Source of the DNA: Gemmatimonadales bacterium
GTDB taxonomy: Bacteria; Gemmatimonadota; Gemmatimonadetes; Gemmatimonadales; GWC2-71-9
Assembly (NCBI GenBank): GCA_036556025.1
Contig: DATBKD010000005.1
Coordinates: 13,845 to 77,844, forward strand
Direction of reading: 5' to 3'
DNA: 64,000 bases
Position numbers and translations under genes: made by a program. Below, piece by piece: positions 1 to 64,000 of this stretch. Positions within the stretch are counted from its first letter, which is position 1, and every line of letters begins with the position of its first letter. The notes under the pieces were generated by a model, which saw only the letters and a program-made list of their open reading frames with translations, was not told the origin of the DNA and made no database searches.

Positions 1-1504
1 GGCGAAGCGTATCACCTGGCCCTACCCGGCAATGACAATCGACCGAGTCAGTCTGACTTAGTACGGTCGCGTCGAGACTGTCCCCGCTCCGATTCACCAG
101 GATCGGAGCGAACCAGGCTTGGCTGCCCCGCCCCGCGTTCACCACTCGCCGGGTCGCACCTCGTCGTGCCGTCTCTACCAGCTTGCCTTCGAGCGCTTCA
201 CCCAGAATTCCTCCGCTGGCGGCGGTGGGCCGAACGATCGCCCAGCGAGCCTCGAAGGCATGGCCCGGCCGCACGGGAAGGTGCGCGCTGTCACCCGAGG
301 AGATGGTGAGGCCGGTGTCGTCGACTGTAAGCGCAATGGCCTCGGTCAGTCCGTTCGTCACCACCAATTCCGCCCGCGGCCGCAGGGTGATCGCCCCGAG
401 CAGGGCGGCGGCCGTCACGCCGATCAGCGCGGGCCAGAGGGCGGGACTCCCCGGGCGCCGCGCAACCGGGATCGCTTCGGTGGTAGCCTCCTCACGCCGC
501 GCACCCGCCAGCGGTGGCAGGTCCATGCCCATGGCGAGCCGCCCTGTTCGCAACGCCTCCAACAGCGCCTGCGCCGAGGGATAGCGATCTTCCTTTCGCT
601 TGGCCATGCAACGCACCACGATCCGCGACAACCAGGCGGGAATGCCATCGCGGGACAAGCTCGCCACCGGGACGGGAGCGCTCAGATGGCGATTCACAAT
701 CTCCTGGGAATCGTTGCCTTCGAATGGCGGAGCTCCGGTCAGCATCTGAAACAGCACCGCACCCATGCCATAGATGTCGGCGCGTGCATCCACGTTCCGC
801 TGACCCATCGCCTGTTCCGGACTCATATAAAGCGGAGTACCGACGATGAAGCCGGTCTCGGTCTGATGGGCCGGCCCGTCCAGAGATTTAGCGATGCCGA
901 AATCCACCAACAGGGGACGCCCGGTCCGTGCCTCGATCAGAATGTTCTCCGGCTTCACGTCTCGATGGACCAGTCCCTGTTCGTGCGCGTGCTGGAGGGC
1001 CTCCAGAATCGGCTCCGCGACCGCGAGCGTGCGCTCCACGCCCAAGGCGCCTTCGGTGCGCAAGAGCTCCCGCAGGGTTTCCCCCTCGAGATAGGGCATG
1101 GCGTAGAAGACCAGCCCTTCACCTTCGGCGACGAAATGGATGGGCACGGTGTTGGGATGGTTGAGCCGGGCGATGGCGCGGGCCTCCTGCTTGAATCGAG
1201 TGAAGGTCCCGGGCCCCCAGAGCAGATCGGAGCGGAGCACTTTCACCGCCAGGCGGCGCGCCAGATCGGTATCGAGCACTTCATAGACGTCGGCGAAGCC
1301 GCCGCGCCCGATCAGGCGGACCACTCGGTACTGGGAGCCCAGCGCGCGGCCCAGCCGCATGCCCTCGACGTCGGGCGGCGTGGGTACGGCGACCGGCAGG
1401 TGCTCTCCGGCGATCAGCACCAGGCTTCCCGGGCCGCAGCGGGGGCAGTGCGTGGCCGAATCGGAAACGGGCCCGTGGCAGGATGAGCAAACCAGCAGGG
1501 TCAC
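1..1504 (-). CDS. Hanks-type Ser/Thr protein kinase with N-terminal zinc-ribbon-like CxxC..CxxC; C-terminus lies beyond the left window edge
   Basis: Absent from the ORF track because it stays open to position 1. Hand translation of the minus strand from GTG (1504-1502) gives MTLLVCSSCHGPVSDSATHCPRCG. It continues with RLIGRGGFADVYEV (~1318-1277), LVHRDVKPENI (~973-941) and LVDFGIAKS (DFG = 904-896, in frame with 1504). I translated the last ~40 codons down to position 1 and saw no stop. The + ORF 119..1486 is its antisense shadow. Confidence 0.85.
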   Translation of the reverse strand, partial: MTLLVCSSCHGPVSDSATHCPRCGPGSLVLIAGEHLPVAVPTPPDVEGMRLGRALGSQYRVVRLIGRGGFADVYEVLDTDLARRLAVKVLRSDLLWGPGTFTRFKQEARAIARLNHPNTVPIHFVAEGEGLVFYAMPYLEGETLRELLRTEGALGVERTLAVAEPILEALQHAHEQGLVHRDVKPENILIEARTGRPLLVDFGIAKSLDGPAHQTETGFIVGTPLYMSPEQAMGQRNVDARADIYGMGAVLFQMLTGAPPFEGNDSQEIVNRHLSAPVPVASLSRDGIPAWLSRIVVRCMAKRKEDRYPSAQALLEALRTGRLAMGMDLPPLAGARREEATTEAIPVARRPGSPALWPALIGVTAAALLGAITLRPRAELVVTNGLTEAIALTVDDTGLTISSGDSAHLPVRPGHAFEARWAIVRPTAASGGILGEALEGKLVETARRGATRRVVNAGRGSQAWFAPILVNRSGDSLDATVLSQTDSVDCHCRVGPGDTLR

Positions 1505-1711
1505 GGCGCTTCTCCAGAGAGATCGCAGCCACCTCAGGTGAAGCTTAATCCCAGTCCCGGCCCGGAGTTACCGGCGAGGAGCAGGGCCGCATGGAGCGCA
1601 GGGCAACTCGGAAAACAGGCGCAAAGTGCACGAATCGGCAGTCAGAAAAGCGAATTTTGGCATTTTTTTGCCGACCCGCGAATACATTTGTGCAGGTTTG
1701 GCACGATTAGC

Positions 1712-1740
1712 TTGACACCATGGTTCCCGCCGGGTATACT
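1712..1740 (+). promoter_or_regulatory. sigma70-like promoter candidate for glnA
   Basis: TTGACA (1712-1717), a 17-nt spacer, then TATACT (1735-1740). The -10 element ends 45 nt before the glnA ATG. Confidence 0.5.
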
Positions 1741-1784
1741 GCTCCCAGCGCATTCCAACCCTTCGACCCAGCACGGGACCTCCC

Positions 1785-3248
1785 ATGGCGACCACGGCAC
1801 GCATTTCCGCTCCCCGGCGCACCTCCTCGGCCACCGAAGTCCAGAAGCTCCTCGACCTGATCAAGCAGAAAAACATCCAGGTCGTGGATGTGAAGTTCTG
1901 CGACCTTCCGGGGACGTGGCAGCATTTCTCCATCCCGGCCAACACCCTGGATGAGAGCCTGATCCGCGAGGGACTGGGTTTCGACGGCTCCTCCATCCGC
2001 GGCTTCCAGGCGATCAACGAGAGCGACATGCTGCTCATGCCGGATGTCTCGACGGCCTTCGTCGATCCGGTGCTCTCGGTGCCGACGCTGTCGCTCACCT
2101 GCGACATCTACGACCCGATCACGCTGGAGCCCTACTCCCGCGATCCCCGATTCGTTGCGTTCAAGGCCGAGGAGTATCTCCGCACCACCGGCATCGCCAC
2201 CGCCTCCTACTGGGGGCCCGAGGCGGAGTTCTTCATCTTCAACTCCGTCCGGTTCGACCAGAACGCGTTCGAGGGGTACTACCACATCGATTCGGAGGAG
2301 GGGGTCTGGAACTCCGGCCGGAACAGCGGTCCCAACCTGGGCCACCGGCCCCGGCACAAGGAAGGCTACTTCCCGGTTCCGCCGGTGGATCGGTTGCAGG
2401 ACGTGCGGTCCAAGATCATGCTCGCGATGATCGAGGCGGGCGTTCCGGTAGAAGTGCAGCACCACGAGGTCGGCACTGCGGGGCAGGCGGAGATCGACAT
2501 CAAGTTCGGCACCCTGGTCCAGACCGCCGACCGGCTAATGCTGTACAAGTACATCGTGAAGAACGTGTGTCACAACCTGGGGTACACTGCCACCTTCATG
2601 CCCAAGCCGCTTTTTGGAGACAACGGCTCGGGCATGCACTGCCATCAGTCGCTGTGGAAGGGAGACACCCCGCTGTTCTTCGACAAGGACGGCTACGCCC
2701 TCATCTCGGAGACCGCGCGGCATTACATCGGCGGACTGATCGCGCACGCCCCGGCGCTCCTGGCGATCTGTGCTCCGACCACCAACAGTTACCGCCGGCT
2801 GGTTCCCGGCTTCGAGGCGCCGGTCAACCTGATGTACTCGGCGCGCAACCGGTCGGCTATCTGCCGCATCCCGATGTATTCGACCAGTCCCAAGTCCAAG
2901 CGGGTCGAGTTCCGCGCGCCCGACCCCAGCGCGAACCCCTATCTGGCTTTTTCCGCCATGCTGATGGCCGGGCTCGACGGCATCAGGCGGAAGCTCGAGC
3001 CGCCCAAGCCGATCGACGAGGACCTGTACGAAATCCACGACGAGCGCAAGCAACTGATCAAGCAGGTGCCGGGCAGCCTCTCGGAGTCGATCGAAGCCCT
3101 GGAGAAGGACCACGACTTCCTGCTGGCCGGCGACGTGTTCACCGCCGACGTGATCGATACCTGGATCACCATGAAGCGGACCAAGGATATCGCGCCGGTG
3201 ACTCTGCGGCCGCATCCGTACGAGTTTTTCCTGTATTATGACAGCTAA
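1785..3248 (+). CDS. glnA: glutamine synthetase, type I
   Basis: 487-aa ORF. The N-terminal [19 protein letters not shown], the [12 protein letters not shown] motif, [12 protein letters not shown] and the C-terminal region are typical of GlnA. Confidence 0.97.
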
Positions 3249-3403
3249 CAGCTAACAGCTATCAGCTATCAGCTATCAGCTATCAGCTGCGCCACAGCGA
3301 CGCGACCCTCCGGCGCCTTCATCGGAGGGTCGAGTGTCTCGGACTAGCGTTAGCTGTTAGCTGTTAGCCGTCAGCTGTTAGCCGTCAGCTGTTAGCTGTT
3401 AAC
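3242..3403. repeat. E1: tandem-heptamer palindromic hairpin element filling the glnA-ilvD gap
   Basis: The left array (3242-3290) has 7 units: CAGCTAA x2, CAGCTAT x4 and CAGCTGC. The centre holds the stem-loop CGACCCTCCG (3303-3312), a 10-nt loop, then CGGAGGGTCG (3323-3332). The right array (3350-3403) reads TTAGCTG TTAGCTG TTAGCCG TCAGCTG TTAGCCG TCAGCTG TTAGCTG TTAAC, the reverse-complement units. The glnA stop TAA (3246-3248) lies in unit 1. The ilvD ATG is 9 nt after the right array. Confidence 0.9.
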
Positions 3404-3412
3404 TTTGTCCCC

Positions 3413-5089
3413 ATGCCCCCCAACCTGCGCAGCAAAGCCATCACTCAGGGCGTCGAGCGCGCGCCCAATCGGGCCATGCTTCGCGCCGTCGGCTTCGACG
3501 ACGCCGATTTCGGCAAGCCCATCATCGGAATCGCCAACGGATATAGCACCATCACGCCGTGTAATGCCGGCCTCGACCTCCTCGCGCAGCGGGCCGAGCG
3601 GGCCGCTCGCGCCGCGGGCGCCATGCCGCAGCTCTTCGGGACCATTACCGTCAGCGACGGGATCTCGATGGGCACCGAAGGCATGAAGTACTCCCTGGTC
3701 TCCCGCGAAGTCATCGCCGATTCGATCGAAACCGCCTGTGGGGCCCAGAGCATGGACGGGGTGGTGGCCATCGGAGGCTGTGACAAGAACATGCCCGGCG
3801 CGATGATCGCCATCGCCCGGATGAACATTCCGGGCATTTTCGTGTACGGCGGCACCATCAAGCCGGGCCACTATGCCGGGCGGGACCTGACCGTGGTGAG
3901 CGCCTTCGAGGCCGTCGGCCAGTACAGTGCCGGCAAGATCGACGATCGGGAGCTGGGAGAGGTCGAGCGCCGAGCCTGTCCGGGCAAAGGCTCCTGCGGC
4001 GGCATGTTCACCGCCAACACCATGTCCTCAGTGTTCGAGGCGATGGGCATGAGCCTGCCCTACTCCTCGACCATGGCCGCCGAAGACGCCGAGAAGGCCG
4101 CCAGCGCGGCCCGATCCGCCGAGGTGCTGGTGCAGGCCGTCGAGCGCGGCCTGCTGCCGCGCCAGATTCTGAGCCGCGCCGCATTCGAGAATGGCATCAG
4201 CGTCACGATGGCGCTGGGCGGATCCACCAACGCGGTGCTGCACCTGCTCGCCATCGCGCATGCGGCGGAGGTGCCGCTTGCCCTGGACGATTTCGAGATG
4301 ATTCGGGCCCGCGTCCCGGTGCTCTGCGATCTCAAGCCGTCCGGGCGGTTCGTCACTCTCGACCTGCATCACGCCGGCGGGATTCCGCAGGTGATGAAGA
4401 TGCTCCTGGCCCACGGGCTGCTGCACGGCGACGCCCTCACCATCACCGGAGAGACGGTTGCCCAGAGCCTCCGCGATGTGCCGGCGGAGCCTCGATCCGA
4501 TCAGGAGGTGATCCGCCCCTGGGGGCGCCCGCTCTACGCCCAGGGGCATCTTACGATTCTGAAAGGCAATTTGGCTCCCGAGGGAGCGGTGGCGAAGATC
4601 ACCGGCGTCAAGTCGCCGAGGATGACGGGACCCGCCCGGATCTTCGAATCGGAGGAGGCCTGCCTCGAGGCCATCCTGGGCGGCCGAATCCGGGCGGGCG
4701 ATGTGATCGTGATTCGCTACGAGGGACCTCGGGGAGGGCCCGGGATGCGGGAGATGCTAGCCCCGACGTCGGCAATCATCGGAGCCGGCCTGGGCGACTC
4801 CGTGGGTCTCATTACCGACGGCCGCTTCTCCGGTGGAACCTACGGGCTGGTTGTCGGTCATGTTGCTCCAGAGGCCGCCGTGGGCGGACCGCTGGCGCTG
4901 TTGGAGGAAGGCGATCTGGTGACCATCGATGCCGAGCGGCGGGTGCTCGAGGCGGACATCCGCAAGGACGAGCTCCAGCGGCGCCGGACGCAGTGGGCTC
5001 AACCGCAACCTCGCTATACCAGAGGCGTGCTGCACAAATATGCCAGCCACGTATCCAGCGCGAGCCTCGGCGCGGTGACCGATCTCTAG
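3413..5089 (+). CDS. ilvD: dihydroxy-acid dehydratase
   Basis: 558-aa ORF. It carries [32 protein letters not shown] and the [11 protein letters not shown] motifs of the IlvD/Edd family. Confidence 0.97.
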
Positions 5090-5105
5090 TACCCTGACGC
5101 CGGCA

Positions 5106-5735
5106 GTGCCGAGGTCGTTGCACCATGCGACCGTCTTCGGCGTCGTCGCGCTCTCCTGCCTGGTGCTCTTCGGTTGGCTCACCGCCGCGGTGGTGGCGCA
5201 GCGTACCCTGGCGTGGGATGAGCGGGTCATGCTTGCGGTCGCAGGACTGCGATCACCGGTGGTCACCTGGTGGATGAAGATCGTGAGTGCGGTGGGATCG
5301 GGAGCGGTCGAAGTCCCGGTCGGCCTGCTCCTCCTGTGGCGGCTCGTCTCGCGGGGCGCCCGGCCGGCGGCCTACGGCTACGCTTCAGCCTTGGTGAGCA
5401 GCTGGGCCCTCTACGGGCTCACCAAACTGCTGGTCCACCGTCCGCGACCACGAGTCATCTCTCATCTCGCCCATGATGCCGGCTGGTACTCCTATCCGTC
5501 GGGGCACACCATCCTCGCACCGCTGGTCTTCGTCCTCGGCGCCATCATCTGGACTCGAAGCTGGGCTCGACCGGAGGCCCGCCTGGGCCTGGTGCTGGCA
5601 GGCGTGAGCCTGTCCCTGGCAATCGCCGGTTCCCGAGTCTACCTCGGCGCCCACTATCCTACCGATGTCATTGGAGGTCTGCTGCTGGGTACTGCACTGA
5701 GCGCCGCATGGATGCCGCGGCTGACCGTGAACTAA
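5106..5735 (+). CDS. PAP2-family phosphatase (membrane)
   Basis: 209-aa ORF with a GTG start. PAP2 motifs are [14 protein letters not shown] and [13 protein letters not shown], and there are several hydrophobic segments. Confidence 0.85.
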
Positions 5736-6826
5736 CGCTCGATCACCGGTTCAACCGCGCGGCCCCAAAGAACCAGACGCGCAATCTCCTCTCCGATCTC
5801 TCGGGTTCCCAGCGACGGCGTCCCACTGATGGCAATGTCGGCAGTCCGGGCACCGGCAGCGAGGACGGCGGCGATAGCCTGCTCCACCGTGGCCGCCGCC
5901 TCGGGCAGGCCCAAGCCATATCGGAGCAGCATGGCGGCGCTGGCGATGGCCCCGATAGGGTTGGCCACCCCGCGGCCGGCAATATCCGGGGCGGAGCCGT
6001 GGACCGGTTCGAACAGACCGGGACCATCCCCGATGGAAGCGGAAGGCAACAGTCCCAGGGACCCGACCAGCACCGCCGCCTCATCCGACAGAATATCCCC
6101 GAAGAGATTCTCGGTGAGCACCACATCGAAGGCCGCCGGACTGGAGACCAGCCGCATCGCCGCGTAGTCGACATAGAGGTGCTCCAGCCGCACATCGGGA
6201 TAACCCTCAGCAACCCGGGTCACCGTTTCCCGCCAGAGCTGGGAGACCTCCAGTACGTTGGCCTTGTCCACTGAGGTCACCAGCCGGCGCCGGTTGCTCG
6301 CCGCCTCAAAGGCGACCCGCGCCACCCGCTCGATTTCCTCGACGCTGTAACGCAGAGTATTCACCGCGGCATTGGGGCCGAGGCTACGCGGCTCCCCGTA
6401 GTAGAGCCCACCGGTGAGCTCCCGCACGATGAGGAGATCGACGCGCTCAAGCCGCTCCGGTCTGAGGGGGGAGGCATGGCGCAGCGCGGGATACACGGCG
6501 ATGGGCCGGAGATTGGCGTAGGCACAGAGCAGCTTTCTCAGCGCGAGCAGACCGGCCTCCGGCCGCCGATTTCCTTCAGCTCGGCTCAGCGACGGATCTC
6601 CGACCGCTCCCAGAAGCACCGCATCCACCTGGGTGACCGCATTTCGGGTGACGGCGGGCAACGAGTCGCCCGTGAGAGCTACGCCGGCGGCCCCGATCGG
6701 GTATTCCCGCGTCTCGACGACGAACCCGAAGAGGTCGGCGGCCGCCTGAAGAACCCGAAGGGCCTCGGCGGTCACCTCCGGTCCGATCCCATCGCCGGGA
6801 AGCACCGCCAGAGAGAACCGTTTCAC
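5732..6826 (-). CDS. leuB: 3-isopropylmalate dehydrogenase
   Basis: 364-aa ORF. It has [10 protein letters not shown] near the N-terminus and [11 protein letters not shown], and its start overlaps the leuD stop by 4 nt. Confidence 0.95.
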
Positions 6827-7437
6827 CAGACCGGAACCGGTTGGTCGGCGGCACGACGCTGCTCGAACGCGGCGATTGCCGGTTCCAGTTGCAGCGTGCG
6901 CCCGATTTCGTCCAGACCCTGGAGCAACATCTCGCGGCGATAGGGATCGAGGTGGAATGGCGCCGCGAATCCCAGCGGGTCCTGGACTCGCTGCGCTCGC
7001 AGATCAACCGTGAGCTCATACCCCCCCTGCGCACTCAGCGCTCTCCGGCTCAACTCAGCGATGACGGACTCCGGCAACACCACCGGCAGCAAACCATTCT
7101 GACAGCAGTTGCCGTGGAAGATGTCAGCGAAAGAGGGAGCGAGGATGGCGCGAAACCCGTAATCGGCCAGTGCCCACGGCGCATGCTCTCGGGACGAGCC
7201 GCAACCGAAATTGGGACCGGTGATCAGAATGGTGGCTCCGCGGGCAGCGGGCTGATTCAGCTCGAACTCGGGATTGAGTGCGCCGTCGGCGAGATAGCGC
7301 CAATCATAGAAGAGGCAGGGGCCGAAGCCGGTGCGTTCGATCCGCTTCAAGAACTGCTTGGGAATGATCTGATCGGTATCGACGTTGGCTCGCGGCAGCA
7401 GTGCAACGCGACCGGAGTGGATTTCGAAGGGTTGCAT
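6823..7437 (-). CDS. leuD: 3-isopropylmalate dehydratase small subunit
   Basis: 204-aa ORF with an aconitase swivel-domain-like sequence ([15 protein letters not shown]). It lies between leuC and leuB. Confidence 0.93.
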
Positions 7438-7595
7438 ACGCCTCTCGATAACTATTCAACGCACCTTGGCATCGGAGGTCATCGATAACTTTAACGAAGA
7501 TCTACTAAGCTATTGTGATAACGGCACTTATATGCGGCGAATGAGATACGACTTGAAGCTGTATATTCACTGACGACGATCGCATATCTGCCGCA
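7438..7595 (-). other. AT-rich intercistronic spacer between leuC and leuD
   Basis: By hand count about 69 of 155 bases are G/C (~45%), against clearly GC-rich flanks. It contains short repeats: CGATAACT twice, and ATATGCG / CGCATAT plus TGCGGC / GCCGCA inverted pairs. Confidence 0.6.
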
Positions 7596-9002
7596 TTACC
7601 CTCGCATATGCTCTCGCACGTCGACCAGACAGCCTTCGATCGCTGCGGCCGCGGCCATCGTCGGACTCATCAGGTGCGTGCGCCCTCCCCTGCCCTGTCG
7701 TCCTTCAAAATTTCTATTCGACGTGGACGCGCATCGTTCACCGGGGGACAGAATATCCTCATTCATGCCGAGACACATGGAGCATCCGGGATTGCGCCAC
7801 TCGAAGCCTGCGTCAATGAAGATGCGATCCAACCCTTCGCGCTCGGCGGCGGCCTTCACCGACTGAGAGCCAGGCACCACCATCGCACGCACATGCCGGT
7901 TGACGGTTCGTCCTCGCGCGACCGCGGCGGCCTCGCGCAAGTCCTCCAGTCGGCCATTGGTGCACGATCCCAAAAACACTCGGTCCACTGGAAGCCCCCT
8001 CAGCGGTGTTCCCGGCCGGAGGTCCATGTAGTCCAGCGCGCGCCGATACGACTCCCGCTCCGCAGCAGACGGCGCCTCGGATGGGTCGGGAACTTGCTCG
8101 GTGATGTCGGCCGTCATACCGGGACTGGTTCCCCACGTCACCTGAGGACCCAAGGTTCCAGCGTCGATGAAAACGGACCGGTCGTAGTGGGCTCCCGGAT
8201 CGGGGTGGAGCTCCTGCCAAGCGCGAAGTACGGCCTCGCGGCGAGCGCCCTTGGGTGCCCGCGGCGTGCCGGCGAGATAGTCGAAGGTGACGGCATCCGG
8301 GGCGATCATCCCGGCCCGGGCGCCCGCCTCGATGGACATGTTGCAGATGGTCATCCGGCCCTCCATGGACAGGGCCGCGATGGCTTCTCCGGTGTACTCG
8401 ATAACGTGGCCGGTCGCACCCGCGGTCCCGATCCGGCGAATCAACCCGAGGATCAGATCCTTGGCCGACACGCCGGGCGCCAGCCGACCGCTGAAGTGAA
8501 TCTCCATGGTCCGCGGGCGGGACTGGACGATGCATTGAGTGGCGAGAACGTGTTCCACCTCGCTGGTGCCGATCCCGAAGGCCAACGCTCCGAATGCGCC
8601 ATGGGTCGAGGTGTGGGAGTCCCCGCAGACAATGACCATTCCCGGCTGCGTCAGCCCGAGCTCCGGCCCGATCACGTGGACAATCCCCTGCTCGGGGGCG
8701 CTGAGGTCGAACAGCTCTACCCCGAAGTCCCGGGCATTCCGCTCCAGCGCCTGCAGCTGGAGCGCGGCCGTCCGGTCGGCGATGGGGAGCCGGCGATCGC
8801 CGGTGGGAACGTTGTGATCCACCGTGGCCACGGTCAGATCCGGACGCCGCACGCGACGGCCGGCCAGCCTCAGACCCTCGAAGGCTTGGGGGGAGGTTAC
8901 CTCGTGCACCAAGTGCAGGTCCACGTAGAGCAGGGCCGGACCGTGGGGCCCCTGATGAACGACGTGTGAGTCCCAGACCTTCTCGAACAGCGTGCGCGCC
9001 AT
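7596..9002 (-). CDS. leuC: 3-isopropylmalate dehydratase large subunit
   Basis: 468-aa ORF of the aconitase family, with [23 protein letters not shown] and NRNFEGRQG. Confidence 0.96.
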
Positions 9003-9005
9003 GAT

Positions 9006-10100
9006 TCAACCGGAGACGCTGGCAGGCGAAGGCTGAGCGACAGGCTTGCGGCCCGGCTTGTCCGGCGCCAACGGGGGACTGACGGCGCCGGAGCGCTTTC
9101 CTTCCTCGGACCAGGGCATCATCGCCCGAAGCTCGGCGCCCACGCGCTCGATCTCATGGTGCTTGTCGGCCTTGCGCAGCCGCTCGAAGTTGGCTCGGCC
9201 GGCGCGGTTCTCGGTCAGCCACTCCCGGGCAAAGGATCCGTTCTGGATCTCGTCCAGAATGCGGCGCATCTCCGCGCGGGTCTCCTCCGTGATCACTCGT
9301 GGGCCGCGGGTGTAGTCCCCGTACTCGGCAGTGTCGCTGATCGAGTAGCGCATAAACTGCATCCCACCGCGGTACATGAGATCCACGATCAGCTTGAGTT
9401 CGTGCAGGCACTCGAAATAGGCCATCTCTGGGCGGTAGCCCGCGGCCGTGAGGGTTTCGAAGCCGGCTTTGACCAACGCCGTCACTCCACCACAGAGCAC
9501 CGCCTGTTCGCCGAACAGATCGGTCTCGGTCTCCTCCCTGAAGGAGGTCTCGATCACACCAGCCCGAGTACAGCCGATCCCCGCGGCGTAGGCCAGAGCG
9601 TTGGCCAGCGCCTGTCCGCTCGCATCCTGATGGATGGCCACCAGGGCCGGGACTCCCCTGCCGGCTTCAAACTCACTGCGGACCAGATGGCCCGGCGACT
9701 TCGGGGCGACCATGCTGACGTCCACCCCGGCGGGTGGCACGATCTCGCCGAAATGAATGTTGAACCCATGGGCGAACATCAGGGTCTTGCCGGGACCAAG
9801 CGCTTGCTGGATCCCGCCTTCGTACACCCCGCGAGCGTCCTGGTCCGGCACCAGCATCATGATCACGTCGGCTGCCGCGGCCGCCTCGGCCACCGGCCGC
9901 ACATCGAGCCCGGCGGCCCGGGCCCGGTCCCATGACGCACTGCCAGCGCGCAATCCGACGACCACGCGGGCACCACTGTCCCGCAGATTCAGCGCGTGGG
10001 CGTGCCCCTGGCTGCCGTAGCCGATGATGGCGAAGGCGCGGCCCGAGAGCCGCTGACGGTCCGCGGCGGAGTCGTAGAAGATGTGAACGGGCTGGGTCAT
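9006..10100 (-). CDS. ilvC: ketol-acid reductoisomerase (class I) with low-complexity C-terminal tail
   Basis: 364-aa ORF. It has [19 protein letters not shown] (Rossmann motif) and the knotted-domain sequence. About 30 extra Pro/Ser/Ala-rich residues sit at the C-terminus. Confidence 0.96.
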
Positions 10101-10200
10101 GGTCTCATCCAGTCTCAGAGTTCGTTGGGTCGTTGGATTGATTGCTGCCGCAAGTCGATAGTCACTCGTCGTTCGTCAGTAGAAGACCGACACCTTTCCT

Positions 10201-10683
10201 TCACCTACCAGCCTCTAATGCCACCGCTCCACTCCGAGCCACCTCGAGGACCTCGAAACGCTCGAGCGCGCGGATGCAGGAGAGGACGAAAGCCTCGGAG
10301 CCGGTGAGCTCTACGATCATCGCTTCAGGACTGTCGTCAACCACCGAAGCGTGATAAAGCTGGACGACGTCCAGCAGCTCACCGTAGCGCTCCGCTGGAG
10401 CGCGAACTTTGACCAGGGCCAGTTCCCGGGCCACACCGTCCTGCGCGGCAAAGGAGGTTGCTTCACGCACCCCGATCATCTTCTGCAAATGCTTCACCGC
10501 GCGATCCGCCGCGGAGTCGTCTGACTGAATCATGATGGTAAGCCTCGAAAGTCCAGGGGTCGCCGTGGGTCCCACGGCAATACTGCGCACGGGCAAGTTC
10601 CGCCGACGAATCAACCCGACGGCCCGGGTGAGCGTGATGAGGCGGTCCTCCAGCAGGACCGTAACGGCGTGGGGCGCACTCAT
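10201..10683 (-). CDS. ilvN: acetolactate synthase small (regulatory) subunit
   Basis: 160-aa ACT-domain protein (LLEDRLITLTRAVGLIRRRNLPVRSIAV). Its start overlaps the ilvB stop by 4 nt. Confidence 0.9.
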   Translation of the reverse strand: MSAPHAVTVLLEDRLITLTRAVGLIRRRNLPVRSIAVGPTATPGLSRLTIMIQSDDSAADRAVKHLQKMIGVREATSFAAQDGVARELALVKVRAPAERYGELLDVVQLYHASVVDDSPEAMIVELTGSEAFVLSCIRALERFEVLEVARSGAVALEAGR

Positions 10684-12383
10684 ACCGGCGCGAGCCGGGG
10701 CGAGATCGCTTCCGACTCGATCGGCTCGGACAGGGATGCACCCGGGGGAATCATCGGATAGACGTTGGCTTCCTGCTCGATCTGGAACTCGACCAGGGCA
10801 GGTCCCGGCCGGTCAATCGCCGCCTGGACTGCTTGCTCCACCTCGCCGGCAGTTTCCACTCGCCAGCCGGGAATCCCATACGCCTCCGCCAGGCGAACGT
10901 AATCGGGACTCCAGATCGGCGTCGCCGAGTAACGGCGTCCGTGGAAGAATTGCTGCCATTGGCGGACCATGCCCAGATATCCGTTGTTGAAGATCGCCAT
11001 CTTTACCGGGATGCCTTCCTGCACCATGGTGGCGATCTCCTGCATATTCATCTGAAACCCGCCGTCCCCGGAGATGGCCCATACCGGTTCGCCCGGCCGG
11101 GCCAGGACCACGCCCATGGCCGCGGGCACGGCAAAACCCATCGTGCCGAGCCCACCCGAGGTGATGTGGGTGTTGGGGCGCTGATAGCGGAAAAGCTTGG
11201 CAACCCACATCTGGTGCTGGCCCACGTCGGATACGATGGTGCAGCGCCCGGAGATCAGATCGATGGCCTCCAGGATCCCCTCGGGAGACAGTCCCCCCCG
11301 GAAGCTCTCGGCCCTGGGGCGCACGAAGCCAGCGATCTCCTCTCGCCACTCCTCGCAGGTGCGACTCGGCACCGCCTCGATCAGCCGACCCAGCAGCTCC
11401 CGGGCGTCGCCCACCAGAGCGACGGTGACCGGCACATTCTTGCCGATCTCGGAGGGGTCAAGCTCGAGGTGAATCAGTTTTGCGCCCCGGGCGAAACCGG
11501 CGAGGTTGCCGGTCACCCGGTCGTCGAATCGGAGTCCCACTCCAAGAATGAGATCGGCCTGCTGGATCGCGCGGTTGACGTGGACCTCGCCATGCATGCC
11601 GGGCATGCCGAGATGCAGGGGGTGGGACTCGGGAAAGCCGCTGATGCCGAGCAAGGTGGTGATGACCGGGATCCCGGTCTTTTCGGCGAACGCCCGGAGC
11701 TCGCCGTAGGCATTGCTCAGCACGATGCCGTGGCCGGCCATGATCAGAGGCCGCCTGGCCTCGGCGATGAGCTGGGCGGCGGCTTGTAAGGACGGTAAGG
11801 ACGGTAAGGCGTACCCTTCGGCAACCTTCCCGTCCTTCCCGTCCATTCCGCCTTTACCGCCCTTCCATTCCACCTTCTGGTTCTGCACGTCCTTGGGAAT
11901 ATCGATCAGGACTGGGCCGGGACGTCCCTCCTGGGCCACAGCGAACGCGTCCCGCACCACGTCGGCCAGCTCCCCGGCATCCTCGACCAGCCAGCTGTGT
12001 TTGGTGATCGGCTGGGTGATGCCGATGATGTCGGTTTCCTGGAACGCATCCCGACCCATCATCGCTCGCGCCACCTGTCCGGTAATGGCGACTACAGGGG
12101 TGTTGTCCATGTGCGCCGTGGCCAGACCGGTCACGAGATTGGTAGCGCCCGGTCCCGATGTCGCGACGCAGACTCCCGCTCGCCCGCTGGCACGAGCGTA
12201 GCCATCGGCGGCATGGGCCGCCGCCTGTTCGTGGCGGACCAGCACGTGGCGCAATCCCGGATGCTCGGGCAGTGCATGGTAAAACGGCATGATCGCGCCG
12301 CCGGGATACCCGAAGAGGATTTCGACTCCCTCGTCGAGGAGAGCCTGGCAGAGGATTTGGGCGCCGGTGAGATGCTCCGTCAT
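10680..12383 (-). CDS. ilvB: acetolactate synthase large subunit (ThDP enzyme)
   Basis: 567-aa ORF with SGPGATNLVTGLATAHMD, GGLGTMGFAVPAAMG and GDGGFQMNMQE. It contains the repeat element E2 in frame. Confidence 0.96.
   Translation of the reverse strand: MTEHLTGAQILCQALLDEGVEILFGYPGGAIMPFYHALPEHPGLRHVLVRHEQAAAHAADGYARASGRAGVCVATSGPGATNLVTGLATAHMDNTPVVAITGQVARAMMGRDAFQETDIIGITQPITKHSWLVEDAGELADVVRDAFAVAQEGRPGPVLIDIPKDVQNQKVEWKGGKGGMDGKDGKVAEGYALPSLPSLQAAAQLIAEARRPLIMAGHGIVLSNAYGELRAFAEKTGIPVITTLLGISGFPESHPLHLGMPGMHGEVHVNRAIQQADLILGVGLRFDDRVTGNLAGFARGAKLIHLELDPSEIGKNVPVTVALVGDARELLGRLIEAVPSRTCEEWREEIAGFVRPRAESFRGGLSPEGILEAIDLISGRCTIVSDVGQHQMWVAKLFRYQRPNTHITSGGLGTMGFAVPAAMGVVLARPGEPVWAISGDGGFQMNMQEIATMVQEGIPVKMAIFNNGYLGMVRQWQQFFHGRRYSATPIWSPDYVRLAEAYGIPGWRVETAGEVEQAVQAAIDRPGPALVEFQIEQEANVYPMIPPGASLSEPIESEAISPRLAPV
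11785..11867. repeat. E2: 9-nt-unit palindromic element located in frame inside ilvB
   Basis: The plus strand reads TGTAAGGAC GGTAAGGAC GGTAAGGCG (11785-11811), a centre tacccttcggca, then AACCTTCCC GTCCTTCCC GTCCATTCC GCCTTTACC GCCCTTCCA (11823-11867). On the ilvB sense strand it is translated as WKGGKGGMDGKDGK-VAEGY-ALPSLPSLQ. Confidence 0.85.
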
Positions 12384-12402
12384 CAGACAACCCTTCTTGG
12401 CA

Positions 12403-12435
12403 GAACTGCGTGAACAGGGTTTACGCGTTTCGCCA
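12403..12435. repeat. E8: minimal hairpin sharing both flanks with E4 (leuA-ilvB gap)
   Basis: GAACTGCGTGAAC (12403-12415) and CGTTTCGCCA (12426-12435) are identical to E4 positions 40447-40459 and 40493-40502. The internal hairpin is GCGTGAAC-agg-GTTTACGC (12408-12426). Confidence 0.75.
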
Positions 12436-12438
12436 ACA

Positions 12439-13995
12439 TCACACCCCCCACAGGTACACCGAGTTCAACGAGCTTGCCTCCAGCCGTTCGGCGTGGCGCG
12501 CCTTATTCAGCGCGAGCAGCAGGGCGCGGGCACTGGCCTCGACGATGTCGGTGGACGCCCCGTGGCCGGAGAGGGACTTGCCGTCGATCTTGGCCTGGAG
12601 AAAGACCTGTCCCACGCTGTCCCGCCCCGGGGTGAGGGAGCGAAGCGTCAGACTCAGGACCTCGATTTGATGGCCGATGATCTCGCTGATGGCGGCAAAG
12701 GCGGCCGCGATCGGTCCGTCACCGCTCCCCCGAGCCGAGCGCTCGCCGTTCCAGGGACCGGTCATCCGCACGTCCGCCGCCGGGGTGACGCTGCCACAGA
12801 CGACTCGCAGATGGGTGAGCTGGTACTCTTCAGGCGCGTCATGGAAAGCGCCGTGCACCAGGGCCAGCAGATCCTCGTCCAGGATCTCCCGTTTGCGATC
12901 GGCCAGGGCAATGAATTGGCGGTAGACCTCGGCGATCTGACCCTCATCCAGGTCATACCCCAGATCGCGGAACCGCCGTTCGAGCGCATGCCGACCAGAG
13001 TGTTTGCCCAGGACCAGCGTCGATCGCGGAATTCCCACCATCTCCGGGCGAATGATCTCGTAAGTCAGCCCGTTCTGGAGCATGCCGTGCTGGTGAATTC
13101 CGGCCTCGTGGGCAAAGGCATTGCGCCCGACGATGGCCTTGTTGGGCTGGGGAACGACTCCCGTGAGATAGGAGAGGAGCTGGCTGGTCCGATAGATCTC
13201 GCGGGATTCGACGTTACAGCGGAACGCGACCGCCGAGGACCGGACCTGGCCGGCCATGACGATCTCCTCCAGCGCCGCATTGCCGGCCCGCTCGCCGATG
13301 CCGTTTACGGTGCATTCGACCTGCCGGACGCCGGCCTCGATCGCTGCCAGGCTGTTGGCCACGGCCAGCCCCAGGTCGTCGTGACAGTGGGCGCTGAACA
13401 CGACCCGATCACTGCCCGGCACCCGGCTGCGAACGTCACGAAACATGGCGGCGTACTCATGCGGCAGGGCGTACCCGACGGTGTCCGGCAGATTGACGGT
13501 TCGGGCACCCTCCGCGATGGCCAGCTCCACCACCCGGCACAGGAAATCCGGATCGGAGCGGCTTGCATCTTCGGCCGAAAACTCGACGTCGTCGGTGAAG
13601 TGCCGGGCCCGGCGGATGGCGCTGCGAGCGAGATCGAGCACCTCGTCCCGGCTGATCCGCAGCTTTTCCCGGATGTGAAGGTCGGAGGTGGAGATGAAGA
13701 CGTGAAGTCGGCCACGGACCGCCTGACTCAGTGCCTCGCCGGCAAGATCGATGTCCCGCTCGTGGCAGCGGGCGAGGGCGGCGATCACCGGCCGGCGAAC
13801 CTCGGCCGCGATGTCCCGTACGCTGCGGTAGTCGCCCTCCGAGGCAGCCGGAAAACCGGCCTCGATCACATCCACGCCGAGCGCGTCGAGCTGTCGCGCG
13901 AGGCGCAGCTTCTCCTCCGCCGACAGACTGTTTCCGGGAGCCTGCTCGCCATCGCGCAAGGTGGTATCGAAGATCAGGACGTCCGTGGTGCCCAT
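12439..13995 (-). CDS. leuA: 2-isopropylmalate synthase
   Basis: 518-aa ORF with TTLRDGEQAPG and HCHDDLGLAVANSLAA, plus the C-terminal LeuA dimerisation/regulatory domain. Confidence 0.96.
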   Translation of the reverse strand: MGTTDVLIFDTTLRDGEQAPGNSLSAEEKLRLARQLDALGVDVIEAGFPAASEGDYRSVRDIAAEVRRPVIAALARCHERDIDLAGEALSQAVRGRLHVFISTSDLHIREKLRISRDEVLDLARSAIRRARHFTDDVEFSAEDASRSDPDFLCRVVELAIAEGARTVNLPDTVGYALPHEYAAMFRDVRSRVPGSDRVVFSAHCHDDLGLAVANSLAAIEAGVRQVECTVNGIGERAGNAALEEIVMAGQVRSSAVAFRCNVESREIYRTSQLLSYLTGVVPQPNKAIVGRNAFAHEAGIHQHGMLQNGLTYEIIRPEMVGIPRSTLVLGKHSGRHALERRFRDLGYDLDEGQIAEVYRQFIALADRKREILDEDLLALVHGAFHDAPEEYQLTHLRVVCGSVTPAADVRMTGPWNGERSARGSGDGPIAAAFAAISEIIGHQIEVLSLTLRSLTPGRDSVGQVFLQAKIDGKSLSGHGASTDIVEASARALLLALNKARHAERLEASSLNSVYLWGV

Positions 13996-14020
13996 ACGCG
14001 CTTTCTGTTCGGTGAAGGTG

Positions 14021-14054
14021 AAAAAAAAAGCCGCGGACTGTGAGGTCCGCGGCG
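14021..14054 (-). terminator. intrinsic terminator (attenuator) between the leader peptide and leuA
   Basis: The minus-strand RNA reads GCCGCGGAC-cucaca-GUCCGCGGC followed by nine U (A-run 14021-14029 on the plus strand). It ends 25 nt upstream of the leuA ATG. Confidence 0.8.
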
Positions 14055-14084
14055 CTGAGGATTCTGAGAGATGCTGCTGCTATC

Positions 14085-14186
14085 TCACGTGGCTCCGGTC
14101 GGCACGCCGTGGACCCCTGGCTTACCAATAAGGATGGTAAGCAGGAGGCTAAGGACGACGACGACGAGCGCGAGATTGAGCAGCAT
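14085..14186 (-). CDS. branched-chain amino acid leader peptide (33 aa)
   Basis: This is the tail of track ORF 14085..15584(-): MLLNLALVVVVLSLLLTILIGKPGVHGVPTGAT. Of the first 20 residues, 16 are Leu, Val or Ile. It sits between a promoter candidate and the terminator. An in-frame TTG 11 codons upstream is an alternative start. Confidence 0.7.
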   Translation of the reverse strand: MLLNLALVVVVLSLLLTILIGKPGVHGVPTGAT

Positions 14187-14253
14187 GGGTCCGATCGCGA
14201 TGGTCCGTTGAAACGACAACGGTGGTTGCCTCGAAAGAGCGGCAACGTTCCTG

Positions 14254-14282
14254 AGGCTAGCGTGTGCCCTGAGCACTGTCAA
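14254..14282 (-). promoter_or_regulatory. sigma70-like promoter candidate for the leader-leuA-ilv-leu operon
   Basis: On the minus strand: TTGACA (14282-14277), a 17-nt spacer, then TAGCCT (14259-14254). Confidence 0.45.
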
Positions 14283-14296
14283 GTGGGAATGACCGC

Positions 14297-14325
14297 TTGA
14301 CGGATGCGCCGTGATGCATAATAAT
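14297..14325 (+). promoter_or_regulatory. sigma70-like promoter candidate for gltB (divergent from the leu promoter)
   Basis: TTGACG (14297-14302) followed 16-17 nt later by TAATAA/AATAAT (14319-14325). It is back to back with the minus-strand promoter. Confidence 0.4.
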
Positions 14326-14430
14326 ACAGCCATGAGCTGCGCGATGCTTGCCCGAGTTCTTCCGATTAACGCTAATCTCGCCCGCCACGAGGGGGCGACC
14401 GGGTAAGCGAGCGCGTTTGCGCTATGTCCC

Positions 14431-14459
14431 GGCCCGCTCCCTAGGAGTGGGCCTTTTTT
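14431..14459 (+). terminator. intrinsic-terminator-like hairpin inside the gltB leader
   Basis: GGCCCGCTCC (14431-14440) pairs with GGAGTGGGCC (14444-14453) with one G-U pair, followed by TTTTTT (14454-14459). It ends 55 nt upstream of the gltB ATG. Two more hairpins precede it (TCGCCC/GGGCGA ~14389-14409; AGCGC/GCGCT ~14411-14424). Confidence 0.55.
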
Positions 14460-14513
14460 GTTGCCCCGACGCGGCCTCTCCGGCCGCTGGGGTCTCACAC
14501 CGCAGGAGGCACC

Positions 14514-17500
14514 ATGGCCGCCACTGGGCAGCGAATCCACCCGGCCGGTTCCCGTCAGTTCGACGCTCGCCACTCGGCCACCCCGGCGGAGCGTGCGCTC
14601 GATCCCTTCCGCGAGCATGACGCCTGCGGCGTTGGGTTGGTGGCCTGTGCCTCCGGCACCCGCTCTCATGAAGTCGTCTCGATGGCTCTCGAGGCGGTGG
14701 CCCGGGTAGCGCACCGCGGCGCCGCCTCCACCGACAACTCGGGGGATGGTGCCGGTCTGCTGACCCAGATCCCGCATCGCCTGTTCTACCGCGATGCCTA
14801 CCGTCTGGGCCTGCACCTGCAGCCGGGGCTTCCCTTCGGCGTCGGGGTCTTCTTTCTCCCGCGAGCGCCCGAGGCGCTGGCCGCCTCCGTCGAGCTGATC
14901 GAGGCGGTCCTGGCCGGGGACGGCGTGCCCTTCCTCGGCTGGCGCGATGTGCCGACCAATCTGGCGGCGCTCGGCCGAACGGCGTTGGAGTCCTGCCCCG
15001 TCATTCGCCAGGTCCTGGTAGGCCGGCCCGCGCTCGCGGCCGATGAGGAGGCGTGGGAGCGCGCGCTCTACCTTGCCCGACGAGAAATGGAGCGCCGGGC
15101 GGCGGAGCGCCAGCTGCCCGGGTTCTATGTCTGCTCCCTCTCCTGCCGCACCATCGTCTACAAGGCACTGCTCACCGGGACTCACCTCCCCGCCTTTTTC
15201 ACCGATTTCCGCTACCCCGAGTACGAGAGCGCGATCGCCGTCTTTCACCAGCGGTATTCGACCAATACGCTTCCCAGCTGGCCGCTGGCTCAACCGTTTC
15301 GCCTGCTGGCGCACAACGGCGAGATCAACACGCTCTGGGGCAACCGCAACAGCATGACCATGCGACAGCCGATGCTCGCGTCGCCGATCTGGGGCCAGAA
15401 GATCGAGCGGCTCCGCGACGCGATCTGGCGAGAAGGGAGTGACTCGGCCAGCCTCGACAACGCGATGGAGCTGCTGGTTCGTTCGGGGCGCGACCTGATC
15501 CATACCTCGATGATGATGATCCCGCAGGCGTGGGAGAAGTATTCCGATCTCGACCCCGCGGTGAAGGCGTTCTACGAGTACCACCAGTGTGTACTCGAGC
15601 CCTGGGACGGCCCGGCGGCGTTGGCCTTCACCGATGGCGTGCTGGCCGGCGCAGCGGTGGACCGGAACGGACTACGCCCCTGCCGCTACAAGGTCCGGGG
15701 CGACGGTCTGGTGGTAGCGGGTTCGGAAGTGGGCCTCGTCGACCTGGACCCGCGCGAGGTGGTGGAGTGCGGCAAGGTGGGGCCGGGAGAGATTCTGGTC
15801 GTCGACACTCGGCGACGCGAAGTGATCCGGAACGTGGATGCCAAGCGGGAAGTGGCGGGGCGGCGCCCCTACGCTCGCTGGGTGGCCCGCTACATGGCCA
15901 CGCTGGTGCCGGATCCGGCCAGGGTGCCACCGGTTCATACCGGGGAGGCCCTTCTTCGGCGGCAGCAGGTCTTCGGGTATGGCTTCGAGGACTTGCGCCT
16001 GGTACTCGATCCCATGGGCAGCGGCGGGGCAGATCCCGTCTGGAGCATGGGAGACGACACCCCAATCCCGCCGCTCTCGGCGGTGCCGCAGACCGTGTAC
16101 GCCTATTTCCGGCAGCGCTTCGCGCAGGTCACCAATCCGCCGATCGACTCCCTGCGCGAATCCATGGTGATGTCGCTGCGGATGCACCTGGGACGGAGAA
16201 GCTCGCCGCTGCTGGATCGGCCGTCCTACGCTCGAATGCTTCGTCTGGAGCACCCCGTGCTCCTGGCGGAAGAGATGGCGGCGTTGCGAAACGTTGCCGG
16301 CTTCTCCACGGTGACGCTCGATGCGGTGTTTGATGTCGCCCGAGGTGTGGATGGGCTCCATCCCGCGCTCACGGCCTTGCGACGGGCAGCGGAGCGTGCT
16401 GCCCGTCGGGGAGCGCGCATCCTGGTCATCAGCGACCGGGCCGCCGATGAACATCGAGCCCCGATTCCGATGCTGCTCGCGATCGGCGCGGTGCGACAGC
16501 ATCTGGTGCACACCGGCCTGCGCGCCCGCGTCGGACTGGTCGCCGAAGCCGGCGATGCCTTCGACATCCACCACTTCGCCACCCTCATCGGCTACGGCGC
16601 CGAGGCGGTGCATCCCTGGTTGGCGCTGGAGACGATCGAGGGACTGTTCAGCGAGGTGCGGGAACACTCGCGCCGCGAACAGGCCGACGCCGAGCCCCGG
16701 CCCAACCCCAGGGAGGCTCGCCATCGCTTCCGCACCGCCGCCGAGAAGGGACTGCTCAAGATTCTGTCCAAAATGGGAATCTCGACGCTCTCTTCCTACT
16801 GCGGAGCCCAGATTTTCGAGGTGCTTGGCCTGGGGCACGAGGTGATTTCGAGCTGCTTCTCCGGGACCGCGTCGCCCATCGGCGGCATCGGGTTCGAGGA
16901 GATCGCGGAGGACGTGTTGTCCCGCCACCGAGTCGCCTACGGCTCGGCCTCAGGATCGACGACATCGCTCCCGGACTACGGTCGAGTTCGCTTTCGCAAG
17001 GAAGGCGAGGACCACGGCTGGGCGCCGCCCGTCGTGGTCGCCCTGCAGCAGGCCATCAAAGCGCAGGGCGCCGAGGCCTACGGTGGCTTCCTGGTCAAGA
17101 ATGGCTCCCGTCGTCCCGCGGGTCCCCGCGATCTGCTCACCGTCCGGGGAGGCAATCCGATCTCACTGGACGAGGTGGAGCCTGCCGAGGCGATTCGACG
17201 CCGATTCATCTCCTCGGCCATGTCCCTCGGCGCCCTGTCGCCGGAGGCGCATGCCACGCTCTCCATCGCCATGAACCGGATGGGAGCCCGATCCAACTCC
17301 GGCGAGGGCGGCGAAGACCCGTTCAACTATCGCGCGCTTTCCGACGGAGACCGGGCGGACAACCGGATCAAGCAGGTGGCCTCCGCCCGGTTCGGCGTAA
17401 CCACGGAATACCTCATCAGGGCCGAGGAGCTGGAGATCAAGATCGTCCAGGGCGCCAAGCCCGGCGAAGGCGGTCAGCTGCCGGGTCACAAGGTCTCGGA

Positions 17501-19148
17501 GTTGATCGCGCGCCTGCGCCACGCGGTGCCGGGCATCCAGCTGATCTCACCGCCACCCCACCACGACATCTACTCGATCGAGGATCTGGCCCAACTGATC
17601 CACGACCTGAAGACGGTGAACCCGCGCGCCCGAGTCGGGGTCAAACTGGTTTCCGAAGCGGGAGTGGGCACGGTTGCCGCGGGCGTGGCCAAGGCCTATG
17701 CCGACTACGTGCTCATCGCGGGACACAATGGGGGCACCGGCGCCTCGCCGCTGTCGTCCATCAAGCACTCCGGCTCTCCCTGGGAGCTGGGCTTGGCGGA
17801 GACCCAAGCGACCCTGGTCCGCAACGGCCTCCGCCATCGGATCGAGGTCCGCACCGACGGCGGCCTGAAGACCGGACGGGACGTAATCATCGCGGCCCTA
17901 CTGGGGGCCGAGAGCTACGGATTCGGCACGGCGCCACTCGTGGCGATGGGCTGCGCCATGGCCCGCCAGTGCCACCTCAACACCTGCCCCACCGGCATTG
18001 CAACCCAACGCCCCGATCTGCGGGCGAAGTTCAAGGGTACGCCGGAGCAGGTGATCACCTACTTCACCTTCCTCGCCGAGGAAGTGCGTCAGATTCTCGC
18101 GGCGATGGGCGCGCGAAGTCTGGAGGAGATCATCGGCCGAAACGATCTGCTGGAGCGTCTGGAGCACCCCGAGCTGCCTCGCGCGCAGATGCTGGACCTG
18201 TCGGTGCTCTTCGCTCCGACGGGTGAGGAGGGCCGGCCACGCCGCCCAGCCGGGCCACTCCATCACACGCAGAATCGAAACGATCGTCCGGGGACGGTCG
18301 CGCTGGACAGCGAGATCCTGACCGATCTGCGTCCCTACCTGGAGAGCGGTCTGCCGTTTTCCGGCAGCTATCCGATCTACAACCACAACCTCGCGGTGGG
18401 CGCGCGGGTGGCCGGTGAGATCGTACAGCGCCATGGCGACGCGGCGCTGGCAGCCGGCAGCGTTCGCCTGCGGTTCACCGGGAGCGCCGGCCAGAGCTTT
18501 GGCGCGTTCAGCTGCCGCGGGATGCATCTGGAGCTGGAAGGCGAGGCGAACGATTACGTCGGGAAGGGCCTGAGCGGGGCGGAAATCACCATCCGGCCGT
18601 TCCGCCGGGCAGCCTACGCCGACGTCTCCCACCAGCACCTCATCATCGGGAATACCGTCCTCTATGGTGCGACCGGCGGCCGGCTGTTCGCGGCGGGCCA
18701 GGCCGGCGACCGCTTCGCCGTGCGCAATTCCGGAGCGGTGGCCGTCATCGAGGGAGCAGGCAATCACTGCTGCGAGTACATGACGTCCGGCATCGTCGTG
18801 GTCCTGGGACGGGCTGGCCGCAACTTTGGCGCTGGCATGTCCAATGGCGTGGCGTACGTGCTGGACGAGGCCGGAACCTTCGAGAGCCGGGTGAATCGCG
18901 ACATGGTGGAACTGGCCGACATGGAGGACCAGGACGAGGAGTTGCTTCGGCGGCTGATCCGAGAGCACGAAGAGAAGACGGTGAGCCCTCGGGCCCGGAC
19001 CCTGCTGGTGCAGTGGGAGCACTACCTGCCGCTCTTCCGCAAGGTGAGCCCCAACGGCGCCGCCGGCCTGGTCGCGGCTGCTCGGGAGGCATATCTGCAG
19101 ACCCCGGTGGTCGAGCGCGAGGAATTGGTGGCGCGGCGGACGGCCTAG
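14514..19148 (+). CDS. gltB: glutamate synthase large subunit
   Basis: 1544-aa ORF. The Ntn-amidotransferase Cys is in EHDACGVGLVA. FMN and Fe-S region motifs are present (GEGGEDP, PPPHHDIYSIEDLAQLI, CHLNTCPTGIATQ), followed by the C-terminal beta-helix domain. Confidence 0.97.
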   Translation: MAATGQRIHPAGSRQFDARHSATPAERALDPFREHDACGVGLVACASGTRSHEVVSMALEAVARVAHRGAASTDNSGDGAGLLTQIPHRLFYRDAYRLGLHLQPGLPFGVGVFFLPRAPEALAASVELIEAVLAGDGVPFLGWRDVPTNLAALGRTALESCPVIRQVLVGRPALAADEEAWERALYLARREMERRAAERQLPGFYVCSLSCRTIVYKALLTGTHLPAFFTDFRYPEYESAIAVFHQRYSTNTLPSWPLAQPFRLLAHNGEINTLWGNRNSMTMRQPMLASPIWGQKIERLRDAIWREGSDSASLDNAMELLVRSGRDLIHTSMMMIPQAWEKYSDLDPAVKAFYEYHQCVLEPWDGPAALAFTDGVLAGAAVDRNGLRPCRYKVRGDGLVVAGSEVGLVDLDPREVVECGKVGPGEILVVDTRRREVIRNVDAKREVAGRRPYARWVARYMATLVPDPARVPPVHTGEALLRRQQVFGYGFEDLRLVLDPMGSGGADPVWSMGDDTPIPPLSAVPQTVYAYFRQRFAQVTNPPIDSLRESMVMSLRMHLGRRSSPLLDRPSYARMLRLEHPVLLAEEMAALRNVAGFSTVTLDAVFDVARGVDGLHPALTALRRAAERAARRGARILVISDRAADEHRAPIPMLLAIGAVRQHLVHTGLRARVGLVAEAGDAFDIHHFATLIGYGAEAVHPWLALETIEGLFSEVREHSRREQADAEPRPNPREARHRFRTAAEKGLLKILSKMGISTLSSYCGAQIFEVLGLGHEVISSCFSGTASPIGGIGFEEIAEDVLSRHRVAYGSASGSTTSLPDYGRVRFRKEGEDHGWAPPVVVALQQAIKAQGAEAYGGFLVKNGSRRPAGPRDLLTVRGGNPISLDEVEPAEAIRRRFISSAMSLGALSPEAHATLSIAMNRMGARSNSGEGGEDPFNYRALSDGDRADNRIKQVASARFGVTTEYLIRAEELEIKIVQGAKPGEGGQLPGHKVSELIARLRHAVPGIQLISPPPHHDIYSIEDLAQLIHDLKTVNPRARVGVKLVSEAGVGTVAAGVAKAYADYVLIAGHNGGTGASPLSSIKHSGSPWELGLAETQATLVRNGLRHRIEVRTDGGLKTGRDVIIAALLGAESYGFGTAPLVAMGCAMARQCHLNTCPTGIATQRPDLRAKFKGTPEQVITYFTFLAEEVRQILAAMGARSLEEIIGRNDLLERLEHPELPRAQMLDLSVLFAPTGEEGRPRRPAGPLHHTQNRNDRPGTVALDSEILTDLRPYLESGLPFSGSYPIYNHNLAVGARVAGEIVQRHGDAALAAGSVRLRFTGSAGQSFGAFSCRGMHLELEGEANDYVGKGLSGAEITIRPFRRAAYADVSHQHLIIGNTVLYGATGGRLFAAGQAGDRFAVRNSGAVAVIEGAGNHCCEYMTSGIVVVLGRAGRNFGAGMSNGVAYVLDEAGTFESRVNRDMVELADMEDQDEELLRRLIREHEEKTVSPRARTLLVQWEHYLPLFRKVSPNGAAGLVAAAREAYLQTPVVEREELVARRTA

Positions 19149-19178
19149 GCGACCGACATAGGCTGAAGGAGGTCCAGC

Positions 19179-19220
19179 TTGACGGGAGATGTACCGGCAA
19201 ATAACTTGCTAGTCAGCAAG
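19179..19220 (+). promoter_or_regulatory. promoter candidate plus palindromic operator candidate upstream of tetR
   Basis: TTGACG (19179-19184), a 17-nt spacer, then TAACTT (19202-19207). The palindrome CTTGCT-agtc-AGCAAG (19205-19220) overlaps the -10 element. Confidence 0.4.
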
Positions 19221-19254
19221 CAAGCTCCACCACGTGAGGCCTGAGCCGCGCCTT

Positions 19255-19929
19255 ATGCCCCGACGCCCCGACAAGGAACGCAATGCCGAACGGAGCCGGG
19301 CGGCGATCCTGGACGCCGCTGAAAATCTCTTTGCCACAAAGGGTTACGACGCAACCAGCCTGAACGATGTAGGAGCCGCGGCCGGGGTCTCCCGGGGCAC
19401 GCCAGGCTACTTCTTCGGCTCGAAATCCGAGCTGTACCACGCGGTCCTGAATCGCTCCTTCACGGAGGTTCGGGATGCCGTGCGGGCCGGTCGAGCCCGG
19501 GCCCTCGCGAGCGGCGAGAGCACCGAAGCCATCCTCGCCGGCGCGGTCTCCGATTACTTCGACTTCCTGGCTGCCCGTCCCAACTTCGTCCGGTTGATCG
19601 AGCGCGAGGCGCTGAGCGGCGGCGGCTTGTTGGAGGGGGTGAATCACCTCTCCGCGGGCCAGGAAGCTCTGGCTGCCATCAGCGCTGAGCTGGGCCTGGA
19701 CGACAGTCCTTCCGGCGAGGCAGCCCAGCTCCTCCTCAGCATCATCGCTCTCTGCTGGTTCCCCCTGGTGCATGCCAGAACCGTGGCACCCGCCGTCGGG
19801 GTGAACCTGGACGACACTGAAGATTTCCGCCGGCGCAGAAGCCATGTCGTGAAGCTGGTACTTCACGGGCTCAGAGGCATGACGGCGCCGCTCACCACCA
19901 CCCTCACCGAGTCGCCGACCCATGACTGA
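19255..19929 (+). CDS. TetR/AcrR-family transcriptional regulator
   Basis: N-terminal helix-turn-helix: RAAILDAAENLFATKGYDATSLNDVGAAAGVSRGTPGYFFGSKSELY. I prefer ATG 19255; the track ORF starts at GTG 19234. Its end overlaps the next gene by 8 nt. Confidence 0.85.
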   Translation: MPRRPDKERNAERSRAAILDAAENLFATKGYDATSLNDVGAAAGVSRGTPGYFFGSKSELYHAVLNRSFTEVRDAVRAGRARALASGESTEAILAGAVSDYFDFLAARPNFVRLIEREALSGGGLLEGVNHLSAGQEALAAISAELGLDDSPSGEAAQLLLSIIALCWFPLVHARTVAPAVGVNLDDTEDFRRRRSHVVKLVLHGLRGMTAPLTTTLTESPTHD

Positions 19930-21787
19930 CCTGCTCGCTCAACCTACCCGCGTGCCTCGTACCCCGCTCGCGACCGAACAGGAAGCCAGAGAGGTCGCAG
20001 AGGCCGCTCGGGAAAAAGAGTGGGAGGCGCCGAGCTTCGTCCGCGAGCTCTTCGAAGGGTCCTTCCGGCTCGACCTGATTCACCCCTTCCCCTCGCCCGA
20101 TCCGGCCGACCTGGAGCGCGCCAGACCGTTCATGGAACGCCTCGAGCGCTTCATGAAGGAGCGGGTGGACAGCGACCGCATCGATCGGGAGGGCAAGATC
20201 CCCCCCGACGTGGTTCGAGGGCTGGGGGAGATCGGGGCATTCGGCATCAAGATCCCGGTCGAGTACGGCGGGCTCGGCCTGAGCCAGTACAGCTACACCC
20301 ATGCAATCGGCATGGTCACGAGCCAGGACGGCAGCCTCACCGCCTTGCTCTCGGCGGCGCAGTCCATCGGCGTGCCGACGCCGCTCAAGTTGTTCGGCAC
20401 CCCGGAGCAGAAGGAGCGATATCTCCCCCGATTGGCGCAGGGAGCCGTTTCCGCGTTCGCCCTGACCGAAAACCAGGTCGGCTCCGATCCCGCGGCACTC
20501 AGCACGACGGCGAAGCTGTCAGACGACGGGACCCACTACATCCTGAACGGAGAGAAGCTGTGGTGCACCAACGGCACCATAGCCGAGCTGATGGTGGTGA
20601 TGGCGCGGACCAGCCATAAGAAGATCACCGCTTTCATTGTCGAGACCGACTGGCCGGGGGTCGAGGTGGTCCAGCGGCTTCACTTCATGGGCCTCAAGGC
20701 CATCGAGAACGGGATCATTCGGTTCACCAACGTAAAGGTCCCGGTGGAGAACGTGCTCTGGGGCGAGGGCAAGGGTCTCAAGCTTGCGCTGATCACGCTG
20801 AACACCGGCAGGCTGACACTCCCTGCCTCCGCGGTCGCCGGGTCGAAGCGGGCCCTGGAAATCGCCCGGCGATGGGCAGCAGAGCGAGTGCAGTGGGGAC
20901 AGCCAATCGGCAAGCATGACGCCATCGCCCAAAAGCTCGGCCGCATGGCCGCGGACCTCTTCGCCATGGAGGCCGTTTCCGACCTGGCCTCACTCCTGGC
21001 TGACCGGGGCGACGCCGACATCCGGCTCGAAGCGGCAATGGCGAAGATGTGGAACACCGAGATGGGCTGGCGCATCGTGGATGACACCCTGCAGATCAAG
21101 GGCGGCCGCGGGTACGAAACGGCCGACAGCCTTCGGAGCCGGGGCGAGCGACCGGATGCGGTCGAGCGGATGATGCGAGACTTTCGCATCAACCTCATCT
21201 TCGAAGGCTCCAGCGAAATCATGCGGCTCTTCATCGCCCGCGAGGCGGTGGACACCCATATGAAGGTGGCAGGCGAGCTCATTGACCCGCGGGTGCCACC
21301 GGCCAGGAAGGTTCCGGCATTCCTCAAGGCCGGACTGTTCTACGCCACCTGGTATCCCAAGCTCTGGTTGGGTTGGGGCCGCTGGCCGCGGTACGGAGCA
21401 TTCGGCCCGCTCGCCACCCACGTGCGTTTTGTGGATCGGTCCTGCCGTCGTCTGGCTCGGAGCCTCTTCCACTGCATGGTGCGGTTCGGACCCAAGCTGG
21501 AGAAGCGCCAGGCGGTACTTGGTCGCCTGGTAGAGATCGGCGCGGAGCTGCTGGCGATCACGGCCGCCTGCAGCCGCGCGCACGCGATCGCCGCCCGGAG
21601 TCAGGCCGCCGAGGTGGAGGGCCGCAGCGCGGTGGAGCTGGCTGACGTCTTCAGCCGCTATGCCCGACGGCGGGTGGAGGAGCGCTTCGCAGCGGTATTC
21701 GATAATGACGACGTCGCTACGTACCGGCTGGCGCAGGGCGTGCTGCAGGGCAAGCACGCATGGATGGAGCGGGGGATGGTTTCTTAG
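19922..21787 (+). CDS. acyl-CoA dehydrogenase family protein (long form with C-terminal extension)
   Basis: 621-aa ORF with AFALTENQVGSDPAAL, NGEKLWCTNG and QIKGGRGYET, motifs typical of the ACAD fold. Confidence 0.88.
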   Translation: MTDLLAQPTRVPRTPLATEQEAREVAEAAREKEWEAPSFVRELFEGSFRLDLIHPFPSPDPADLERARPFMERLERFMKERVDSDRIDREGKIPPDVVRGLGEIGAFGIKIPVEYGGLGLSQYSYTHAIGMVTSQDGSLTALLSAAQSIGVPTPLKLFGTPEQKERYLPRLAQGAVSAFALTENQVGSDPAALSTTAKLSDDGTHYILNGEKLWCTNGTIAELMVVMARTSHKKITAFIVETDWPGVEVVQRLHFMGLKAIENGIIRFTNVKVPVENVLWGEGKGLKLALITLNTGRLTLPASAVAGSKRALEIARRWAAERVQWGQPIGKHDAIAQKLGRMAADLFAMEAVSDLASLLADRGDADIRLEAAMAKMWNTEMGWRIVDDTLQIKGGRGYETADSLRSRGERPDAVERMMRDFRINLIFEGSSEIMRLFIAREAVDTHMKVAGELIDPRVPPARKVPAFLKAGLFYATWYPKLWLGWGRWPRYGAFGPLATHVRFVDRSCRRLARSLFHCMVRFGPKLEKRQAVLGRLVEIGAELLAITAACSRAHAIAARSQAAEVEGRSAVELADVFSRYARRRVEERFAAVFDNDDVATYRLAQGVLQGKHAWMERGMVS

Positions 21788-21851
21788 GAGAACCGTTCGT
21801 CCTTCCGCCAGCCCATTCTATCTTTACTCTCACCCAGATCCAGGACCGCGC

Positions 21852-22244
21852 ATGCCCATCGCCGAAGGCAAGACGCTTCCGTTCGTTGGACCCGAAACGG
21901 TCGACGTCGGTGTGCTGGAGACCTTCGAGTACGCCGGACCCGACCAGGAGATCGTCACCGAAACCCGCGAGTTCAGCCCGGTATGTCCTTACAGTGGGCT
22001 GCCGGACTTCGCCACGCTCCGGATCGTCTACGTGCCCGCCGATCGTTGCGTCGAACTCAAGAGCCTCAAGTACTACGTCACCAGCTACCGGAACGTCGGC
22101 ATCTTCCAGGAGCACGCCACCGCAAAGATCGCTGAGGATCTCTTTCAGGTGCTCCGGCCTCAGCGGCTTCAGGTAACCACCATCTATAACACCCGCGGCG
22201 GGTTCGATACCACCTGCACAGTGCAGTTGCCGCAGCGAGGCTAG
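21852..22244 (+). CDS. queF: NADPH-dependent 7-cyano-7-deazaguanine (preQ0) reductase
   Basis: Internal ATG 21852 of track ORF 21660..22244. The 130-aa product has FSPVCPYSGLPDF (catalytic Cys) and the VELKSLKYY QueF motif. Confidence 0.9.
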   Translation: MPIAEGKTLPFVGPETVDVGVLETFEYAGPDQEIVTETREFSPVCPYSGLPDFATLRIVYVPADRCVELKSLKYYVTSYRNVGIFQEHATAKIAEDLFQVLRPQRLQVTTIYNTRGGFDTTCTVQLPQRG

Positions 22245-22266
22245 CCGGTCCCGTCCGCTCTCCTCC

Positions 22267-23787
22267 TCAGTCCGTCGTCACTCGCTGGCTCGGCCGATTG
22301 GGCACCCGCTCCGGGGTGCGCTTCGGACCTCGCGGCAGCAGCTGCGGCAAGTTGGCCAACTCGTAGGCCGTCACGGCCATCACTGCTGCCGCCTGTTTGA
22401 GGTCACCCTCGACCGCCTTGTCAAACGTGTCGCTCTGCGAGTGATGCGTGTGGGGATACCCTCTAGGCAGCTGATCGAAGTTGAATGCCGGCACGCCGTA
22501 CGGCAGGAACGACAGATGGTCGGTTCCCATCTTGCTGGCGTGACGGATGGCGGAGGCGTTCAGGGAGTTCACCGGCGCCAGCAGGTCGCGCCACAATCCC
22601 TCCAGATCGTCCCTTCCCTGCAGCGCTTGTCCGGTGATCGCGCCGGTGCCGTTGTCCAACACCAGCACCGCTTGAATGCTGTCGGCCTCGGACGCGTGCC
22701 CGGCCGCATACGCGCGGGAACCCAGGAGCCCTTCCTCTTCTCCGCTGAATAGAATGAATCGGATCGTCCGCTTGGGCTGGAGGCCCGATTGGGCGATGAC
22801 TCGGGCCGCCTCCAGGACCACCATTGATCCGGTGCCGTTGTCGGTCACGCCGGTTCCCAGATCCCAACTGTCGAGATGAGCGCCGAGGACCACCACCTGA
22901 CCGGGTCGCTCGGTACCCCGGAGATCGGCCACGGTGTTCCACTGTTGTACTGGAGTATGCCCGGTCCGATTGGTCACCTTGCCTTCGATGCGAGGGGTAA
23001 CACCGGCCCGAATGAGCCGCTCGAGCTGGGCGTAGTCCTCATGGGCAATCACCACGCTGGGCAGGGGCGAGACTCGATTGGGAGAGCCGCTCATGGTCAT
23101 GAGCGCGTGCTCCTTCGAGCCGTCCAGGAGAGTGCCGAGGGCCCCGGCGCTCTTGAGGAGATAGGGCAAATCGATTTGGAACTGTCTCCGGGCGAAGACG
23201 GCCGGGGGTGACGTATCGGCGGTGATCGAGTTCCGCAGGCGGACTCTCTCGGCCAGCTGGGCCGAGTCCTCCGGGGTCATCGCAGGCCCATCCGGATTCC
23301 ACAGCGGATAGGCCGGCCGGGGAAGCACCCAGGCGCCCTTCACTCGATTGCGGTATACGGCAAGACTCTCCGGCGTGCTGAGGTCGGTCAGCACGACGGG
23401 CCCAGCCAGTTGCTTTCCGCCGGTTCCCGCGGTCCAGGCCCAGCTGTGGCCGGTGACCCAACGGGTAAATGGCTGGAGCAGGCGAAGGGCCACCTGGCCC
23501 CGCTCCCAGGTCACGCCGAACTGGTAGGGCTCGAGCCGGGCGGTCAAACCGTACTGCTGAAACCGCTCGGCGGTCCAATCGTTGGCTCGGCGCATGGCGG
23601 CGGAGCCGGTGAGCCGCGGGCCGATCACGTCGGCCAGATGTTGCAGGTTGGCCATGACCTCCGAATGATCCATGGCCTGGGCCATCAGAGTGCCGGCTCC
23701 CGAGGTATCCACTGTCGTTTGGGCGGGAAGCCGACCGGAGAAGGCCGGAGTGAGGAGGGCGACAAGAAGCGTCAGGCGAGTGACCAT
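22267..23787 (-). CDS. M28-family aminopeptidase, secreted
   Basis: The start is trimmed to ATG 23787 (MVTRLTLLVALLTPAFSG, a signal peptide). M28 metal-site context: VLGAHLDSWDLGTGVTDNGTGS and FSGEEEGLLGS. Confidence 0.85.
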   Translation of the reverse strand: MVTRLTLLVALLTPAFSGRLPAQTTVDTSGAGTLMAQAMDHSEVMANLQHLADVIGPRLTGSAAMRRANDWTAERFQQYGLTARLEPYQFGVTWERGQVALRLLQPFTRWVTGHSWAWTAGTGGKQLAGPVVLTDLSTPESLAVYRNRVKGAWVLPRPAYPLWNPDGPAMTPEDSAQLAERVRLRNSITADTSPPAVFARRQFQIDLPYLLKSAGALGTLLDGSKEHALMTMSGSPNRVSPLPSVVIAHEDYAQLERLIRAGVTPRIEGKVTNRTGHTPVQQWNTVADLRGTERPGQVVVLGAHLDSWDLGTGVTDNGTGSMVVLEAARVIAQSGLQPKRTIRFILFSGEEEGLLGSRAYAAGHASEADSIQAVLVLDNGTGAITGQALQGRDDLEGLWRDLLAPVNSLNASAIRHASKMGTDHLSFLPYGVPAFNFDQLPRGYPHTHHSQSDTFDKAVEGDLKQAAAVMAVTAYELANLPQLLPRGPKRTPERVPNRPSQRVTTD

Positions 23788-23951
23788 GGGTGGGTTCCTT
23801 GGTAGCCTTGGTCGAGAACACCGCTTAGAATCTGCTCGAAAGTCAGAGTGCTGCCCCGAGGTAGAGCAGCGCGCCGAACCGGGTGGCGGTTGCAACCCCG
23901 CCGAAGTTATACTCGGTGCCGCAGCGCAGCATCCCACCCGAGGCGCCGTCC

Positions 23952-25250
23952 ATGAGGAGCCGGCTCGTGCCCAAGGAATCGCTCACCGTCACCGACAATC
24001 GCACCGGCCGCAGCTATGAACTCCCCGTGGTGGACGGCACCATCCGGGCTGTCGATCTCCGCCAGATCAAGACGTCCGAGGACGACTTCGGACTTATGAC
24101 GTACGATCCGGCGTTCATGAACACCGCCGCCTGCCGGAGCGCCATCACCTACATTGACGGGGACAAGGGGATTCTGCGGTACCGGGGCTATCCCATCGAG
24201 CAGCTGGCGGAGCAATCGACCTTTCTGGAAGTGGCGTATCTTCTGTGCGCAGGCGAGCTGCCCACCCGGGACCAGCTCACGCGGTGGAACGAGGAGATCA
24301 CCTACCACACCTACGTTCACACCAACATCACCAAGTTCCTCGAGGGCTTCCGCTATGACGCTCACCCGATGGGCATGCTGCTCGGCGTGGTGGGCGCACT
24401 GTCGACGTTCTATCCCGACGCCAAGCACATCCAGGACCCGGCCAACCGATATCTCCAGCGGGTCCGGCTCCTGGCGAAGGCGCCGACTATCGCCGCGTTC
24501 GCCTTCCGCCACTCGCGGGGTCTGCCGTTCGTGTTCCCCGACAACGATCTGGGGTACATTGCCAACTTCGTCAACATGACCTTCAGCATCGGTGGCCGTC
24601 ACAAGCCCAACCCGGTGCTGCAGCGGGCCCTCGAAATTCTGCTCATCCTCCACGCCGACCACGAGCAGAACTGCTCCACCAGCGCGGTCCGATCGGTCGG
24701 GTCGTCGCATGTGGATCCGTTCTCCGCCGTCTCCGCCGGCATCGCCGCACTCTACGGGCCCCTCCACGGCGGAGCCAATGAAGCCGTCCTCAGCATGCTC
24801 GACGAGATCGGCGACAAGAAGGAGATTCCCTCGTTCATCGAGAAGGTCAAAGGGGGCTCCGACCGATTGATGGGGTTCGGCCACCGGGTGTACAAGTCCT
24901 ACGATCCGCGGGCCAAACTGATCAAGAAGGTCGCCTACGACGTCTTCGAGCAGACCGGCCTCAATCCCAAGCTCGAAATCGCCCTCGAGCTGGAGCGGAT
25001 CGCCCTGGAGGACGATTACTTCATCAAACGCAAGCTGTACCCGAACGTGGATTTCTATTCCGGGCTGATCTACCAGGCCATGGGCTATCCCACCGAGTAT
25101 TTCACCGTTCTCTTTGCTCTGGGGCGCATGCCCGGATGGCTGGCCCAGTGGGAAGAGATGTTGCTGGACAAGGACCAGAAGATCGCCCGGCCGCGCCAGG
25201 TGTACATCGGCAACCAGGAACGGCCCTATGTACCGCTCGACCGACGGTGA
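23952..25250 (+). CDS. gltA: citrate synthase
   Basis: The start is trimmed to ATG 23952. It carries [23 protein letters not shown] and [13 protein letters not shown]. Confidence 0.95.
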
Positions 25251-25254
25251 TGTC

Positions 25255-27207
25255 ATGACTGAACAGATCGATACCCTGCTTTCCGAAAAGCGACGCTTCC
25301 CCTGTACCCAGGAGTTCGCGGCACGAGCAGCGGCCACCGCGTCCCTTTACGTCGCGGGCCAGGACTGGAAGCGTTTCTGGGAGGACCAGGCGCGTGAGCT
25401 CGAGTGGATGTCACTCTGGACCCGAGCGCTGGATTGGAAGCCACCCCATGCCCGCTGGTTCGTCGGCGGCAAGCTCAATGCATCGGCGAACTGTCTCGAC
25501 CGCCACGTACGCGGCCCCCGCCGCAACAAGGCGGCGCTCATCTGGGAGGGCGAGCCCGGCGACCGGCGAACCCTGACCTACTGGGAGCTGTCGCGTGAGG
25601 TGGGCCGCTGCGCCAACGCGCTCAGGCGGCTGGGCATCCGCAAGGGAGATCGGGTGGCGATCTATCTGCCCATGATCCCCGAGGCGGTGATCACCATGCT
25701 TGCCTGCGCCCGGATCGGCGCGGTCCATTCGGTGGTGTTCGGCGGCTTCTCGGCGGAGTCCCTACGAGACCGAATCAACGACGCCGGCGCGGTCGCCCTC
25801 ATTACCGCCGATGGCGGCTGGCGCCGGGGCAACGTCCAGCCGCTCAAGCGCATGGCCGATACCGCCCTGGCGGAAACTCCCACCATCAAGCACTGCGTGG
25901 TGGTGCGTCGGGGAGTCGGCGCCGGCGGCGACGAGTCGTTCGCCAAGATGGTGGACGGGCGGGACCACTGGTGGCACGACCTGCTGGAGCGCGAGGAGGC
26001 CCACAGCAAGCCCGAGCCGATGGAAGCCGAGGATCTGCTGTTCATCCTCTACACCTCGGGAACGACCGGGAAGCCCAAAGGCATCGTCCACACCACGGGC
26101 GGCTATCTCACGCACGTCACTTCGACCACCAGGTATGTCTTCGACCTGCGGGACGAGGACGTGTTCTGGTGTACGGCCGACATCGGCTGGGTCACCGGGC
26201 ATTCCTACGTCGTGTATGGTCCTCTCTCCAACGGCGCGACCGTCTTCATGTACGAGGGGGCCCCCGACTGGCCCGAGCGGGATCGGTTCTGGCGCATGGT
26301 GGAGACCTACGGTGTCACCGTCCTGTATACCGCGCCGACTGCGATCCGAGCGTTCATGAAGTGGGGCACCGAACACCCCAAGCGGCATGACCTCTCCACC
26401 CTTCGGCTGCTGGGCAGTGTGGGAGAGCCGATCAATCCAGAAGCCTGGATGTGGTATCACGAGCACATCGGCAGAGAGCGCTGCCCCATCGTAGACACCT
26501 GGTGGCAAACCGAAACGGGCGGCATCATGATCACGCCGCTCCCGGGCGTCATCACCACCAAGCCCGGCTCGGCGACGATCGCCTACCCGGGGATCAGGCC
26601 AGAGCTGGTGGATAACCAGGGGAACAAGCTGGACTCCGGAGGCGGCTTTCTCACCATCGCGGAGCCCTGGCCGGGGATGTTGCGCACGATCTACGGAGAT
26701 GACGAGCGCTACCGCCAGGTCTATTGGAGTCGGTTTCCCGGCCGCTACTTCACCGGCGACGGCGCCAAGCTGGACGAGGACGGCTACTGGTGGCTCCTCG
26801 GGCGGGTGGACGACGTCCTCAATGTCGCGGGACACCGCATCGGCACCATGGAGGTAGAGAGTGCGCTGGTCGATCACCAGGCGGTGGCGGAGGCCGCCGT
26901 CGTGGGGCGCGTCGACGAGCTCAAAGGGCAGGCGCTGGCGGCGTTCGTGACCCTCAAGGATGGGCGGAAGGGATCAGCCGACCTCAAGAACGACCTCAAG
27001 GCTCATGTGACCCAGAAGATCGGGGCCATTGCCAAGCCGGACGATATCTTCTTCGCCGCCGATCTGCCCAAGACCCGGAGCGGCAAAATCATGCGGCGGC
27101 TGCTCAAGGACATCGCCGAAGGCCGCGCCCTGGGCGACACGACCACCCTGGCTGACCCCGCGGTGGTCGGCAGGCTCAGAGATCAATACGAGGCCGAAGA
27201 AGCCTGA
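25255..27207 (+). CDS. acs: acetyl-CoA synthetase
   Basis: The start is trimmed to ATG 25255 ([15 protein letters not shown]). It has [19 protein letters not shown] and the C-terminal SGKIMRRLL. Confidence 0.95.
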
Positions 27208-27268
27208 ACACGGCCGGGTCGCGCCTCCAGAGCACGGTGCTGCACTGCTGCGCTTTCCATTCTCTTTG

Positions 27269-27297
27269 TTGCGCTGCAACATGACCGCCCGTATATT
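27269..27297 (+). promoter_or_regulatory. promoter candidate for phaEC carrying a TGCAAC box
   Basis: TTGCGC (27269-27274), a 17-nt spacer, then TATATT (27292-27297). The spacer contains GCGCTGCAACATG (27271-27283) and the palindrome GTTGC-gct-GCAAC (27268-27280). Confidence 0.4.
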
Positions 27298-27350
27298 CCG
27301 CCCTTGCCCTGAATTCCCCCTCAGCGCGGCTTAAGGACGCAGGAAGCGCA

Positions 27351-28319
27351 ATGGTCAAAGCGGGCGAAGCCCCTCTCACCTGGGGCCAAGAATGGATGGA
27401 CGCGAACCGCCGCTACTGGGAGGCGTGGCGAAGCCTGTTTCACCAGACCCAGGAGTCCCCCGCCGCTTCAGCTGCCGGGTGGGCCCAGTCCATGCAGCAG
27501 TGGTTCAGCCTCATGGCCCCGCCGCTGCCGCCCACCTCCCGCGACATCTTCGATCGACTGACCGAGCAGGCCGCGGTCTTCCAGCAGTTCGGGGAGCAGC
27601 TCAGCGCCAGCCTCAGTCAGTTCAACGGCTCCGCCGACGGCGGCCTCGCGGCGTTCTGGAAGCTGCCGCTGGATACCTGGAGCCGGACGGTGTCCAGCGC
27701 CTCGATCTTCCCCGGCGACTTCCTGGAAAGTCACAAGCCGGACGTCTGGCATCGGCTGGCGGATGACGTTCACCGCGATCTCGAACGCTTTCTCTCCGTC
27801 CCCGGCCTGGGTTATACCCGCGAAGCGCAGGAAGAGGGGCAAGAGCTGATTCGCTTGGCATTGGAGTATCAGCGTGCCCTCCAGACCTACGCGGCAACCT
27901 TTCGATCTCTCGGCCCGGAAACCCTGACCCGACTCCAGCAGCGCCTCGCCGAACGGGCCGAGCCGGTCACCACTCTGCGTGCTCTCTACGATCTCTGGGT
28001 GGATACGAGCGAGGAGGTCTACCTCGAGCTGGTGGAGACCGAGGCCCACGCGCTGGCCTACGGCCGGATGGTGAATGCCTTGATGGCCCTCAAGAACCAC
28101 GGCCGGAACATGGTGGACGAGATGGTCGGTGCCTTGGGCATGCCCACGCGGCACGGGCTGAACACCCTGCAGCGGCGGCAGCAGGAGCTGCGACGCGAGC
28201 TCGTCGCCTTGCGGCGCGAGCTGGGAGAGGCGCGCTCGGTGCGCAACGAAGTGGTCGAGCTGCGGCGAGAGCTCGAGGAGCTGCGCAAGACGACCCGCAG
28301 AAAATCCAAGGAGGCATGA
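27351..28319 (+). CDS. phaE: class III PHA synthase subunit PhaE
   Basis: 322-aa ORF immediately upstream of, and overlapping by 4 nt, a class III phaC. The N-terminal W/Q-rich region (RRYWEAWRSL...WAQSMQQWF) resembles PhaE as I remember it from Allochromatium. Confidence 0.8.
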   Translation: MVKAGEAPLTWGQEWMDANRRYWEAWRSLFHQTQESPAASAAGWAQSMQQWFSLMAPPLPPTSRDIFDRLTEQAAVFQQFGEQLSASLSQFNGSADGGLAAFWKLPLDTWSRTVSSASIFPGDFLESHKPDVWHRLADDVHRDLERFLSVPGLGYTREAQEEGQELIRLALEYQRALQTYAATFRSLGPETLTRLQQRLAERAEPVTTLRALYDLWVDTSEEVYLELVETEAHALAYGRMVNALMALKNHGRNMVDEMVGALGMPTRHGLNTLQRRQQELRRELVALRRELGEARSVRNEVVELRRELEELRKTTRRKSKEA

Positions 28320-29386
28320 CCGTGCTGCCGCTGCAGATCAGCCCGGAGCGGGCGTTCGAGGAGATTCGGGACTTCGGGATCAAGCTCCAACGGGGGCTGC
28401 GTGCGCTGAGCGAGCTGGGCGAGATCGAGGTCGGAGCGTCTCCCAAGGAAGCGGTATATCAGGAAGACAAGCTGGTCCTCTATCATTTTCATCCACTGGT
28501 GCCGGCGACCAACCCGATTCCGGTGTTGATCGTCTACGCCCTGGTGAATCGCCCGTACATGGTGGACCTCCAGGAAGACCGGTCCATCGTGCGGAGCCTG
28601 CTGCAGGGCGGCCTCGATGTCTATTTGATCGACTGGGGATACCCGGACGCGGCCGATCGCTATCTCACGCTGGACGATTACATCAACGGATACCTGGACC
28701 GGTGCGTCGATGTGGTGCGCGAGCGCCATGGCCTTCCCGCCGTCACCCTCCTCGGTATTTGTCAGGGCGGCACCTTCAGTCTCTGCTACAGTGCTCTGCA
28801 CCCGGAGAAGGTGCGAAACCTGATCACGACGGTGACTCCGGTGGACTTCCACGCCGGCACCAACCTGCTCTCCCAATGGGTTCGCCATCTGGATGTGGAC
28901 TTGCTGGTGGATACTCTGGGTAATGTTCCGGGCGAGCTGCTCAACTGGACCTACCTCGGGCTCAAGCCGTTTCGCCTGACGGGGCAGAAATACCTCGACC
29001 TGGTGAACCTGCTCGACGACCCGGTTCAAGCGAAGAATTTCGTCCGGATGGAAAAGTGGGTGTTCGACAGTCCGGATCAGGCAGGTGAGGCGTTCCGCCA
29101 GTTCATCAAGGATTTCTATCAACGGAACGGGTTGATCAAGGGTGAGGTTCGCATCGGCCTCGAACGGGTGGATTTGAGGCGGGTGACCATGCCCGTGCTC
29201 AACATTTTCGCCGCCGACGATCATCTGGTTCCTCCGGCGGCCTCCCGGCCGCTGGAGCAGTACGTCGGAACCGGCGACTACCGCGCCATCGAATTTCCCG
29301 GAGGCCACATCGGGATTTACGTGAGCGGCAAGTCGCAGAAGCTGATCCCGCCGGCGATCTGCCAATGGCTGGCGGAACGGACATGA
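28316..29386 (+). CDS. phaC: class III PHA synthase catalytic subunit PhaC
   Basis: 356-aa ORF. The lipase-like box GICQGG carries the catalytic Cys. The size and the pairing with phaE are typical of class III. Confidence 0.9.
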   Translation: MTVLPLQISPERAFEEIRDFGIKLQRGLRALSELGEIEVGASPKEAVYQEDKLVLYHFHPLVPATNPIPVLIVYALVNRPYMVDLQEDRSIVRSLLQGGLDVYLIDWGYPDAADRYLTLDDYINGYLDRCVDVVRERHGLPAVTLLGICQGGTFSLCYSALHPEKVRNLITTVTPVDFHAGTNLLSQWVRHLDVDLLVDTLGNVPGELLNWTYLGLKPFRLTGQKYLDLVNLLDDPVQAKNFVRMEKWVFDSPDQAGEAFRQFIKDFYQRNGLIKGEVRIGLERVDLRRVTMPVLNIFAADDHLVPPAASRPLEQYVGTGDYRAIEFPGGHIGIYVSGKSQKLIPPAICQWLAERT

Positions 29387-30150
29387 GCCGTAGACCAGCC
29401 GGGCCTCGGGCGAGGCTCGCGCTGGTCACCGGAGGGACCGGAGGGATCGGCACCGAGATCTGCCGCCAGCTCGCCACAGCGGGGCACCGCGTGGCCACCA
29501 CCTACGTGGCCGCCGAGGCACCGCTGGCCAGGCGGTGGCAGCGGGACCGGCGAGCCGAAGGGCAAGAGCCCGAGCTGGTCGAGTGCGATGTCGCCTCGTT
29601 CGAGAGTTGCACCACCATGGCGGAGGACATCAAAGCCAGACTTGGAACGGTGGAGATCCTGGTCAACTGCGCCGGGATTACCCGGGACAAGACCTTAGCG
29701 AAGATGGAACCGGCCCAGTGGTCGGCCGTGCTGGACACCAACCTGAACGGGGCGTTCAACGTCACCCGCCAGCTGATCGACGGCATGATCGAGCGGCGGT
29801 TCGGCCGGATTGTCTGCATCTCTTCCGTCAACGGCCAGCGGGGGCAGTTCGGGCAGACCAACTATTCCGCCGCCAAGGCCGGACTGTTCGGCTTCACCCG
29901 GGCCCTGGCGCTGGAGGTCGCGGCCGACGGCATCACGGTCAATACCGTGTCCCCGGGGTATGTGGACACCAGCATGGTTGCAGCCATTCCCAAGGACATC
30001 CGGGAGGCGATCATCCGGAGGATTCCGGTCGGCCGGCTGGCTCACCCTGGAGAGATTGCCCGGGCGGTGAGCTTCCTGGTGGCGGACGAGAGTGGCTATA
30101 TCACGGGGGCGAACCTGGCGGTGAACGGGGGGCTGTACCTGGGCTCTTGA
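29383..30150 (+). CDS. phaB: acetoacetyl-CoA reductase (SDR)
   Basis: ATG 29383 overlaps the phaC TGA (ATGA); the track ORF starts at 29365. It has VTGGTGGIG, NCAGITRD, YSAAKAG and PGYVDTSM. Confidence 0.88.
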   Translation: MSRRPAGPRARLALVTGGTGGIGTEICRQLATAGHRVATTYVAAEAPLARRWQRDRRAEGQEPELVECDVASFESCTTMAEDIKARLGTVEILVNCAGITRDKTLAKMEPAQWSAVLDTNLNGAFNVTRQLIDGMIERRFGRIVCISSVNGQRGQFGQTNYSAAKAGLFGFTRALALEVAADGITVNTVSPGYVDTSMVAAIPKDIREAIIRRIPVGRLAHPGEIARAVSFLVADESGYITGANLAVNGGLYLGS

Positions 30151-30203
30151 CAGCCGCAAGCGCGATGGCTATGCTGCGATGCAACAATTGATGCAGTGCA
30201 GCA
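30147..30203 (+). promoter_or_regulatory. promoter candidate for the phasin gene with overlapping TGC/GCA-rich inverted repeat (PhaR operator candidate)
   Basis: TTGACA (30147-30152), a 17-nt spacer, then TATGCT (30170-30175). The inverted repeat TGCTGC (30172-30177) ... GCAGCA (30198-30203) encloses GCGATGCAACAAT (30176-30188). Confidence 0.45.
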
Positions 30204-30229
30204 TTCCACCCTGAGAGCAGGAGCCACGT

Positions 30230-30619
30230 ATGCCGCCCGAGATCCTCGACCACTGGACCAAGTTCACCCGGACGGCCCTGGACGCCGTCAAGGAGCTGGT
30301 CGAGCTCAATACCAAGCTCTTGGAACGCTCGTCGGAGCAGCAGTTCGAGCTGGCCCATGCGTCGCTCGATGCCGGTGTCAAGGGCGCCCAGTTGGTGAGC
30401 GAGCCCCGCAGCTACAAGGACTACGTCAACGGCCAGACCGCGCTGGTCACCGAGTACGGTGATCGGGTGCTCAAGATTGTGCGCCGGGGAAACGAAGTCG
30501 CAGCCGAGCTGCGCGAGGAGTACGCCGGCTGGATCGAAGGCAAGGTCCGGGAGGTCTCAGCCCAGGCCCGGAGCTCGGGTCCCACCGCCGCTCCGACCAC
30601 GGGGAAGAAGGTCGCCTAG
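30230..30619 (+). CDS. phaP: phasin-family PHA granule protein
   Basis: 129-aa helical, Ala/Glu/Lys-rich protein directly after phaECB. The call rests on context and composition; no catalytic motif is expected. Confidence 0.7.
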   Translation: MPPEILDHWTKFTRTALDAVKELVELNTKLLERSSEQQFELAHASLDAGVKGAQLVSEPRSYKDYVNGQTALVTEYGDRVLKIVRRGNEVAAELREEYAGWIEGKVREVSAQARSSGPTAAPTTGKKVA

Positions 30620-30639
30620 GTCCGTTGTAATGTGGGGAA

Positions 30640-30667
30640 CGGCCGCAGCCCATCAGCGCTGCGGCCG
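30640..30667. terminator. GC-rich hairpin between the convergent phasin gene and phaR (bidirectional terminator candidate)
   Basis: CGGCCGCAGC (30640-30649), an 8-nt loop, then GCTGCGGCCG (30658-30667). It overlaps the last phaR codons. There are no clean U-tracts. Confidence 0.4.
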
Positions 30668-31204
30668 CGATCCTTTCCGCTTGGGGCCGGACGCTTTGGT
30701 CGCCGGCTTAGCGGTCCGTCGGTTGGGCTTGCTGGTTTCTCCCCTTCCCTCTCCCCCTTCACCTTCCGCTCCCCCAAACCAGGTGCCCTGAACATCGGTC
30801 CACAGGGCCAGGTTCCGGCGCGCCAGATCGGTCATCGCGCCCAGGGCGTCCTGGGCCATCACGTCGTCGAGATGCCGGCGAAACAGCCGTTGCTGCTCCC
30901 CAAACGCGGCGAGGCTGCGCTGAAGGAACTCGGAGGCGAGCCCCTGCACCGCATCGCCGTAGAACCGGATGATCTGGGTGAGAATCGGAATGGTGAAGAT
31001 CGGCTGACCCGCTTCCTCCTGCTCCGCAATGATCTGGAGCAGGACGCTGCGGGTGAGGTCCTCATCAGTCTTGGCGTCCCGGATGACGAACTGGACTCCG
31101 TCCAGCACCAGGCGCCGCACGTCCTCGAGGGTGATGTACTTGCTCGCGGCCGTGTCGTACAGGCGCCGATTGGGGTACTTCTTGATCACGCGAGGCTCGC
31201 TCAT
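30653..31204 (-). CDS. phaR: PHA synthesis repressor PhaR
   Basis: 183-aa ORF. It has the hallmark N-terminus IKKYPNRRLYDTAASKYITLEDV and a basic, low-complexity C-terminal tail. Confidence 0.92.
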   Translation of the reverse strand: MSEPRVIKKYPNRRLYDTAASKYITLEDVRRLVLDGVQFVIRDAKTDEDLTRSVLLQIIAEQEEAGQPIFTIPILTQIIRFYGDAVQGLASEFLQRSLAAFGEQQRLFRRHLDDVMAQDALGAMTDLARRNLALWTDVQGTWFGGAEGEGGEGRGETSKPNRRTAKPATKASGPKRKGSRPQR

Positions 31205-31238
31205 ACCGTCTCTTCGCCGCCCTCTGACGCCGACTGGA

Positions 31239-33101
31239 TCAACCCGGCGACGACTCGTCTCCTTCCAGATAGGTATATCCCTCCAATCCCGCCACGAAAT
31301 CGGCGATGAACCGGTTCGCGTCCGTCCGGGAGAGATCCTTCGCGTTGCTCACCTTCCGGCGGAAGGTCGCCAGCAGGTCGGAGGCCTGAAACTGGACGTA
31401 GTTGAGCACCTCGGTGACAGTGTCACCGTGAACCAGATGGGTGATTTCGTAGCCCTGGTCGGTCAGGCGGACGTGAACCGCATTGGTGTCACCGAACAGA
31501 TTGTGCAGATCGCCCAAAATTTCCTGATAGGCGCCGGTGAGGAAAATGCCGAGGATGTAGGGCTGGTCCTCGCTCACCGGATGCAGCTCGAGCGAGGGCT
31601 TGCCCTTGCGTCCCCCGGCGAACCGATCGATGACCCCGTCCGAATCGCAGGTCATGTCCTGCAGAGTCCCCCGCCGGGTGGGCGGCTCATTCAGCCGGTG
31701 AATCGGCATGATGGGGAAGAGCTGGTCGATTGCCCAATTGTCCGGCAGCGACTGGAAGACCGAGAAGTTGCAGAAGTAGCGATCGACCAGGGCCGCCTCG
31801 ATGTGCGCGGTGATCTCCGGGAAGGCGGTCTTGTCCTCCCCGATGGCCTGCAGGAGCGCGTGCAGCGTGGCCAGATAGAGCTGCTCGGCATCGGCCTTGT
31901 CGCGCAAGGAGAAGACCCCGCTGGAGAAGAACTCCTGGGTCCGCTCTTTGGCGAAGATCGCATCGTGGAAGACTTCCTCGATGCGGTCAGTGGTGAGTCC
32001 CTCCAGGTTTTCCGACATCTCCACCAGCAACGGGTGGGGGTCCTCCCTCAATGGGGGCGGGCTGGGCTCGATCTGGGATTCGACATCCGTCACGCTCACC
32101 AGCAGGAGCGCGTGATGCGCCGTGAGGGCGCGTCCCGATTCCGAGATGATGTGCGGCATCGGGAGGTCCTCCGTCCGGCAGGCGGTCCCGATGGTATACA
32201 CGACGTCGTTGGCATACTCCCGCAGCGTGTAGTTGACGCTGGCGGAGCGGGTGGACCGGGAACCATCGTAGTCCACCCCAAGTCCACCGCCCACGTCCAC
32301 ATGAGTCAGATCGAATCCCATCCCGCGCAGCTCGGCGTAATAGCGGGTGATCTCCTCCAGTCCAGCCTTGACGTGGCGGATGTCGGTGATCTGGCTGCCG
32401 AGGTGGAAGTGCACCAGCCGGAGAATCTCCTTTCGCCCCAGCCGGTCCAGCTGATCCAGGAGACGCATCAGCTCGACCGCGGAGAGCCCGAACTTGGAGC
32501 GTTCGCCCCCGCTCTTGGCCCAGCGCCCCGAGCCCTCGGTCGCGAGCTTGATGCGCACCCCGGCGGTCGGCTGGACCCCGATGTCGTCGGCGACCTTGAG
32601 CAGCACGTCCAGCTCGTTGAGCTGCTCCAGCACCACGATCACCGTGTGGCCCAGCTTCTGCCCCATAAGGGCCAGGCGCATGAACTCCTCGTCCTTGTAC
32701 CCGTTGCATACGATGAGATGGCTGGTGTTCTCGTTCAGGCCCAGTACCGCCTGGAGCTCCGGCTTGCTGCCGCACTCGAGCCCCACGCCGTGCGGCGCTC
32801 CAAACTCGACGATCTCCTGCATCACATGGCGCTGCTGATTGACCTTGACCGGATAGACCGTCGTGTAGGTCCCGCCGTAGCCGAACTCTTTGATGGCGTT
32901 CTCGAACTCGCCGGAGAGCGCCTCGATGCGGGAGCGAAGGATGTCGGAGAACCGGAGCAGGAGGGGAAGGCCGACGCCCTGGGCCTGAAGATCCATCGCC
33001 AGGTTGTAGAGATCGAGTCCACGCTTCCGGTTGGCATCAGGGTGTACGGTCACGTGCCCTTCCGCGCTTACCCGGAAGTAGCCCAGACCCCAGCCGCTCA
33101 T
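31239..33101 (-). CDS. speA: biosynthetic arginine decarboxylase
   Basis: 620-aa ORF with WGLGYFRV, the YPVKVNQQ PLP-lysine context and VDVGGGLGVDYDGS. Confidence 0.95.
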   Translation of the reverse strand: MSGWGLGYFRVSAEGHVTVHPDANRKRGLDLYNLAMDLQAQGVGLPLLLRFSDILRSRIEALSGEFENAIKEFGYGGTYTTVYPVKVNQQRHVMQEIVEFGAPHGVGLECGSKPELQAVLGLNENTSHLIVCNGYKDEEFMRLALMGQKLGHTVIVVLEQLNELDVLLKVADDIGVQPTAGVRIKLATEGSGRWAKSGGERSKFGLSAVELMRLLDQLDRLGRKEILRLVHFHLGSQITDIRHVKAGLEEITRYYAELRGMGFDLTHVDVGGGLGVDYDGSRSTRSASVNYTLREYANDVVYTIGTACRTEDLPMPHIISESGRALTAHHALLLVSVTDVESQIEPSPPPLREDPHPLLVEMSENLEGLTTDRIEEVFHDAIFAKERTQEFFSSGVFSLRDKADAEQLYLATLHALLQAIGEDKTAFPEITAHIEAALVDRYFCNFSVFQSLPDNWAIDQLFPIMPIHRLNEPPTRRGTLQDMTCDSDGVIDRFAGGRKGKPSLELHPVSEDQPYILGIFLTGAYQEILGDLHNLFGDTNAVHVRLTDQGYEITHLVHGDTVTEVLNYVQFQASDLLATFRRKVSNAKDLSRTDANRFIADFVAGLEGYTYLEGDESSPG

Positions 33102-33440
33102 GTTGTACAGCTTTTCTGCGTCCTTCGTGGTCCAGGCAGGGGGTGCAACCGTTGTAGCGATAGGGCGGCTCCTGCAAAGGGCGAAGCGGCAATTGTAATG
33201 AGATCAGTAGGTGAGGGAAAGCGGCGCGGGAGCCGTTTGCGTCCGCCAGTAGCGCCGGCGCTACAACGTGACCCGCCGGTCCTACCTGCAGTTCGTCGCA
33301 CTGGGCCGTAACGCCTTGGTGGCGGCCCCTGGAGCTGCCATTGACCCCGGGCATGAAGGTCGCGTTTCTCACCGTCGCAAAACTGAGGATTGCCTGAAGC
33401 AAGAACTTGCATCATCGGTAAATCTTCGACGGGGGCTCAC

Positions 33441-34118
33441 ATGGCCGCACCCAGCTTGATAGCCAATCGGCGGTTCTCGCATTCCCTCCGGCTCCGCTTG
33501 CAGGTCATCTTCGCTCGTGCCTGGGAAACGCTGGCAGAAACTCATTGCACGCAGGCAGTCGGCTTCGTCCGCCGGCTTCGAACCTGGATGCCGCTAGACG
33601 AGGCGTTGGATCGCTATTTCAGGGAGGTCGGGGTACCGGCCGCGATGCAGGAGACCGTCCGGGCACGGGCCCTGATCGCGCTCGCGCCGATGTTGGAAGA
33701 CGGGCCGGAGCCGGAAACTCGCGTGGCCGGCTGGAGCGCCCTGCGGCCCGACCAGATGATCGAAACGCTGAAGCGTCGAGCTCAGTATGTGGAGGAGGTC
33801 AACCTCGAGTGCCGGCTCGCGGCCTCGCTGTGCGATGAGGCGACCGCGACCACGCACCTGCGGATGGCGTTGGAGACGGCCGAGCTTCTGGCCGGCGAGG
33901 TGCCGCCGGATGAAGCCATCATGCACTACATCCGGACCTTCAATCTCCCCTCGATTGAGGCTCAGCTGGTTTTCCGCCGGGCGATGGCGCAGTGGGCGGA
34001 GCGGCATTCGCCCATTGCCGAAGCCTGGACGGCGACCGTCGAGCTCCGGGTCTGCGCCAGCGCTCCGCAGCTGGAGATTCCCGCGCGCTTTCGATTGGGG
34101 TTGCGCGCGGCGGGGTGA
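33441..34118 (+). CDS. hypothetical protein (predicted all-alpha, no motif recognised)
   Basis: I prefer ATG 33441; the track ORF starts at TTG 33390. Codon third positions are strongly G/C-biased like neighbouring genes, and no competing long ORF is present. I recognise no family. Confidence 0.55.
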   Translation: MAAPSLIANRRFSHSLRLRLQVIFARAWETLAETHCTQAVGFVRRLRTWMPLDEALDRYFREVGVPAAMQETVRARALIALAPMLEDGPEPETRVAGWSALRPDQMIETLKRRAQYVEEVNLECRLAASLCDEATATTHLRMALETAELLAGEVPPDEAIMHYIRTFNLPSIEAQLVFRRAMAQWAERHSPIAEAWTATVELRVCASAPQLEIPARFRLGLRAAG

Positions 34119-34132
34119 CCTCCGACCCAGTT

Positions 34133-34183
34133 CCCGTACGGGCCCGGTGTATCTTTCGGCAAGCCCGAGCCGGGCCGTACGGG
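34133..34183 (+). other. long imperfect hairpin immediately upstream of the M50 protease gene
   Basis: CCCGTACGGGCCCGG (34133-34147) pairs with CCGGGCCGTACGGG (34170-34183) with one bulge. The stem ends 7 nt before ATG 34191. Confidence 0.6.
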
Positions 34184-34190
34184 GGCAGCA

Positions 34191-35276
34191 ATGAGATGGT
34201 CATTCAGCATCGGACGGATCGCGGGGACGGACGTCAAGGTGCACCTAACCTTCCTGCTCCTCGTGGCGTACCTGGCGTGGGGCGGGTATCAGGAAGGCGG
34301 GTCGGCCGGCGCAATCGGGCGGACGCTTTTCATCCTCGGCTTATTCCTCTGCGTTCTCCTGCATGAATTCGGTCACATCCTCATGGCCCGGCGCTTCGGG
34401 GTGCGAACCCCCGACGTCATTCTGCTACCCATCGGTGGAGTCGCTCGTCTGGAACGATTGCCGGACCGTCCGCGCGAGGAGTTCCTGATCGCTGTGGCGG
34501 GGCCGGCGGTCACCTTGCTGATCGCCGCCGTCCTCTACCTCGGTATTCTGGCCGCTGGCGGCACCCCTGGCCTGCCGGATGAGAACCTGGCCAACGTGCC
34601 CTATTTCACCCAGCTGCTCTGGGCTAACGTCGTGCTCCTGGGATTCAATCTGATCCCGGCATTTCCCATGGACGGCGGCCGCGTCCTTCGGGCACTTCTG
34701 GCGAGCCGGCTGGGATTGGTCAGGGGGACCCGAGTGGCCGCCTCCGTGGGTCAGGTGCTGGCGATCGTGGGCGGGCTCTATGGGCTGAGCGGCGGCCCCC
34801 CGATGCTGGTGCTCATTGCGTTCTTCGTGTTCCTGGGGGCGAGCGCGGAGGCCTCGGCGGTGGAGACCCGGATCGCAGGCGAGGGACTCCGGGTGGCCCA
34901 GATGATGGTCACGGATTTTCGAACTATTCCCGTCTATGCGACACTATCGCAAGCCGTGGAGCTGCTGCTCTCGGGAGAGCAGCGGGAATTTCCGGTGATG
35001 GACAATCTCGGGCGGACCGAAGGGATTCTGACTCGAGACAACCTCATTCGCGGGTTGAGCCACCGCGGGCCCAATTCCACCGTAGCCGAGGCGATGACCG
35101 CAAATGCGCCCAGCGTTCCCCCGACGTTGGGCTTCCAGGAGGCGCTGGACCGGCTCCGCTCCAGCGGTCTTCCCGCGCTGCCGGTGATCGACCAAGGCGG
35201 GTCGCTCGTGGGCCTGCTCACCCTGGACAACATCACCGATCTGCTGCTGATCCGGCGCGCCCGGCCCGCCCGGTAA
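34191..35276 (+). CDS. M50 (site-2 protease-like) metalloprotease with C-terminal CBS pair
   Basis: 361-aa ORF. HEFGHILMARRF (HExxH) sits in a membrane segment, followed by NLIPAFPMDGGR and then two CBS-like repeats. Confidence 0.88.
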   Translation: MRWSFSIGRIAGTDVKVHLTFLLLVAYLAWGGYQEGGSAGAIGRTLFILGLFLCVLLHEFGHILMARRFGVRTPDVILLPIGGVARLERLPDRPREEFLIAVAGPAVTLLIAAVLYLGILAAGGTPGLPDENLANVPYFTQLLWANVVLLGFNLIPAFPMDGGRVLRALLASRLGLVRGTRVAASVGQVLAIVGGLYGLSGGPPMLVLIAFFVFLGASAEASAVETRIAGEGLRVAQMMVTDFRTIPVYATLSQAVELLLSGEQREFPVMDNLGRTEGILTRDNLIRGLSHRGPNSTVAEAMTANAPSVPPTLGFQEALDRLRSSGLPALPVIDQGGSLVGLLTLDNITDLLLIRRARPAR

Positions 35277-35288
35277 CCGTTCCCCGGG

Positions 35289-37208
35289 TTAACGCGACAA
35301 GGTATTGTTGGACCGATCAACGTCGGGCAGCGCCTTGCGCGGATCGACCACCACCCGCGTCACCGGCTTCCCGCTTTTCACCCGAAAGGCAAACCGGGGC
35401 CCCAGGTTCCACATCTCTACCGGCAGCCGCACCCGCTCGGTCGTGCTGTCCGCATAGGTGAGGTCCATCTCCAGCGGCAGGGTCATGGTCCCGCGATTGG
35501 ACAGGAACACCTTCTCGCTTCCCTCAACCGCGCGGACCGAGTCCACCGACTGGTCCAATCGAGCCGTGGTGTAGATCCAGTCCCGCCAGAAGAAATCCAA
35601 GTCCATTCCCGATGCTCCGCGCATGAGCCTGAAGAAGTCGGCAGGGGTCGGGTGCTTGAAGGCCCAGGTACGGAGGTACTCCCGGAAAGCAGCGTCGAAG
35701 CGCTCCTTCCCCAGCACCTCGTAGCGCAGGGTCTGCATCATGAGCGCCGGCTTTTGGTAGCCGGTCCAGAACAGGTCCTTGGACTCCACCGGCCGCAGGA
35801 TGAGTGGTTGTTCCTGCCCGGGGATGGCATGGTCGGGGTAGAGATGGAGCGGGTGGACCTCGATGCTGTCGCCGTAGGGCGTGCCGGCGAAGTATCGCGC
35901 GGCATTGCCCAGGTCGATGAAGGTGTTGAATCCTTCGTCCATCCAGGGATAGAGCCGCTCGTTGGATCCCACCACCATCGGCACCCACTGATGGCCCAGC
36001 TCGTGCGCCAGAACCCACTGCCGCTCCTCCCGGCTCGGCGCCCGCGGATCAAAGGTCATCATGGGATACTCCATTCCCTCGATGGGACCCTCGATGCTGG
36101 TGATGTGACTGTAGGGATAGGGAAACCACTGCTCGCTGTAGTATCGAAGCCCTTCGCGCACCATCCGGTTGGCTTCCTCCCATTCGGGGGCGGTCGGCCG
36201 GTACAGGGTGCTGACGATGATGCCCTTGTAGCCGCTCGCGTCCCAACGGAAGTTGGGTGCCGCGGCGAAGGCGAAGTCCCGGACGCTGTCCGCGGCGAAT
36301 CGCCAGGTGAGCTGCCCCCGATTGACCGGACGGGTCCGCTCGGGATGGCCCGCTTCCTCCGCCGTGATCACGGCGACCGCCTCGGCGGACCGGCGGGCGC
36401 GGGCGAGGCGTGCGCGCTGCGCTGGAGTCAGGACCTCGAGAGGGTTCTGCAGCCTTCCCGTCGCATCCACGATGTAGTCCGCGGGGACCGTGATCGCCAC
36501 GTCGAAGCTGCCGTACTCCAGGTAGAACTCGCCGGCCCCGATGTAGGGCTCATGGTTCCAGCCACGGACGTCGTCGTAGACCACGACCCGGGGGTACCAT
36601 TGACCCATCTCGTACAGGGTGCCGTCCCGCCCCATTCGGCCGGCGCCATAGTCGGGCACGGTGAACCGCCATCCGACCTCCAGATCCAGCGCCGCTCCTG
36701 GAGCGAGGGGATCTGGCAGATCCACCCGCATGGTGGTCCCAAAGATCTGAGGCCGCAGGTCTCTGGCTCCAAGCCGGAGCCGCTCGACGGTCAGCCCTCC
36801 GGGGAAGCCCTTGCAGGAAAAATCGAAGGTCGAGCCCAGAAACATGAGCGGAGGCTGATCCAGGGTCTCGGTGATGCTGGTCTTGCCACAGATGTTCTGC
36901 TCGAGGAACAGCCACAAGTACGGCAGCGAGTCAGGTGAGCGATTGAGATAGTGAATCGTCTCGACCCCGCGTAGCTCGTGCGAATCCGGCTCCAGCGTGG
37001 CCCTGATCCGGTAGTCCGCCCGCTGCTGCCAGTAGCGTGGTCCCGGGCGCCCGGAGCCGGTCCGCAGCAGGGTGGGGCTCGGAAGAGCCAGCGGGCGAAA
37101 GGGAGAGAGCGTGACGCTGGTGTCCCCCGTCGGTGGGTGGCCTTGAGCTCGGACGGAGCCGGCGCCGAAGACAATGCCGAGCGCAATGGCGGCGGTGAGA
37201 CGAAGCAT
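35289..37208 (-). CDS. M1-family metallopeptidase, secreted
   Basis: 639-aa ORF with an N-terminal signal peptide. HELGHQW followed by WMDEGFNTF gives the HExxH-(18)-E gluzincin signature. Confidence 0.88.
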   Translation of the reverse strand: MLRLTAAIALGIVFGAGSVRAQGHPPTGDTSVTLSPFRPLALPSPTLLRTGSGRPGPRYWQQRADYRIRATLEPDSHELRGVETIHYLNRSPDSLPYLWLFLEQNICGKTSITETLDQPPLMFLGSTFDFSCKGFPGGLTVERLRLGARDLRPQIFGTTMRVDLPDPLAPGAALDLEVGWRFTVPDYGAGRMGRDGTLYEMGQWYPRVVVYDDVRGWNHEPYIGAGEFYLEYGSFDVAITVPADYIVDATGRLQNPLEVLTPAQRARLARARRSAEAVAVITAEEAGHPERTRPVNRGQLTWRFAADSVRDFAFAAAPNFRWDASGYKGIIVSTLYRPTAPEWEEANRMVREGLRYYSEQWFPYPYSHITSIEGPIEGMEYPMMTFDPRAPSREERQWVLAHELGHQWVPMVVGSNERLYPWMDEGFNTFIDLGNAARYFAGTPYGDSIEVHPLHLYPDHAIPGQEQPLILRPVESKDLFWTGYQKPALMMQTLRYEVLGKERFDAAFREYLRTWAFKHPTPADFFRLMRGASGMDLDFFWRDWIYTTARLDQSVDSVRAVEGSEKVFLSNRGTMTLPLEMDLTYADSTTERVRLPVEMWNLGPRFAFRVKSGKPVTRVVVDPRKALPDVDRSNNTLSR

Positions 37209-37349
37209 CGTCGGTAACTCCGGGTCAGAGGCGGCCGATCAACTTACCCTCGCCCCGGGCCCACACAAGGCGCGACGCCCCTGGAAAAATCTGGTGCGTC
37301 CACGCATCCTACACCGCGCTGACCTGATTCATCCCCTGGAGGAGCATCC

Positions 37350-38219
37350 ATGATCCCTCGCTCGCTTGGCGGCCTCGTAGCCGTCCTCCTGTCTTTGGGC
37401 GCCTGCAAGTCCGAGCGCTCCAACTTGACATCTACAGCCGCCAGTCAGCCGCCAGCGGCTGCCCCGGCAGCGGCGGCCAACCCCGTGACCTTTACCGCCA
37501 CGGACTACAAGTTCTCCGGTCCATCCCAGATCCCGGCGGGCCTGACGGTCTTCAGCCTCCACAATCAAGGGAAGGAACTGCACCACCTGGTCATCGTCCG
37601 GCTGGACCAGGGTCGGACCCTCGACAGCCTGCTCGCTGCCCTCAAGCATCCCGGCCCGCCGCCGGCATGGCTTCATTTCGTGGGAGGCCCCAACGCCACC
37701 GAGCCGGGGTCCGAGTCCAACTCCACCACCGTGTTGCAGCCGGGGCACTACGCCGTGCTGTGCTTCATTCCCACAGCCGCGGGCGTTCCTCACGTCGCCA
37801 AGGGAATGGTCGGCGGTCTGGAGGTGACTCCGGCGACTACCCCGGAGGCGACCGCCGCCCCGGCCGACATCATCATCAAGCTGAACGATTATTCCTTCGA
37901 CCTCTCCGCGCCTCTCACGGCGGGGAAGCATACGATTCGGGTGCAGAACGATGGCCCGCAGACCCACGAGGTCGTCCTGGCGCAATTCCTCCCTGGGAAA
38001 TCGCTCAAGGACCTGGAGGCCTGGGAAAAGGGGGGAGAGAAGGGGCCACTTCCGGCCAAGTTTCTCGGCGGGGTCTCTCCACTGGATAAGGGTGAGTCGG
38101 GGCAATTCACTTTGACCGTGGAGCCGGGCGATTACTCTCTTCTCTGTTTCCTGCCCGACGCGAAAGATGGGAAGCCGCACTTGATGCACGGGATGGTGAA
38201 ACCGCTCAAGGTGAGTTAG
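37350..38219 (+). CDS. lipoprotein with two cupredoxin-like repeats (putative metal-binding)
   Basis: The signal and lipobox are LLSLGAC. There are two internal repeats, each with N.G...H..V and G.Y...CF.P......PH...GM. The C..H..M spacing resembles type-1 copper ligands but with a longer loop. Confidence 0.6.
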   Translation: MIPRSLGGLVAVLLSLGACKSERSNLTSTAASQPPAAAPAAAANPVTFTATDYKFSGPSQIPAGLTVFSLHNQGKELHHLVIVRLDQGRTLDSLLAALKHPGPPPAWLHFVGGPNATEPGSESNSTTVLQPGHYAVLCFIPTAAGVPHVAKGMVGGLEVTPATTPEATAAPADIIIKLNDYSFDLSAPLTAGKHTIRVQNDGPQTHEVVLAQFLPGKSLKDLEAWEKGGEKGPLPAKFLGGVSPLDKGESGQFTLTVEPGDYSLLCFLPDAKDGKPHLMHGMVKPLKVS

Positions 38220-38233
38220 CGGCGCCGTCGCAG

Positions 38234-39610
38234 GTGGCGGCAGTCGAGCGCTCCAGCCGAATGCCGGTGTCCGCTGATGCCGCCTTCGCGTGGCACCAGC
38301 GCCCGGGCGCATTCGAGCGGCTCTTGCCGCCCTGGGAACGAGTCCAGGTCGTCGAACGGCGAGGTGGGCTGGAGGACGGCGGGGAGGTCGTGCTTCGGGT
38401 CCACTTCGGGCCAGTCACCTTTCGTTGGCTGGCCCGCCACCGGGACTACGTACAGGACCGCCAGTTCGCCGATGAGCAGGTGGAGGGGCCCTTCTCCCAC
38501 TGGTTGCATCGGCACGTCTTCGAGCCCGAGGGGGCGAACGCCAGCCGCCTGACCGATCGTATCGAATTCTCCCTGCCCCTCGGTCCGGCGGGCGCCGCCT
38601 TGAGCGACTGGGCTATCCGCTCCCGACTCGAGCGGATGCTGCAGTACCGGCATCGCCTGCTGCAGGATGACCTCAAGGCCCACCAGAGAGCTCCTCAGCA
38701 GAGCCTAAACGTGCTCGTGACCGGCTCGAGCGGGCTAGTGGGCAGCTCCCTGATCCCCTTCCTCACCACCGGGGGACATCGGGTCACCCGGCTGGTGCGT
38801 CGCACGCCGCGCAGCGGAGAAATTCAGTGGGATCCTTCGGCAGGCCGACTGGATCCCGCTGAGCTCGAAGGGATCGATGCCGTCGTGCACCTCGCGGGCG
38901 AGAACCTCGCCGCCCGCTGGTCGCCGGCGCGCAAACGGGCCATCCGCGATAGCCGAGTTTCGGCCACGCGCCTGCTGGCGCACGCGGTCGCCCAGTTGCA
39001 GCGTCGCCCTCGAGTCCTGGTCTCGACGTCCGCGGTCGGGGTTTATGGCAACCGCGGGGACCAGGTTCTCACCGAGACCGACGCAGACTCGGCCACACCG
39101 CCCGATTTCCTGGTCGACGTGGTCCGGGAGTGGGAGGCGGCGACCGAACCGGCTCGAGCGGCAGGCATACGGGTGGTGCTGCTTCGATCGGGATTAGTAC
39201 TCTCCCCGGCCGGCGGTGTGCTCGGGAGGATGTTGCCCGCCTTCCGGATGGGGGCTGGCGGTCGCCTCGGTTCTGGCCGGCAGTGGATGAGTTGGATCGC
39301 CATCGACGACACCATCGGCGCCATTCATCACGCCTTGACGACCGATAGCCTCTCGGGCCCGGTGAATGCGACCGCACCCAATCCGGTCACCAATCGGGAG
39401 TTTGCAGCCACTCTGGGGCGGGTGCTGGGACGCCCGGCGGTCTTGCCCGCGCCGGCCACTGCCCTGCGGCTGGCCTTTGGAGAAATGGCGGACGTTGCCC
39501 TGCTGGCAGGTGCTCGAGTCGTCCCGGCTCGGCTGACCCAAAGTGGCTACCAATTCCGACATCCGCACCTCGAAGACGCGCTGAGGTTTGTGCTTGGACG
39601 TGAGAAGTAA
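38234..39610 (+). CDS. SRPBCC-domain / NAD-dependent epimerase (TIGR01777, DUF1731-type) fusion protein
   Basis: 458-aa ORF with a GTG start. The N-terminus AFAWHQRPGAFERLLPPW is START/SRPBCC-like, followed by VLVTGSSGLVGSSL (Rossmann motif) and a DUF1731-like C-terminus. Its stop codon lies inside E3. Confidence 0.8.
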   Translation: MAAVERSSRMPVSADAAFAWHQRPGAFERLLPPWERVQVVERRGGLEDGGEVVLRVHFGPVTFRWLARHRDYVQDRQFADEQVEGPFSHWLHRHVFEPEGANASRLTDRIEFSLPLGPAGAALSDWAIRSRLERMLQYRHRLLQDDLKAHQRAPQQSLNVLVTGSSGLVGSSLIPFLTTGGHRVTRLVRRTPRSGEIQWDPSAGRLDPAELEGIDAVVHLAGENLAARWSPARKRAIRDSRVSATRLLAHAVAQLQRRPRVLVSTSAVGVYGNRGDQVLTETDADSATPPDFLVDVVREWEAATEPARAAGIRVVLLRSGLVLSPAGGVLGRMLPAFRMGAGGRLGSGRQWMSWIAIDDTIGAIHHALTTDSLSGPVNATAPNPVTNREFAATLGRVLGRPAVLPAPATALRLAFGEMADVALLAGARVVPARLTQSGYQFRHPHLEDALRFVLGREK

Positions 39611-39723
39611 GGAGTGAGAAGTGAGAGGTAAGAAGGCCACCGCCCTCCAGGTACGCTTGGCGCAGCGGGGGCCCTTCTCACCTCTTACTGCTCACATCTC
39701 ACTTCTCACTTCTTACTTCCTTC
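39600..39723. repeat. E3: tandem-heptamer palindromic hairpin element upstream of queC
   Basis: The left array is GTGAGAA GTAAGGA GTGAGAA GTGAGAG GTAAGAA (39600-39634). The centre contains CCCTCC and the mini-hairpin CCAGG-tacg-CTTGG (39647-39660). The right array is TTCTCAC CTCTTAC TGCTCAC ATCTCAC TTCTCAC TTCTTAC TTCCTTC (39675-39723). The upstream stop TAA (39608-39610) lies in unit 2. The queC ATG is 21 nt after the right array. Confidence 0.9.
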
Positions 39724-39744
39724 CCACTGGCCTACTTTTCCCCG

Positions 39745-40446
39745 ATGCTCACGCCGACCGCCGTCGTCCTCCTGAGCGGGGGGATGGACTCTACTACTAC
39801 GGCCGCGATCGCCCAGGACCGCGGTTTCGATGTCTGCGCCCTGAGCTTCCGCTACGGCCAGAGGCACTCGATCGAGCTCGAGGCGGCCCGCCGGGTGGCC
39901 CAACGTCTCAGGATTCGGCGCCATGTGGTGCTGGATATCGACTTGCGCGCCCTCGGCGGCTCCGCCCTCACCGGCGACCTGGCGATACCCAAGGACACGC
40001 CTCCCAGCCAGATCGGCGAACGCATTCCGCCGACCTACGTGCCGGCCCGGAATACCGTCTTCCTCTCCTTCGCCCTTGGTCTGGCCGAGGTCACCGGCTC
40101 GCGAGACATCTTTATCGGGGCCAACGCGATGGATTACAGCGGCTATCCCGACTGCCGGCCGGAGTACCTCCAGGCTTTCGAGCAAATGGCCAATCTTGCC
40201 ACCAGGGCCGGAGTCGAAGGCCACCGGATCACGATCCACGCTCCTCTGATCGCCCTCAGCAAGCGAGAGATCGTGCGGCAGGGGATTTCGCTCGGCATCG
40301 ACTTCGCCCTCACCTGGACCTGTTATGATCCCGGGCCGGACGGTCTGGCCTGTGGCCATTGCGAGGCCTGCCAGCTTCGGCTCAAGGGCTTCCGCGAGGC
40401 AGGGATGGAGGATCCACTGAAGTATCAGGACGTCGAGGTAGTCTGA
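39745..40446 (+). CDS. queC: 7-cyano-7-deazaguanine synthase
   Basis: 233-aa ORF with the [14 protein letters not shown]-loop and the C-terminal Zn cluster [10 protein letters not shown]. Confidence 0.95.
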
Positions 40447-40529
40447 GAACTGCGTGAACCGCAAACTGTGAAACGTGAAGGCTGGTCATTCTCGTTTCGC
40501 CACTCACGTTTCACCTTTCACGCTTCACG
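40443..40529. repeat. E4: heptamer palindromic element filling the queC-queE gap
   Basis: The left array has loose units CTGAGAA CTGCGTGAA CCGCAAA CTGTGAA ACGTGAA (40443-40479). The right array is CTCACG TTTCACC TTTCACG CTTCACG (40503-40529). The queC stop TGA (40444-40446) lies in unit 1. The queE ATG is 4 nt after the right array. Confidence 0.8.
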
Positions 40530-40533
40530 GTCT

Positions 40534-41172
40534 ATGGCCTACGCCGTCAAGGAGATCTACTACACCCTGCAGGGTGAAGGGGCCAACGCCGGCCGGGCTG
40601 CGGTGTTCTGCCGTTTTGCGGGGTGCAACCTGTGGAGTGGACGGGAGCAGGACCGCGCCGAAGCCGTCTGCCGTTTCTGCGATACCGATTTCGTGGGCAT
40701 CGACGGGCCGGGGGGTGGCAAGTTCGCCACTGCCTCGGAGCTGGCGGGTGCCGTGGCCTCGGTCTGGCCGGCCGATTACCAGACCGACCGTCGGTTTGTC
40801 GTCTGTACCGGGGGGGAGCCGTTGCTGCAGCTCGATCGGCCCCTGCTCGAGGCGCTGCACGCGGAGGGATTCGAGGTGGCGGTCGAGACCAACGGGACAG
40901 TTCCACCACCAGCGGGAATCGATTGGCTCTGCGTGAGCCCCAAGGCCGAGGCGGCGCTCGTCGTGGCGGAGGGCGACGAGCTCAAGCTGGTGTACCCTCA
41001 GGAGGGGGCCGAGCCGGAGCGATTCGAGCGACTTCGTTTTCGCCACTTCTTCCTGCAACCCATGGACGGTCCGTCGCGGGAATCCAATACCGAGGAGGCG
41101 CTGCGCTACTGCTTGAGCCACCCGCTATGGCGGCTCAGTTTGCAGACCCATAAGCTTCTCGGAATCCCGTGA
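40534..41172 (+). CDS. queE: 7-carboxy-7-deazaguanine synthase (radical SAM)
   Basis: The start is trimmed to ATG 40534 (MAYAVKEIYYTLQGEGANAGRAAVFCRFAGCNLW...CRFCDT). The upstream part of track ORF 40468..41172 is a translation of the E4 arm. Confidence 0.93.
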   Translation: MAYAVKEIYYTLQGEGANAGRAAVFCRFAGCNLWSGREQDRAEAVCRFCDTDFVGIDGPGGGKFATASELAGAVASVWPADYQTDRRFVVCTGGEPLLQLDRPLLEALHAEGFEVAVETNGTVPPPAGIDWLCVSPKAEAALVVAEGDELKLVYPQEGAEPERFERLRFRHFFLQPMDGPSRESNTEEALRYCLSHPLWRLSLQTHKLLGIP

Positions 41173-41792
41173 CGATGCACGGATACTCCGACCGCATTAA
41201 CCACGCGTTCGCCTTCGCCGCCAAGTACTATGGCGCGGTCGCCCCGGCCGGATCGGGCATGGACTACCTGGCGCATCCCGCCAACGTGGCTATCATCCTC
41301 GCCCGCTACGATTGCGAGCAGGTCACGGTCGTGGCCGGGATCCTGCACCACGTCCTGGAGGAGACCGCGGCGCACAAGCGATCGGTTCTGGAGCACAAGA
41401 TCGCAGAGAAGTTCGGTTCGGTCACTCTGGCGATCGCGCGGGATGCCATCGAGCCCAAATATGACCACCGCGGGATTGAGCGGCCCTGGCAGGGCTGCAA
41501 AGCGGAATACCTGACCCAACTGGCGACAGCCGAGCCGCGGGCGCTGGACATCTGTGTCGCCGACGAAATTCACGGATGCGGCTCAACCATGACTGCGATC
41601 CGGCGGTTGGGCGTCGAGTACGTACGCACCGTCTCGCGGGCGACGTCCGAACAGACCATCTGGTGGTATCGGTCTCTGCTGGAAGTGCTGGACGCGCGGC
41701 CCGACTGGCCCCGGCGGGAAATGCTCTCGGAGCTCAGAATCATGAGTGCGGATCTGGTGCGGAGTCTGCGCCATACGGAGGAGGAAGTCTGA
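41169..41792 (+). CDS. HD-superfamily protein related to the RelA/SpoT hydrolase domain, with altered catalytic residues
   Basis: 207-aa ORF. Its GTG start overlaps the queE TGA (GTGA). AHPANVAIIL...VVAGILHHVLEET aligns by eye to the SpoT-type HP..VA.IL...AALLHDV.EDT, but reads HH and EE instead of HD and ED. Confidence 0.65.
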   Translation: MTMHGYSDRINHAFAFAAKYYGAVAPAGSGMDYLAHPANVAIILARYDCEQVTVVAGILHHVLEETAAHKRSVLEHKIAEKFGSVTLAIARDAIEPKYDHRGIERPWQGCKAEYLTQLATAEPRALDICVADEIHGCGSTMTAIRRLGVEYVRTVSRATSEQTIWWYRSLLEVLDARPDWPRREMLSELRIMSADLVRSLRHTEEEV

Positions 41793-41803
41793 AGCAAGTT
41801 CTC

Positions 41804-43300
41804 TTGACGGCGATCGTCCTCGCCGGGTTCGCGTGCAGTGGTCCGCGCCCGCCTGAGCCACTCAATCCGGTCCGATTCCTCCTCATCAACGATGTCTACG
41901 TGGCCGACACCATGGCCGACGGCCGTGGAGGACTGGCGCGGGTCGCGACGGTGCGCACTCGCCTCGCCGACCAGGGGCCGATTCTGTTCGTTCTCGCCGG
42001 CGACGTGCTGAGCCCGAGTCTGCTAAGCAAGTACTACAGCGGGCGCCAGATGGTCGAGGCGATGAATGCAGCCAAGCTCGACTATGCCACATTCGGCAAC
42101 CACGAGTTCGAGCTGGACCACGACACCCTGGTGGCCCGAATCGCCGCCTCGAATTTCAAGTGGATCTCGAGCAACTGCACCGAGACCAATGGCACGCCTT
42201 TCCCCAAGGTCATCCCCTGGGACACCCTCCGGGTCTCCGGGCACAAAGTGGGACTGTTCGGCCTAACCCTGATTGGTAACTATCGCCGCTATGTCCGATG
42301 CGCCAACCCGGACAGCGCAGCCCATATCGCGATCGACACCCTGAGCGCACTCGGCGCCGATCTCATTGTGGGAATCACCCACCAGACGATCGCCGCGGAC
42401 CGTGACCTGCTGTCCCGGGAGCCCAAGCTCGACCTCATCCTCGGCGGCCACGAGCACGAGGCCCACGATTCCGTGATCTCCGGGAGACACATCCTCAAGG
42501 CCGACGCCAACGCCCGTACGGCCCAATTCGTAACCTTGTGGGGTGGCAAGGGTCAGTGGCGTCAGGCGGTGGGCCTGGTCCCGATCGACTCCCGCCTGCC
42601 TTCGGACACCGCGGTAAGCCGCCTCGTGGAGGATTGGGAAGACAGTTTGCGGCAGCGCCTGGGACCGGAGCGGGCTGTGGCCACCACCACCGCGCCGATC
42701 GACGCGCGGGACGAGGTCTCGCGCAAGCGGGAGTCGGCCCTCGGCGACCTGGTTGCGGACGCCATCCGGGCTGAGACCGGAGCCGATGTGGCCTTGATCA
42801 ATGCCGGATCAATGCGCCTAGACGACGTGATCCGCCCCGGGTCCCTAACTAACTACCAGCTTGAATCCATCTTCCTATTTGCCGACGAGACGAGGGTCGT
42901 GACCTTTCCCATGGCCGGGGCCAGGCTTCGAGAGCTCCTGGAGCATGGCGTTTCCGATTCGGCGTTGGGCAAGGGGGCCTTTCTTCAGGTCTCCGGGGTC
43001 ACCTTCACCTATGATCAGGCACGGCCCTCCGGAAAGCGCCTGGTCGGCGAGATCCGGCGGGCAGGAGGAGGCCCGATCTCGGCCAACGATACCGTCCGGG
43101 TGGCATTCGACGCCTATCCTGCCTGCCAGGGCGGCGATGGCTACCAAGTCCCGGAGGCGGCCACCAGCTGCCCGGCCGGTGATGCCGCCCCCCGGGCGGT
43201 GGACCTTCTTATGCGCTATCTGGCGGACTCGCTCGGGGGGCAAGTCAAGCCACCGAGCGAAGGGAGAATCCTGCGGTCTGGAAACACAAATCCCGGCTGA
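41804..43300 (+). CDS. bifunctional metallophosphatase / 5'-nucleotidase, secreted
   Basis: It has a calcineurin-like N-domain (NDVYVAD, GDVLSPS, GNHEFE, GGHEHE) and a 5'-nucleotidase C-domain. The start is uncertain: TTG 41804, or CTG 41789 that overlaps the upstream TGA and follows GGAGGAGGA. The track start 41576 would overlap the HD gene by 217 nt. Confidence 0.85.
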   Translation: MTAIVLAGFACSGPRPPEPLNPVRFLLINDVYVADTMADGRGGLARVATVRTRLADQGPILFVLAGDVLSPSLLSKYYSGRQMVEAMNAAKLDYATFGNHEFELDHDTLVARIAASNFKWISSNCTETNGTPFPKVIPWDTLRVSGHKVGLFGLTLIGNYRRYVRCANPDSAAHIAIDTLSALGADLIVGITHQTIAADRDLLSREPKLDLILGGHEHEAHDSVISGRHILKADANARTAQFVTLWGGKGQWRQAVGLVPIDSRLPSDTAVSRLVEDWEDSLRQRLGPERAVATTTAPIDARDEVSRKRESALGDLVADAIRAETGADVALINAGSMRLDDVIRPGSLTNYQLESIFLFADETRVVTFPMAGARLRELLEHGVSDSALGKGAFLQVSGVTFTYDQARPSGKRLVGEIRRAGGGPISANDTVRVAFDAYPACQGGDGYQVPEAATSCPAGDAAPRAVDLLMRYLADSLGGQVKPPSEGRILRSGNTNPG

Positions 43301-43591
43301 GCAGGGCTCGCCGGGACCGGCAGCTTTAGCAGTTTTGATCACCCAGGCTGCAAAGCCGAACTCCCTGGGGCCCCGAAGGGCTATGTCCATTCTATGCCGC
43401 AAGAAAGGTAGCCATGCGGGTCCGGCGAATCAACCCTCCGGTCCCTTGGGGCGGCTCGGCTTTCTCTTCGCCTTCAAAGTCTCGACCCCTGCCGCGGACA
43501 CACTTTCGTACCTGCGCGCGGGTCTTGCCGCGCGGACCTTTAGCCGGTCTCTCCGGCTCCCTTCAACCGCTGGGTACTGGTATTATATGCC

Positions 43592-44926
43592 ATGGGTTTA
43601 ACACCTGCGACTCCGCTCGTCACCCTGCCCAGCGCCTTTGCCGCCGCCTGTCGGCTGTCGCGGACAGAGGGCGAGCTGTTCGAGCGATGTCGAGCAGCCC
43701 TGAGCCGCAGGTTCCACAGTGAGCGAATCTGGTTCAGCCTGGTCTCTCCCACCGCCAACCTCCAAAAGATCGGCCCCGAGCAGGGGTTGGATAGCGCAGC
43801 CGAGGTAGCCCGCCTGGGCAGCGGGGAGACCGAGGTCATCATTCACGCCGATCCCTCGGTCGCCGGCGAGATGCGCGCCGTGGCCATGCCTTTGGCACTG
43901 GGGCTCAGCGTGGTGCTCGAGCTGCGAAGCATCCTCCTGGAGCGCCAGGCCGCGCTGGACGATGCGGTGTTCCAGCTCCGAGCGCTGCGCCAGGTTGCCC
44001 GGCTCCTCTCCTCGGTCCATTCGGTGGAGGAGACGGAGCAGCTCATCCTGGACTTCATGGCGGAGGTGTTCTTCGCCTGGTGGGCCTGTCTCTATCGGCC
44101 GGAAGCTGAGGCGTACACTCCCAAGGTCTTCCGCTCGCTCAACGACCGGCTGCGGCCGGCGTCCATCAACAAGACCGCACTGGACCAGGTGCTTCCGGCC
44201 GGCAGCGCTTCGGCCGGCGCGGACGACGCCGGTGTGGCCAGCCTGGTGGGGCCGGGCGCCGAATTGGTGGTCCCTCTCGATGCCGGGGCGGAGAGGATGG
44301 CGGTGCTGGTCCTGGGGTCCAGGATCAGTGACAAGCTGTATGGCCGGGCCGAGCTGGAGCTTGCCGGCACGCTGTCCTTCGCGGCTGCCATCGCGCTCAA
44401 GAACTCCGAGCTGGTGGAGCAGCTGCACAGTGCCGCCACGACGGACGAGCTCACCGGCCTGTACAACCGGCGAGCTCTCGAGGAGCGCCTTGCCGCCGAG
44501 ATCTCCCGCAGCCTGCGGCACCAGCTACACACCAGCGTCCTCCTGCTCGACCTCGATAGGTTCAAGAGCGTCAACGACACCCTGGGGCACGCTGCCGGCG
44601 ATCGCCTGCTGATCCAGGTCGCTCGGGTGCTGCGGCAGCAGTGTCGGGCGCTGGATGTCGTCGGCCGACTCGGCGGTGATGAGTTCCTCGTCATCTTGCC
44701 GATGACCAAGCCGGCCGAAGCGCAAGTGTTCGTGGCTCGCGTCCAGGCCAACCTGCGCGATATGGAGAAGGACAATCCGGAGTTCGGCCCGTGCACTCTG
44801 AGCATGGGAATCGCCGAATCTCCCCGCCATGGTACGACGGTGAGCAGCATCCTGGCCGCGGCCGATACCGCCCTCTACAAGGCCAAACGCGGAGGCCGGA
44901 ACACCGTCGAAATCGCGGACAGCTAG
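43592..44926 (+). CDS. diguanylate cyclase (GGDEF) with GAF-like N-terminal region
   Basis: 444-aa ORF with TGLYNRRALEE, DLDRFKSVNDTLGHAAGD and RLGGDEFLVILP. Confidence 0.9.
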   Translation: MGLTPATPLVTLPSAFAAACRLSRTEGELFERCRAALSRRFHSERIWFSLVSPTANLQKIGPEQGLDSAAEVARLGSGETEVIIHADPSVAGEMRAVAMPLALGLSVVLELRSILLERQAALDDAVFQLRALRQVARLLSSVHSVEETEQLILDFMAEVFFAWWACLYRPEAEAYTPKVFRSLNDRLRPASINKTALDQVLPAGSASAGADDAGVASLVGPGAELVVPLDAGAERMAVLVLGSRISDKLYGRAELELAGTLSFAAAIALKNSELVEQLHSAATTDELTGLYNRRALEERLAAEISRSLRHQLHTSVLLLDLDRFKSVNDTLGHAAGDRLLIQVARVLRQQCRALDVVGRLGGDEFLVILPMTKPAEAQVFVARVQANLRDMEKDNPEFGPCTLSMGIAESPRHGTTVSSILAAADTALYKAKRGGRNTVEIADS

Positions 44927-44932
44927 CCCTTC

Positions 44933-45478
44933 ATGGCACCTCCGGAGTTCACCTTTCTTGGTGACGCCGTGTGGCTCGACTTCGTCAACAGCGCGCGCGG
45001 TCGAGAGCCGGATCCGCCCGATCTGCTGCCTGATGCCCCGGCATTCGAGCGCTGGGCCGGTGCCCTCCATCTCGAGAACGACGGCAAGGAGAGGTCGTTC
45101 AGCGCGGTGCGCCGGTTTCGCGATCAGCTCACCGAGCTGGCCGAAGCCCTCCATCACGGACTGCAGCTTCCCGCCGCCTCCATCGAAGCCGTCAACGACG
45201 TTCTGAGCCGAACCCCCGGGAATCACCAGCTCACCCGCATCAACGGAGAGTGGCGGCTTCGGTTTGCGCCCGCCCGCATGCTCACCGCCATCGAGACCAT
45301 CGCGCGGTCGGCTGCCGCCACCTTGGCCGACCCGCAAGTCATCGTGCGGCGCTGCGCCGGACAGAACTGCAGTCTGTTTTTCACCGACGCCTCACCCAAC
45401 CAGTCCCGGCTCTGGTGCAGCCCGGCCTTTTGTGGCTGGCACGCCCGGATCGAGCGCCGGCGGGGACTGCTGCGCTGA
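44933..45478 (+). CDS. ABATE / CGNR-type zinc-finger domain protein
   Basis: 181-aa ORF. The C-terminal Cys cluster RCAGQNCSLFFTDAS...RLWCSPAFCGWHARIERRR resembles zf-CGNR, with CGWH in place of CGNR. Confidence 0.6.
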   Translation: MAPPEFTFLGDAVWLDFVNSARGREPDPPDLLPDAPAFERWAGALHLENDGKERSFSAVRRFRDQLTELAEALHHGLQLPAASIEAVNDVLSRTPGNHQLTRINGEWRLRFAPARMLTAIETIARSAAATLADPQVIVRRCAGQNCSLFFTDASPNQSRLWCSPAFCGWHARIERRRGLLR

Positions 45479-47229
45479 CTACCCCCGACCCTCTCAGCGC
45501 GTTCGAGCGCACCCGCGAGGCACTGGGCACCCGCTATCGGTTGGAACGCATTGTCGCGGCCTCGGCGGAGCGGGTGTTGTTCGAAGCGGTTGACGAGATC
45601 CTCAAGCGCCGGGTCAGCCTGCGGATCAATTTTTACCAGGATCCGACCGTTCGCACCTGGTTTCTGCGAGAGGCGGAAGCGCTTGGACAGCTTGATCATC
45701 CGGCAATCCGGCATGTGTACGACGCCGGTGTCATCGGAAACATGGCCTACCGGGTGGGTAACTGGATCGAGGGCGAAGGGCTCGACCAGGCGATTCAGCG
45801 GGGCCCCCGCCCGATTCCAACGGTCCTGGCCCTGGCTCGCGACCTCCTCGGGGCACTGGAGCATGCCCATCTGCACGGGATCGTGGTGCGGAGGATTGTT
45901 CCGACCTCGGTGATTCTGAGTCCGGGCGGGCGCGGGACCGTCACCGACCTTCGATTCTGCAGCTATGTGCTTCCGGTCATCCCCCAAGGCGCCGTGCCAT
46001 CGGGGCAGGTGTACATGGCTCCCGAGGTGCGAGGGGGTGCGGTGGGCGATCCTACGGGCGACGTCTATACCGCGGGCGCGCTGCTGTATTTCGCGGTCAC
46101 CGGGCGGGAGCCGTCACTGGACAGCCGAGAGCTGAGGCGCCCCACCGAGGTCCGGCCTACCTGCCCCCGGGCGATCGAGCGCATCGTGCTGCGGGCCCTG
46201 CAGCAAGTTCCTCAGGACCGGTATCTCACGGCCGCTGAGATGCTCGAAGATCTGGCGACGGATGCGGGGACGTTCGAGACCCGAGCGGTCACCGTAGGCG
46301 AGGCGCGCCTCATCGGTACCGAAGATCGGGCCCGATGGGAACAGCGGCTGCGGCGGGCGCTGGGCGACGACTACGAGCTGCTCGAGCTTCTGGGGGCCGG
46401 TGGCTTTGGACGGGTCTACCGAGTGCGGGACCTGCACCTGGAGCGCGAGGTGGCCCTCAAGGTGCTGCATCCCGTGTTGACTCGCGATCCGGAGGTGGTG
46501 GAGCGTTTTCGCCGGGAAGCCCAGTTGGCCGCCGGGCTCAGCCACCCGAACATCGTGAACATTTACGACATTGCCGGCCGGTCAGGCCTGATCTGGTACA
46601 CGATGGAGCTGATCGACGGGCCGAATCTGGCGCAGTTGGTGGAGCGGGAAGGGCCCCTCTCGCTCGACCAGGTTATCCGGTTGCTTCGCGAGGCCCTGTC
46701 GGCCCTGGCCCACGCTCACGGCTCGGGGCTGGTGCACCGCGACATCAAGCCGGAGAACATGCTGATCGAGCGGGACGGCAGCCTTAAAATCACGGATTTT
46801 GGGTTGGCCCTGGCGCTTCGGGGAAAATTCGGTGGCGCCACCAGTCAAAGCGGAACGCCGCAGTTCGCCAGCCCGGAGCAGCTGCTAGGGGAGCGGGTCG
46901 ACCAGCGCTCGGATCTCTACAGTCTTGCCGCAGTTGCGTATTACGCGCTGCTTGGGGCCGCCCCATTCCCCGGGCTCACCGCCGAGCAGGTGCTGGCCAA
47001 ACAGACCACTAACCAGTTTCCCACCTCCCGAGGCCGCCGGGATGATGTCAGCGGGGCGTTGGAATCCGTGTTGGACCGTGCTCTGAGCTCCGATGTCGAA
47101 AGCCGGTATCCCTCCGCGGCCGAGTTCCTACAGGCCCTGAATCGGGCGGTCGAAGGCACCTCACGGGAGGCGGTGGCGGACTGGGCCCGGGCCGCCGCCC
47201 GCTGGCTCCGCGGTTCCCCCCTTGACTAA
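45415..47229 (+). CDS. tandem pseudokinase + Ser/Thr kinase protein
   Basis: The first domain is degenerate: AASAER replaces the Gly loop, VSLRI replaces VAIK, VRRIVPTS replaces HRDxKxxN and DLR replaces DFG. The second domain is canonical: GAGGFGRVY, VALKVL, HRDIKPENM, DFG and SPEQ. The start is uncertain: GTG 45415, TTG 45430, or CTG 45475 overlapping the upstream TGA. The track start 45250 overlaps the CGNR gene by 229 nt. Confidence 0.85.
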   Translation: MQPGLLWLARPDRAPAGTAALTTPDPLSAFERTREALGTRYRLERIVAASAERVLFEAVDEILKRRVSLRINFYQDPTVRTWFLREAEALGQLDHPAIRHVYDAGVIGNMAYRVGNWIEGEGLDQAIQRGPRPIPTVLALARDLLGALEHAHLHGIVVRRIVPTSVILSPGGRGTVTDLRFCSYVLPVIPQGAVPSGQVYMAPEVRGGAVGDPTGDVYTAGALLYFAVTGREPSLDSRELRRPTEVRPTCPRAIERIVLRALQQVPQDRYLTAAEMLEDLATDAGTFETRAVTVGEARLIGTEDRARWEQRLRRALGDDYELLELLGAGGFGRVYRVRDLHLEREVALKVLHPVLTRDPEVVERFRREAQLAAGLSHPNIVNIYDIAGRSGLIWYTMELIDGPNLAQLVEREGPLSLDQVIRLLREALSALAHAHGSGLVHRDIKPENMLIERDGSLKITDFGLALALRGKFGGATSQSGTPQFASPEQLLGERVDQRSDLYSLAAVAYYALLGAAPFPGLTAEQVLAKQTTNQFPTSRGRRDDVSGALESVLDRALSSDVESRYPSAAEFLQALNRAVEGTSREAVADWARAAARWLRGSPLD

Positions 47230-47333
47230 ATGCGGCCGGAACGCAGATTTGTCCGCGCGAATACCGCCCTCGTAGGAGCTTCGATCATTCAGTAACGATC
47301 TAAGGACCCGGGAGCTCGCCAACGGGTCTTTCA

Positions 47334-47370
47334 TTTTTTATGACGCAGGATGGGCCTGCGCTCATAAAAA
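47334..47370 (+). other. 16-bp hairpin in the putative cold-shock gene 5' leader
   Basis: TTTTTTATGACGCAGG, loop atggg, then CCTGCGCTCATAAAAA, with one bulged G. It ends 57 nt upstream of the csp ATG. Confidence 0.55.
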
Positions 47371-47427
47371 CTCGGTGTGCCGGACCAGCGGCACCCGACG
47401 CAGTCAAACAAACATGGAGTAGGAGCA

Positions 47428-47640
47428 ATGGCTCGCACCCTCGGCACGGTGAAGTGGTTCAACGACGCAAAAGGTTTTGGTTTCATCACTCCGGAGAACG
47501 GGGACAAAGACTGCTTTGTCCATCACACCGCCATCAAGGCGGAAGGCTTCCGCAGCCTTTCCGAGGGTGACAGGGTGGAGTTCGACATCGTGCAGGGTGC
47601 AAAGGGCCCCGCCGCCGAGAACGTCATCAAGGTGAAGTAA
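47428..47640 (+). CDS. cspA: cold-shock protein (CspA family)
   Basis: The start is trimmed to ATG 47428 (preceded by GGAGTAGGAG). [15 protein letters not shown] and DCFVHHTAI correspond to RNP1 and RNP2. Confidence 0.95.
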
Positions 47641-47655
47641 GCTGGCCGCAAACGA

Positions 47656-47689
47656 ACGGGCCGCTCAGGTGAGCGGCCCGTTTCCTTTG
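47656..47689 (+). terminator. intrinsic terminator candidate after the cold-shock gene
   Basis: ACGGGCCGCTC, loop aggt, then GAGCGGCCCGT (47656-47681), followed by the T-rich TTCCTTTG. Confidence 0.6.
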
Positions 47690-47690
47690 C

Positions 47691-47806
47691 TGGCTATCAG
47701 CTAACAGCTATCAGCCAATCTCAATACTTTCGACCCTCCGATGTGGCTACCGGAGGATCAAAGCAGGTGGAGTAGCTGTTAGCCGATAGCTGATAGCTCC
47801 TAGCTT
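47691..47806. repeat. E5: tandem-heptamer palindromic element (same unit and core as E1) between the convergent cold-shock gene and infA
   Basis: The left array is TGGCTAT CAGCTAA CAGCTAT CAGCCAA (47691-47718). The core is CGACCCTCCG (47731-47740), a 10-nt loop, then CGGAGGATCA (47751-47760). The right array is GTAGCTG TTAGCCG ATAGCTG ATAGCTC CTAGCTT (47772-47806). The infA stop codon (47805-47807) abuts or overlaps the last unit. Confidence 0.88.
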
Positions 47807-48023
47807 ATTTGTGCCTGTAGATCACCCGCCCCCGCGTCAGATCGTATGGTGATAGCACCACACTCACCCGGTCGCCTTCGAGGACGCGAATCTTGAATTT
47901 GCTCATCTTCCCGGCGGCATACGCCAGGATCTCGTGGCCGTTCTCCAGCATCACCCGATAATTCCGATCGGGCAACACCTCGGTCACGACTCCCTCCATT
48001 TCGATCCCTTCTTCCTTGGCCAT
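47805..48023 (-). CDS. infA: translation initiation factor IF-1
   Basis: 72-aa [43 protein letters not shown]..., with an S1-like fold. GGAGGG precedes the ATG. Confidence 0.97.
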
Positions 48024-48127
48024 CCACGCCCTCCACTGGGATCAACCTGCATCCGGTTGCAAGCGCACCGGCTTGACGGGCGTGGAATCTGGCTCGCCCG
48101 CCCCGAGGAAGCAACTGCGCGAGTGCC

Positions 48128-49849
48128 TTACGAGGCTTTCCTTACGGGGAGCCGGCTGCGGGTCTGCTCGATCTGCTTCTCGACCAGCTCTACCAAAGTG
48201 CCGATGGTATCGGCATCGAAGCTGAGCTCGGCGCCCGCCACCCGGTACATCTCGGGGAGGCTTCGCACGGCGCCCAGGGCAAGCGCCTCCCGATAACGGG
48301 CTACCGCCCTTTGCGGGTCCTCCAGGCTGTTGCGCCAGACCTGGAGAGCGCCGACCTGAGCAATGCCATACTCGATGTAGTAGAATGGATACTGGAAGAT
48401 GTGCAGTTGCCGATACCAGCGGGCCACCCGCTCGCCCTCGAGTCCCGACCAGTCCACTCCCCGTTCAAACCGGCTGCGAATGCGAAGCCACTCCTCGTCT
48501 CTGGCTGCCGCATCGCCGCCCTTCCCGCTGCTGTAGATCCAGGTCTGGAACGCGTCAACCGAGGCAATGTGCACCAGGCTGAGAAGCACGTCCTCGAGGT
48601 GCTCCAGCCAGGCACTCCAGTGATCTTCGGGGGTGAAGTAGCCGGTCGGCTGAACCAGGTGCCCCGCTGCCAGCAGCTCCATGGACATGGAGGCAAGCTC
48701 GGCCGCCTCCGAGCCGGTATGCCGTTGCCAGACGAACGGCTGTGCATGGGCCGCAAAGGCATGGAAGGCGTGACCCGCCTCGTGCAGCAGGGTCATCACA
48801 TCATCCACCAGGCCCACCGCGTTCATGAAGATGAATGGCCGGCCGCGGAACTGGAGCGTCTCACAGTAACCACCCGGTGCCTTGCCCTTGCGACTCTCCA
48901 GGTCGAGGAGTCGTTCATCGATCATCGTCTGAAATTGCCGGCCAAGTGCCGGGTCGACCTGTTCGAACACCCGCTGCGCCTTGCTGGTAAACTCGGCGCT
49001 CGTCTGAAAGGGGCGAAGCGGAGTGGCCCGGTAGGGATCGACGGCCAAGTCCCACGGCCGCAGGACCGAGAGGCCCAAGCGGCGCCGCCGCACGTCCAGG
49101 ATGCGCCCCACTGCCGGCGCGACTGTCTGTTCGATGGCGCGGTGGAACCGCTCGCAGTCGGCGGGGGTGTAGTCGAACCGGAACTTCGCCGGGAAGATAT
49201 AGTCGCGAAAGTTGGCGAAGCCGGAGTTGGCGGCAGCCCGCTGCCGCAGCCCGTACATCCGGTCGAACAAGCCGGCCAGGGCATCGTGTTGGTCGATGTA
49301 CGGCTGGGTCGCCGCCCGGAAGGCGCGCTCCCGCACTGCTCGATCGGGACTCTTGAGAAACGGCTGGAGCTGAGGCAGGGGGCGCTCTTCCCCGTCCCAC
49401 TCCACCGTCATCGAACCGGTGATTCGCTGGTAGCGGGCGCTCAGCTCCTCCAGTTCGGCGAACAGCGGAACGTTCTCCTCGCGAAAGATCTCGATCGAAG
49501 TCCGAAACCGGGCCAGAGTGGTTTGGAGCTGCGGAGTGGTGTAACCCGACTCAACCAGCCGGCGAGCCAGCTCCACACTGCGCTCCTCCATGCGGGGCAA
49601 GATCTCGGTGCTGAAGCGCAGATGATCGGCTTCCTTGGCCGCATCGGAGGTGTCGATGGTATAGGCAATCATCGCCTGGGCGGCAGCCTCACCGACCAGC
49701 TCCTCCAGGGTGGACCACTCGTGCAACCAGCCCTCGATCGCCTCCGCCGGAAGCGGGCGCCGGGCGAGCTCATCGAAGTAGGGGGAAATATCCTGCCACC
49801 GCGCCTTGGCCAGCGCGGCGGGGGACGAGGGCAACACTGAAACGGTCAC
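48128..49849 (-). CDS. M3-family oligoendopeptidase (PepF-like)
   Basis: 573-aa ORF with a GTG start. HEAGHAFH is the zinc motif, and the overall pattern is M3B-like. Confidence 0.88.
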   Translation of the reverse strand: MTVSVLPSSPAALAKARWQDISPYFDELARRPLPAEAIEGWLHEWSTLEELVGEAAAQAMIAYTIDTSDAAKEADHLRFSTEILPRMEERSVELARRLVESGYTTPQLQTTLARFRTSIEIFREENVPLFAELEELSARYQRITGSMTVEWDGEERPLPQLQPFLKSPDRAVRERAFRAATQPYIDQHDALAGLFDRMYGLRQRAAANSGFANFRDYIFPAKFRFDYTPADCERFHRAIEQTVAPAVGRILDVRRRRLGLSVLRPWDLAVDPYRATPLRPFQTSAEFTSKAQRVFEQVDPALGRQFQTMIDERLLDLESRKGKAPGGYCETLQFRGRPFIFMNAVGLVDDVMTLLHEAGHAFHAFAAHAQPFVWQRHTGSEAAELASMSMELLAAGHLVQPTGYFTPEDHWSAWLEHLEDVLLSLVHIASVDAFQTWIYSSGKGGDAAARDEEWLRIRSRFERGVDWSGLEGERVARWYRQLHIFQYPFYYIEYGIAQVGALQVWRNSLEDPQRAVARYREALALGAVRSLPEMYRVAGAELSFDADTIGTLVELVEKQIEQTRSRLPVRKAS

Positions 49850-49889
49850 GAGAACTCCCAGGTCACGAGCGATCCGGTCGAGGCTCCGA

Positions 49890-49918
49890 GATATACCCGG
49901 AGCAGATTACCATGTCTA
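49890..49918 (-). promoter_or_regulatory. sigma70-like promoter candidate for the M3 peptidase gene
   Basis: On the minus strand: TAGACA (49918-49913), a 17-nt spacer, then TATATC (49895-49890). Confidence 0.3.
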
Positions 49919-49939
49919 TCATCGACGGCAAGGCCGAGC

Positions 49940-51817
49940 TTACGAAGTTCCGGCGGTGCGGTCGTGGCGGTAATAGAGATAGGCAAGCGACAGCATGACG
50001 AAGCCGAGCAGAAAAACCGATCCAATCCGGTAGAGCGCATCGAGCGAGGACAGGTCGAAAAAGACGACCTTCACGATCGCGAGCCCAGCGACCGTAAGGC
50101 CGGCCACCCGAACCGGCTTGAGCGCGCGCCCGAAGCCGAGCGCGACCAGCGTCGCCGCGAAGACCAGCCACCAGGCGCTGACGGCCAGCCCGCCGGCCAG
50201 AGCGGCATTTTCCATCGAGATACTCCGCAGCTCAAAGAACCGGCGAATCTCTGCCGTGACGCCGAACAGCAGCATCATCCCGGCGACGGTCCAGAGCGCG
50301 TTCCTCATCAGCCGGGTGTTCTCCCTGGCCGGGTCTCCTTTCCACAGCCCCGCGGCCAGCACCACAGTGCCGGCGATGCTGCCCCACTGCGCCAACGCCC
50401 AGGGTCCCACGAAAGCGGGATCCGCCGCCGTCCGCCGGGCCAGAGCGCCATTGAACAGGTACTCGAGAGCAAATGCCAGGGTCACGGAGCCGTACCAGCG
50501 ACCATCGGTCCGGTCCAAGCGATGATCCAAGGCCGGCCAGAGCAGGGCGAGGCCAAGCAGCAGCCAAACGCGAGCGACCCCGTCCCATTGGGCCATGGGT
50601 GCTACAGCGGCCGCGGCCGCTCCCACCAGGGCAAAGGCCGGGAGGGGACGCAGGTAACCGACGAGAAGATAGGGCACGGCCACAAGCAGAGGAACCAGCT
50701 CCCGGTGCTCGCGAAATCGCTCGGGGGCGATGGTGTGGAGAGCCCAACCCAACAGCAACGGAGTGGTGAAGAAATAGAGGGTTTCCCCCGCTGACCAGCC
50801 GGGGCCGGTTCCTTGAGGAGCGAGGTCCAGCGGGAGCACCTGAGGCCGCCGAAGTCCGTGCCACCAGACCGGCGCGGAGAGCACCACGGCCGCCGCCAGG
50901 ATCGGCCAGTGATGGTGCATGCGGTCATTGGCCGCGGCGAGAAACCACCACCCTCCCGAGAACGTGAGGAAACGCGTCTCCCACCACCGTTCCCGGAGAC
51001 CGATGTATAGTCCGGCTGTTCCACCGATCATCCCGAAGAGCAGGACGGCCCAGGGCACCGCGCGATCCGCGGCACCCGCCGTCCCCACCCCGAAGTAGCT
51101 GGCTGCCACGACCAGCATGGCCAGGCGCCACCCACGGCGCGCGGCAACCAGGCCAAGGCCGGCAGCCATGCTGGCCAGATAGAGCAGGAGAAGGTTCGCG
51201 TTGGACCGATCATGTCCCAGGAGAACCGGCGCGAGAAAGGCACCGAGCGCAGCTGTGGTGCCCAGAGCTTCCACGTTGATGGCGTAGGCGATCATGGCGA
51301 GGGCGATCGAGACCAACGCCAGGCCGACGATGCCGATGAACGAGGGGACCACACCGTAGAGGCGGGACGCCGCCCAGACACTCAGGTAAATGATTCCTGC
51401 CCCGCAGCCGATCAAAGCCGCACCGTAGGTCCGATAGCGCGACTGCAGCCGCCAGCCGATGGCTCCGACGATCACTCCTGCACCGACCCCACCGATGCAG
51501 CGCATGACCGGGGTGATCCAGTTTCGGTCGAAGGAGAGCTTGAGTAGGTAGCCCATGGCGGTGATCAGGGCCGCCACGCCTACCGCGAGCAGCCCTCGCT
51601 GGCCAATCCATTGCTCCGAGGTGAGATGGCTCTTCGGCCGCGGGCCCGGAGGTGGAATCGGCGGGGCAGCGGCCGCCGGCGCGGCCGCTGGTCGGGGAGG
51701 GGGCGGAGCGAGCGGTGCGGCCGGAGCTGCAGCAGCTCTTCCGGCAAGCTCCCGGATCAGCGATTCAAGAACAGCCACCCGCTGCTCCAGACGGTCGATC
51801 CGATCGTCCGGACTCAC
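49940..51817 (-). CDS. DUF2339-like polytopic membrane protein
   Basis: 625-aa ORF. An N-terminal coiled segment (RIDRLEQRVAVLESLIRELAGR) and a Pro/Ala-rich linker are followed by many hydrophobic segments. The family assignment is from memory of the DUF2339 architecture. Its GTG start overlaps the MFS stop (GTGA). Confidence 0.6.
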   Translation of the reverse strand: MSPDDRIDRLEQRVAVLESLIRELAGRAAAAPAAPLAPPPPRPAAAPAAAAPPIPPPGPRPKSHLTSEQWIGQRGLLAVGVAALITAMGYLLKLSFDRNWITPVMRCIGGVGAGVIVGAIGWRLQSRYRTYGAALIGCGAGIIYLSVWAASRLYGVVPSFIGIVGLALVSIALAMIAYAINVEALGTTAALGAFLAPVLLGHDRSNANLLLLYLASMAAGLGLVAARRGWRLAMLVVAASYFGVGTAGAADRAVPWAVLLFGMIGGTAGLYIGLRERWWETRFLTFSGGWWFLAAANDRMHHHWPILAAAVVLSAPVWWHGLRRPQVLPLDLAPQGTGPGWSAGETLYFFTTPLLLGWALHTIAPERFREHRELVPLLVAVPYLLVGYLRPLPAFALVGAAAAAVAPMAQWDGVARVWLLLGLALLWPALDHRLDRTDGRWYGSVTLAFALEYLFNGALARRTAADPAFVGPWALAQWGSIAGTVVLAAGLWKGDPARENTRLMRNALWTVAGMMLLFGVTAEIRRFFELRSISMENAALAGGLAVSAWWLVFAATLVALGFGRALKPVRVAGLTVAGLAIVKVVFFDLSSLDALYRIGSVFLLGFVMLSLAYLYYRHDRTAGTS

Positions 51818-53052
51818 GAGACCCCAGCCTCCTGCTTGGCAGCGGTTGCAGCGGGCACCCGGCCGTCGGCGCTGATCTGGAACGCCATGATGCCTACCAA
51901 AGCGACGTATCCCCCTGCGACATAGAAGGGCCAGCCGTGACCAATGCGCTGGAAGATGGTAGTGGCGAGAAGCGGCGCGCCTACGCGCGCTAGACCGGCA
52001 AAGGTCTGCGCGACACCCATCGTGGTGCCCAGTTCGCCCGGATCAGAGTAGCGAGACATGAGGGATGTCGTGGCCGGGAACAGCAGCGCCGTCCCGATCG
52101 GCACCAGCGGTATGACCGCGGCCAAGGTCCAGAGATCCCTCGGCATAGGATACAGCACCAGCCCAAGGGCGAGAAGGGCGGTCCCCGTGCGCATCGTCCA
52201 GACCTCGCCGAGGCGATCCACGATCGGGCCCAGGAGCAGGCTGCGCATGACCAGCGACAGCGCTCCGATGTACGCGAAGATAGGTCCGATGTTCGCCTCG
52301 GTCAGCCGGAACTCCGCACCCAGGTACAAGGCCAGCACCGACGTCATGGACGAGAACGCCAGCATCCCCACGCCGTAGATCCAGATCAGGCGCGACACCG
52401 GTTGCGCCGGATGGCGCACCACCAGCCACGCCGGGTGCCAGAGGGGCCTGTGCGGCGGCCTGCCGACGGCGGCTGCGCGGCTCCGCGACTCAGGTAGCCA
52501 TTTCCAGGCGAACCCCACATTCAACAGACACAGGGCCGCGGCAACCAGCCCCGGGACCTCATGGCCGAAGTGGAAAGCGAACGAGCCCAGGGCCGGGCCC
52601 AGAATCACACCGGCCGAGGTGGCGGCCGAGAGCCAGCCCAGGGCTCGGGCCCGATCCTTGGGCTCGATGGAATCGGCCACGTACGCCTGGGCCACTCCGG
52701 TCGTGCCGCCGCCGGCCCCCTGCACGATTCGCGATGCCAGCAGCAGCCAGACGCTGTCGGCAAAACTGAACACGACGTAGGCAATGGCCGACGCACTCAA
52801 GCCGATCAGCAGGGCCGGCCGACGCCCATAGCGATCGGAGACCCGCCCCCACACCGGGGCGGCGAGCAGCTGCGCGATGGAGAACGAGGCGATCAGCTGG
52901 CCGACCGTTTCGGGCGAGGCGTTCAGCTTGAGGGCGTAGAACGGCAGCAGCGGGAGCACGATCATGAAGCCGATCATGTCCACGAAGTTGACCGCGATCA
53001 GCACCGCCAGCCGCCGGAAGTTGGCACCCGGGCCAGGCCCGGCCAGCTTCAT
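51814..53052 (-). CDS. MFS transporter
   Basis: The start is trimmed to ATG 53052, which overlaps the permease TGA (ATGA). The 412-aa product has about 12 hydrophobic segments and the MFS motif A GRVSDRYGRRPALL. Confidence 0.88.
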   Translation of the reverse strand: MKLAGPGPGANFRRLAVLIAVNFVDMIGFMIVLPLLPFYALKLNASPETVGQLIASFSIAQLLAAPVWGRVSDRYGRRPALLIGLSASAIAYVVFSFADSVWLLLASRIVQGAGGGTTGVAQAYVADSIEPKDRARALGWLSAATSAGVILGPALGSFAFHFGHEVPGLVAAALCLLNVGFAWKWLPESRSRAAAVGRPPHRPLWHPAWLVVRHPAQPVSRLIWIYGVGMLAFSSMTSVLALYLGAEFRLTEANIGPIFAYIGALSLVMRSLLLGPIVDRLGEVWTMRTGTALLALGLVLYPMPRDLWTLAAVIPLVPIGTALLFPATTSLMSRYSDPGELGTTMGVAQTFAGLARVGAPLLATTIFQRIGHGWPFYVAGGYVALVGIMAFQISADGRVPAATAAKQEAGVS

Positions 53053-54707
53053 CCGCCACTCCCTCGCTCGGCGCCGAGCGCGAAGACCGCGGCACTCACC
53101 AGCATGAGTACCACGCCGTAGGCCGCCGCGACTCCCACGTCGGACTGGCGCAGACTGGAGAGAATCTCGAGTGAGATAGGCCGGGTGTCGTAGGTGTACA
53201 GCATGATGGAGGTCACGAAATCTCCGAACGCAGTCACAAAGGCGAGGCTGGCTCCGGCCACAAGAGCCGGCCGCAGCAGCGGAAGAACGACTCGCCTCAG
53301 AGTTCGCGCTCGACCCGCCCCGAGGCTGGCGGACGCCTCCTCCAGGGAGGGATCCAGCGCCCGGAAACCCGCGAAGATCGCCCGGCTGGTGATCGGCAGG
53401 TTCCTTACGAGGTAGGCCAGGGGAAGGATCCAGACCGTCCCCACCAGGATGAACCGGCCAGCCGCCGGTGCGTGGACACTGAAGGCCGCCGCCAGCGCAA
53501 TGGCGAACACGGTTCCCGGCACCGCCCACGGGAGCGCCAGAAGTCCCTCGATGAGCCGAGCGCCCCGGAGCCGCCCTCGCGCACTGACGACGCCGCCCAG
53601 AAGCGCAATCGCGACCGCCGCGACGGTCGCCGCGGTGGCCAGCCACAGACTATTGAGCAGCGGGCGCACTCGGACAGGATCGTGAACCAGCGCCAGATAG
53701 TTCGCCAGCGTATACGCCGGCGGAAGCGGCTCCGTAGTCCAAGTCCCGACCGGCACAAACGAGACCAGCAGAAGGGTGAGGTGCGGAAGCAAGAGGACGC
53801 CGGCGAATCCCCAGGCGAAGACGGTAAGCAGCCGGCGGGTCAGCGGGTGGCGCAACGGAATGCGGGCCGGCGCGACGCCCTTCCTTCCGCCCGCCGGGTT
53901 ATCCGGGGCGTGGGTGCCGCGGAGCAGCCAGAGGGCGAGCAGGGCGAGAATGGTGAGCGAGATGGTTTCCACCATCGCAAGCTCGTTCTCGCCGTTGAGG
54001 CGGGTGGCGACGATCTGGGTCGTCATCACCCGATAGCCTCCCCCAAAGATGTAGGGCGCACTGAAGGAGGCCAACGAGGTCATGAAGGTGAGAATTGCGG
54101 CGCCGGTGAGCGAGGGATACAGCTGGGGCAAAACCACCCGCCTCAGGGTACGCCAGCGGCCGGCTCCAAGACTGGCGGCCGCCTCGTAGAGCGAGAGGTC
54201 CAGGGAGGCCAGCCCGGCGCGACCGAAGAGATAGAAGTAGACGTACATCGAGTAGGCGTGAACCAGAAGAATCGCCCACGCCCCCTGAAATTGCCACGGC
54301 GGGTTTTCGAGACGGAGAAGCCGCTGAACCAGCAGCGAGACGAACCCGGTCTCACCATAGAGAAAGAGAAAGGCCATCACGCCGACCAGCGGCGGGAGCA
54401 CTGCCGGGAGCGCCACCAGCCCTCCCAGGATTCGGCCGCCGGGCAGCTCATAGCGGGCAAGGAGGACAGCGAGCGGAAGACCAATCGCCGCGGCGAGCAC
54501 CACACTCGCCAGGGAGATCCACAGGCTGCCCCACAGGGCTTGCCACTCGCTGGGGCGCTGGAAGAACTGCCGCACGTATGCCAGCGTCCAACCGGAAGGC
54601 TCATGCAGGCCTTCGATCAGCACCAGGATGATGGGATAGACCACCAGCCAGAGCAGCAGCAGGAGGAGGCCCACGGCAGCGATTCGTGCCGCTCGGGGGC
54701 CGGTCAC
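53049..54707 (-). CDS. ABC transporter permease, fused two-domain (iron(III)/thiamine-type)
   Basis: 552-aa ORF with two repeats of a 6-TM permease module carrying EAA-like loops (YEAAASLGAGRWRTLRRVVLP and LEEASASLGAGRARTLRRVVLP). Its GTG start overlaps the ATPase stop. Confidence 0.88.
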   Translation of the reverse strand: MTGPRAARIAAVGLLLLLLWLVVYPIILVLIEGLHEPSGWTLAYVRQFFQRPSEWQALWGSLWISLASVVLAAAIGLPLAVLLARYELPGGRILGGLVALPAVLPPLVGVMAFLFLYGETGFVSLLVQRLLRLENPPWQFQGAWAILLVHAYSMYVYFYLFGRAGLASLDLSLYEAAASLGAGRWRTLRRVVLPQLYPSLTGAAILTFMTSLASFSAPYIFGGGYRVMTTQIVATRLNGENELAMVETISLTILALLALWLLRGTHAPDNPAGGRKGVAPARIPLRHPLTRRLLTVFAWGFAGVLLLPHLTLLLVSFVPVGTWTTEPLPPAYTLANYLALVHDPVRVRPLLNSLWLATAATVAAVAIALLGGVVSARGRLRGARLIEGLLALPWAVPGTVFAIALAAAFSVHAPAAGRFILVGTVWILPLAYLVRNLPITSRAIFAGFRALDPSLEEASASLGAGRARTLRRVVLPLLRPALVAGASLAFVTAFGDFVTSIMLYTYDTRPISLEILSSLRQSDVGVAAAYGVVLMLVSAAVFALGAERGSGG

Positions 54708-55780
54708 GGTGTGGGCTCCGGGAAGAGGTGAATGCCGCCCCCCGCGCGACGGCTGGGCATGACGCCGACCTGTTCACCGATCCGAACTGCCTGGTGCGGT
54801 GCGACGACCTCGATGGCGGCGCCGCTCCCCTCTACCACGACAGTGTAGAGGGCAGACGGTCCCACGAAGCGTCGCTCCCGAACGGTGGCGCTGAGAGCAC
54901 CCGCGGCCGGTGGCGTCAGCCGAAGCGCCTCGGGTCGCACCAGCATCAGGGCTGGTCCCGGAGGTACGGGCGGGCCGTCCTCCCGGCGCTCCACGTCCCA
55001 CTCAGCCGGGCCGATCCGCACCCGGGTCCCCTGTTCGCCCCGGCCAAGGACCTCGACCCGGAGACTACTGGATCGTCCCACGAACCGAGCGACGAAGGGA
55101 TTGGCCGGGGTGACGTACAACTCGTCCGGAGTTCCGGCCTGTTCCAGCCGGCCCTGGCACAGAACCGCTACCCGATCGCCCAGATCGAAGGCCTCGTCCT
55201 GTTCGTGGGTGACCAGAATCGTCGTGATGCCGACCCGCCGGATCACGTCCCGAATTTCGCGCCGAGTCCGCTCACGAAGGGTGGGATCGAGGTTGGAGAG
55301 AGGCTCGTCCAGGAGGAGCACCCTCGGCTCCGGCGCCAGCGCCCGGGCCAGTGCGACCCGCTGCTGTTGCCCGCCAGACAGCTGCGAGATCTTTCGCCGC
55401 TCGAAGCCCTCCAGGTCCACCAGCGTGAGCGCCCGGGCCACGCGGCGGTCCAGCTCGTCCCCGCGCACCCCGAGCGACTCCAGACCGAACGCCACGTTGC
55501 TGCCGGCATCCAGGTGGGGAAAGAGAGCATAGTGCTGAAAGACCATTCCGAACCGCCGAGCCACCGGCTCGAGCTGGGTAACATCTTCGCCATCTACCAG
55601 CACCCGACCCCCGTCGGGCACCTCGAATCCGGCCAGGAGCCGGAGCGTGGTGGTCTTCCCGCTGCCGCTGGGGCCAAGCAGAGCCAGCATCTCGCCGCGG
55701 TTCAGCGAAAGCGTCAAACCGTCGACCGCCAGGGTGCCGTCGAAGCGCTTGACCAGATCCTGAAGCTGGAGAAACGTCAC
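54704..55780 (-). CDS. ABC transporter ATP-binding protein
   Basis: GTG 55780 overlaps the binding-protein TGA (GTGA). It has Walker A GPSGSGKTT, the signature LSGGQQQRVALARAL and Walker B LLLDEPLSNLD. Confidence 0.92.
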   Translation of the reverse strand: MTFLQLQDLVKRFDGTLAVDGLTLSLNRGEMLALLGPSGSGKTTTLRLLAGFEVPDGGRVLVDGEDVTQLEPVARRFGMVFQHYALFPHLDAGSNVAFGLESLGVRGDELDRRVARALTLVDLEGFERRKISQLSGGQQQRVALARALAPEPRVLLLDEPLSNLDPTLRERTRREIRDVIRRVGITTILVTHEQDEAFDLGDRVAVLCQGRLEQAGTPDELYVTPANPFVARFVGRSSSLRVEVLGRGEQGTRVRIGPAEWDVERREDGPPVPPGPALMLVRPEALRLTPPAAGALSATVRERRFVGPSALYTVVVEGSGAAIEVVAPHQAVRIGEQVGVMPSRRAGGGIHLFPEPTP

Positions 55781-56943
55781 CGCTTTCCCGTGTTGCGCAC
55801 GTGCCGGTCCCAGTAGCTCATCCAGGCGGTCCCATTGCGAGCGAGCAGGTCCCAGTCCATGTGAGTCACCACCATCTGGCTCTCCACCTGTGCCACCCAC
55901 GCGGGAATTCGGTCGCTTGGCAGGTCGCGCCTGGCCGGAAGCCGAAATACTCGGTCGGCAGCGAGCAACTGACCTTCCTCGCTGCCCACGTAGTCGATGA
56001 ACGCCCTGGCGGCCTCGGCGTGGTGACAACCCTTGACCAGGCCGATCGCGTCGTCGATCACCACGGTTCCGCTGGTCGGAAAGACATAGTCGAAGGGCAG
56101 TCCTTTGGACCGGCTGATCAACACATCCGGAAGATCCCACAAGGTCAGGAGTCCCTCGCCCCGGGCGAGCCGGGCATCGAGGATCGCCGGGTTCAAGGTG
56201 TACGCCTTGGTCTGGCCGTCCAGCCGCCTGAGCCAGGCGATGCCTTGAGTGGTGTCGCCCGTCTCCCGAAGACTGCGCACCAGGATGAGGCCCCAGATCG
56301 CACGCATGGTACCGCTCGCCATGGGATCGCGGATCAGGATCTTGCCGCTCCAGCGCGGAGCGAGCACCTCGTCCCAATCCTTGGGCGCGCGCTCCCGGGA
56401 CAGCAGCCGATCATTGAACGCAATCACCACCGGCGTGCGGTAAACCGGATAGTACAGATCATTCGGGCCCACGCCACCGGTGCCCACATGATCCGCCCAG
56501 GCGGGACGATACGGGGCCAGCAGCGAATCCTTGACGCCGCGGTCAAAAATCGTGGTGGGCCCGCCGAACCACACGTCCGCCTGGGGGTTGACCCGCTCGA
56601 ACCGTAACCGATCGAGGATCTCCTGGGATCCCATGTCGAGCCAGCGCACGTCAATGTCCGGCCGCTTGGCCTCGAAGGCATGCTCCAGCAGCGTGAGCTG
56701 ATCTCGGCCGTGGGGCGAGTAGAGGACGAGGGGGGTCCGGTGGTCGGAGGTGCAGGCGGTAAGGACGGGAAGGGCGGTAAGGGCGGTAAGGACGGGAAGG
56801 ACGGTAATGACGGGAAGGACGGGAAGGACGGGAAGGACGGGAAGGGCGGGAAGGCACACGACGAGGGACCTACTCGCGTGTTTCCGAAACCAACGCAGTA
56901 GGTCCCTCCCTTCGCTGGGGATCACGCTCGAGGTTCTTCGCAC
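55777..56943 (-). CDS. ABC transporter periplasmic substrate-binding lipoprotein (iron(III)-type family 1 binding protein)
   Basis: The mature domain starts around PLVLYSPHGRDQ. The lipobox is LTAC. The only in-frame start codons between the upstream gene's stop and the mature domain are GTG 56943 (preceded by AGAGGA), GTG 56925 and GTG 56859, and all lie upstream of the 9-nt array. The array is therefore translated as LPALPVLPVLPVLPVITVLPVLTALTALPVLTAC. Confidence 0.8.
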   Translation of the reverse strand: MRRTSSVIPSEGRDLLRWFRKHASRSLVVCLPALPVLPVLPVLPVITVLPVLTALTALPVLTACTSDHRTPLVLYSPHGRDQLTLLEHAFEAKRPDIDVRWLDMGSQEILDRLRFERVNPQADVWFGGPTTIFDRGVKDSLLAPYRPAWADHVGTGGVGPNDLYYPVYRTPVVIAFNDRLLSRERAPKDWDEVLAPRWSGKILIRDPMASGTMRAIWGLILVRSLRETGDTTQGIAWLRRLDGQTKAYTLNPAILDARLARGEGLLTLWDLPDVLISRSKGLPFDYVFPTSGTVVIDDAIGLVKGCHHAEAARAFIDYVGSEEGQLLAADRVFRLPARRDLPSDRIPAWVAQVESQMVVTHMDWDLLARNGTAWMSYWDRHVRNTGKR

Positions 56944-56999
56944 TCTCTGTCCTCTGCCTCCCTTCCCCGTCCTTACCGCCCTTCCCGCCCTTCTCGCCC
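56758..56999. repeat. E6: 9-nt-unit palindromic element between the PIG-L gene and the ABC binding-protein gene
   Basis: The left array has 11 units of GG(G/T)AAGG(A/G)C (56758-56856). The centre is the 12-bp stem GAGGGACCTACT (56863-56874), a 22-nt loop, then AGTAGGTCCCTC (56897-56908). The right array has 4-5 units including GTCCTTACC GCCCTTCCC GCCCTTCTC (56958-56999). The upstream gene's TAA (complement of 56973-56975) lies inside a unit. Confidence 0.9.
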
Positions 57000-59648
57000 A
57001 TGCGCCAAGGCTAGCAGATTGGCGAACAGGCGGAAGGCGCCGGGAACGCCGGCCGGCAGCTGCCGGAAAAAGCTGAGCCCGGTGTAGACGTAGGTTCCCT
57101 TCCCTGCCCGGGCGATGAGAAGTCCGCCTTCGAGCGGCGCATCGCCCGCATCGTGGGTCTCCAGGATCGGCCGATAGGCCCGGTCCCAACTCCGCGCGAA
57201 GTACAGACCTCGCTCCTGGATCCAACCCTGCCAATCGGATGGCTCCAGCCGGTTAGGCCGCATCACAACCAGGTCCTGCGGGGTCAGGACCCGCACCGGT
57301 GCGGTTTCATCGGTCACCCTGTCGTGCACCACCATGGACTGACCCGCTGGCGCGCCGGCAAAGCCACTGCTCTGACCCGGCGGTTGAAGTGCGGGCCCTC
57401 CCACGGTCATGGAGTAGGGCGCAAAGCCCCCGTGGAAAAAGAACTGCTGCTGGTACTGGACGATGAGCAGCCCGCCGTCGCGGAGGTACTGCAGCAGTCG
57501 ATCGTTGTTCTCTACCAGGGCGGAGTCGGTTTCATAGGCCCGGGGGCCGACGACGATGGCGTCATAGCGGTGAAGGTCGGCATGCTCCAGCGTCTGCCTA
57601 TCGAGAAGCACGACGGGCACACCGACTTCTTCGAGTGCTTCAGGAACCTGATCCGCCGCCCCTCGGACATAGCCGACCCGAGCCAGCTGGGGAAGAGCGA
57701 CCGGACTCAGTCGAACGGTCGCGGTCGCCGCACGGATATAGGAACGGGGACGGATGTGCGGATAGGCGACGGTATAGTCGCCGACGTCATAGTCCCGGCC
57801 CAGAGTGTCTCGGGCAACCGCTCGGATCTGCGCGGTCACCTTCCGCGATGCCGCAGGCGGCCGCACCTGGAAGATGAAGGTCTCCCTCTGATCCTCCCGC
57901 TCCAGCCGGAAGGACTGCTGCGGCACCGGCGGCCACCCCTGGGGTAACATGAGCCGGACCCGGCCGGCCGTGGTGTCCTTGGCCCCGTGGGTCAGAGTGA
58001 CGATAAGCCGATGGGTCTTAGGCGCCAGCGTGGGCCATAGCTCCATGGAGGGCTCGAGCTTGACATCCACTCGCGGCACCACGGTGAGCGGCCGGCGGAT
58101 CTCGCCGCGTGCCTGATCGACCGTGCGGAAGACCACCTCCCGCTCCACGGTGAACCGCCCTGCACTGTCCATTACCGTGAACCTGCCACTCAGCGTCGGT
58201 GGGGCGAACGGGAGCCCCCGCACCTCGGGCGGCGCGCCGTCCCACCGGTAGAGGGCAGTCCCCGCAGGGTCCAGGCTGAAGTACGGGGTAGTAGTCTGGT
58301 CGCCGGCTACGACTGTGATCTGGGACCTCATCATCTGCCCTGGGCCGACCGGCCTCTCTTCGCCGTCCGGTCCCCGAATGGTCCATCCGTCGCCGGCCGC
58401 AAGTCGGATGGCAACCCGCGCCGCCCGGCCGGATGGATTCCATACGGTCAGCAGGGCGTGAACCTCCTGCCCCGGAACAATCCTGTCGTCATCGGCCACG
58501 GCGTCGAAAACGAGGGGTGACGCGGCTTCGGCAGCGGCGTCGAGGTGCCGCAGCTGGTCGGCCTCAGCGGCACTGGGACCCGAGGACCAGGCATTGCCAC
58601 TGGCCTTGGGCGGAAGATCGGACTCGAACTCTTGTCGAAGTGAGATCAGTCTGGCGGCGAGATTTGAGTCTGCCAACCTTGCCGGCCGGAGCGCTCCCAG
58701 CTTTCGGGCCAGGTCGGACCACGCGGCCGGCGTCGTGGGCCTGCCGGCCGACGAGGAGGCGGTGCGTGGATCGGCCGCTGCGAGCGTGGTATCGATTCCG
58801 TCCCACAGACCGCCCGCACCCAGGCGACTCCGGTCCTGCCACAAGGCCAGCCGTATGGGAGAGGGTCCCATGTCCTGAAGCCGTCCCATGTCTTGCGAGC
58901 GATGCAGGCTTCGCCCTGCCATCGCAATCTGATGGAATGACTTGCCGACAGCTGGATCGAGGACGCCTCCCTCGAGGGTGAGCGTCGTGGATCCGCTGTC
59001 GAACCGGGTGCTGCGATAGAGCTTGATCGGGGTCCAGGCCGCCAGATGCTCCTCCCGCTCCAACTCGGGAAAGGCCGACGAGTCCCCGGCGATCCGAAAC
59101 GCCTCCTGGGATGCCCATCCCGCCGCTTGATGCTGCCCGTGGCCATCGCGCGGGGTCCCACTGAACACCGACACGACGATCTGAGGACGAAACCGGCGGA
59201 TGACGCGAACCACATCTTTGAGGATTGTGTCCTTGGACCAGTGCTGCCAGGTCTCGTCCAAGGTCTTGGAGTACCCGAAATCGTAGGCCCGGGTAAAATA
59301 CTGCCGCGCTCCATCCAGTCGGCGAGCGGCCAGGAGCTCCTCGGTGCGAATCAGTCCCAGAGCTTCCCCCAGCTCCGGGCCGATCAGATTCTGGCCACCC
59401 TCGCCGCGGTTGAGCGACAGGTAGGCTGCTTCGGAGCCCATGCCCCGCACGAGGACGGTCAGCAGCTCGGTATCCTCGTCGTCCGGGTGGGCGCCGATCA
59501 TCAGCACCCGCTTGTAGTGCCCCAGAAACCGGAGCTCCCGGTCCAGAGCGACGATACCGCCGGTGGACGGCGGCTCCAGTTGAGCCGATGCGGCGGGAGC
59601 GATGGCGAAACCGAAGAGCGCGGAGAGGGCGATGAGCCTGCGAGGCAA
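56973..59648 (-). CDS. PIG-L/LmbE-family deacetylase fused to a large C-terminal region, secreted
   Basis: 891-aa ORF with a TTG start and a signal peptide (MPRRLIALSALFGFAIAPAASA). It has VLMIGAHPDDEDTELL, the PIG-L motif. The C-terminal 8 residues GREGREGR are encoded by the E6 right arm. Confidence 0.82.
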   Translation of the reverse strand: MPRRLIALSALFGFAIAPAASAQLEPPSTGGIVALDRELRFLGHYKRVLMIGAHPDDEDTELLTVLVRGMGSEAAYLSLNRGEGGQNLIGPELGEALGLIRTEELLAARRLDGARQYFTRAYDFGYSKTLDETWQHWSKDTILKDVVRVIRRFRPQIVVSVFSGTPRDGHGQHQAAGWASQEAFRIAGDSSAFPELEREEHLAAWTPIKLYRSTRFDSGSTTLTLEGGVLDPAVGKSFHQIAMAGRSLHRSQDMGRLQDMGPSPIRLALWQDRSRLGAGGLWDGIDTTLAAADPRTASSSAGRPTTPAAWSDLARKLGALRPARLADSNLAARLISLRQEFESDLPPKASGNAWSSGPSAAEADQLRHLDAAAEAASPLVFDAVADDDRIVPGQEVHALLTVWNPSGRAARVAIRLAAGDGWTIRGPDGEERPVGPGQMMRSQITVVAGDQTTTPYFSLDPAGTALYRWDGAPPEVRGLPFAPPTLSGRFTVMDSAGRFTVEREVVFRTVDQARGEIRRPLTVVPRVDVKLEPSMELWPTLAPKTHRLIVTLTHGAKDTTAGRVRLMLPQGWPPVPQQSFRLEREDQRETFIFQVRPPAASRKVTAQIRAVARDTLGRDYDVGDYTVAYPHIRPRSYIRAATATVRLSPVALPQLARVGYVRGAADQVPEALEEVGVPVVLLDRQTLEHADLHRYDAIVVGPRAYETDSALVENNDRLLQYLRDGGLLIVQYQQQFFFHGGFAPYSMTVGGPALQPPGQSSGFAGAPAGQSMVVHDRVTDETAPVRVLTPQDLVVMRPNRLEPSDWQGWIQERGLYFARSWDRAYRPILETHDAGDAPLEGGLLIARAGKGTYVYTGLSFFRQLPAGVPGAFRLFANLLALAHGREGREGR

Positions 59649-59651
59649 GAG

Positions 59652-59854
59652 GTCGAGAGGTTAGAAGTTAGCAGTGAGCAGTGAGCAGTGAATAGTGAGC
59701 AGTGAGTAGGAGCCAGTGAGCAGTGGATCGACGGAGCAACCTCCATAATGCCGTGCGCGGGAACGGCCTCGGGGAGCTACTTCTTACTTTTCACGCGTTA
59801 CCGCACGGCGCACTGCTTTCGGCTTTCTCACTCCTTACTGCTGACTGCTATCTC
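59652..59854. repeat. E7: tandem-heptamer palindromic element between a small membrane-protein gene and the PIG-L gene
   Basis: The left array (59652-59728) has about 11 units, including GGTTAGA AGTTAGC AGTGAGC AGTGAGC AGTGAAT AGTGAGC AGTGAGT AGGAGCC AGTGAGC. The centre has GGAG-caac-CTCC (59733-59744). The right array (59776-59854) is good at the outer end (TTCTCAC TCCTTAC TGCTGAC TGCTATC) and degenerate toward the centre. The upstream stop TAG (complement of 59848-59850) lies in the outer unit. The downstream TTG start (59648) is 3 nt beyond the other array. Confidence 0.85.
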
Positions 59855-60351
59855 GGCGCGGCGCCAAGAGGCGTCTCCTGGATGGAGCGCCGCAGATCGG
59901 GATGCCGAAGCCAGAGATACAGCCCCATGCAGAACGCCGCCAAGGTGTTGGCCGAGACCACGGCCCAGAAGGGGAAGAGCTCGTTGGTGCGCTCGGAGAA
60001 GATCGCCAGCACCCCGTAGAACATGACCTCGAACACCAGGAACACCGGCAAAAGCGCGTAGCGTACAACCGGGTTCTCGGTTCCCCAATGCACCAGGGCG
60101 ACGAGCCCCATGCCGATCAAGGCAAAGACGATGAAGTGAAAAGCAGTGTACACCACGATGGAGCCGAAGAGCAGGTGTGTGGTGTCAGGGGTCTTATCCC
60201 CGAAGAGTACAACCTGGCCCAGTAGGCTCGGCGTCTGGAAGGGATGTCCGGCGATCAGGTCGAGAACGAAAAACCAGGCGGCGACCGCCAATCCGCCGAT
60301 AACGCCGACATCTGTGCCCTCTGAAATAACCGAGTGGCGACTGTCGGGCAT
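59848..60351 (-). CDS. small 4-TM membrane protein, unknown family (paralog 1)
   Basis: 167-aa ORF with four hydrophobic segments. By-eye alignment shows it is clearly homologous to the next gene (shared GVIGxLxVAxWxFVxD, FALxGMGLxxLVH and WxRHPxLRRS). Confidence 0.7.
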   Translation of the reverse strand: MPDSRHSVISEGTDVGVIGGLAVAAWFFVLDLIAGHPFQTPSLLGQVVLFGDKTPDTTHLLFGSIVVYTAFHFIVFALIGMGLVALVHWGTENPVVRYALLPVFLVFEVMFYGVLAIFSERTNELFPFWAVVSANTLAAFCMGLYLWLRHPDLRRSIQETPLGAAPR

Positions 60352-60509
60352 GAAAGCCTCCCGCTGAAGCCGGAGATGTCGAGCTGATGAACCCGCGGCG
60401 CCGGTGCCCCCGAGCCGCGGCCCGCGGGCTCGAATCCGCGGGCGCCGCGACGGTGCGGCCGTCTATTCACAGTGGCGGTGCGCTGTCAGGACCGCAAGTC
60501 TCCAGGCCA

Positions 60510-61046
60510 TTACACCCGGGGGGCACCGGGAGGATGGGGTGGCGCCCTCCCTTCCGCACCCAGCGCTGACTCGTCGAAGGAACGCCGCAGGCGAGGATGC
60601 CGGCTCCACAGAAAGCCCGCCATCGCGAGCACGCCAACCAGACTCCCACCGATAACCGACCAGAGCGGCAACCGGTTTCCGCTGGCCGTGGTCAGCATAA
60701 AGGTCATGCCGGCGAAGAAGCAGAACGCCACCACCAGGCCGAGCCAGACGCCCATTCGGAGAGTGGGGTTTCGAGTGGATTGGTGGACCAACAGGGTCAA
60801 TCCCATGCCCACGAGGGCAAACAGAACGAAGTGGACCAGGGTGTAGCCCAGGAGCACCGACGGCAGGATCGGCTGGATTCCCGGTCTCAGGCTGCCATGG
60901 AACAGGAATTTGCCCAGGACGCTGGGAGTGTACAGCGGCCGCCCGCTCGCCGCGTCGAACACGAAATACCAGATGGCGACGATCAGAGCTCCGATGACCC
61001 CGGTGACCACGCCCTCTCGGACGGTGGAATGTTCCCGAACCTGCAT
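60510..61046 (-). CDS. small 4-TM membrane protein, unknown family (paralog 2)
   Basis: The start is trimmed to ATG 61046 (MQVREHSTVREG...). It is a paralog of 59848..60351. Confidence 0.7.
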   Translation of the reverse strand: MQVREHSTVREGVVTGVIGALIVAIWYFVFDAASGRPLYTPSVLGKFLFHGSLRPGIQPILPSVLLGYTLVHFVLFALVGMGLTLLVHQSTRNPTLRMGVWLGLVVAFCFFAGMTFMLTTASGNRLPLWSVIGGSLVGVLAMAGFLWSRHPRLRRSFDESALGAEGRAPPHPPGAPRV

Positions 61047-61133
61047 GGCGACCCCCGATAGCCAGACGTAGGGCGGAGATATGCCGCCCTCCTCCACTGT
61101 CGGGCGGCGAGCGGCCGTAAGATGTGTCGGGGG

Positions 61134-61445
61134 TCACCGGCAGCGCGGGCAGGGACAGCTCTGCAGCAGCCGCTCGAAGGTGTAGATCCCGGTACTGTGC
61201 CCATCGCTCCAGTGCACTCGAAGGCCGTAAGCGCCTACCAGTGCGATGGAAAGCGGTCGGATATCGGTCGAGATGCTTCCCGGGTCCAGGAGCGGCCGCC
61301 CGGTCATCTCTTCAATGCAGGCGGCGCAAGGGCAGGCCAGGCGCAGCGCACGAGCCGGATAAAAGGCGACGTGTCCGGACTGATCCCACTCCACCTGGAG
61401 GCCGTCGTCCTGGCGAGTGATGGCATAGGGAATTGGATTGGCCAT
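61134..61445 (-). CDS. DUF971 (gamma-butyrobetaine hydroxylase N-terminal-like) zinc-binding domain protein
   Basis: The start is trimmed to ATG 61445 (MANPIPYAI...). The pattern [28 protein letters not shown]...[17 protein letters not shown] is typical of DUF971. Confidence 0.75.
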
Positions 61446-61500
61446 ACCGAGCATGATAGTGGCTATATTCCGCCCATCGCCAACTTCCGCCAAGACCGCC

Positions 61501-64000
61501 ATGCCGCCAAAGAGTTCCGATCCATTCAACGCCCGCGCATCCCTCTCGCTCGGCGGCAGCAAAGCCGTCGTTTACCGCCTGGGCGAGCTGGCCCGGCAGG
61601 GTCTCGCCGATCTCGACCGACTCCCCTTCTCCATTCGGGTACTGCTGGAAAACACCCTGCGACACGCCGGACGGGGAATCGTGAACGAGATGCACGTTCG
61701 CGAACTGGGCAAGGCGGGCGGCAAGGGGAAAGGCCAGACGCCCGGCGAGGTGCCGTTCATGCCAGCCCGGGTAGTTCTACAGGACTTCACCGGGGTGCCC
61801 TGCGTCGTGGACCTCGCGGCGATGCGCGACGCCATGGCGCGGATGCAGGGTGACCCCGCCCGGATCAATCCGGTCGTGCCCTGCGACTTGGTGATCGATC
61901 ACTCGGTTCAGGTGGATTATTACGGCTCGGAACGGGCGTTCAAGCTCAATGTCGAGCTCGAGCTCGAACGCAACCGGGAACGGTATCAGCTTCTCAAGTT
62001 CGCCCAGCGCGCGTTTCACGGGTTCCGGGTGGTCCCCCCGGGCACCGGGATCGTGCACCAGGTCAACCTGGAGTATCTGGCACCCGTGGTGCAGCTGCGG
62101 GAGCAGTTTGGCGAGCTCACGGCCTACCCCGACACCCTGGTCGGGACCGACTCACACACCACCATGATCAACGGCCTCGGGGTGCTCGGCTGGGGCGTAG
62201 GCGGCATCGAGGCTGAGGCGGTCATGCTGGGTCAACCGTACTTCATGCTGGTGCCCGAGGTCATCGGCATGAAGCTGACGGGAGCGCTTCCACTGGGAAC
62301 TACTGCGACCGATCTGGTCTTGCAGGTCACCCAGATGCTGCGGAAGAAGGGCGTCGTCGACAAGTTCGTCGAGTTCTACGGCCCAGGCCTCACTTCCCTT
62401 CCCGTCGCCGACCGCGCCACCATCGGCAACATGGCTCCGGAGTACGGGGCCACCATGGGATTCTTCCCCGTAGACAAGGAGACTCTGCGGTACCTGGAGG
62501 GCACCGGGCGTCCTCGGGAGCTGGTCGAGATGGTGGAACGCTATTGCAAGGAGCAGGGTCTCTTTCGGACCGATGCCACTCCGGATCCCCAGTTCACCGA
62601 TACCTTGCAGCTCGATCTCTCGACCGTCACGCCGAGCCTCGCCGGCCCGCGCCGCCCCCAGGACCTCGTACCACTCACTCAACTCCGGCGGAATTTCCTG
62701 GTGAATCTGCCGGGGCTGATGAGCGCGGCTACCCCGGCTGCCCGGAAGGAGTTGGCCCAAAGCACTTATTCCCGGTGGATGGGTGAGGGCGGTGCCAACG
62801 TAACCATCGGGGGGCATGGCGCCAACGGTGGCACGCCCGAAGCCGACCCCGACGCGCCACCGGTCGTGAAGGGGTTGCTCGAGGGATCGGAAATCGAGCT
62901 ACACGACGGATCGGTCGTTATCGCGGCCATCACCAGCTGCACCAACACTTCCAATCCCTCGGTCATGATCGGCGCCGGGCTCCTGGCCAAGAAAGCGGTG
63001 GAGCGGGGGCTCCGCACCAAACCGTGGGTGAAGACCAGCCTTGCGCCGGGATCGAGGGTCGTGACCGACTACCTCGAGGGATCCGGGCTGCTTCCCTACC
63101 TCGAGCAACTCCGCTTCAACACCGTGGGCTACGGCTGCACCACCTGCATCGGGAACAGCGGCCCGCTTCCCGAGGCGGTCGGCCAGCTCATCGACGAGCA
63201 TGCCCTGGTCACGGCCGCCGTGTTGAGCGGCAATCGTAACTTCGAGGCCCGCATTCACCCCCAAGTGCGGGCGAACTATCTGGCCTCGCCCATGCTCGTG
63301 GTTGCGTTCGCGCTCGCGGGACGGGTGGACATCGACCTCGCCAGCGAGCCGCTGGGCAACGGACGGGACGGCCGCCCGGTGTACCTGCAGGACATTTGGC
63401 CCTCATCCGAAGAGGTCCGGGCGACAGTCACGGGATCACTCAAGCCGGAGTTGTTCGAGCGGCGCTACGCTTCCGTATTTGAAGGCGACGAATCTTGGCA
63501 GCAGCTCCCGGTGCCGGGCGGTAGCCGGTACGCCTGGGACGCGGATTCTACCTATGTGCAGGAGCCGCCCTTCTTCACGGACCTATCACCCGAACCGCAG
63601 CCCCTCAGCGACGTTGCGGGGGCCCGGGTGCTGGCCGTACTGGGCGATTCGGTCACCACCGATCACATCTCGCCTGCCGGCTCTATTCCCAAGAACGGGC
63701 CCGCCGCCCGGTACCTGCGGGAACATGGGGTCGAGCAGCCCGACTGGAATACCTTCGGATCGCGAAGAGGCAATCACCAGGTGATGATGCGCGGCACTTT
63801 CGGCAACGTGCGCATCGTCAACGCGCTGGTGCCAGGGAAGGAAGGCAACTGGACTCTGCACTTTCCCACGGGCGAGGTGATCTCCATCTACGATGCGGCG
63901 ATGCGGTACCAGGCGGCCGGCACGCCGCTGATCATCCTGACCGGGCAGGAGTACGGCACCGGTTCCAGCCGCGACTGGGCAGCCAAGGGGCCGGCGCTAC
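61501..64000 (+). CDS. acnA: aconitate hydratase A, 3' end beyond the right window edge
   Basis: Not in the track because it is open to the window end. Hand translation from ATG 61501 gives [82 protein letters not shown] and [10 protein letters not shown]. Confidence 0.93.

Follow-up and report, generated by a model that had tools for sequence, protein, structure and literature searches.

The usual view of signal peptides is that they are degenerate yet otherwise ordinary and change by point mutation. In the opa genes of Neisseria, CTCTT pentamer coding repeats lie in the hydrophobic core of the signal peptide, and their copy number varies by slippage. Translational coupling of neighbouring genes is also known, both through overlapping stop and start codons (NTGA) and through structures that occlude the ribosome-binding site. 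Among dispersed palindromes, Rickettsia palindromic elements (RPEs) and other MITE-like repeats are inserted in frame in genes (PMC10969869), and REP, BIME and REPIN sequences are short dispersed hairpins, mostly intergenic and at gene ends, for which mRNA stabilisation and termination have been proposed (PMC3116915, PMC3733652). Heptamer direct repeats of the TAACTGA type occur in intergenic regions of Beggiatoaceae, Cyanobacteria and Bacteroidetes, with one indirect repeat among 170 sets (PMC4679880). Hairpins built from inverted tandem arrays were not found described for bacteria in open-access papers and preprints, nor did we find an element matching the repeat reported here, E6, in Rfam or in the literature searched.

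We analysed a 64-kb stretch of DNA from a Gemmatimonadales soil bacterium (the window), in which E6, a hairpin-forming repeat of 243 bp, lies between two genes and consists of two opposed arrays of 9-nt units. Both genes are on the minus strand. On the one side is a PIG-L family gene (LmbE-like deacetylase; 56973..59648, 891 aa; Pfam PIG-L and NPCBM_assoc), and just upstream of its start the window carries an AGTGAGC array of 8.6 copies. On the other side is a gene assigned to an ABC transporter substrate-binding lipoprotein by Pfam (SBP_bac_6, SBP_bac_1, SBP_bac_11 and SBP_bac_8) and by the names of its homologues (55777..56943); JGI names the protein iron(III)-type (AfuA-like), and the ATPase and permease genes downstream of it are intact. 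The pyrimidine-rich arm of the minus-strand mRNA, the left array (56757..56854), comprises 10.9 units with a period of 9 nt (CTTCCCGTC, CTTACCGCC and variants), with 88% matches, 0% indels and a score of 140 in Tandem Repeats Finder. The same program found 4.3 units of period 9 in the purine-rich arm of the same strand, the right array (56960..56999; GGGCGAGAA GGGCGGGAA GGGCGGTAA GGACGGGGAA GGGAGG), with 3% indels and one unit of 10 nt. A repeat search showed the two arrays to be reverse complements (for example, 34 nt at 91%) and located between them a central minus-strand hairpin (56863..56908), in which a perfect 12-bp stem (GAGGGACCTACT / AGTAGGTCCCTC; 56863-56874 with 56897-56908) encloses a 22-nt loop and which is translated within ...EGRDLLRWFRKHASRSLV.... 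The two complementary arrays and the 12-bp central stem of the preliminary description were thus confirmed; the left array, given there as 99 nt and 11 units, exists, and its exact size was corrected to 98-99 nt and 10.9 units.

That description treated E6 as one element. We found that a second, distinct dispersed palindrome lies at its centre in decayed form (56855..56940, minus strand; consensus in relatives CTGTCATCCCGAGCGRAGCGAGGGATC ... GATCCCTCGTCGC..CTCGGGATGACAG); intact copies of it are about 150 bp long. Of this palindrome, the left half, GTGATCCCCAGCGAAGGGAGGGACC, and the core stem are still present in the window, and the alignment shows a deletion in which the right half is replaced by array units. 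The 12-bp central stem is the core of the palindrome conserved in the related loci L002, L204 and L205. By motif search, copies of this inner palindrome flanked by 9-mer arrays were located in L151, L158, L164 and L203, and two array-free copies in L169. E6 is a composite of a 9-mer-armed hairpin of a dispersed Gemmatimonadales family and a decayed second dispersed palindrome. Rfam at gathering thresholds gave no match in the whole window, and at E<=1 the E6 region matched nothing but miRNA precursor models, in the generic manner of long hairpins (one score was 44 bits, the threshold being 168). A terminator scan of 56500-57500 returned no terminator-like sites; the sequence past the 3' arm is ACCGCCUGCACCUCC, and E6 does not have the form of an intrinsic (rho-independent) terminator, a GC-rich stem-loop followed by a U tract. 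No promoter was found at the junction with the sigma-70 consensus, which may not hold in Gemmatimonadota.

The purine-rich arm lies outside the binding-protein frame and codes the last eight residues of PIG-L, GREGREGR, and its stop. The PIG-L C-terminus reads ...LALAHGREGREGR*, with the stop TAA (56973..56975, minus strand) inside the third purine-arm unit. In L002, L003 and L004 the PIG-L stop lies in the first unit (...HGR*), and in the window two units carry GAA in place of TAA, that is, they are read through. Accordingly, the earlier claim that the right array codes the last eight PIG-L residues and the stop is correct but trivial, as HGR is common to relatives and only EGREGR is extra. 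The synteny of the two genes is kept in L001-L004, and among the loci examined at least 43 show it. The PIG-L stop and the start of the binding protein share bases (NTGA) in most relatives, the offset of the start to the stop being -4 in 23 loci and -11 in 11 loci, and judged from these sequences the overlap would indeed be the ancestral arrangement. The window retains a relic ATG (56999..57001, minus strand) in the conserved CATGGGCG, at which relatives have the binding-protein start overlapping the PIG-L end; eight loci have an in-frame ATG at this position, at offset -11, and three more have GTG. In the window this ATG is out of frame and opens an ORF of just 43 codons, the start GTG 56943 lies 29 nt past the PIG-L stop, and the overlap is lost.

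Downstream of the PIG-L stop, the canonical starts in the binding-protein frame are exactly three GTGs, at 56943, 56925 and 56859. There is no canonical in-frame start between the array and the mature domain, only an ATT (56808) inside the array. The first GTG past the PIG-L stop (56941..56943, minus strand) is the most likely start. It is invariant in an alignment of the window, L002, L204 and L205, and gene callers chose its equivalent for the homologues P0002 and P0128-P0131. The model from this GTG is a 388-aa precursor with 63 codons ahead of the lipobox Cys, and its residues 1-25 contain seven Arg/Lys against two Asp/Glu, which gives a positively charged N-terminal region. Two putative Shine-Dalgarno-like sequences can be read on the minus strand, GAGGA (56950..56954), 6 nt upstream of GTG 56943, and AAGGGAGG (56957-56964), in the last purine-arm unit; L002 carries the equivalent AAGGA-CAGAGA-GTG. 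The alternative start GTG 56857..56859 (minus strand; MCLPALPV...), whose equivalent was chosen by the gene caller for P0001, has neither a Shine-Dalgarno sequence nor a positively charged N-terminal region.

Read in the binding-protein frame, the left array gives LPALPVLPVLPVLPVITVLPVLTALTALPVLTA followed by Cys. Its units are LPA LPV LPV LPV LPV ITV LPV LTA LTA LPV LTA, which would form the hydrophobic core and the lipobox positions -3 to -1. The lipobox Cys codon TGC (56752..56754, minus strand), residue +1 of the putative mature lipoprotein, comes directly past the last unit, and the resulting L-T-A-C conforms to the lipobox pattern [LVI][ASTVI][GAS]-C. All full-length homologues align at this Cys followed by xDxRTPVVLYSPHGRD; residue -1 is A, S or G in 135 of 136 homologues, and residue -3 is mostly L, V or I. 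The Kyte-Doolittle mean over 11 residues is above 1.5 from about residue 26 to residue 55, and the hydrophobic core is about 35 residues long, with Pro at every third position in about 8 of the 11 units, which departs from an ordinary core of about 7-22 residues with no regular helix breakers. The signal peptides of repeat-free homologues comprise 14-25 residues altogether. With its length of about 35 residues and its roughly eight prolines, the core is far beyond what is typical of lipoprotein signal peptides. As a database query, the array peptide alone gave two matches with E of about 6, the query being of low complexity.

The mature binding protein is under strong purifying selection, with dN/dS of 0.06 against L002 and 0.11-0.15 against L010, L013 and L038. 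All 11 units of the translated arm are exactly 9 nt long, with no frame-breaking indel, whereas the untranslated arm has one, its 10-nt unit. Since a 9-nt array stays in frame automatically, frame retention alone is no evidence of selection; in the four-sequence alignment, the indel between the GTG and the Cys that lies outside the array is 24 nt, also a multiple of 3. The earlier claims on this arm stood up to comparison. Inspection of the frame bore out that the three GTGs are the sole in-frame starts and lie upstream of the array; a start downstream of the array, whose mapping was named at the outset as counter-evidence, was looked for among the canonical codons and not found. The conserved Cys, the residue at -1 and this lack of a downstream start support the proposal that translation of the left array yields the binding protein's hydrophobic core and its lipobox, as do the dN/dS of 0.06, the indel-free translated arm and the tripeptide-periodic signal peptides of orthologues. 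On this basis, we infer that the binding protein is exported and lipidated via the array-coded peptide and that GTG 56943 is the start codon used.

Considering these results together, it is likely that E6 is a composite palindromic repeat at a spacer-free junction, the 3' arm of which codes the signal peptide of the binding lipoprotein, with a length that varies by slippage. The arms of the outer hairpin are the inverted 9-nt arrays, the one 5' in the mRNA consisting of GACGGGAAG units and the one 3' of CTTCCCGTC units. Because the PIG-L stop overlaps the binding-protein start (NTGA) in relatives without repeats, an insert at this junction would have to be translated, and a period of 9 nt would keep the reading frame. 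With T or C at codon position 2 (Leu-Pro-Val / Leu-Thr-Ala), the 3' arm could serve as a lipoprotein hydrophobic core; the last unit is always the Ala-ending variant (LTA), which would form the lipobox with the next Cys. The 5' arm supplies the PIG-L end, to which GAA for TAA in two units adds EGREGR, and also the Shine-Dalgarno-like purine runs. In the lineage of the window, the nested palindrome would have broken the old overlapping start, and initiation would now most likely occur at the conserved GTG 56943, giving a 63-residue signal peptide whose positively charged N-terminal region would be read from the inner palindrome and whose core of about 35 residues would come from the array. Slippage would alter the array by whole units, and the signal peptide would thus vary between strains in steps of three residues.

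About one third of 80 orthologous Gemmatimonadales loci have repeat arrays at the PIG-L/binding-protein junction, many of them as complementary arm pairs. The unit sequence varies by lineage, and the distal arm is read as SVL, TAL, PVL or CVF repeats. The junction of L010 has GACGGAGAG/CTCTCCGTC arrays, that of L028 a CCTTTACCG array and that of L026 CACGAAGGA with CTTCGTGC; an 8-mer pair occurs in L012 and L014, and L077 and L081 have a 7-mer pair. Arrays of period 9 reach the Cys codon (within 15 nt), and the clear arrays of periods 7 and 8 end about 24 to 65 nt before it. The preliminary description had proposed to see whether the signal peptides of orthologues lack the repeat, and many of them were found to contain repeats, with different units.

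A function at the RNA level was also weighed. The hairpin could be kept because it masks the ribosome-binding site or the first codons, with the binding protein made only by ribosomes arriving from PIG-L or when the hairpin melts, and the coding of a signal peptide would then be the price of a spacer-free junction. We regard this as possible, though it is not the reading we would favour. On the one hand, several clades carry arrays at the junction, built from at least five unrelated unit sequences, the arms match each other in complement in every case in which both were detected, and the start overlaps or abuts the PIG-L stop in 34 loci, with the hairpin directly past the coupled start. The purine arm has GGAGG- and AAGGA-like runs, and the other arm has the anti-Shine-Dalgarno-like CCUUCC. 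In folding calculations, the minus-strand RNA of 56740-57010 is predicted to reach -135.9 kcal/mol against a dinucleotide-shuffle mean of -104.6 (sd 5.2; z = -6.0), none of 200 shuffles folding as stably, and the predicted P(unpaired) around GTG 56943 is just 0.35. On the other hand, many orthologues have no hairpin (e.g. L011, L013, L017 and L060), L032 kept the translated arm and lost its partner, and the array-hairpin family also occurs in ordinary intergenic regions. Template switching within quasi-palindromes can, moreover, keep the arms complementary mechanically, without selection. When everything up to the stop+12 was freed in the model, the Shine-Dalgarno sequence and the GTG were predicted to remain paired to surplus units of the left arm, and folding does not favour the idea that terminating PIG-L ribosomes free the ribosome-binding site of the binding protein. 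Of the four earlier claims, three hold, and the fourth, that expression would depend on ribosomes finishing PIG-L, stays a hypothesis.

Unit number differs even between close relatives. The window array has 11 units against eight in P0001, a 97% identical protein; P0131 equals P0130 plus one unit, an exact 9-nt indel in the DNA (L204 against L205), and P0145 equals P0144 plus two units. Between binding proteins of 90% identity or more, the differences amount to whole units and leave the frame intact, so that the expansion and contraction in three-residue steps suggested earlier can be seen directly in these comparisons, and we infer slippage as the cause. With 98 nt, the window array is the longest among the loci examined; elsewhere the maximum is about 70 nt. 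The comparison sequences are mostly metagenome contigs or MAGs, and assembly could affect unit counts; the contigs of L116, L164 and L203 end inside such arrays. The mature protein changes much more slowly than the signal-peptide region. All three observations, the whole-unit differences, the record length and the fast turnover, could also be taken to mean that unit number is a tuning knob, as in a contingency-type locus, with three-residue steps in the core altering the efficiency of export or processing and so transporter dosage in the population. However, neutral slippage predicts the same variation, and a 9-nt unit is unable to switch the gene on or off, unlike known phase-variable repeats; we consider such tuning unlikely.

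The length of the window array can be read in the opposite sense as well, namely that it is over-expanded in this strain, that the binding protein is no longer exported, and that the gene is a recent casualty of a selfish repeat with a (Pro-Val-Leu)n signal peptide in appearance only. The unusual core, about 35 residues long and with a Pro in every third place along much of its length, and the loss of the ancestral overlapping start would agree with this, and the exact protein is absent from a collection of 15 billion proteins, hence there is no second observation of the allele. Yet the 1.17-kb ORF is intact, its dN/dS of 0.06 was obtained against L002, which has the same architecture, the ATPase and permease genes are intact and the array still ends in LTA, which is compatible with a lipobox. 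Independent lineages (P0001, P0103, L037 and L038) also combine PVL or PVF cores with intact genes, and we therefore hold a decayed export signal to be quite improbable. Initiation at the in-frame ATT 56808, by which only the last six units would be translated into a 19-residue signal peptide of typical lipoprotein length (ITVLPVLTALTALPVLTAC), is highly improbable, as ATT starts are very rare, the upstream region is pyrimidine-rich and hence has no Shine-Dalgarno-like sequence, a positively charged N-terminal region is lacking, and the upstream GTG and frame are conserved across indels in four genomes.

A three-unit DNA pattern was also searched for in genome contigs. Among the matches listed, 28 of 119 are from Gemmatimonadota, including at least seven contigs from one MAG and at least four from the MAG carrying L002; about three quarters of the listed matches are from other phyla, many from Streptomyces and other actinomycetes, and the arrays there probably encode Gly-Lys repeats. 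In 185 kb of other Gemmatimonadota loci (28 loci), in which high GC gives rise to many spurious long open frames, no second array-encoded signal peptide was found, indicating that the binding-protein locus is a special case and not the rule. The single real gene that emerged, for a Cu/Zn-SOD-like lipoprotein in L188, was considered as a second case and rejected, as it has its own start downstream of the array. Nor is the purine arm always a Lys-rich positive leader: GAC-GGG-AAG reads D-G-K and ACG-GAG-AGG reads T-E-R, both of no net charge. A 9-mer palindrome in an acetolactate synthase gene was considered as a 27-residue insertion and discarded, the linker being just about four residues longer than in Arabidopsis AHAS. 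Inverted arrays could pass as terminal inverted repeats (MITE-like), and the array ends are fuzzy.

A wider reading, which we put forward with considerable doubt, is that these loci represent an undescribed Gemmatimonadales repeat class. Array-armed hairpins with units of 7-9 nt would be homogenised between their arms and would repeatedly colonise gene junctions, and the 9-nt versions would be coding-compatible modules that create or replace signal peptides. The pyrimidine arm would give a Leu-x-x core and the purine arm a hydrophilic leader and Shine-Dalgarno-like sequences, while the hairpin would couple the downstream to the upstream gene. The binding-protein signal peptide would then be a fast-evolving, repeat-born export signal and regulatory RNA at the same time.

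Under the favoured reading, in which the 3' arm codes the signal peptide, an export signal is apparently written by one arm of a repetitive hairpin, and strains with mature proteins of at least 90% identity differ in its unit sequence and unit number. If the binding protein is indeed exported, Sec and SPase II would accept a core that is about 35 residues long and has a proline in every third place, the locus would show in nature how a DNA repeat, selfish or structural, can be recruited into coding sequence where two genes meet, and its relatives, with 5 to 11 units, would offer a natural core-length series for the study of lipoprotein export. The results also suggest that array-armed hairpins form a dispersed family in a soil phylum that has received little study. 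Such arrays break short-read assemblies and mislead start-codon calling.

Compared with known systems, sibling arrays in the window, such as AGTGAGC x8.6, resemble TAACTGA heptamers and cyanobacterial STRRs, 7-nt arrays just upstream of the starts of many genes. Unlike E6, however, those arrays are direct only, non-coding and without a complementary partner arm. E6 shares multi-copy status with REP, BIME and REPIN sequences, but each REP consists of one imperfect palindrome, 20-40 bp long, with GTAG or CGTC as its head and a link to RAYTs, whereas the arms of E6 are arrays of 40-98 nt built from variable numbers of 7-9-nt units. Like Rickettsia palindromic elements, E6 is a dispersed palindrome in an ORF that would be translated and tolerated or co-opted, its inner palindrome being read as ...VIPSEGRDLLRWFRKHASRSLV.... 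RPEs are unique-sequence palindromes of about 100-150 bp in protein surface loops (PMC10969869), whereas E6 consists of tandem arrays in a signal peptide; with no sequence relationship, in another phylum and with another architecture, E6 does not belong to the RPEs. As in coupled genes, the PIG-L stop and the binding-protein start overlap in relatives, and the predicted hairpin pairs the Shine-Dalgarno sequence and the start; unlike them, the window has a 29-nt gap, and in the modelling the ribosome-binding site was not freed by a terminating ribosome. PARCEL resembles E6 in having tandem coding repeats with dyad-symmetric DNA and variable copy number in ORFs of membrane-targeted proteins or lipoproteins. 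It is, however, a 25-residue domain repeat in mature proteins with each unit palindromic, whereas E6 has opposed arrays of three-residue units over a junction and a signal peptide. Finally, E6 resembles Neisseria opa in that a tandem repeat of variable copy number lies inside the signal-peptide coding region and would be translated as the hydrophobic core. Unlike the 5-nt unit of opa, which shifts the frame and switches the gene on and off, the 9-nt unit of E6 changes only the length; phase-variable coding repeats have units that are not multiples of 3, and the relatives of E6 keep the frame. The opa repeats lack an inverted partner array and do not belong to a dispersed palindromic element, whereas E6 has the one and is the other.

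The element E6 (56758-56999) consists of two opposed arrays of 9-nt units at the junction of two minus-strand genes, which encode a PIG-L family protein (56973-59648, 891 aa) and an ABC substrate-binding protein (55777-56943; SBP_bac_6/1/11/8), whose homologues are named iron(III) transport substrate-binding protein by JGI. An ABC ATPase gene (54704-55780) and a permease gene (53049-54707) lie on the same strand. In the TRF analysis, the left array, which forms the pyrimidine-rich arm on the mRNA, spans 56757-56854 (+ strand) and contains 10.9 units of 9 nt with the consensus CGGGAAGGA (88% matches, 0 indels, score 140); at 98 nt it is the longest seen, compared with at most about 70 nt in other loci. 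The right, purine-rich array (56960-56999, + strand) contains 4.3 units of the reverse complement CCCTTCCCG, one of which is 10 nt long. The two arms are 79-91% complementary in several registers, and a perfect 12-bp stem between them (56863-56874 with 56897-56908) encloses a 22-nt loop. The minus-strand transcript of 56740-57010 showed a minimum free energy (MFE) of -135.9 kcal/mol, against a mean of -104.6 +/- 5.2 kcal/mol for dinucleotide shuffles (z = -6.0; 0 of 200 shuffles as stable). The hairpin is a real feature, far beyond chance.

The preliminary description, which was correct in every checkable detail of E6 (arrays, three GTG codons, frames), had read the left array as the signal peptide of the binding protein. 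After the PIG-L stop, the only canonical in-frame starts are GTG 56943, 56925 and 56859, all upstream of the left array. A canonical start downstream of the array, which would speak against translation, is absent from this frame: the array contains only an ATT (56808), and no start lies between the array and the mature domain. The array reads LPA LPV LPV LPV LPV ITV LPV LTA LTA LPV LTA, followed by Cys. This Cys and the succeeding xDxRTPVVLYSPHGRD are common to the 120 best homologues, which are all of Gemmatimonadales type where named; position -1 is A, S or G in 135 of 136 sequences, and position -3 is mostly L, V or I. Because this lipobox is conserved, the export signal must lie upstream of the Cys. 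The dN/dS of the mature protein, 0.06 against the comparison locus L002, which has the architecture of the window, and 0.11-0.15 against L010, L013 and L038, indicates strong purifying selection. All 11 units of the translated arm are exactly 9 nt, whereas the arm outside the frame has the 10-nt unit here and 8-nt units in L002. When the window, L002, L204 and L205 are aligned, the GTG matching 56943 is invariant, and the non-array indel between this GTG and the Cys is 24 nt, a multiple of three. GAGGA precedes GTG 56943 with a spacing of 6 nt, and the N-terminal region from this codon has 7 Arg/Lys against 2 Asp/Glu. The conserved lipobox, the low dN/dS, the exact units and the invariant GTG support the signal-peptide reading, and we consider translation of the left array from GTG 56943 very probable. 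This would give a leader of 63 residues with a hydrophobic core of about 35, and we infer that the binding protein is exported and lipidated.

The gene order of PIG-L and binding protein is conserved in orthologous loci, with PIG-L recognised upstream by its C-terminal motif FRLFANLL in at least 43 loci. Junctions free of repeats have only 31-50 nt from the PIG-L stop to the Cys codon. An in-frame ATG, GTG or TTG occurs at offset -4, counted from where the PIG-L stop ends (NTGA overlap), in 23 loci and at offset -11 in 11 more, mostly as ATGGGCGGTAA or ATGGGCGGTGA. This stop/start overlap indicates that the ancestral state is two overlapping genes without intergenic DNA, presumably translationally coupled. 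The binding-protein and ATPase genes also overlap, in the window and L002, and several relatives have a 7-mer array between these genes, directly 3' of the binding-protein gene (L034 3455-3497, L038 2908-2940, L041 3521-3600 and L069 3283-3318).

Tandem arrays are present at the PIG-L junction in about one third of 80 metagenomic loci, many as complementary arm pairs, and their units differ from lineage to lineage. The purine and pyrimidine units are GACGGGAAG and CTTCCCGTC in L038 and L037 (peptide MGGDGKDGKDGK...LPVFPVLPVLPVLPAFSAC), GACGGAGAG and CTCTCCGTC in L010 (MTERTERTKKTEG...LLSVLSVLSVLSVLAC), and CACGAAGGA and CTTCGTGC in L026 (HEDTKDTK...FVPFVFFVP); L028 has an irregular GGCGG-type run with CCTTTACCG, the sole arm called by TRF, and encodes TAF repeats. 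L012 and L014 carry an 8-mer pair, and L077 and L081 the 7-mer pair GTGCGTG/CACGCAC, with a similar pair in L083. Period-9 arrays reach the Cys codon (within 15 nt), whereas clear period-7 and period-8 arrays end about 24 to 65 nt before it, as would be expected from a coding filter. Of 122 homologues, 12 have a tripeptide period ahead of the Cys (lag-3 identity of 0.5 or more), compared with 0.3% of shuffled sequences, and the array-bearing loci fall in at least two clades of a rough neighbour-joining tree. The comparison sequences are mostly metagenomic, and such arrays do break assemblies.

In L003 and L004 (88-90% identity), there is a simple hairpin without a palindrome insert. Its loop holds an ATG together with a short N-terminal stretch of positive charge (MPPARAF..., MRPAGIS...), and AAGGAGG or GGAAGGA comes from the final unit of the purine arm. 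The conserved ATG is out of frame in the window (57001-56999) and opens only a 43-codon ORF. Considering this difference, insertion of a nested palindrome would have displaced the binding-protein start to GTG 56943, 29 nt after the PIG-L stop.

The suggested change of unit number in three-residue steps was borne out. Compared with 11 units in the window protein, its homologue P0001 (97% identity) has 8 (LPA LPA LPV LPV LTA LTA LTV LTA). Within clusters of at least 90% identity, P0131 exceeds P0130 by one TAL unit and P0145 exceeds P0144 by two units; in the DNA of the first pair (L204 and L205), the pyrimidine arm differs by exactly one 9-nt unit. Unit types (TAL, SVL, SVF, CVL) also change within clusters whose mature proteins stay at least 90% identical. 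In the 90% clusters, P0123, P0133-P0135 and P0137 have a further leader, MGGKAVWRYGGTGV...TALPPYRRTA... followed by SVL repeats, which has the appearance of a further palindromic unit (WRYGG with PPYRxTA); thus, one repeat type appears to give way to another at the junction even where proteins share at least 90% identity.

The right array does encode the PIG-L tail, as had been noted, but this is trivial. The C-terminus is ...FRLFANLLALAHGREGREGR*, with GREGREGR and the TAA stop (56975-56973) within the purine-rich arm. Relatives with the same unit type end in ...HGR*, their stop codon (TAA, TAG or TGA) falling in the first unit of the purine arm; the relatives' TAA is GAA in two window units, so that PIG-L is extended by EGREGR. 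This extension is passive read-through, and no function is attached to it. Immediately 5' of the PIG-L start, the window has a direct-only heptamer array (59666-59725; 8.6 copies of AGTGAGC on the + strand, read as GCTCACT in the mRNA sense). In L001 and L002, an array of 10 TCTCACT copies is found at 1187-1257 on the PIG-L coding strand, upstream of the called start in L001 and just inside a longer PIG-L gene call in L002. These arrays resemble the heptamer repeats of TAACTGA type that are reported in front of start codons in Beggiatoaceae and Cyanobacteria (PMC4679880).

Sibling elements in the window share the plan of inverted arrays around a short hairpin. The element at 3242-3401 (CAGCTAT/TAGCTGT 7-mers) fills the whole gap from the glutamine synthetase stop to the dihydroxy-acid dehydratase start. 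It has a central hairpin similar to that of 47693-47798 (GCTATCA/TAGCTGA arrays of 7-nt units), GACCCTCCG...CGGAGGGTC or CGGAGGATC, and since their 7-mers carry stop codons, these two elements cannot be coding. Another (39600-39719; GTGAGAA x5.1 and CTTCTCA x6.6, inverted 7-mer arrays) begins at the end of an ORF stopping at 39610. The 9-mer family of E6 recurs at 11786-11866 as an inverted pair (GTAAGGACG x2.7 and CCTTCCCGC x4.7), in frame within the acetolactate synthase large-subunit gene (minus-strand ORF 10680-12383), where it reads ...VEWKGGKGGMDGKDGKVAEGYALPSLPSLQ... and lies in the linker between the TPP_N and TPP_M domains. We rejected a net insertion here, because the linker exceeds that of Arabidopsis AHAS by only about 4 residues; the palindrome thus occupies a naturally variable linker. 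Among arrays of at least three copies in the window and L001-L084 (444 kb), periods 7 (n=34) and 9 (n=35) prevail, followed by 8 (n=8), and others are nearly absent, which points to a specific process or constraint in this lineage that makes arrays with units of 7-9 nt.

A pattern of three E6 units matched at least 119 stretches in species-representative genomes. The matches listed include 28 from Gemmatimonadota, with 7 contigs of one MAG and 4 of the L002-carrying MAG; the rest are mostly from Streptomyces and other actinomycetes, where they probably code for Gly-Lys repeats. The arms in those MAGs enclose a palindrome some 150 bp long, CTGTCATCCCGAGCGRAGCGAGGGATC...GATCCCTCGTCGCTGGCGCTCCTCGGGATGACAG (also written CTGTCATCCCGAGCGRAGCGAGGGATC...GATCCCTCGTCGC..CTCGGGATGACAG). 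It occurs nested between 9-mer arrays or alone in L169 (twice, without arrays), L151, L158, L164, L203 and L116 (Gemmatimonadales MAG H1_18) and in L125, and in several binding-protein N-termini it has been translated by gene callers as ...VIPSEARDLL.... MAG H1_18 contigs often terminate within arrays. At the binding-protein junction, the palindrome between the arms is intact in L002, L204 and L205; only its left half and core stem remain in the window, where array units replace the right half. These copies show that E6 combines two dispersed repeats. No second array-encoded signal peptide was found in 185 kb of other Gemmatimonadota loci, and this coding use seems to follow from the lack of a spacer at this junction, not from a trait shared across the repeat family.

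The proposal that a ribosome terminating on PIG-L frees the binding-protein start was unsupported by modelling. The mean unpaired probability from -15 to +12 around GTG 56943 was 0.35 in the ensemble, and with the sequence up to stop+12 forced single-stranded, the Shine-Dalgarno sequence and GTG were still predicted to pair with surplus proximal units of the 11-unit left arm (MFE -90.6 kcal/mol). A scan of 56500-57500 gave neither a sigma-70-like promoter nor a U-tract terminator. Some RNA-level regulatory role of the hairpin is nevertheless suggested by the recurrence of arrays at the junction with at least five unrelated units, by arms that are complementary wherever both were detected, and by the hairpin immediately following the overlapping start in relatives. 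However, many orthologues have no hairpin, and L032 keeps the translated arm (MTVRSVFSVLSVLSVLSAC) with the complementary arm absent, so an arm can persist as coding sequence alone. Moreover, template switching can maintain complementary arms of quasi-palindromes without selection. On balance, we regard a regulatory role as rather unlikely.

Rfam contained no family matching E6, and hairpins built of inverted tandem arrays were not described for bacteria in the literature searched. Each of the nearest precedents has one aspect in common with E6. The opa genes of Neisseria carry CTCTT repeats in the signal-peptide core, and their 5-nt unit makes them an on/off switch. The others are Rickettsia palindromic elements and other MITEs translated in frame (PMC10969869), REP and REPIN elements (PMC3116915, PMC3733652), PARCEL palindromic coding repeats (PMC2996958), and the direct heptamer repeats that precede start codons in Beggiatoaceae and Cyanobacteria (PMC4679880). 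E6 lacks the features by which each of these systems, the opa repeats included, is defined. Our comparison supports the view that E6 is a palindrome with repeat arms that has been recruited to encode a signal peptide, which would be new relative to its nearest precedents.
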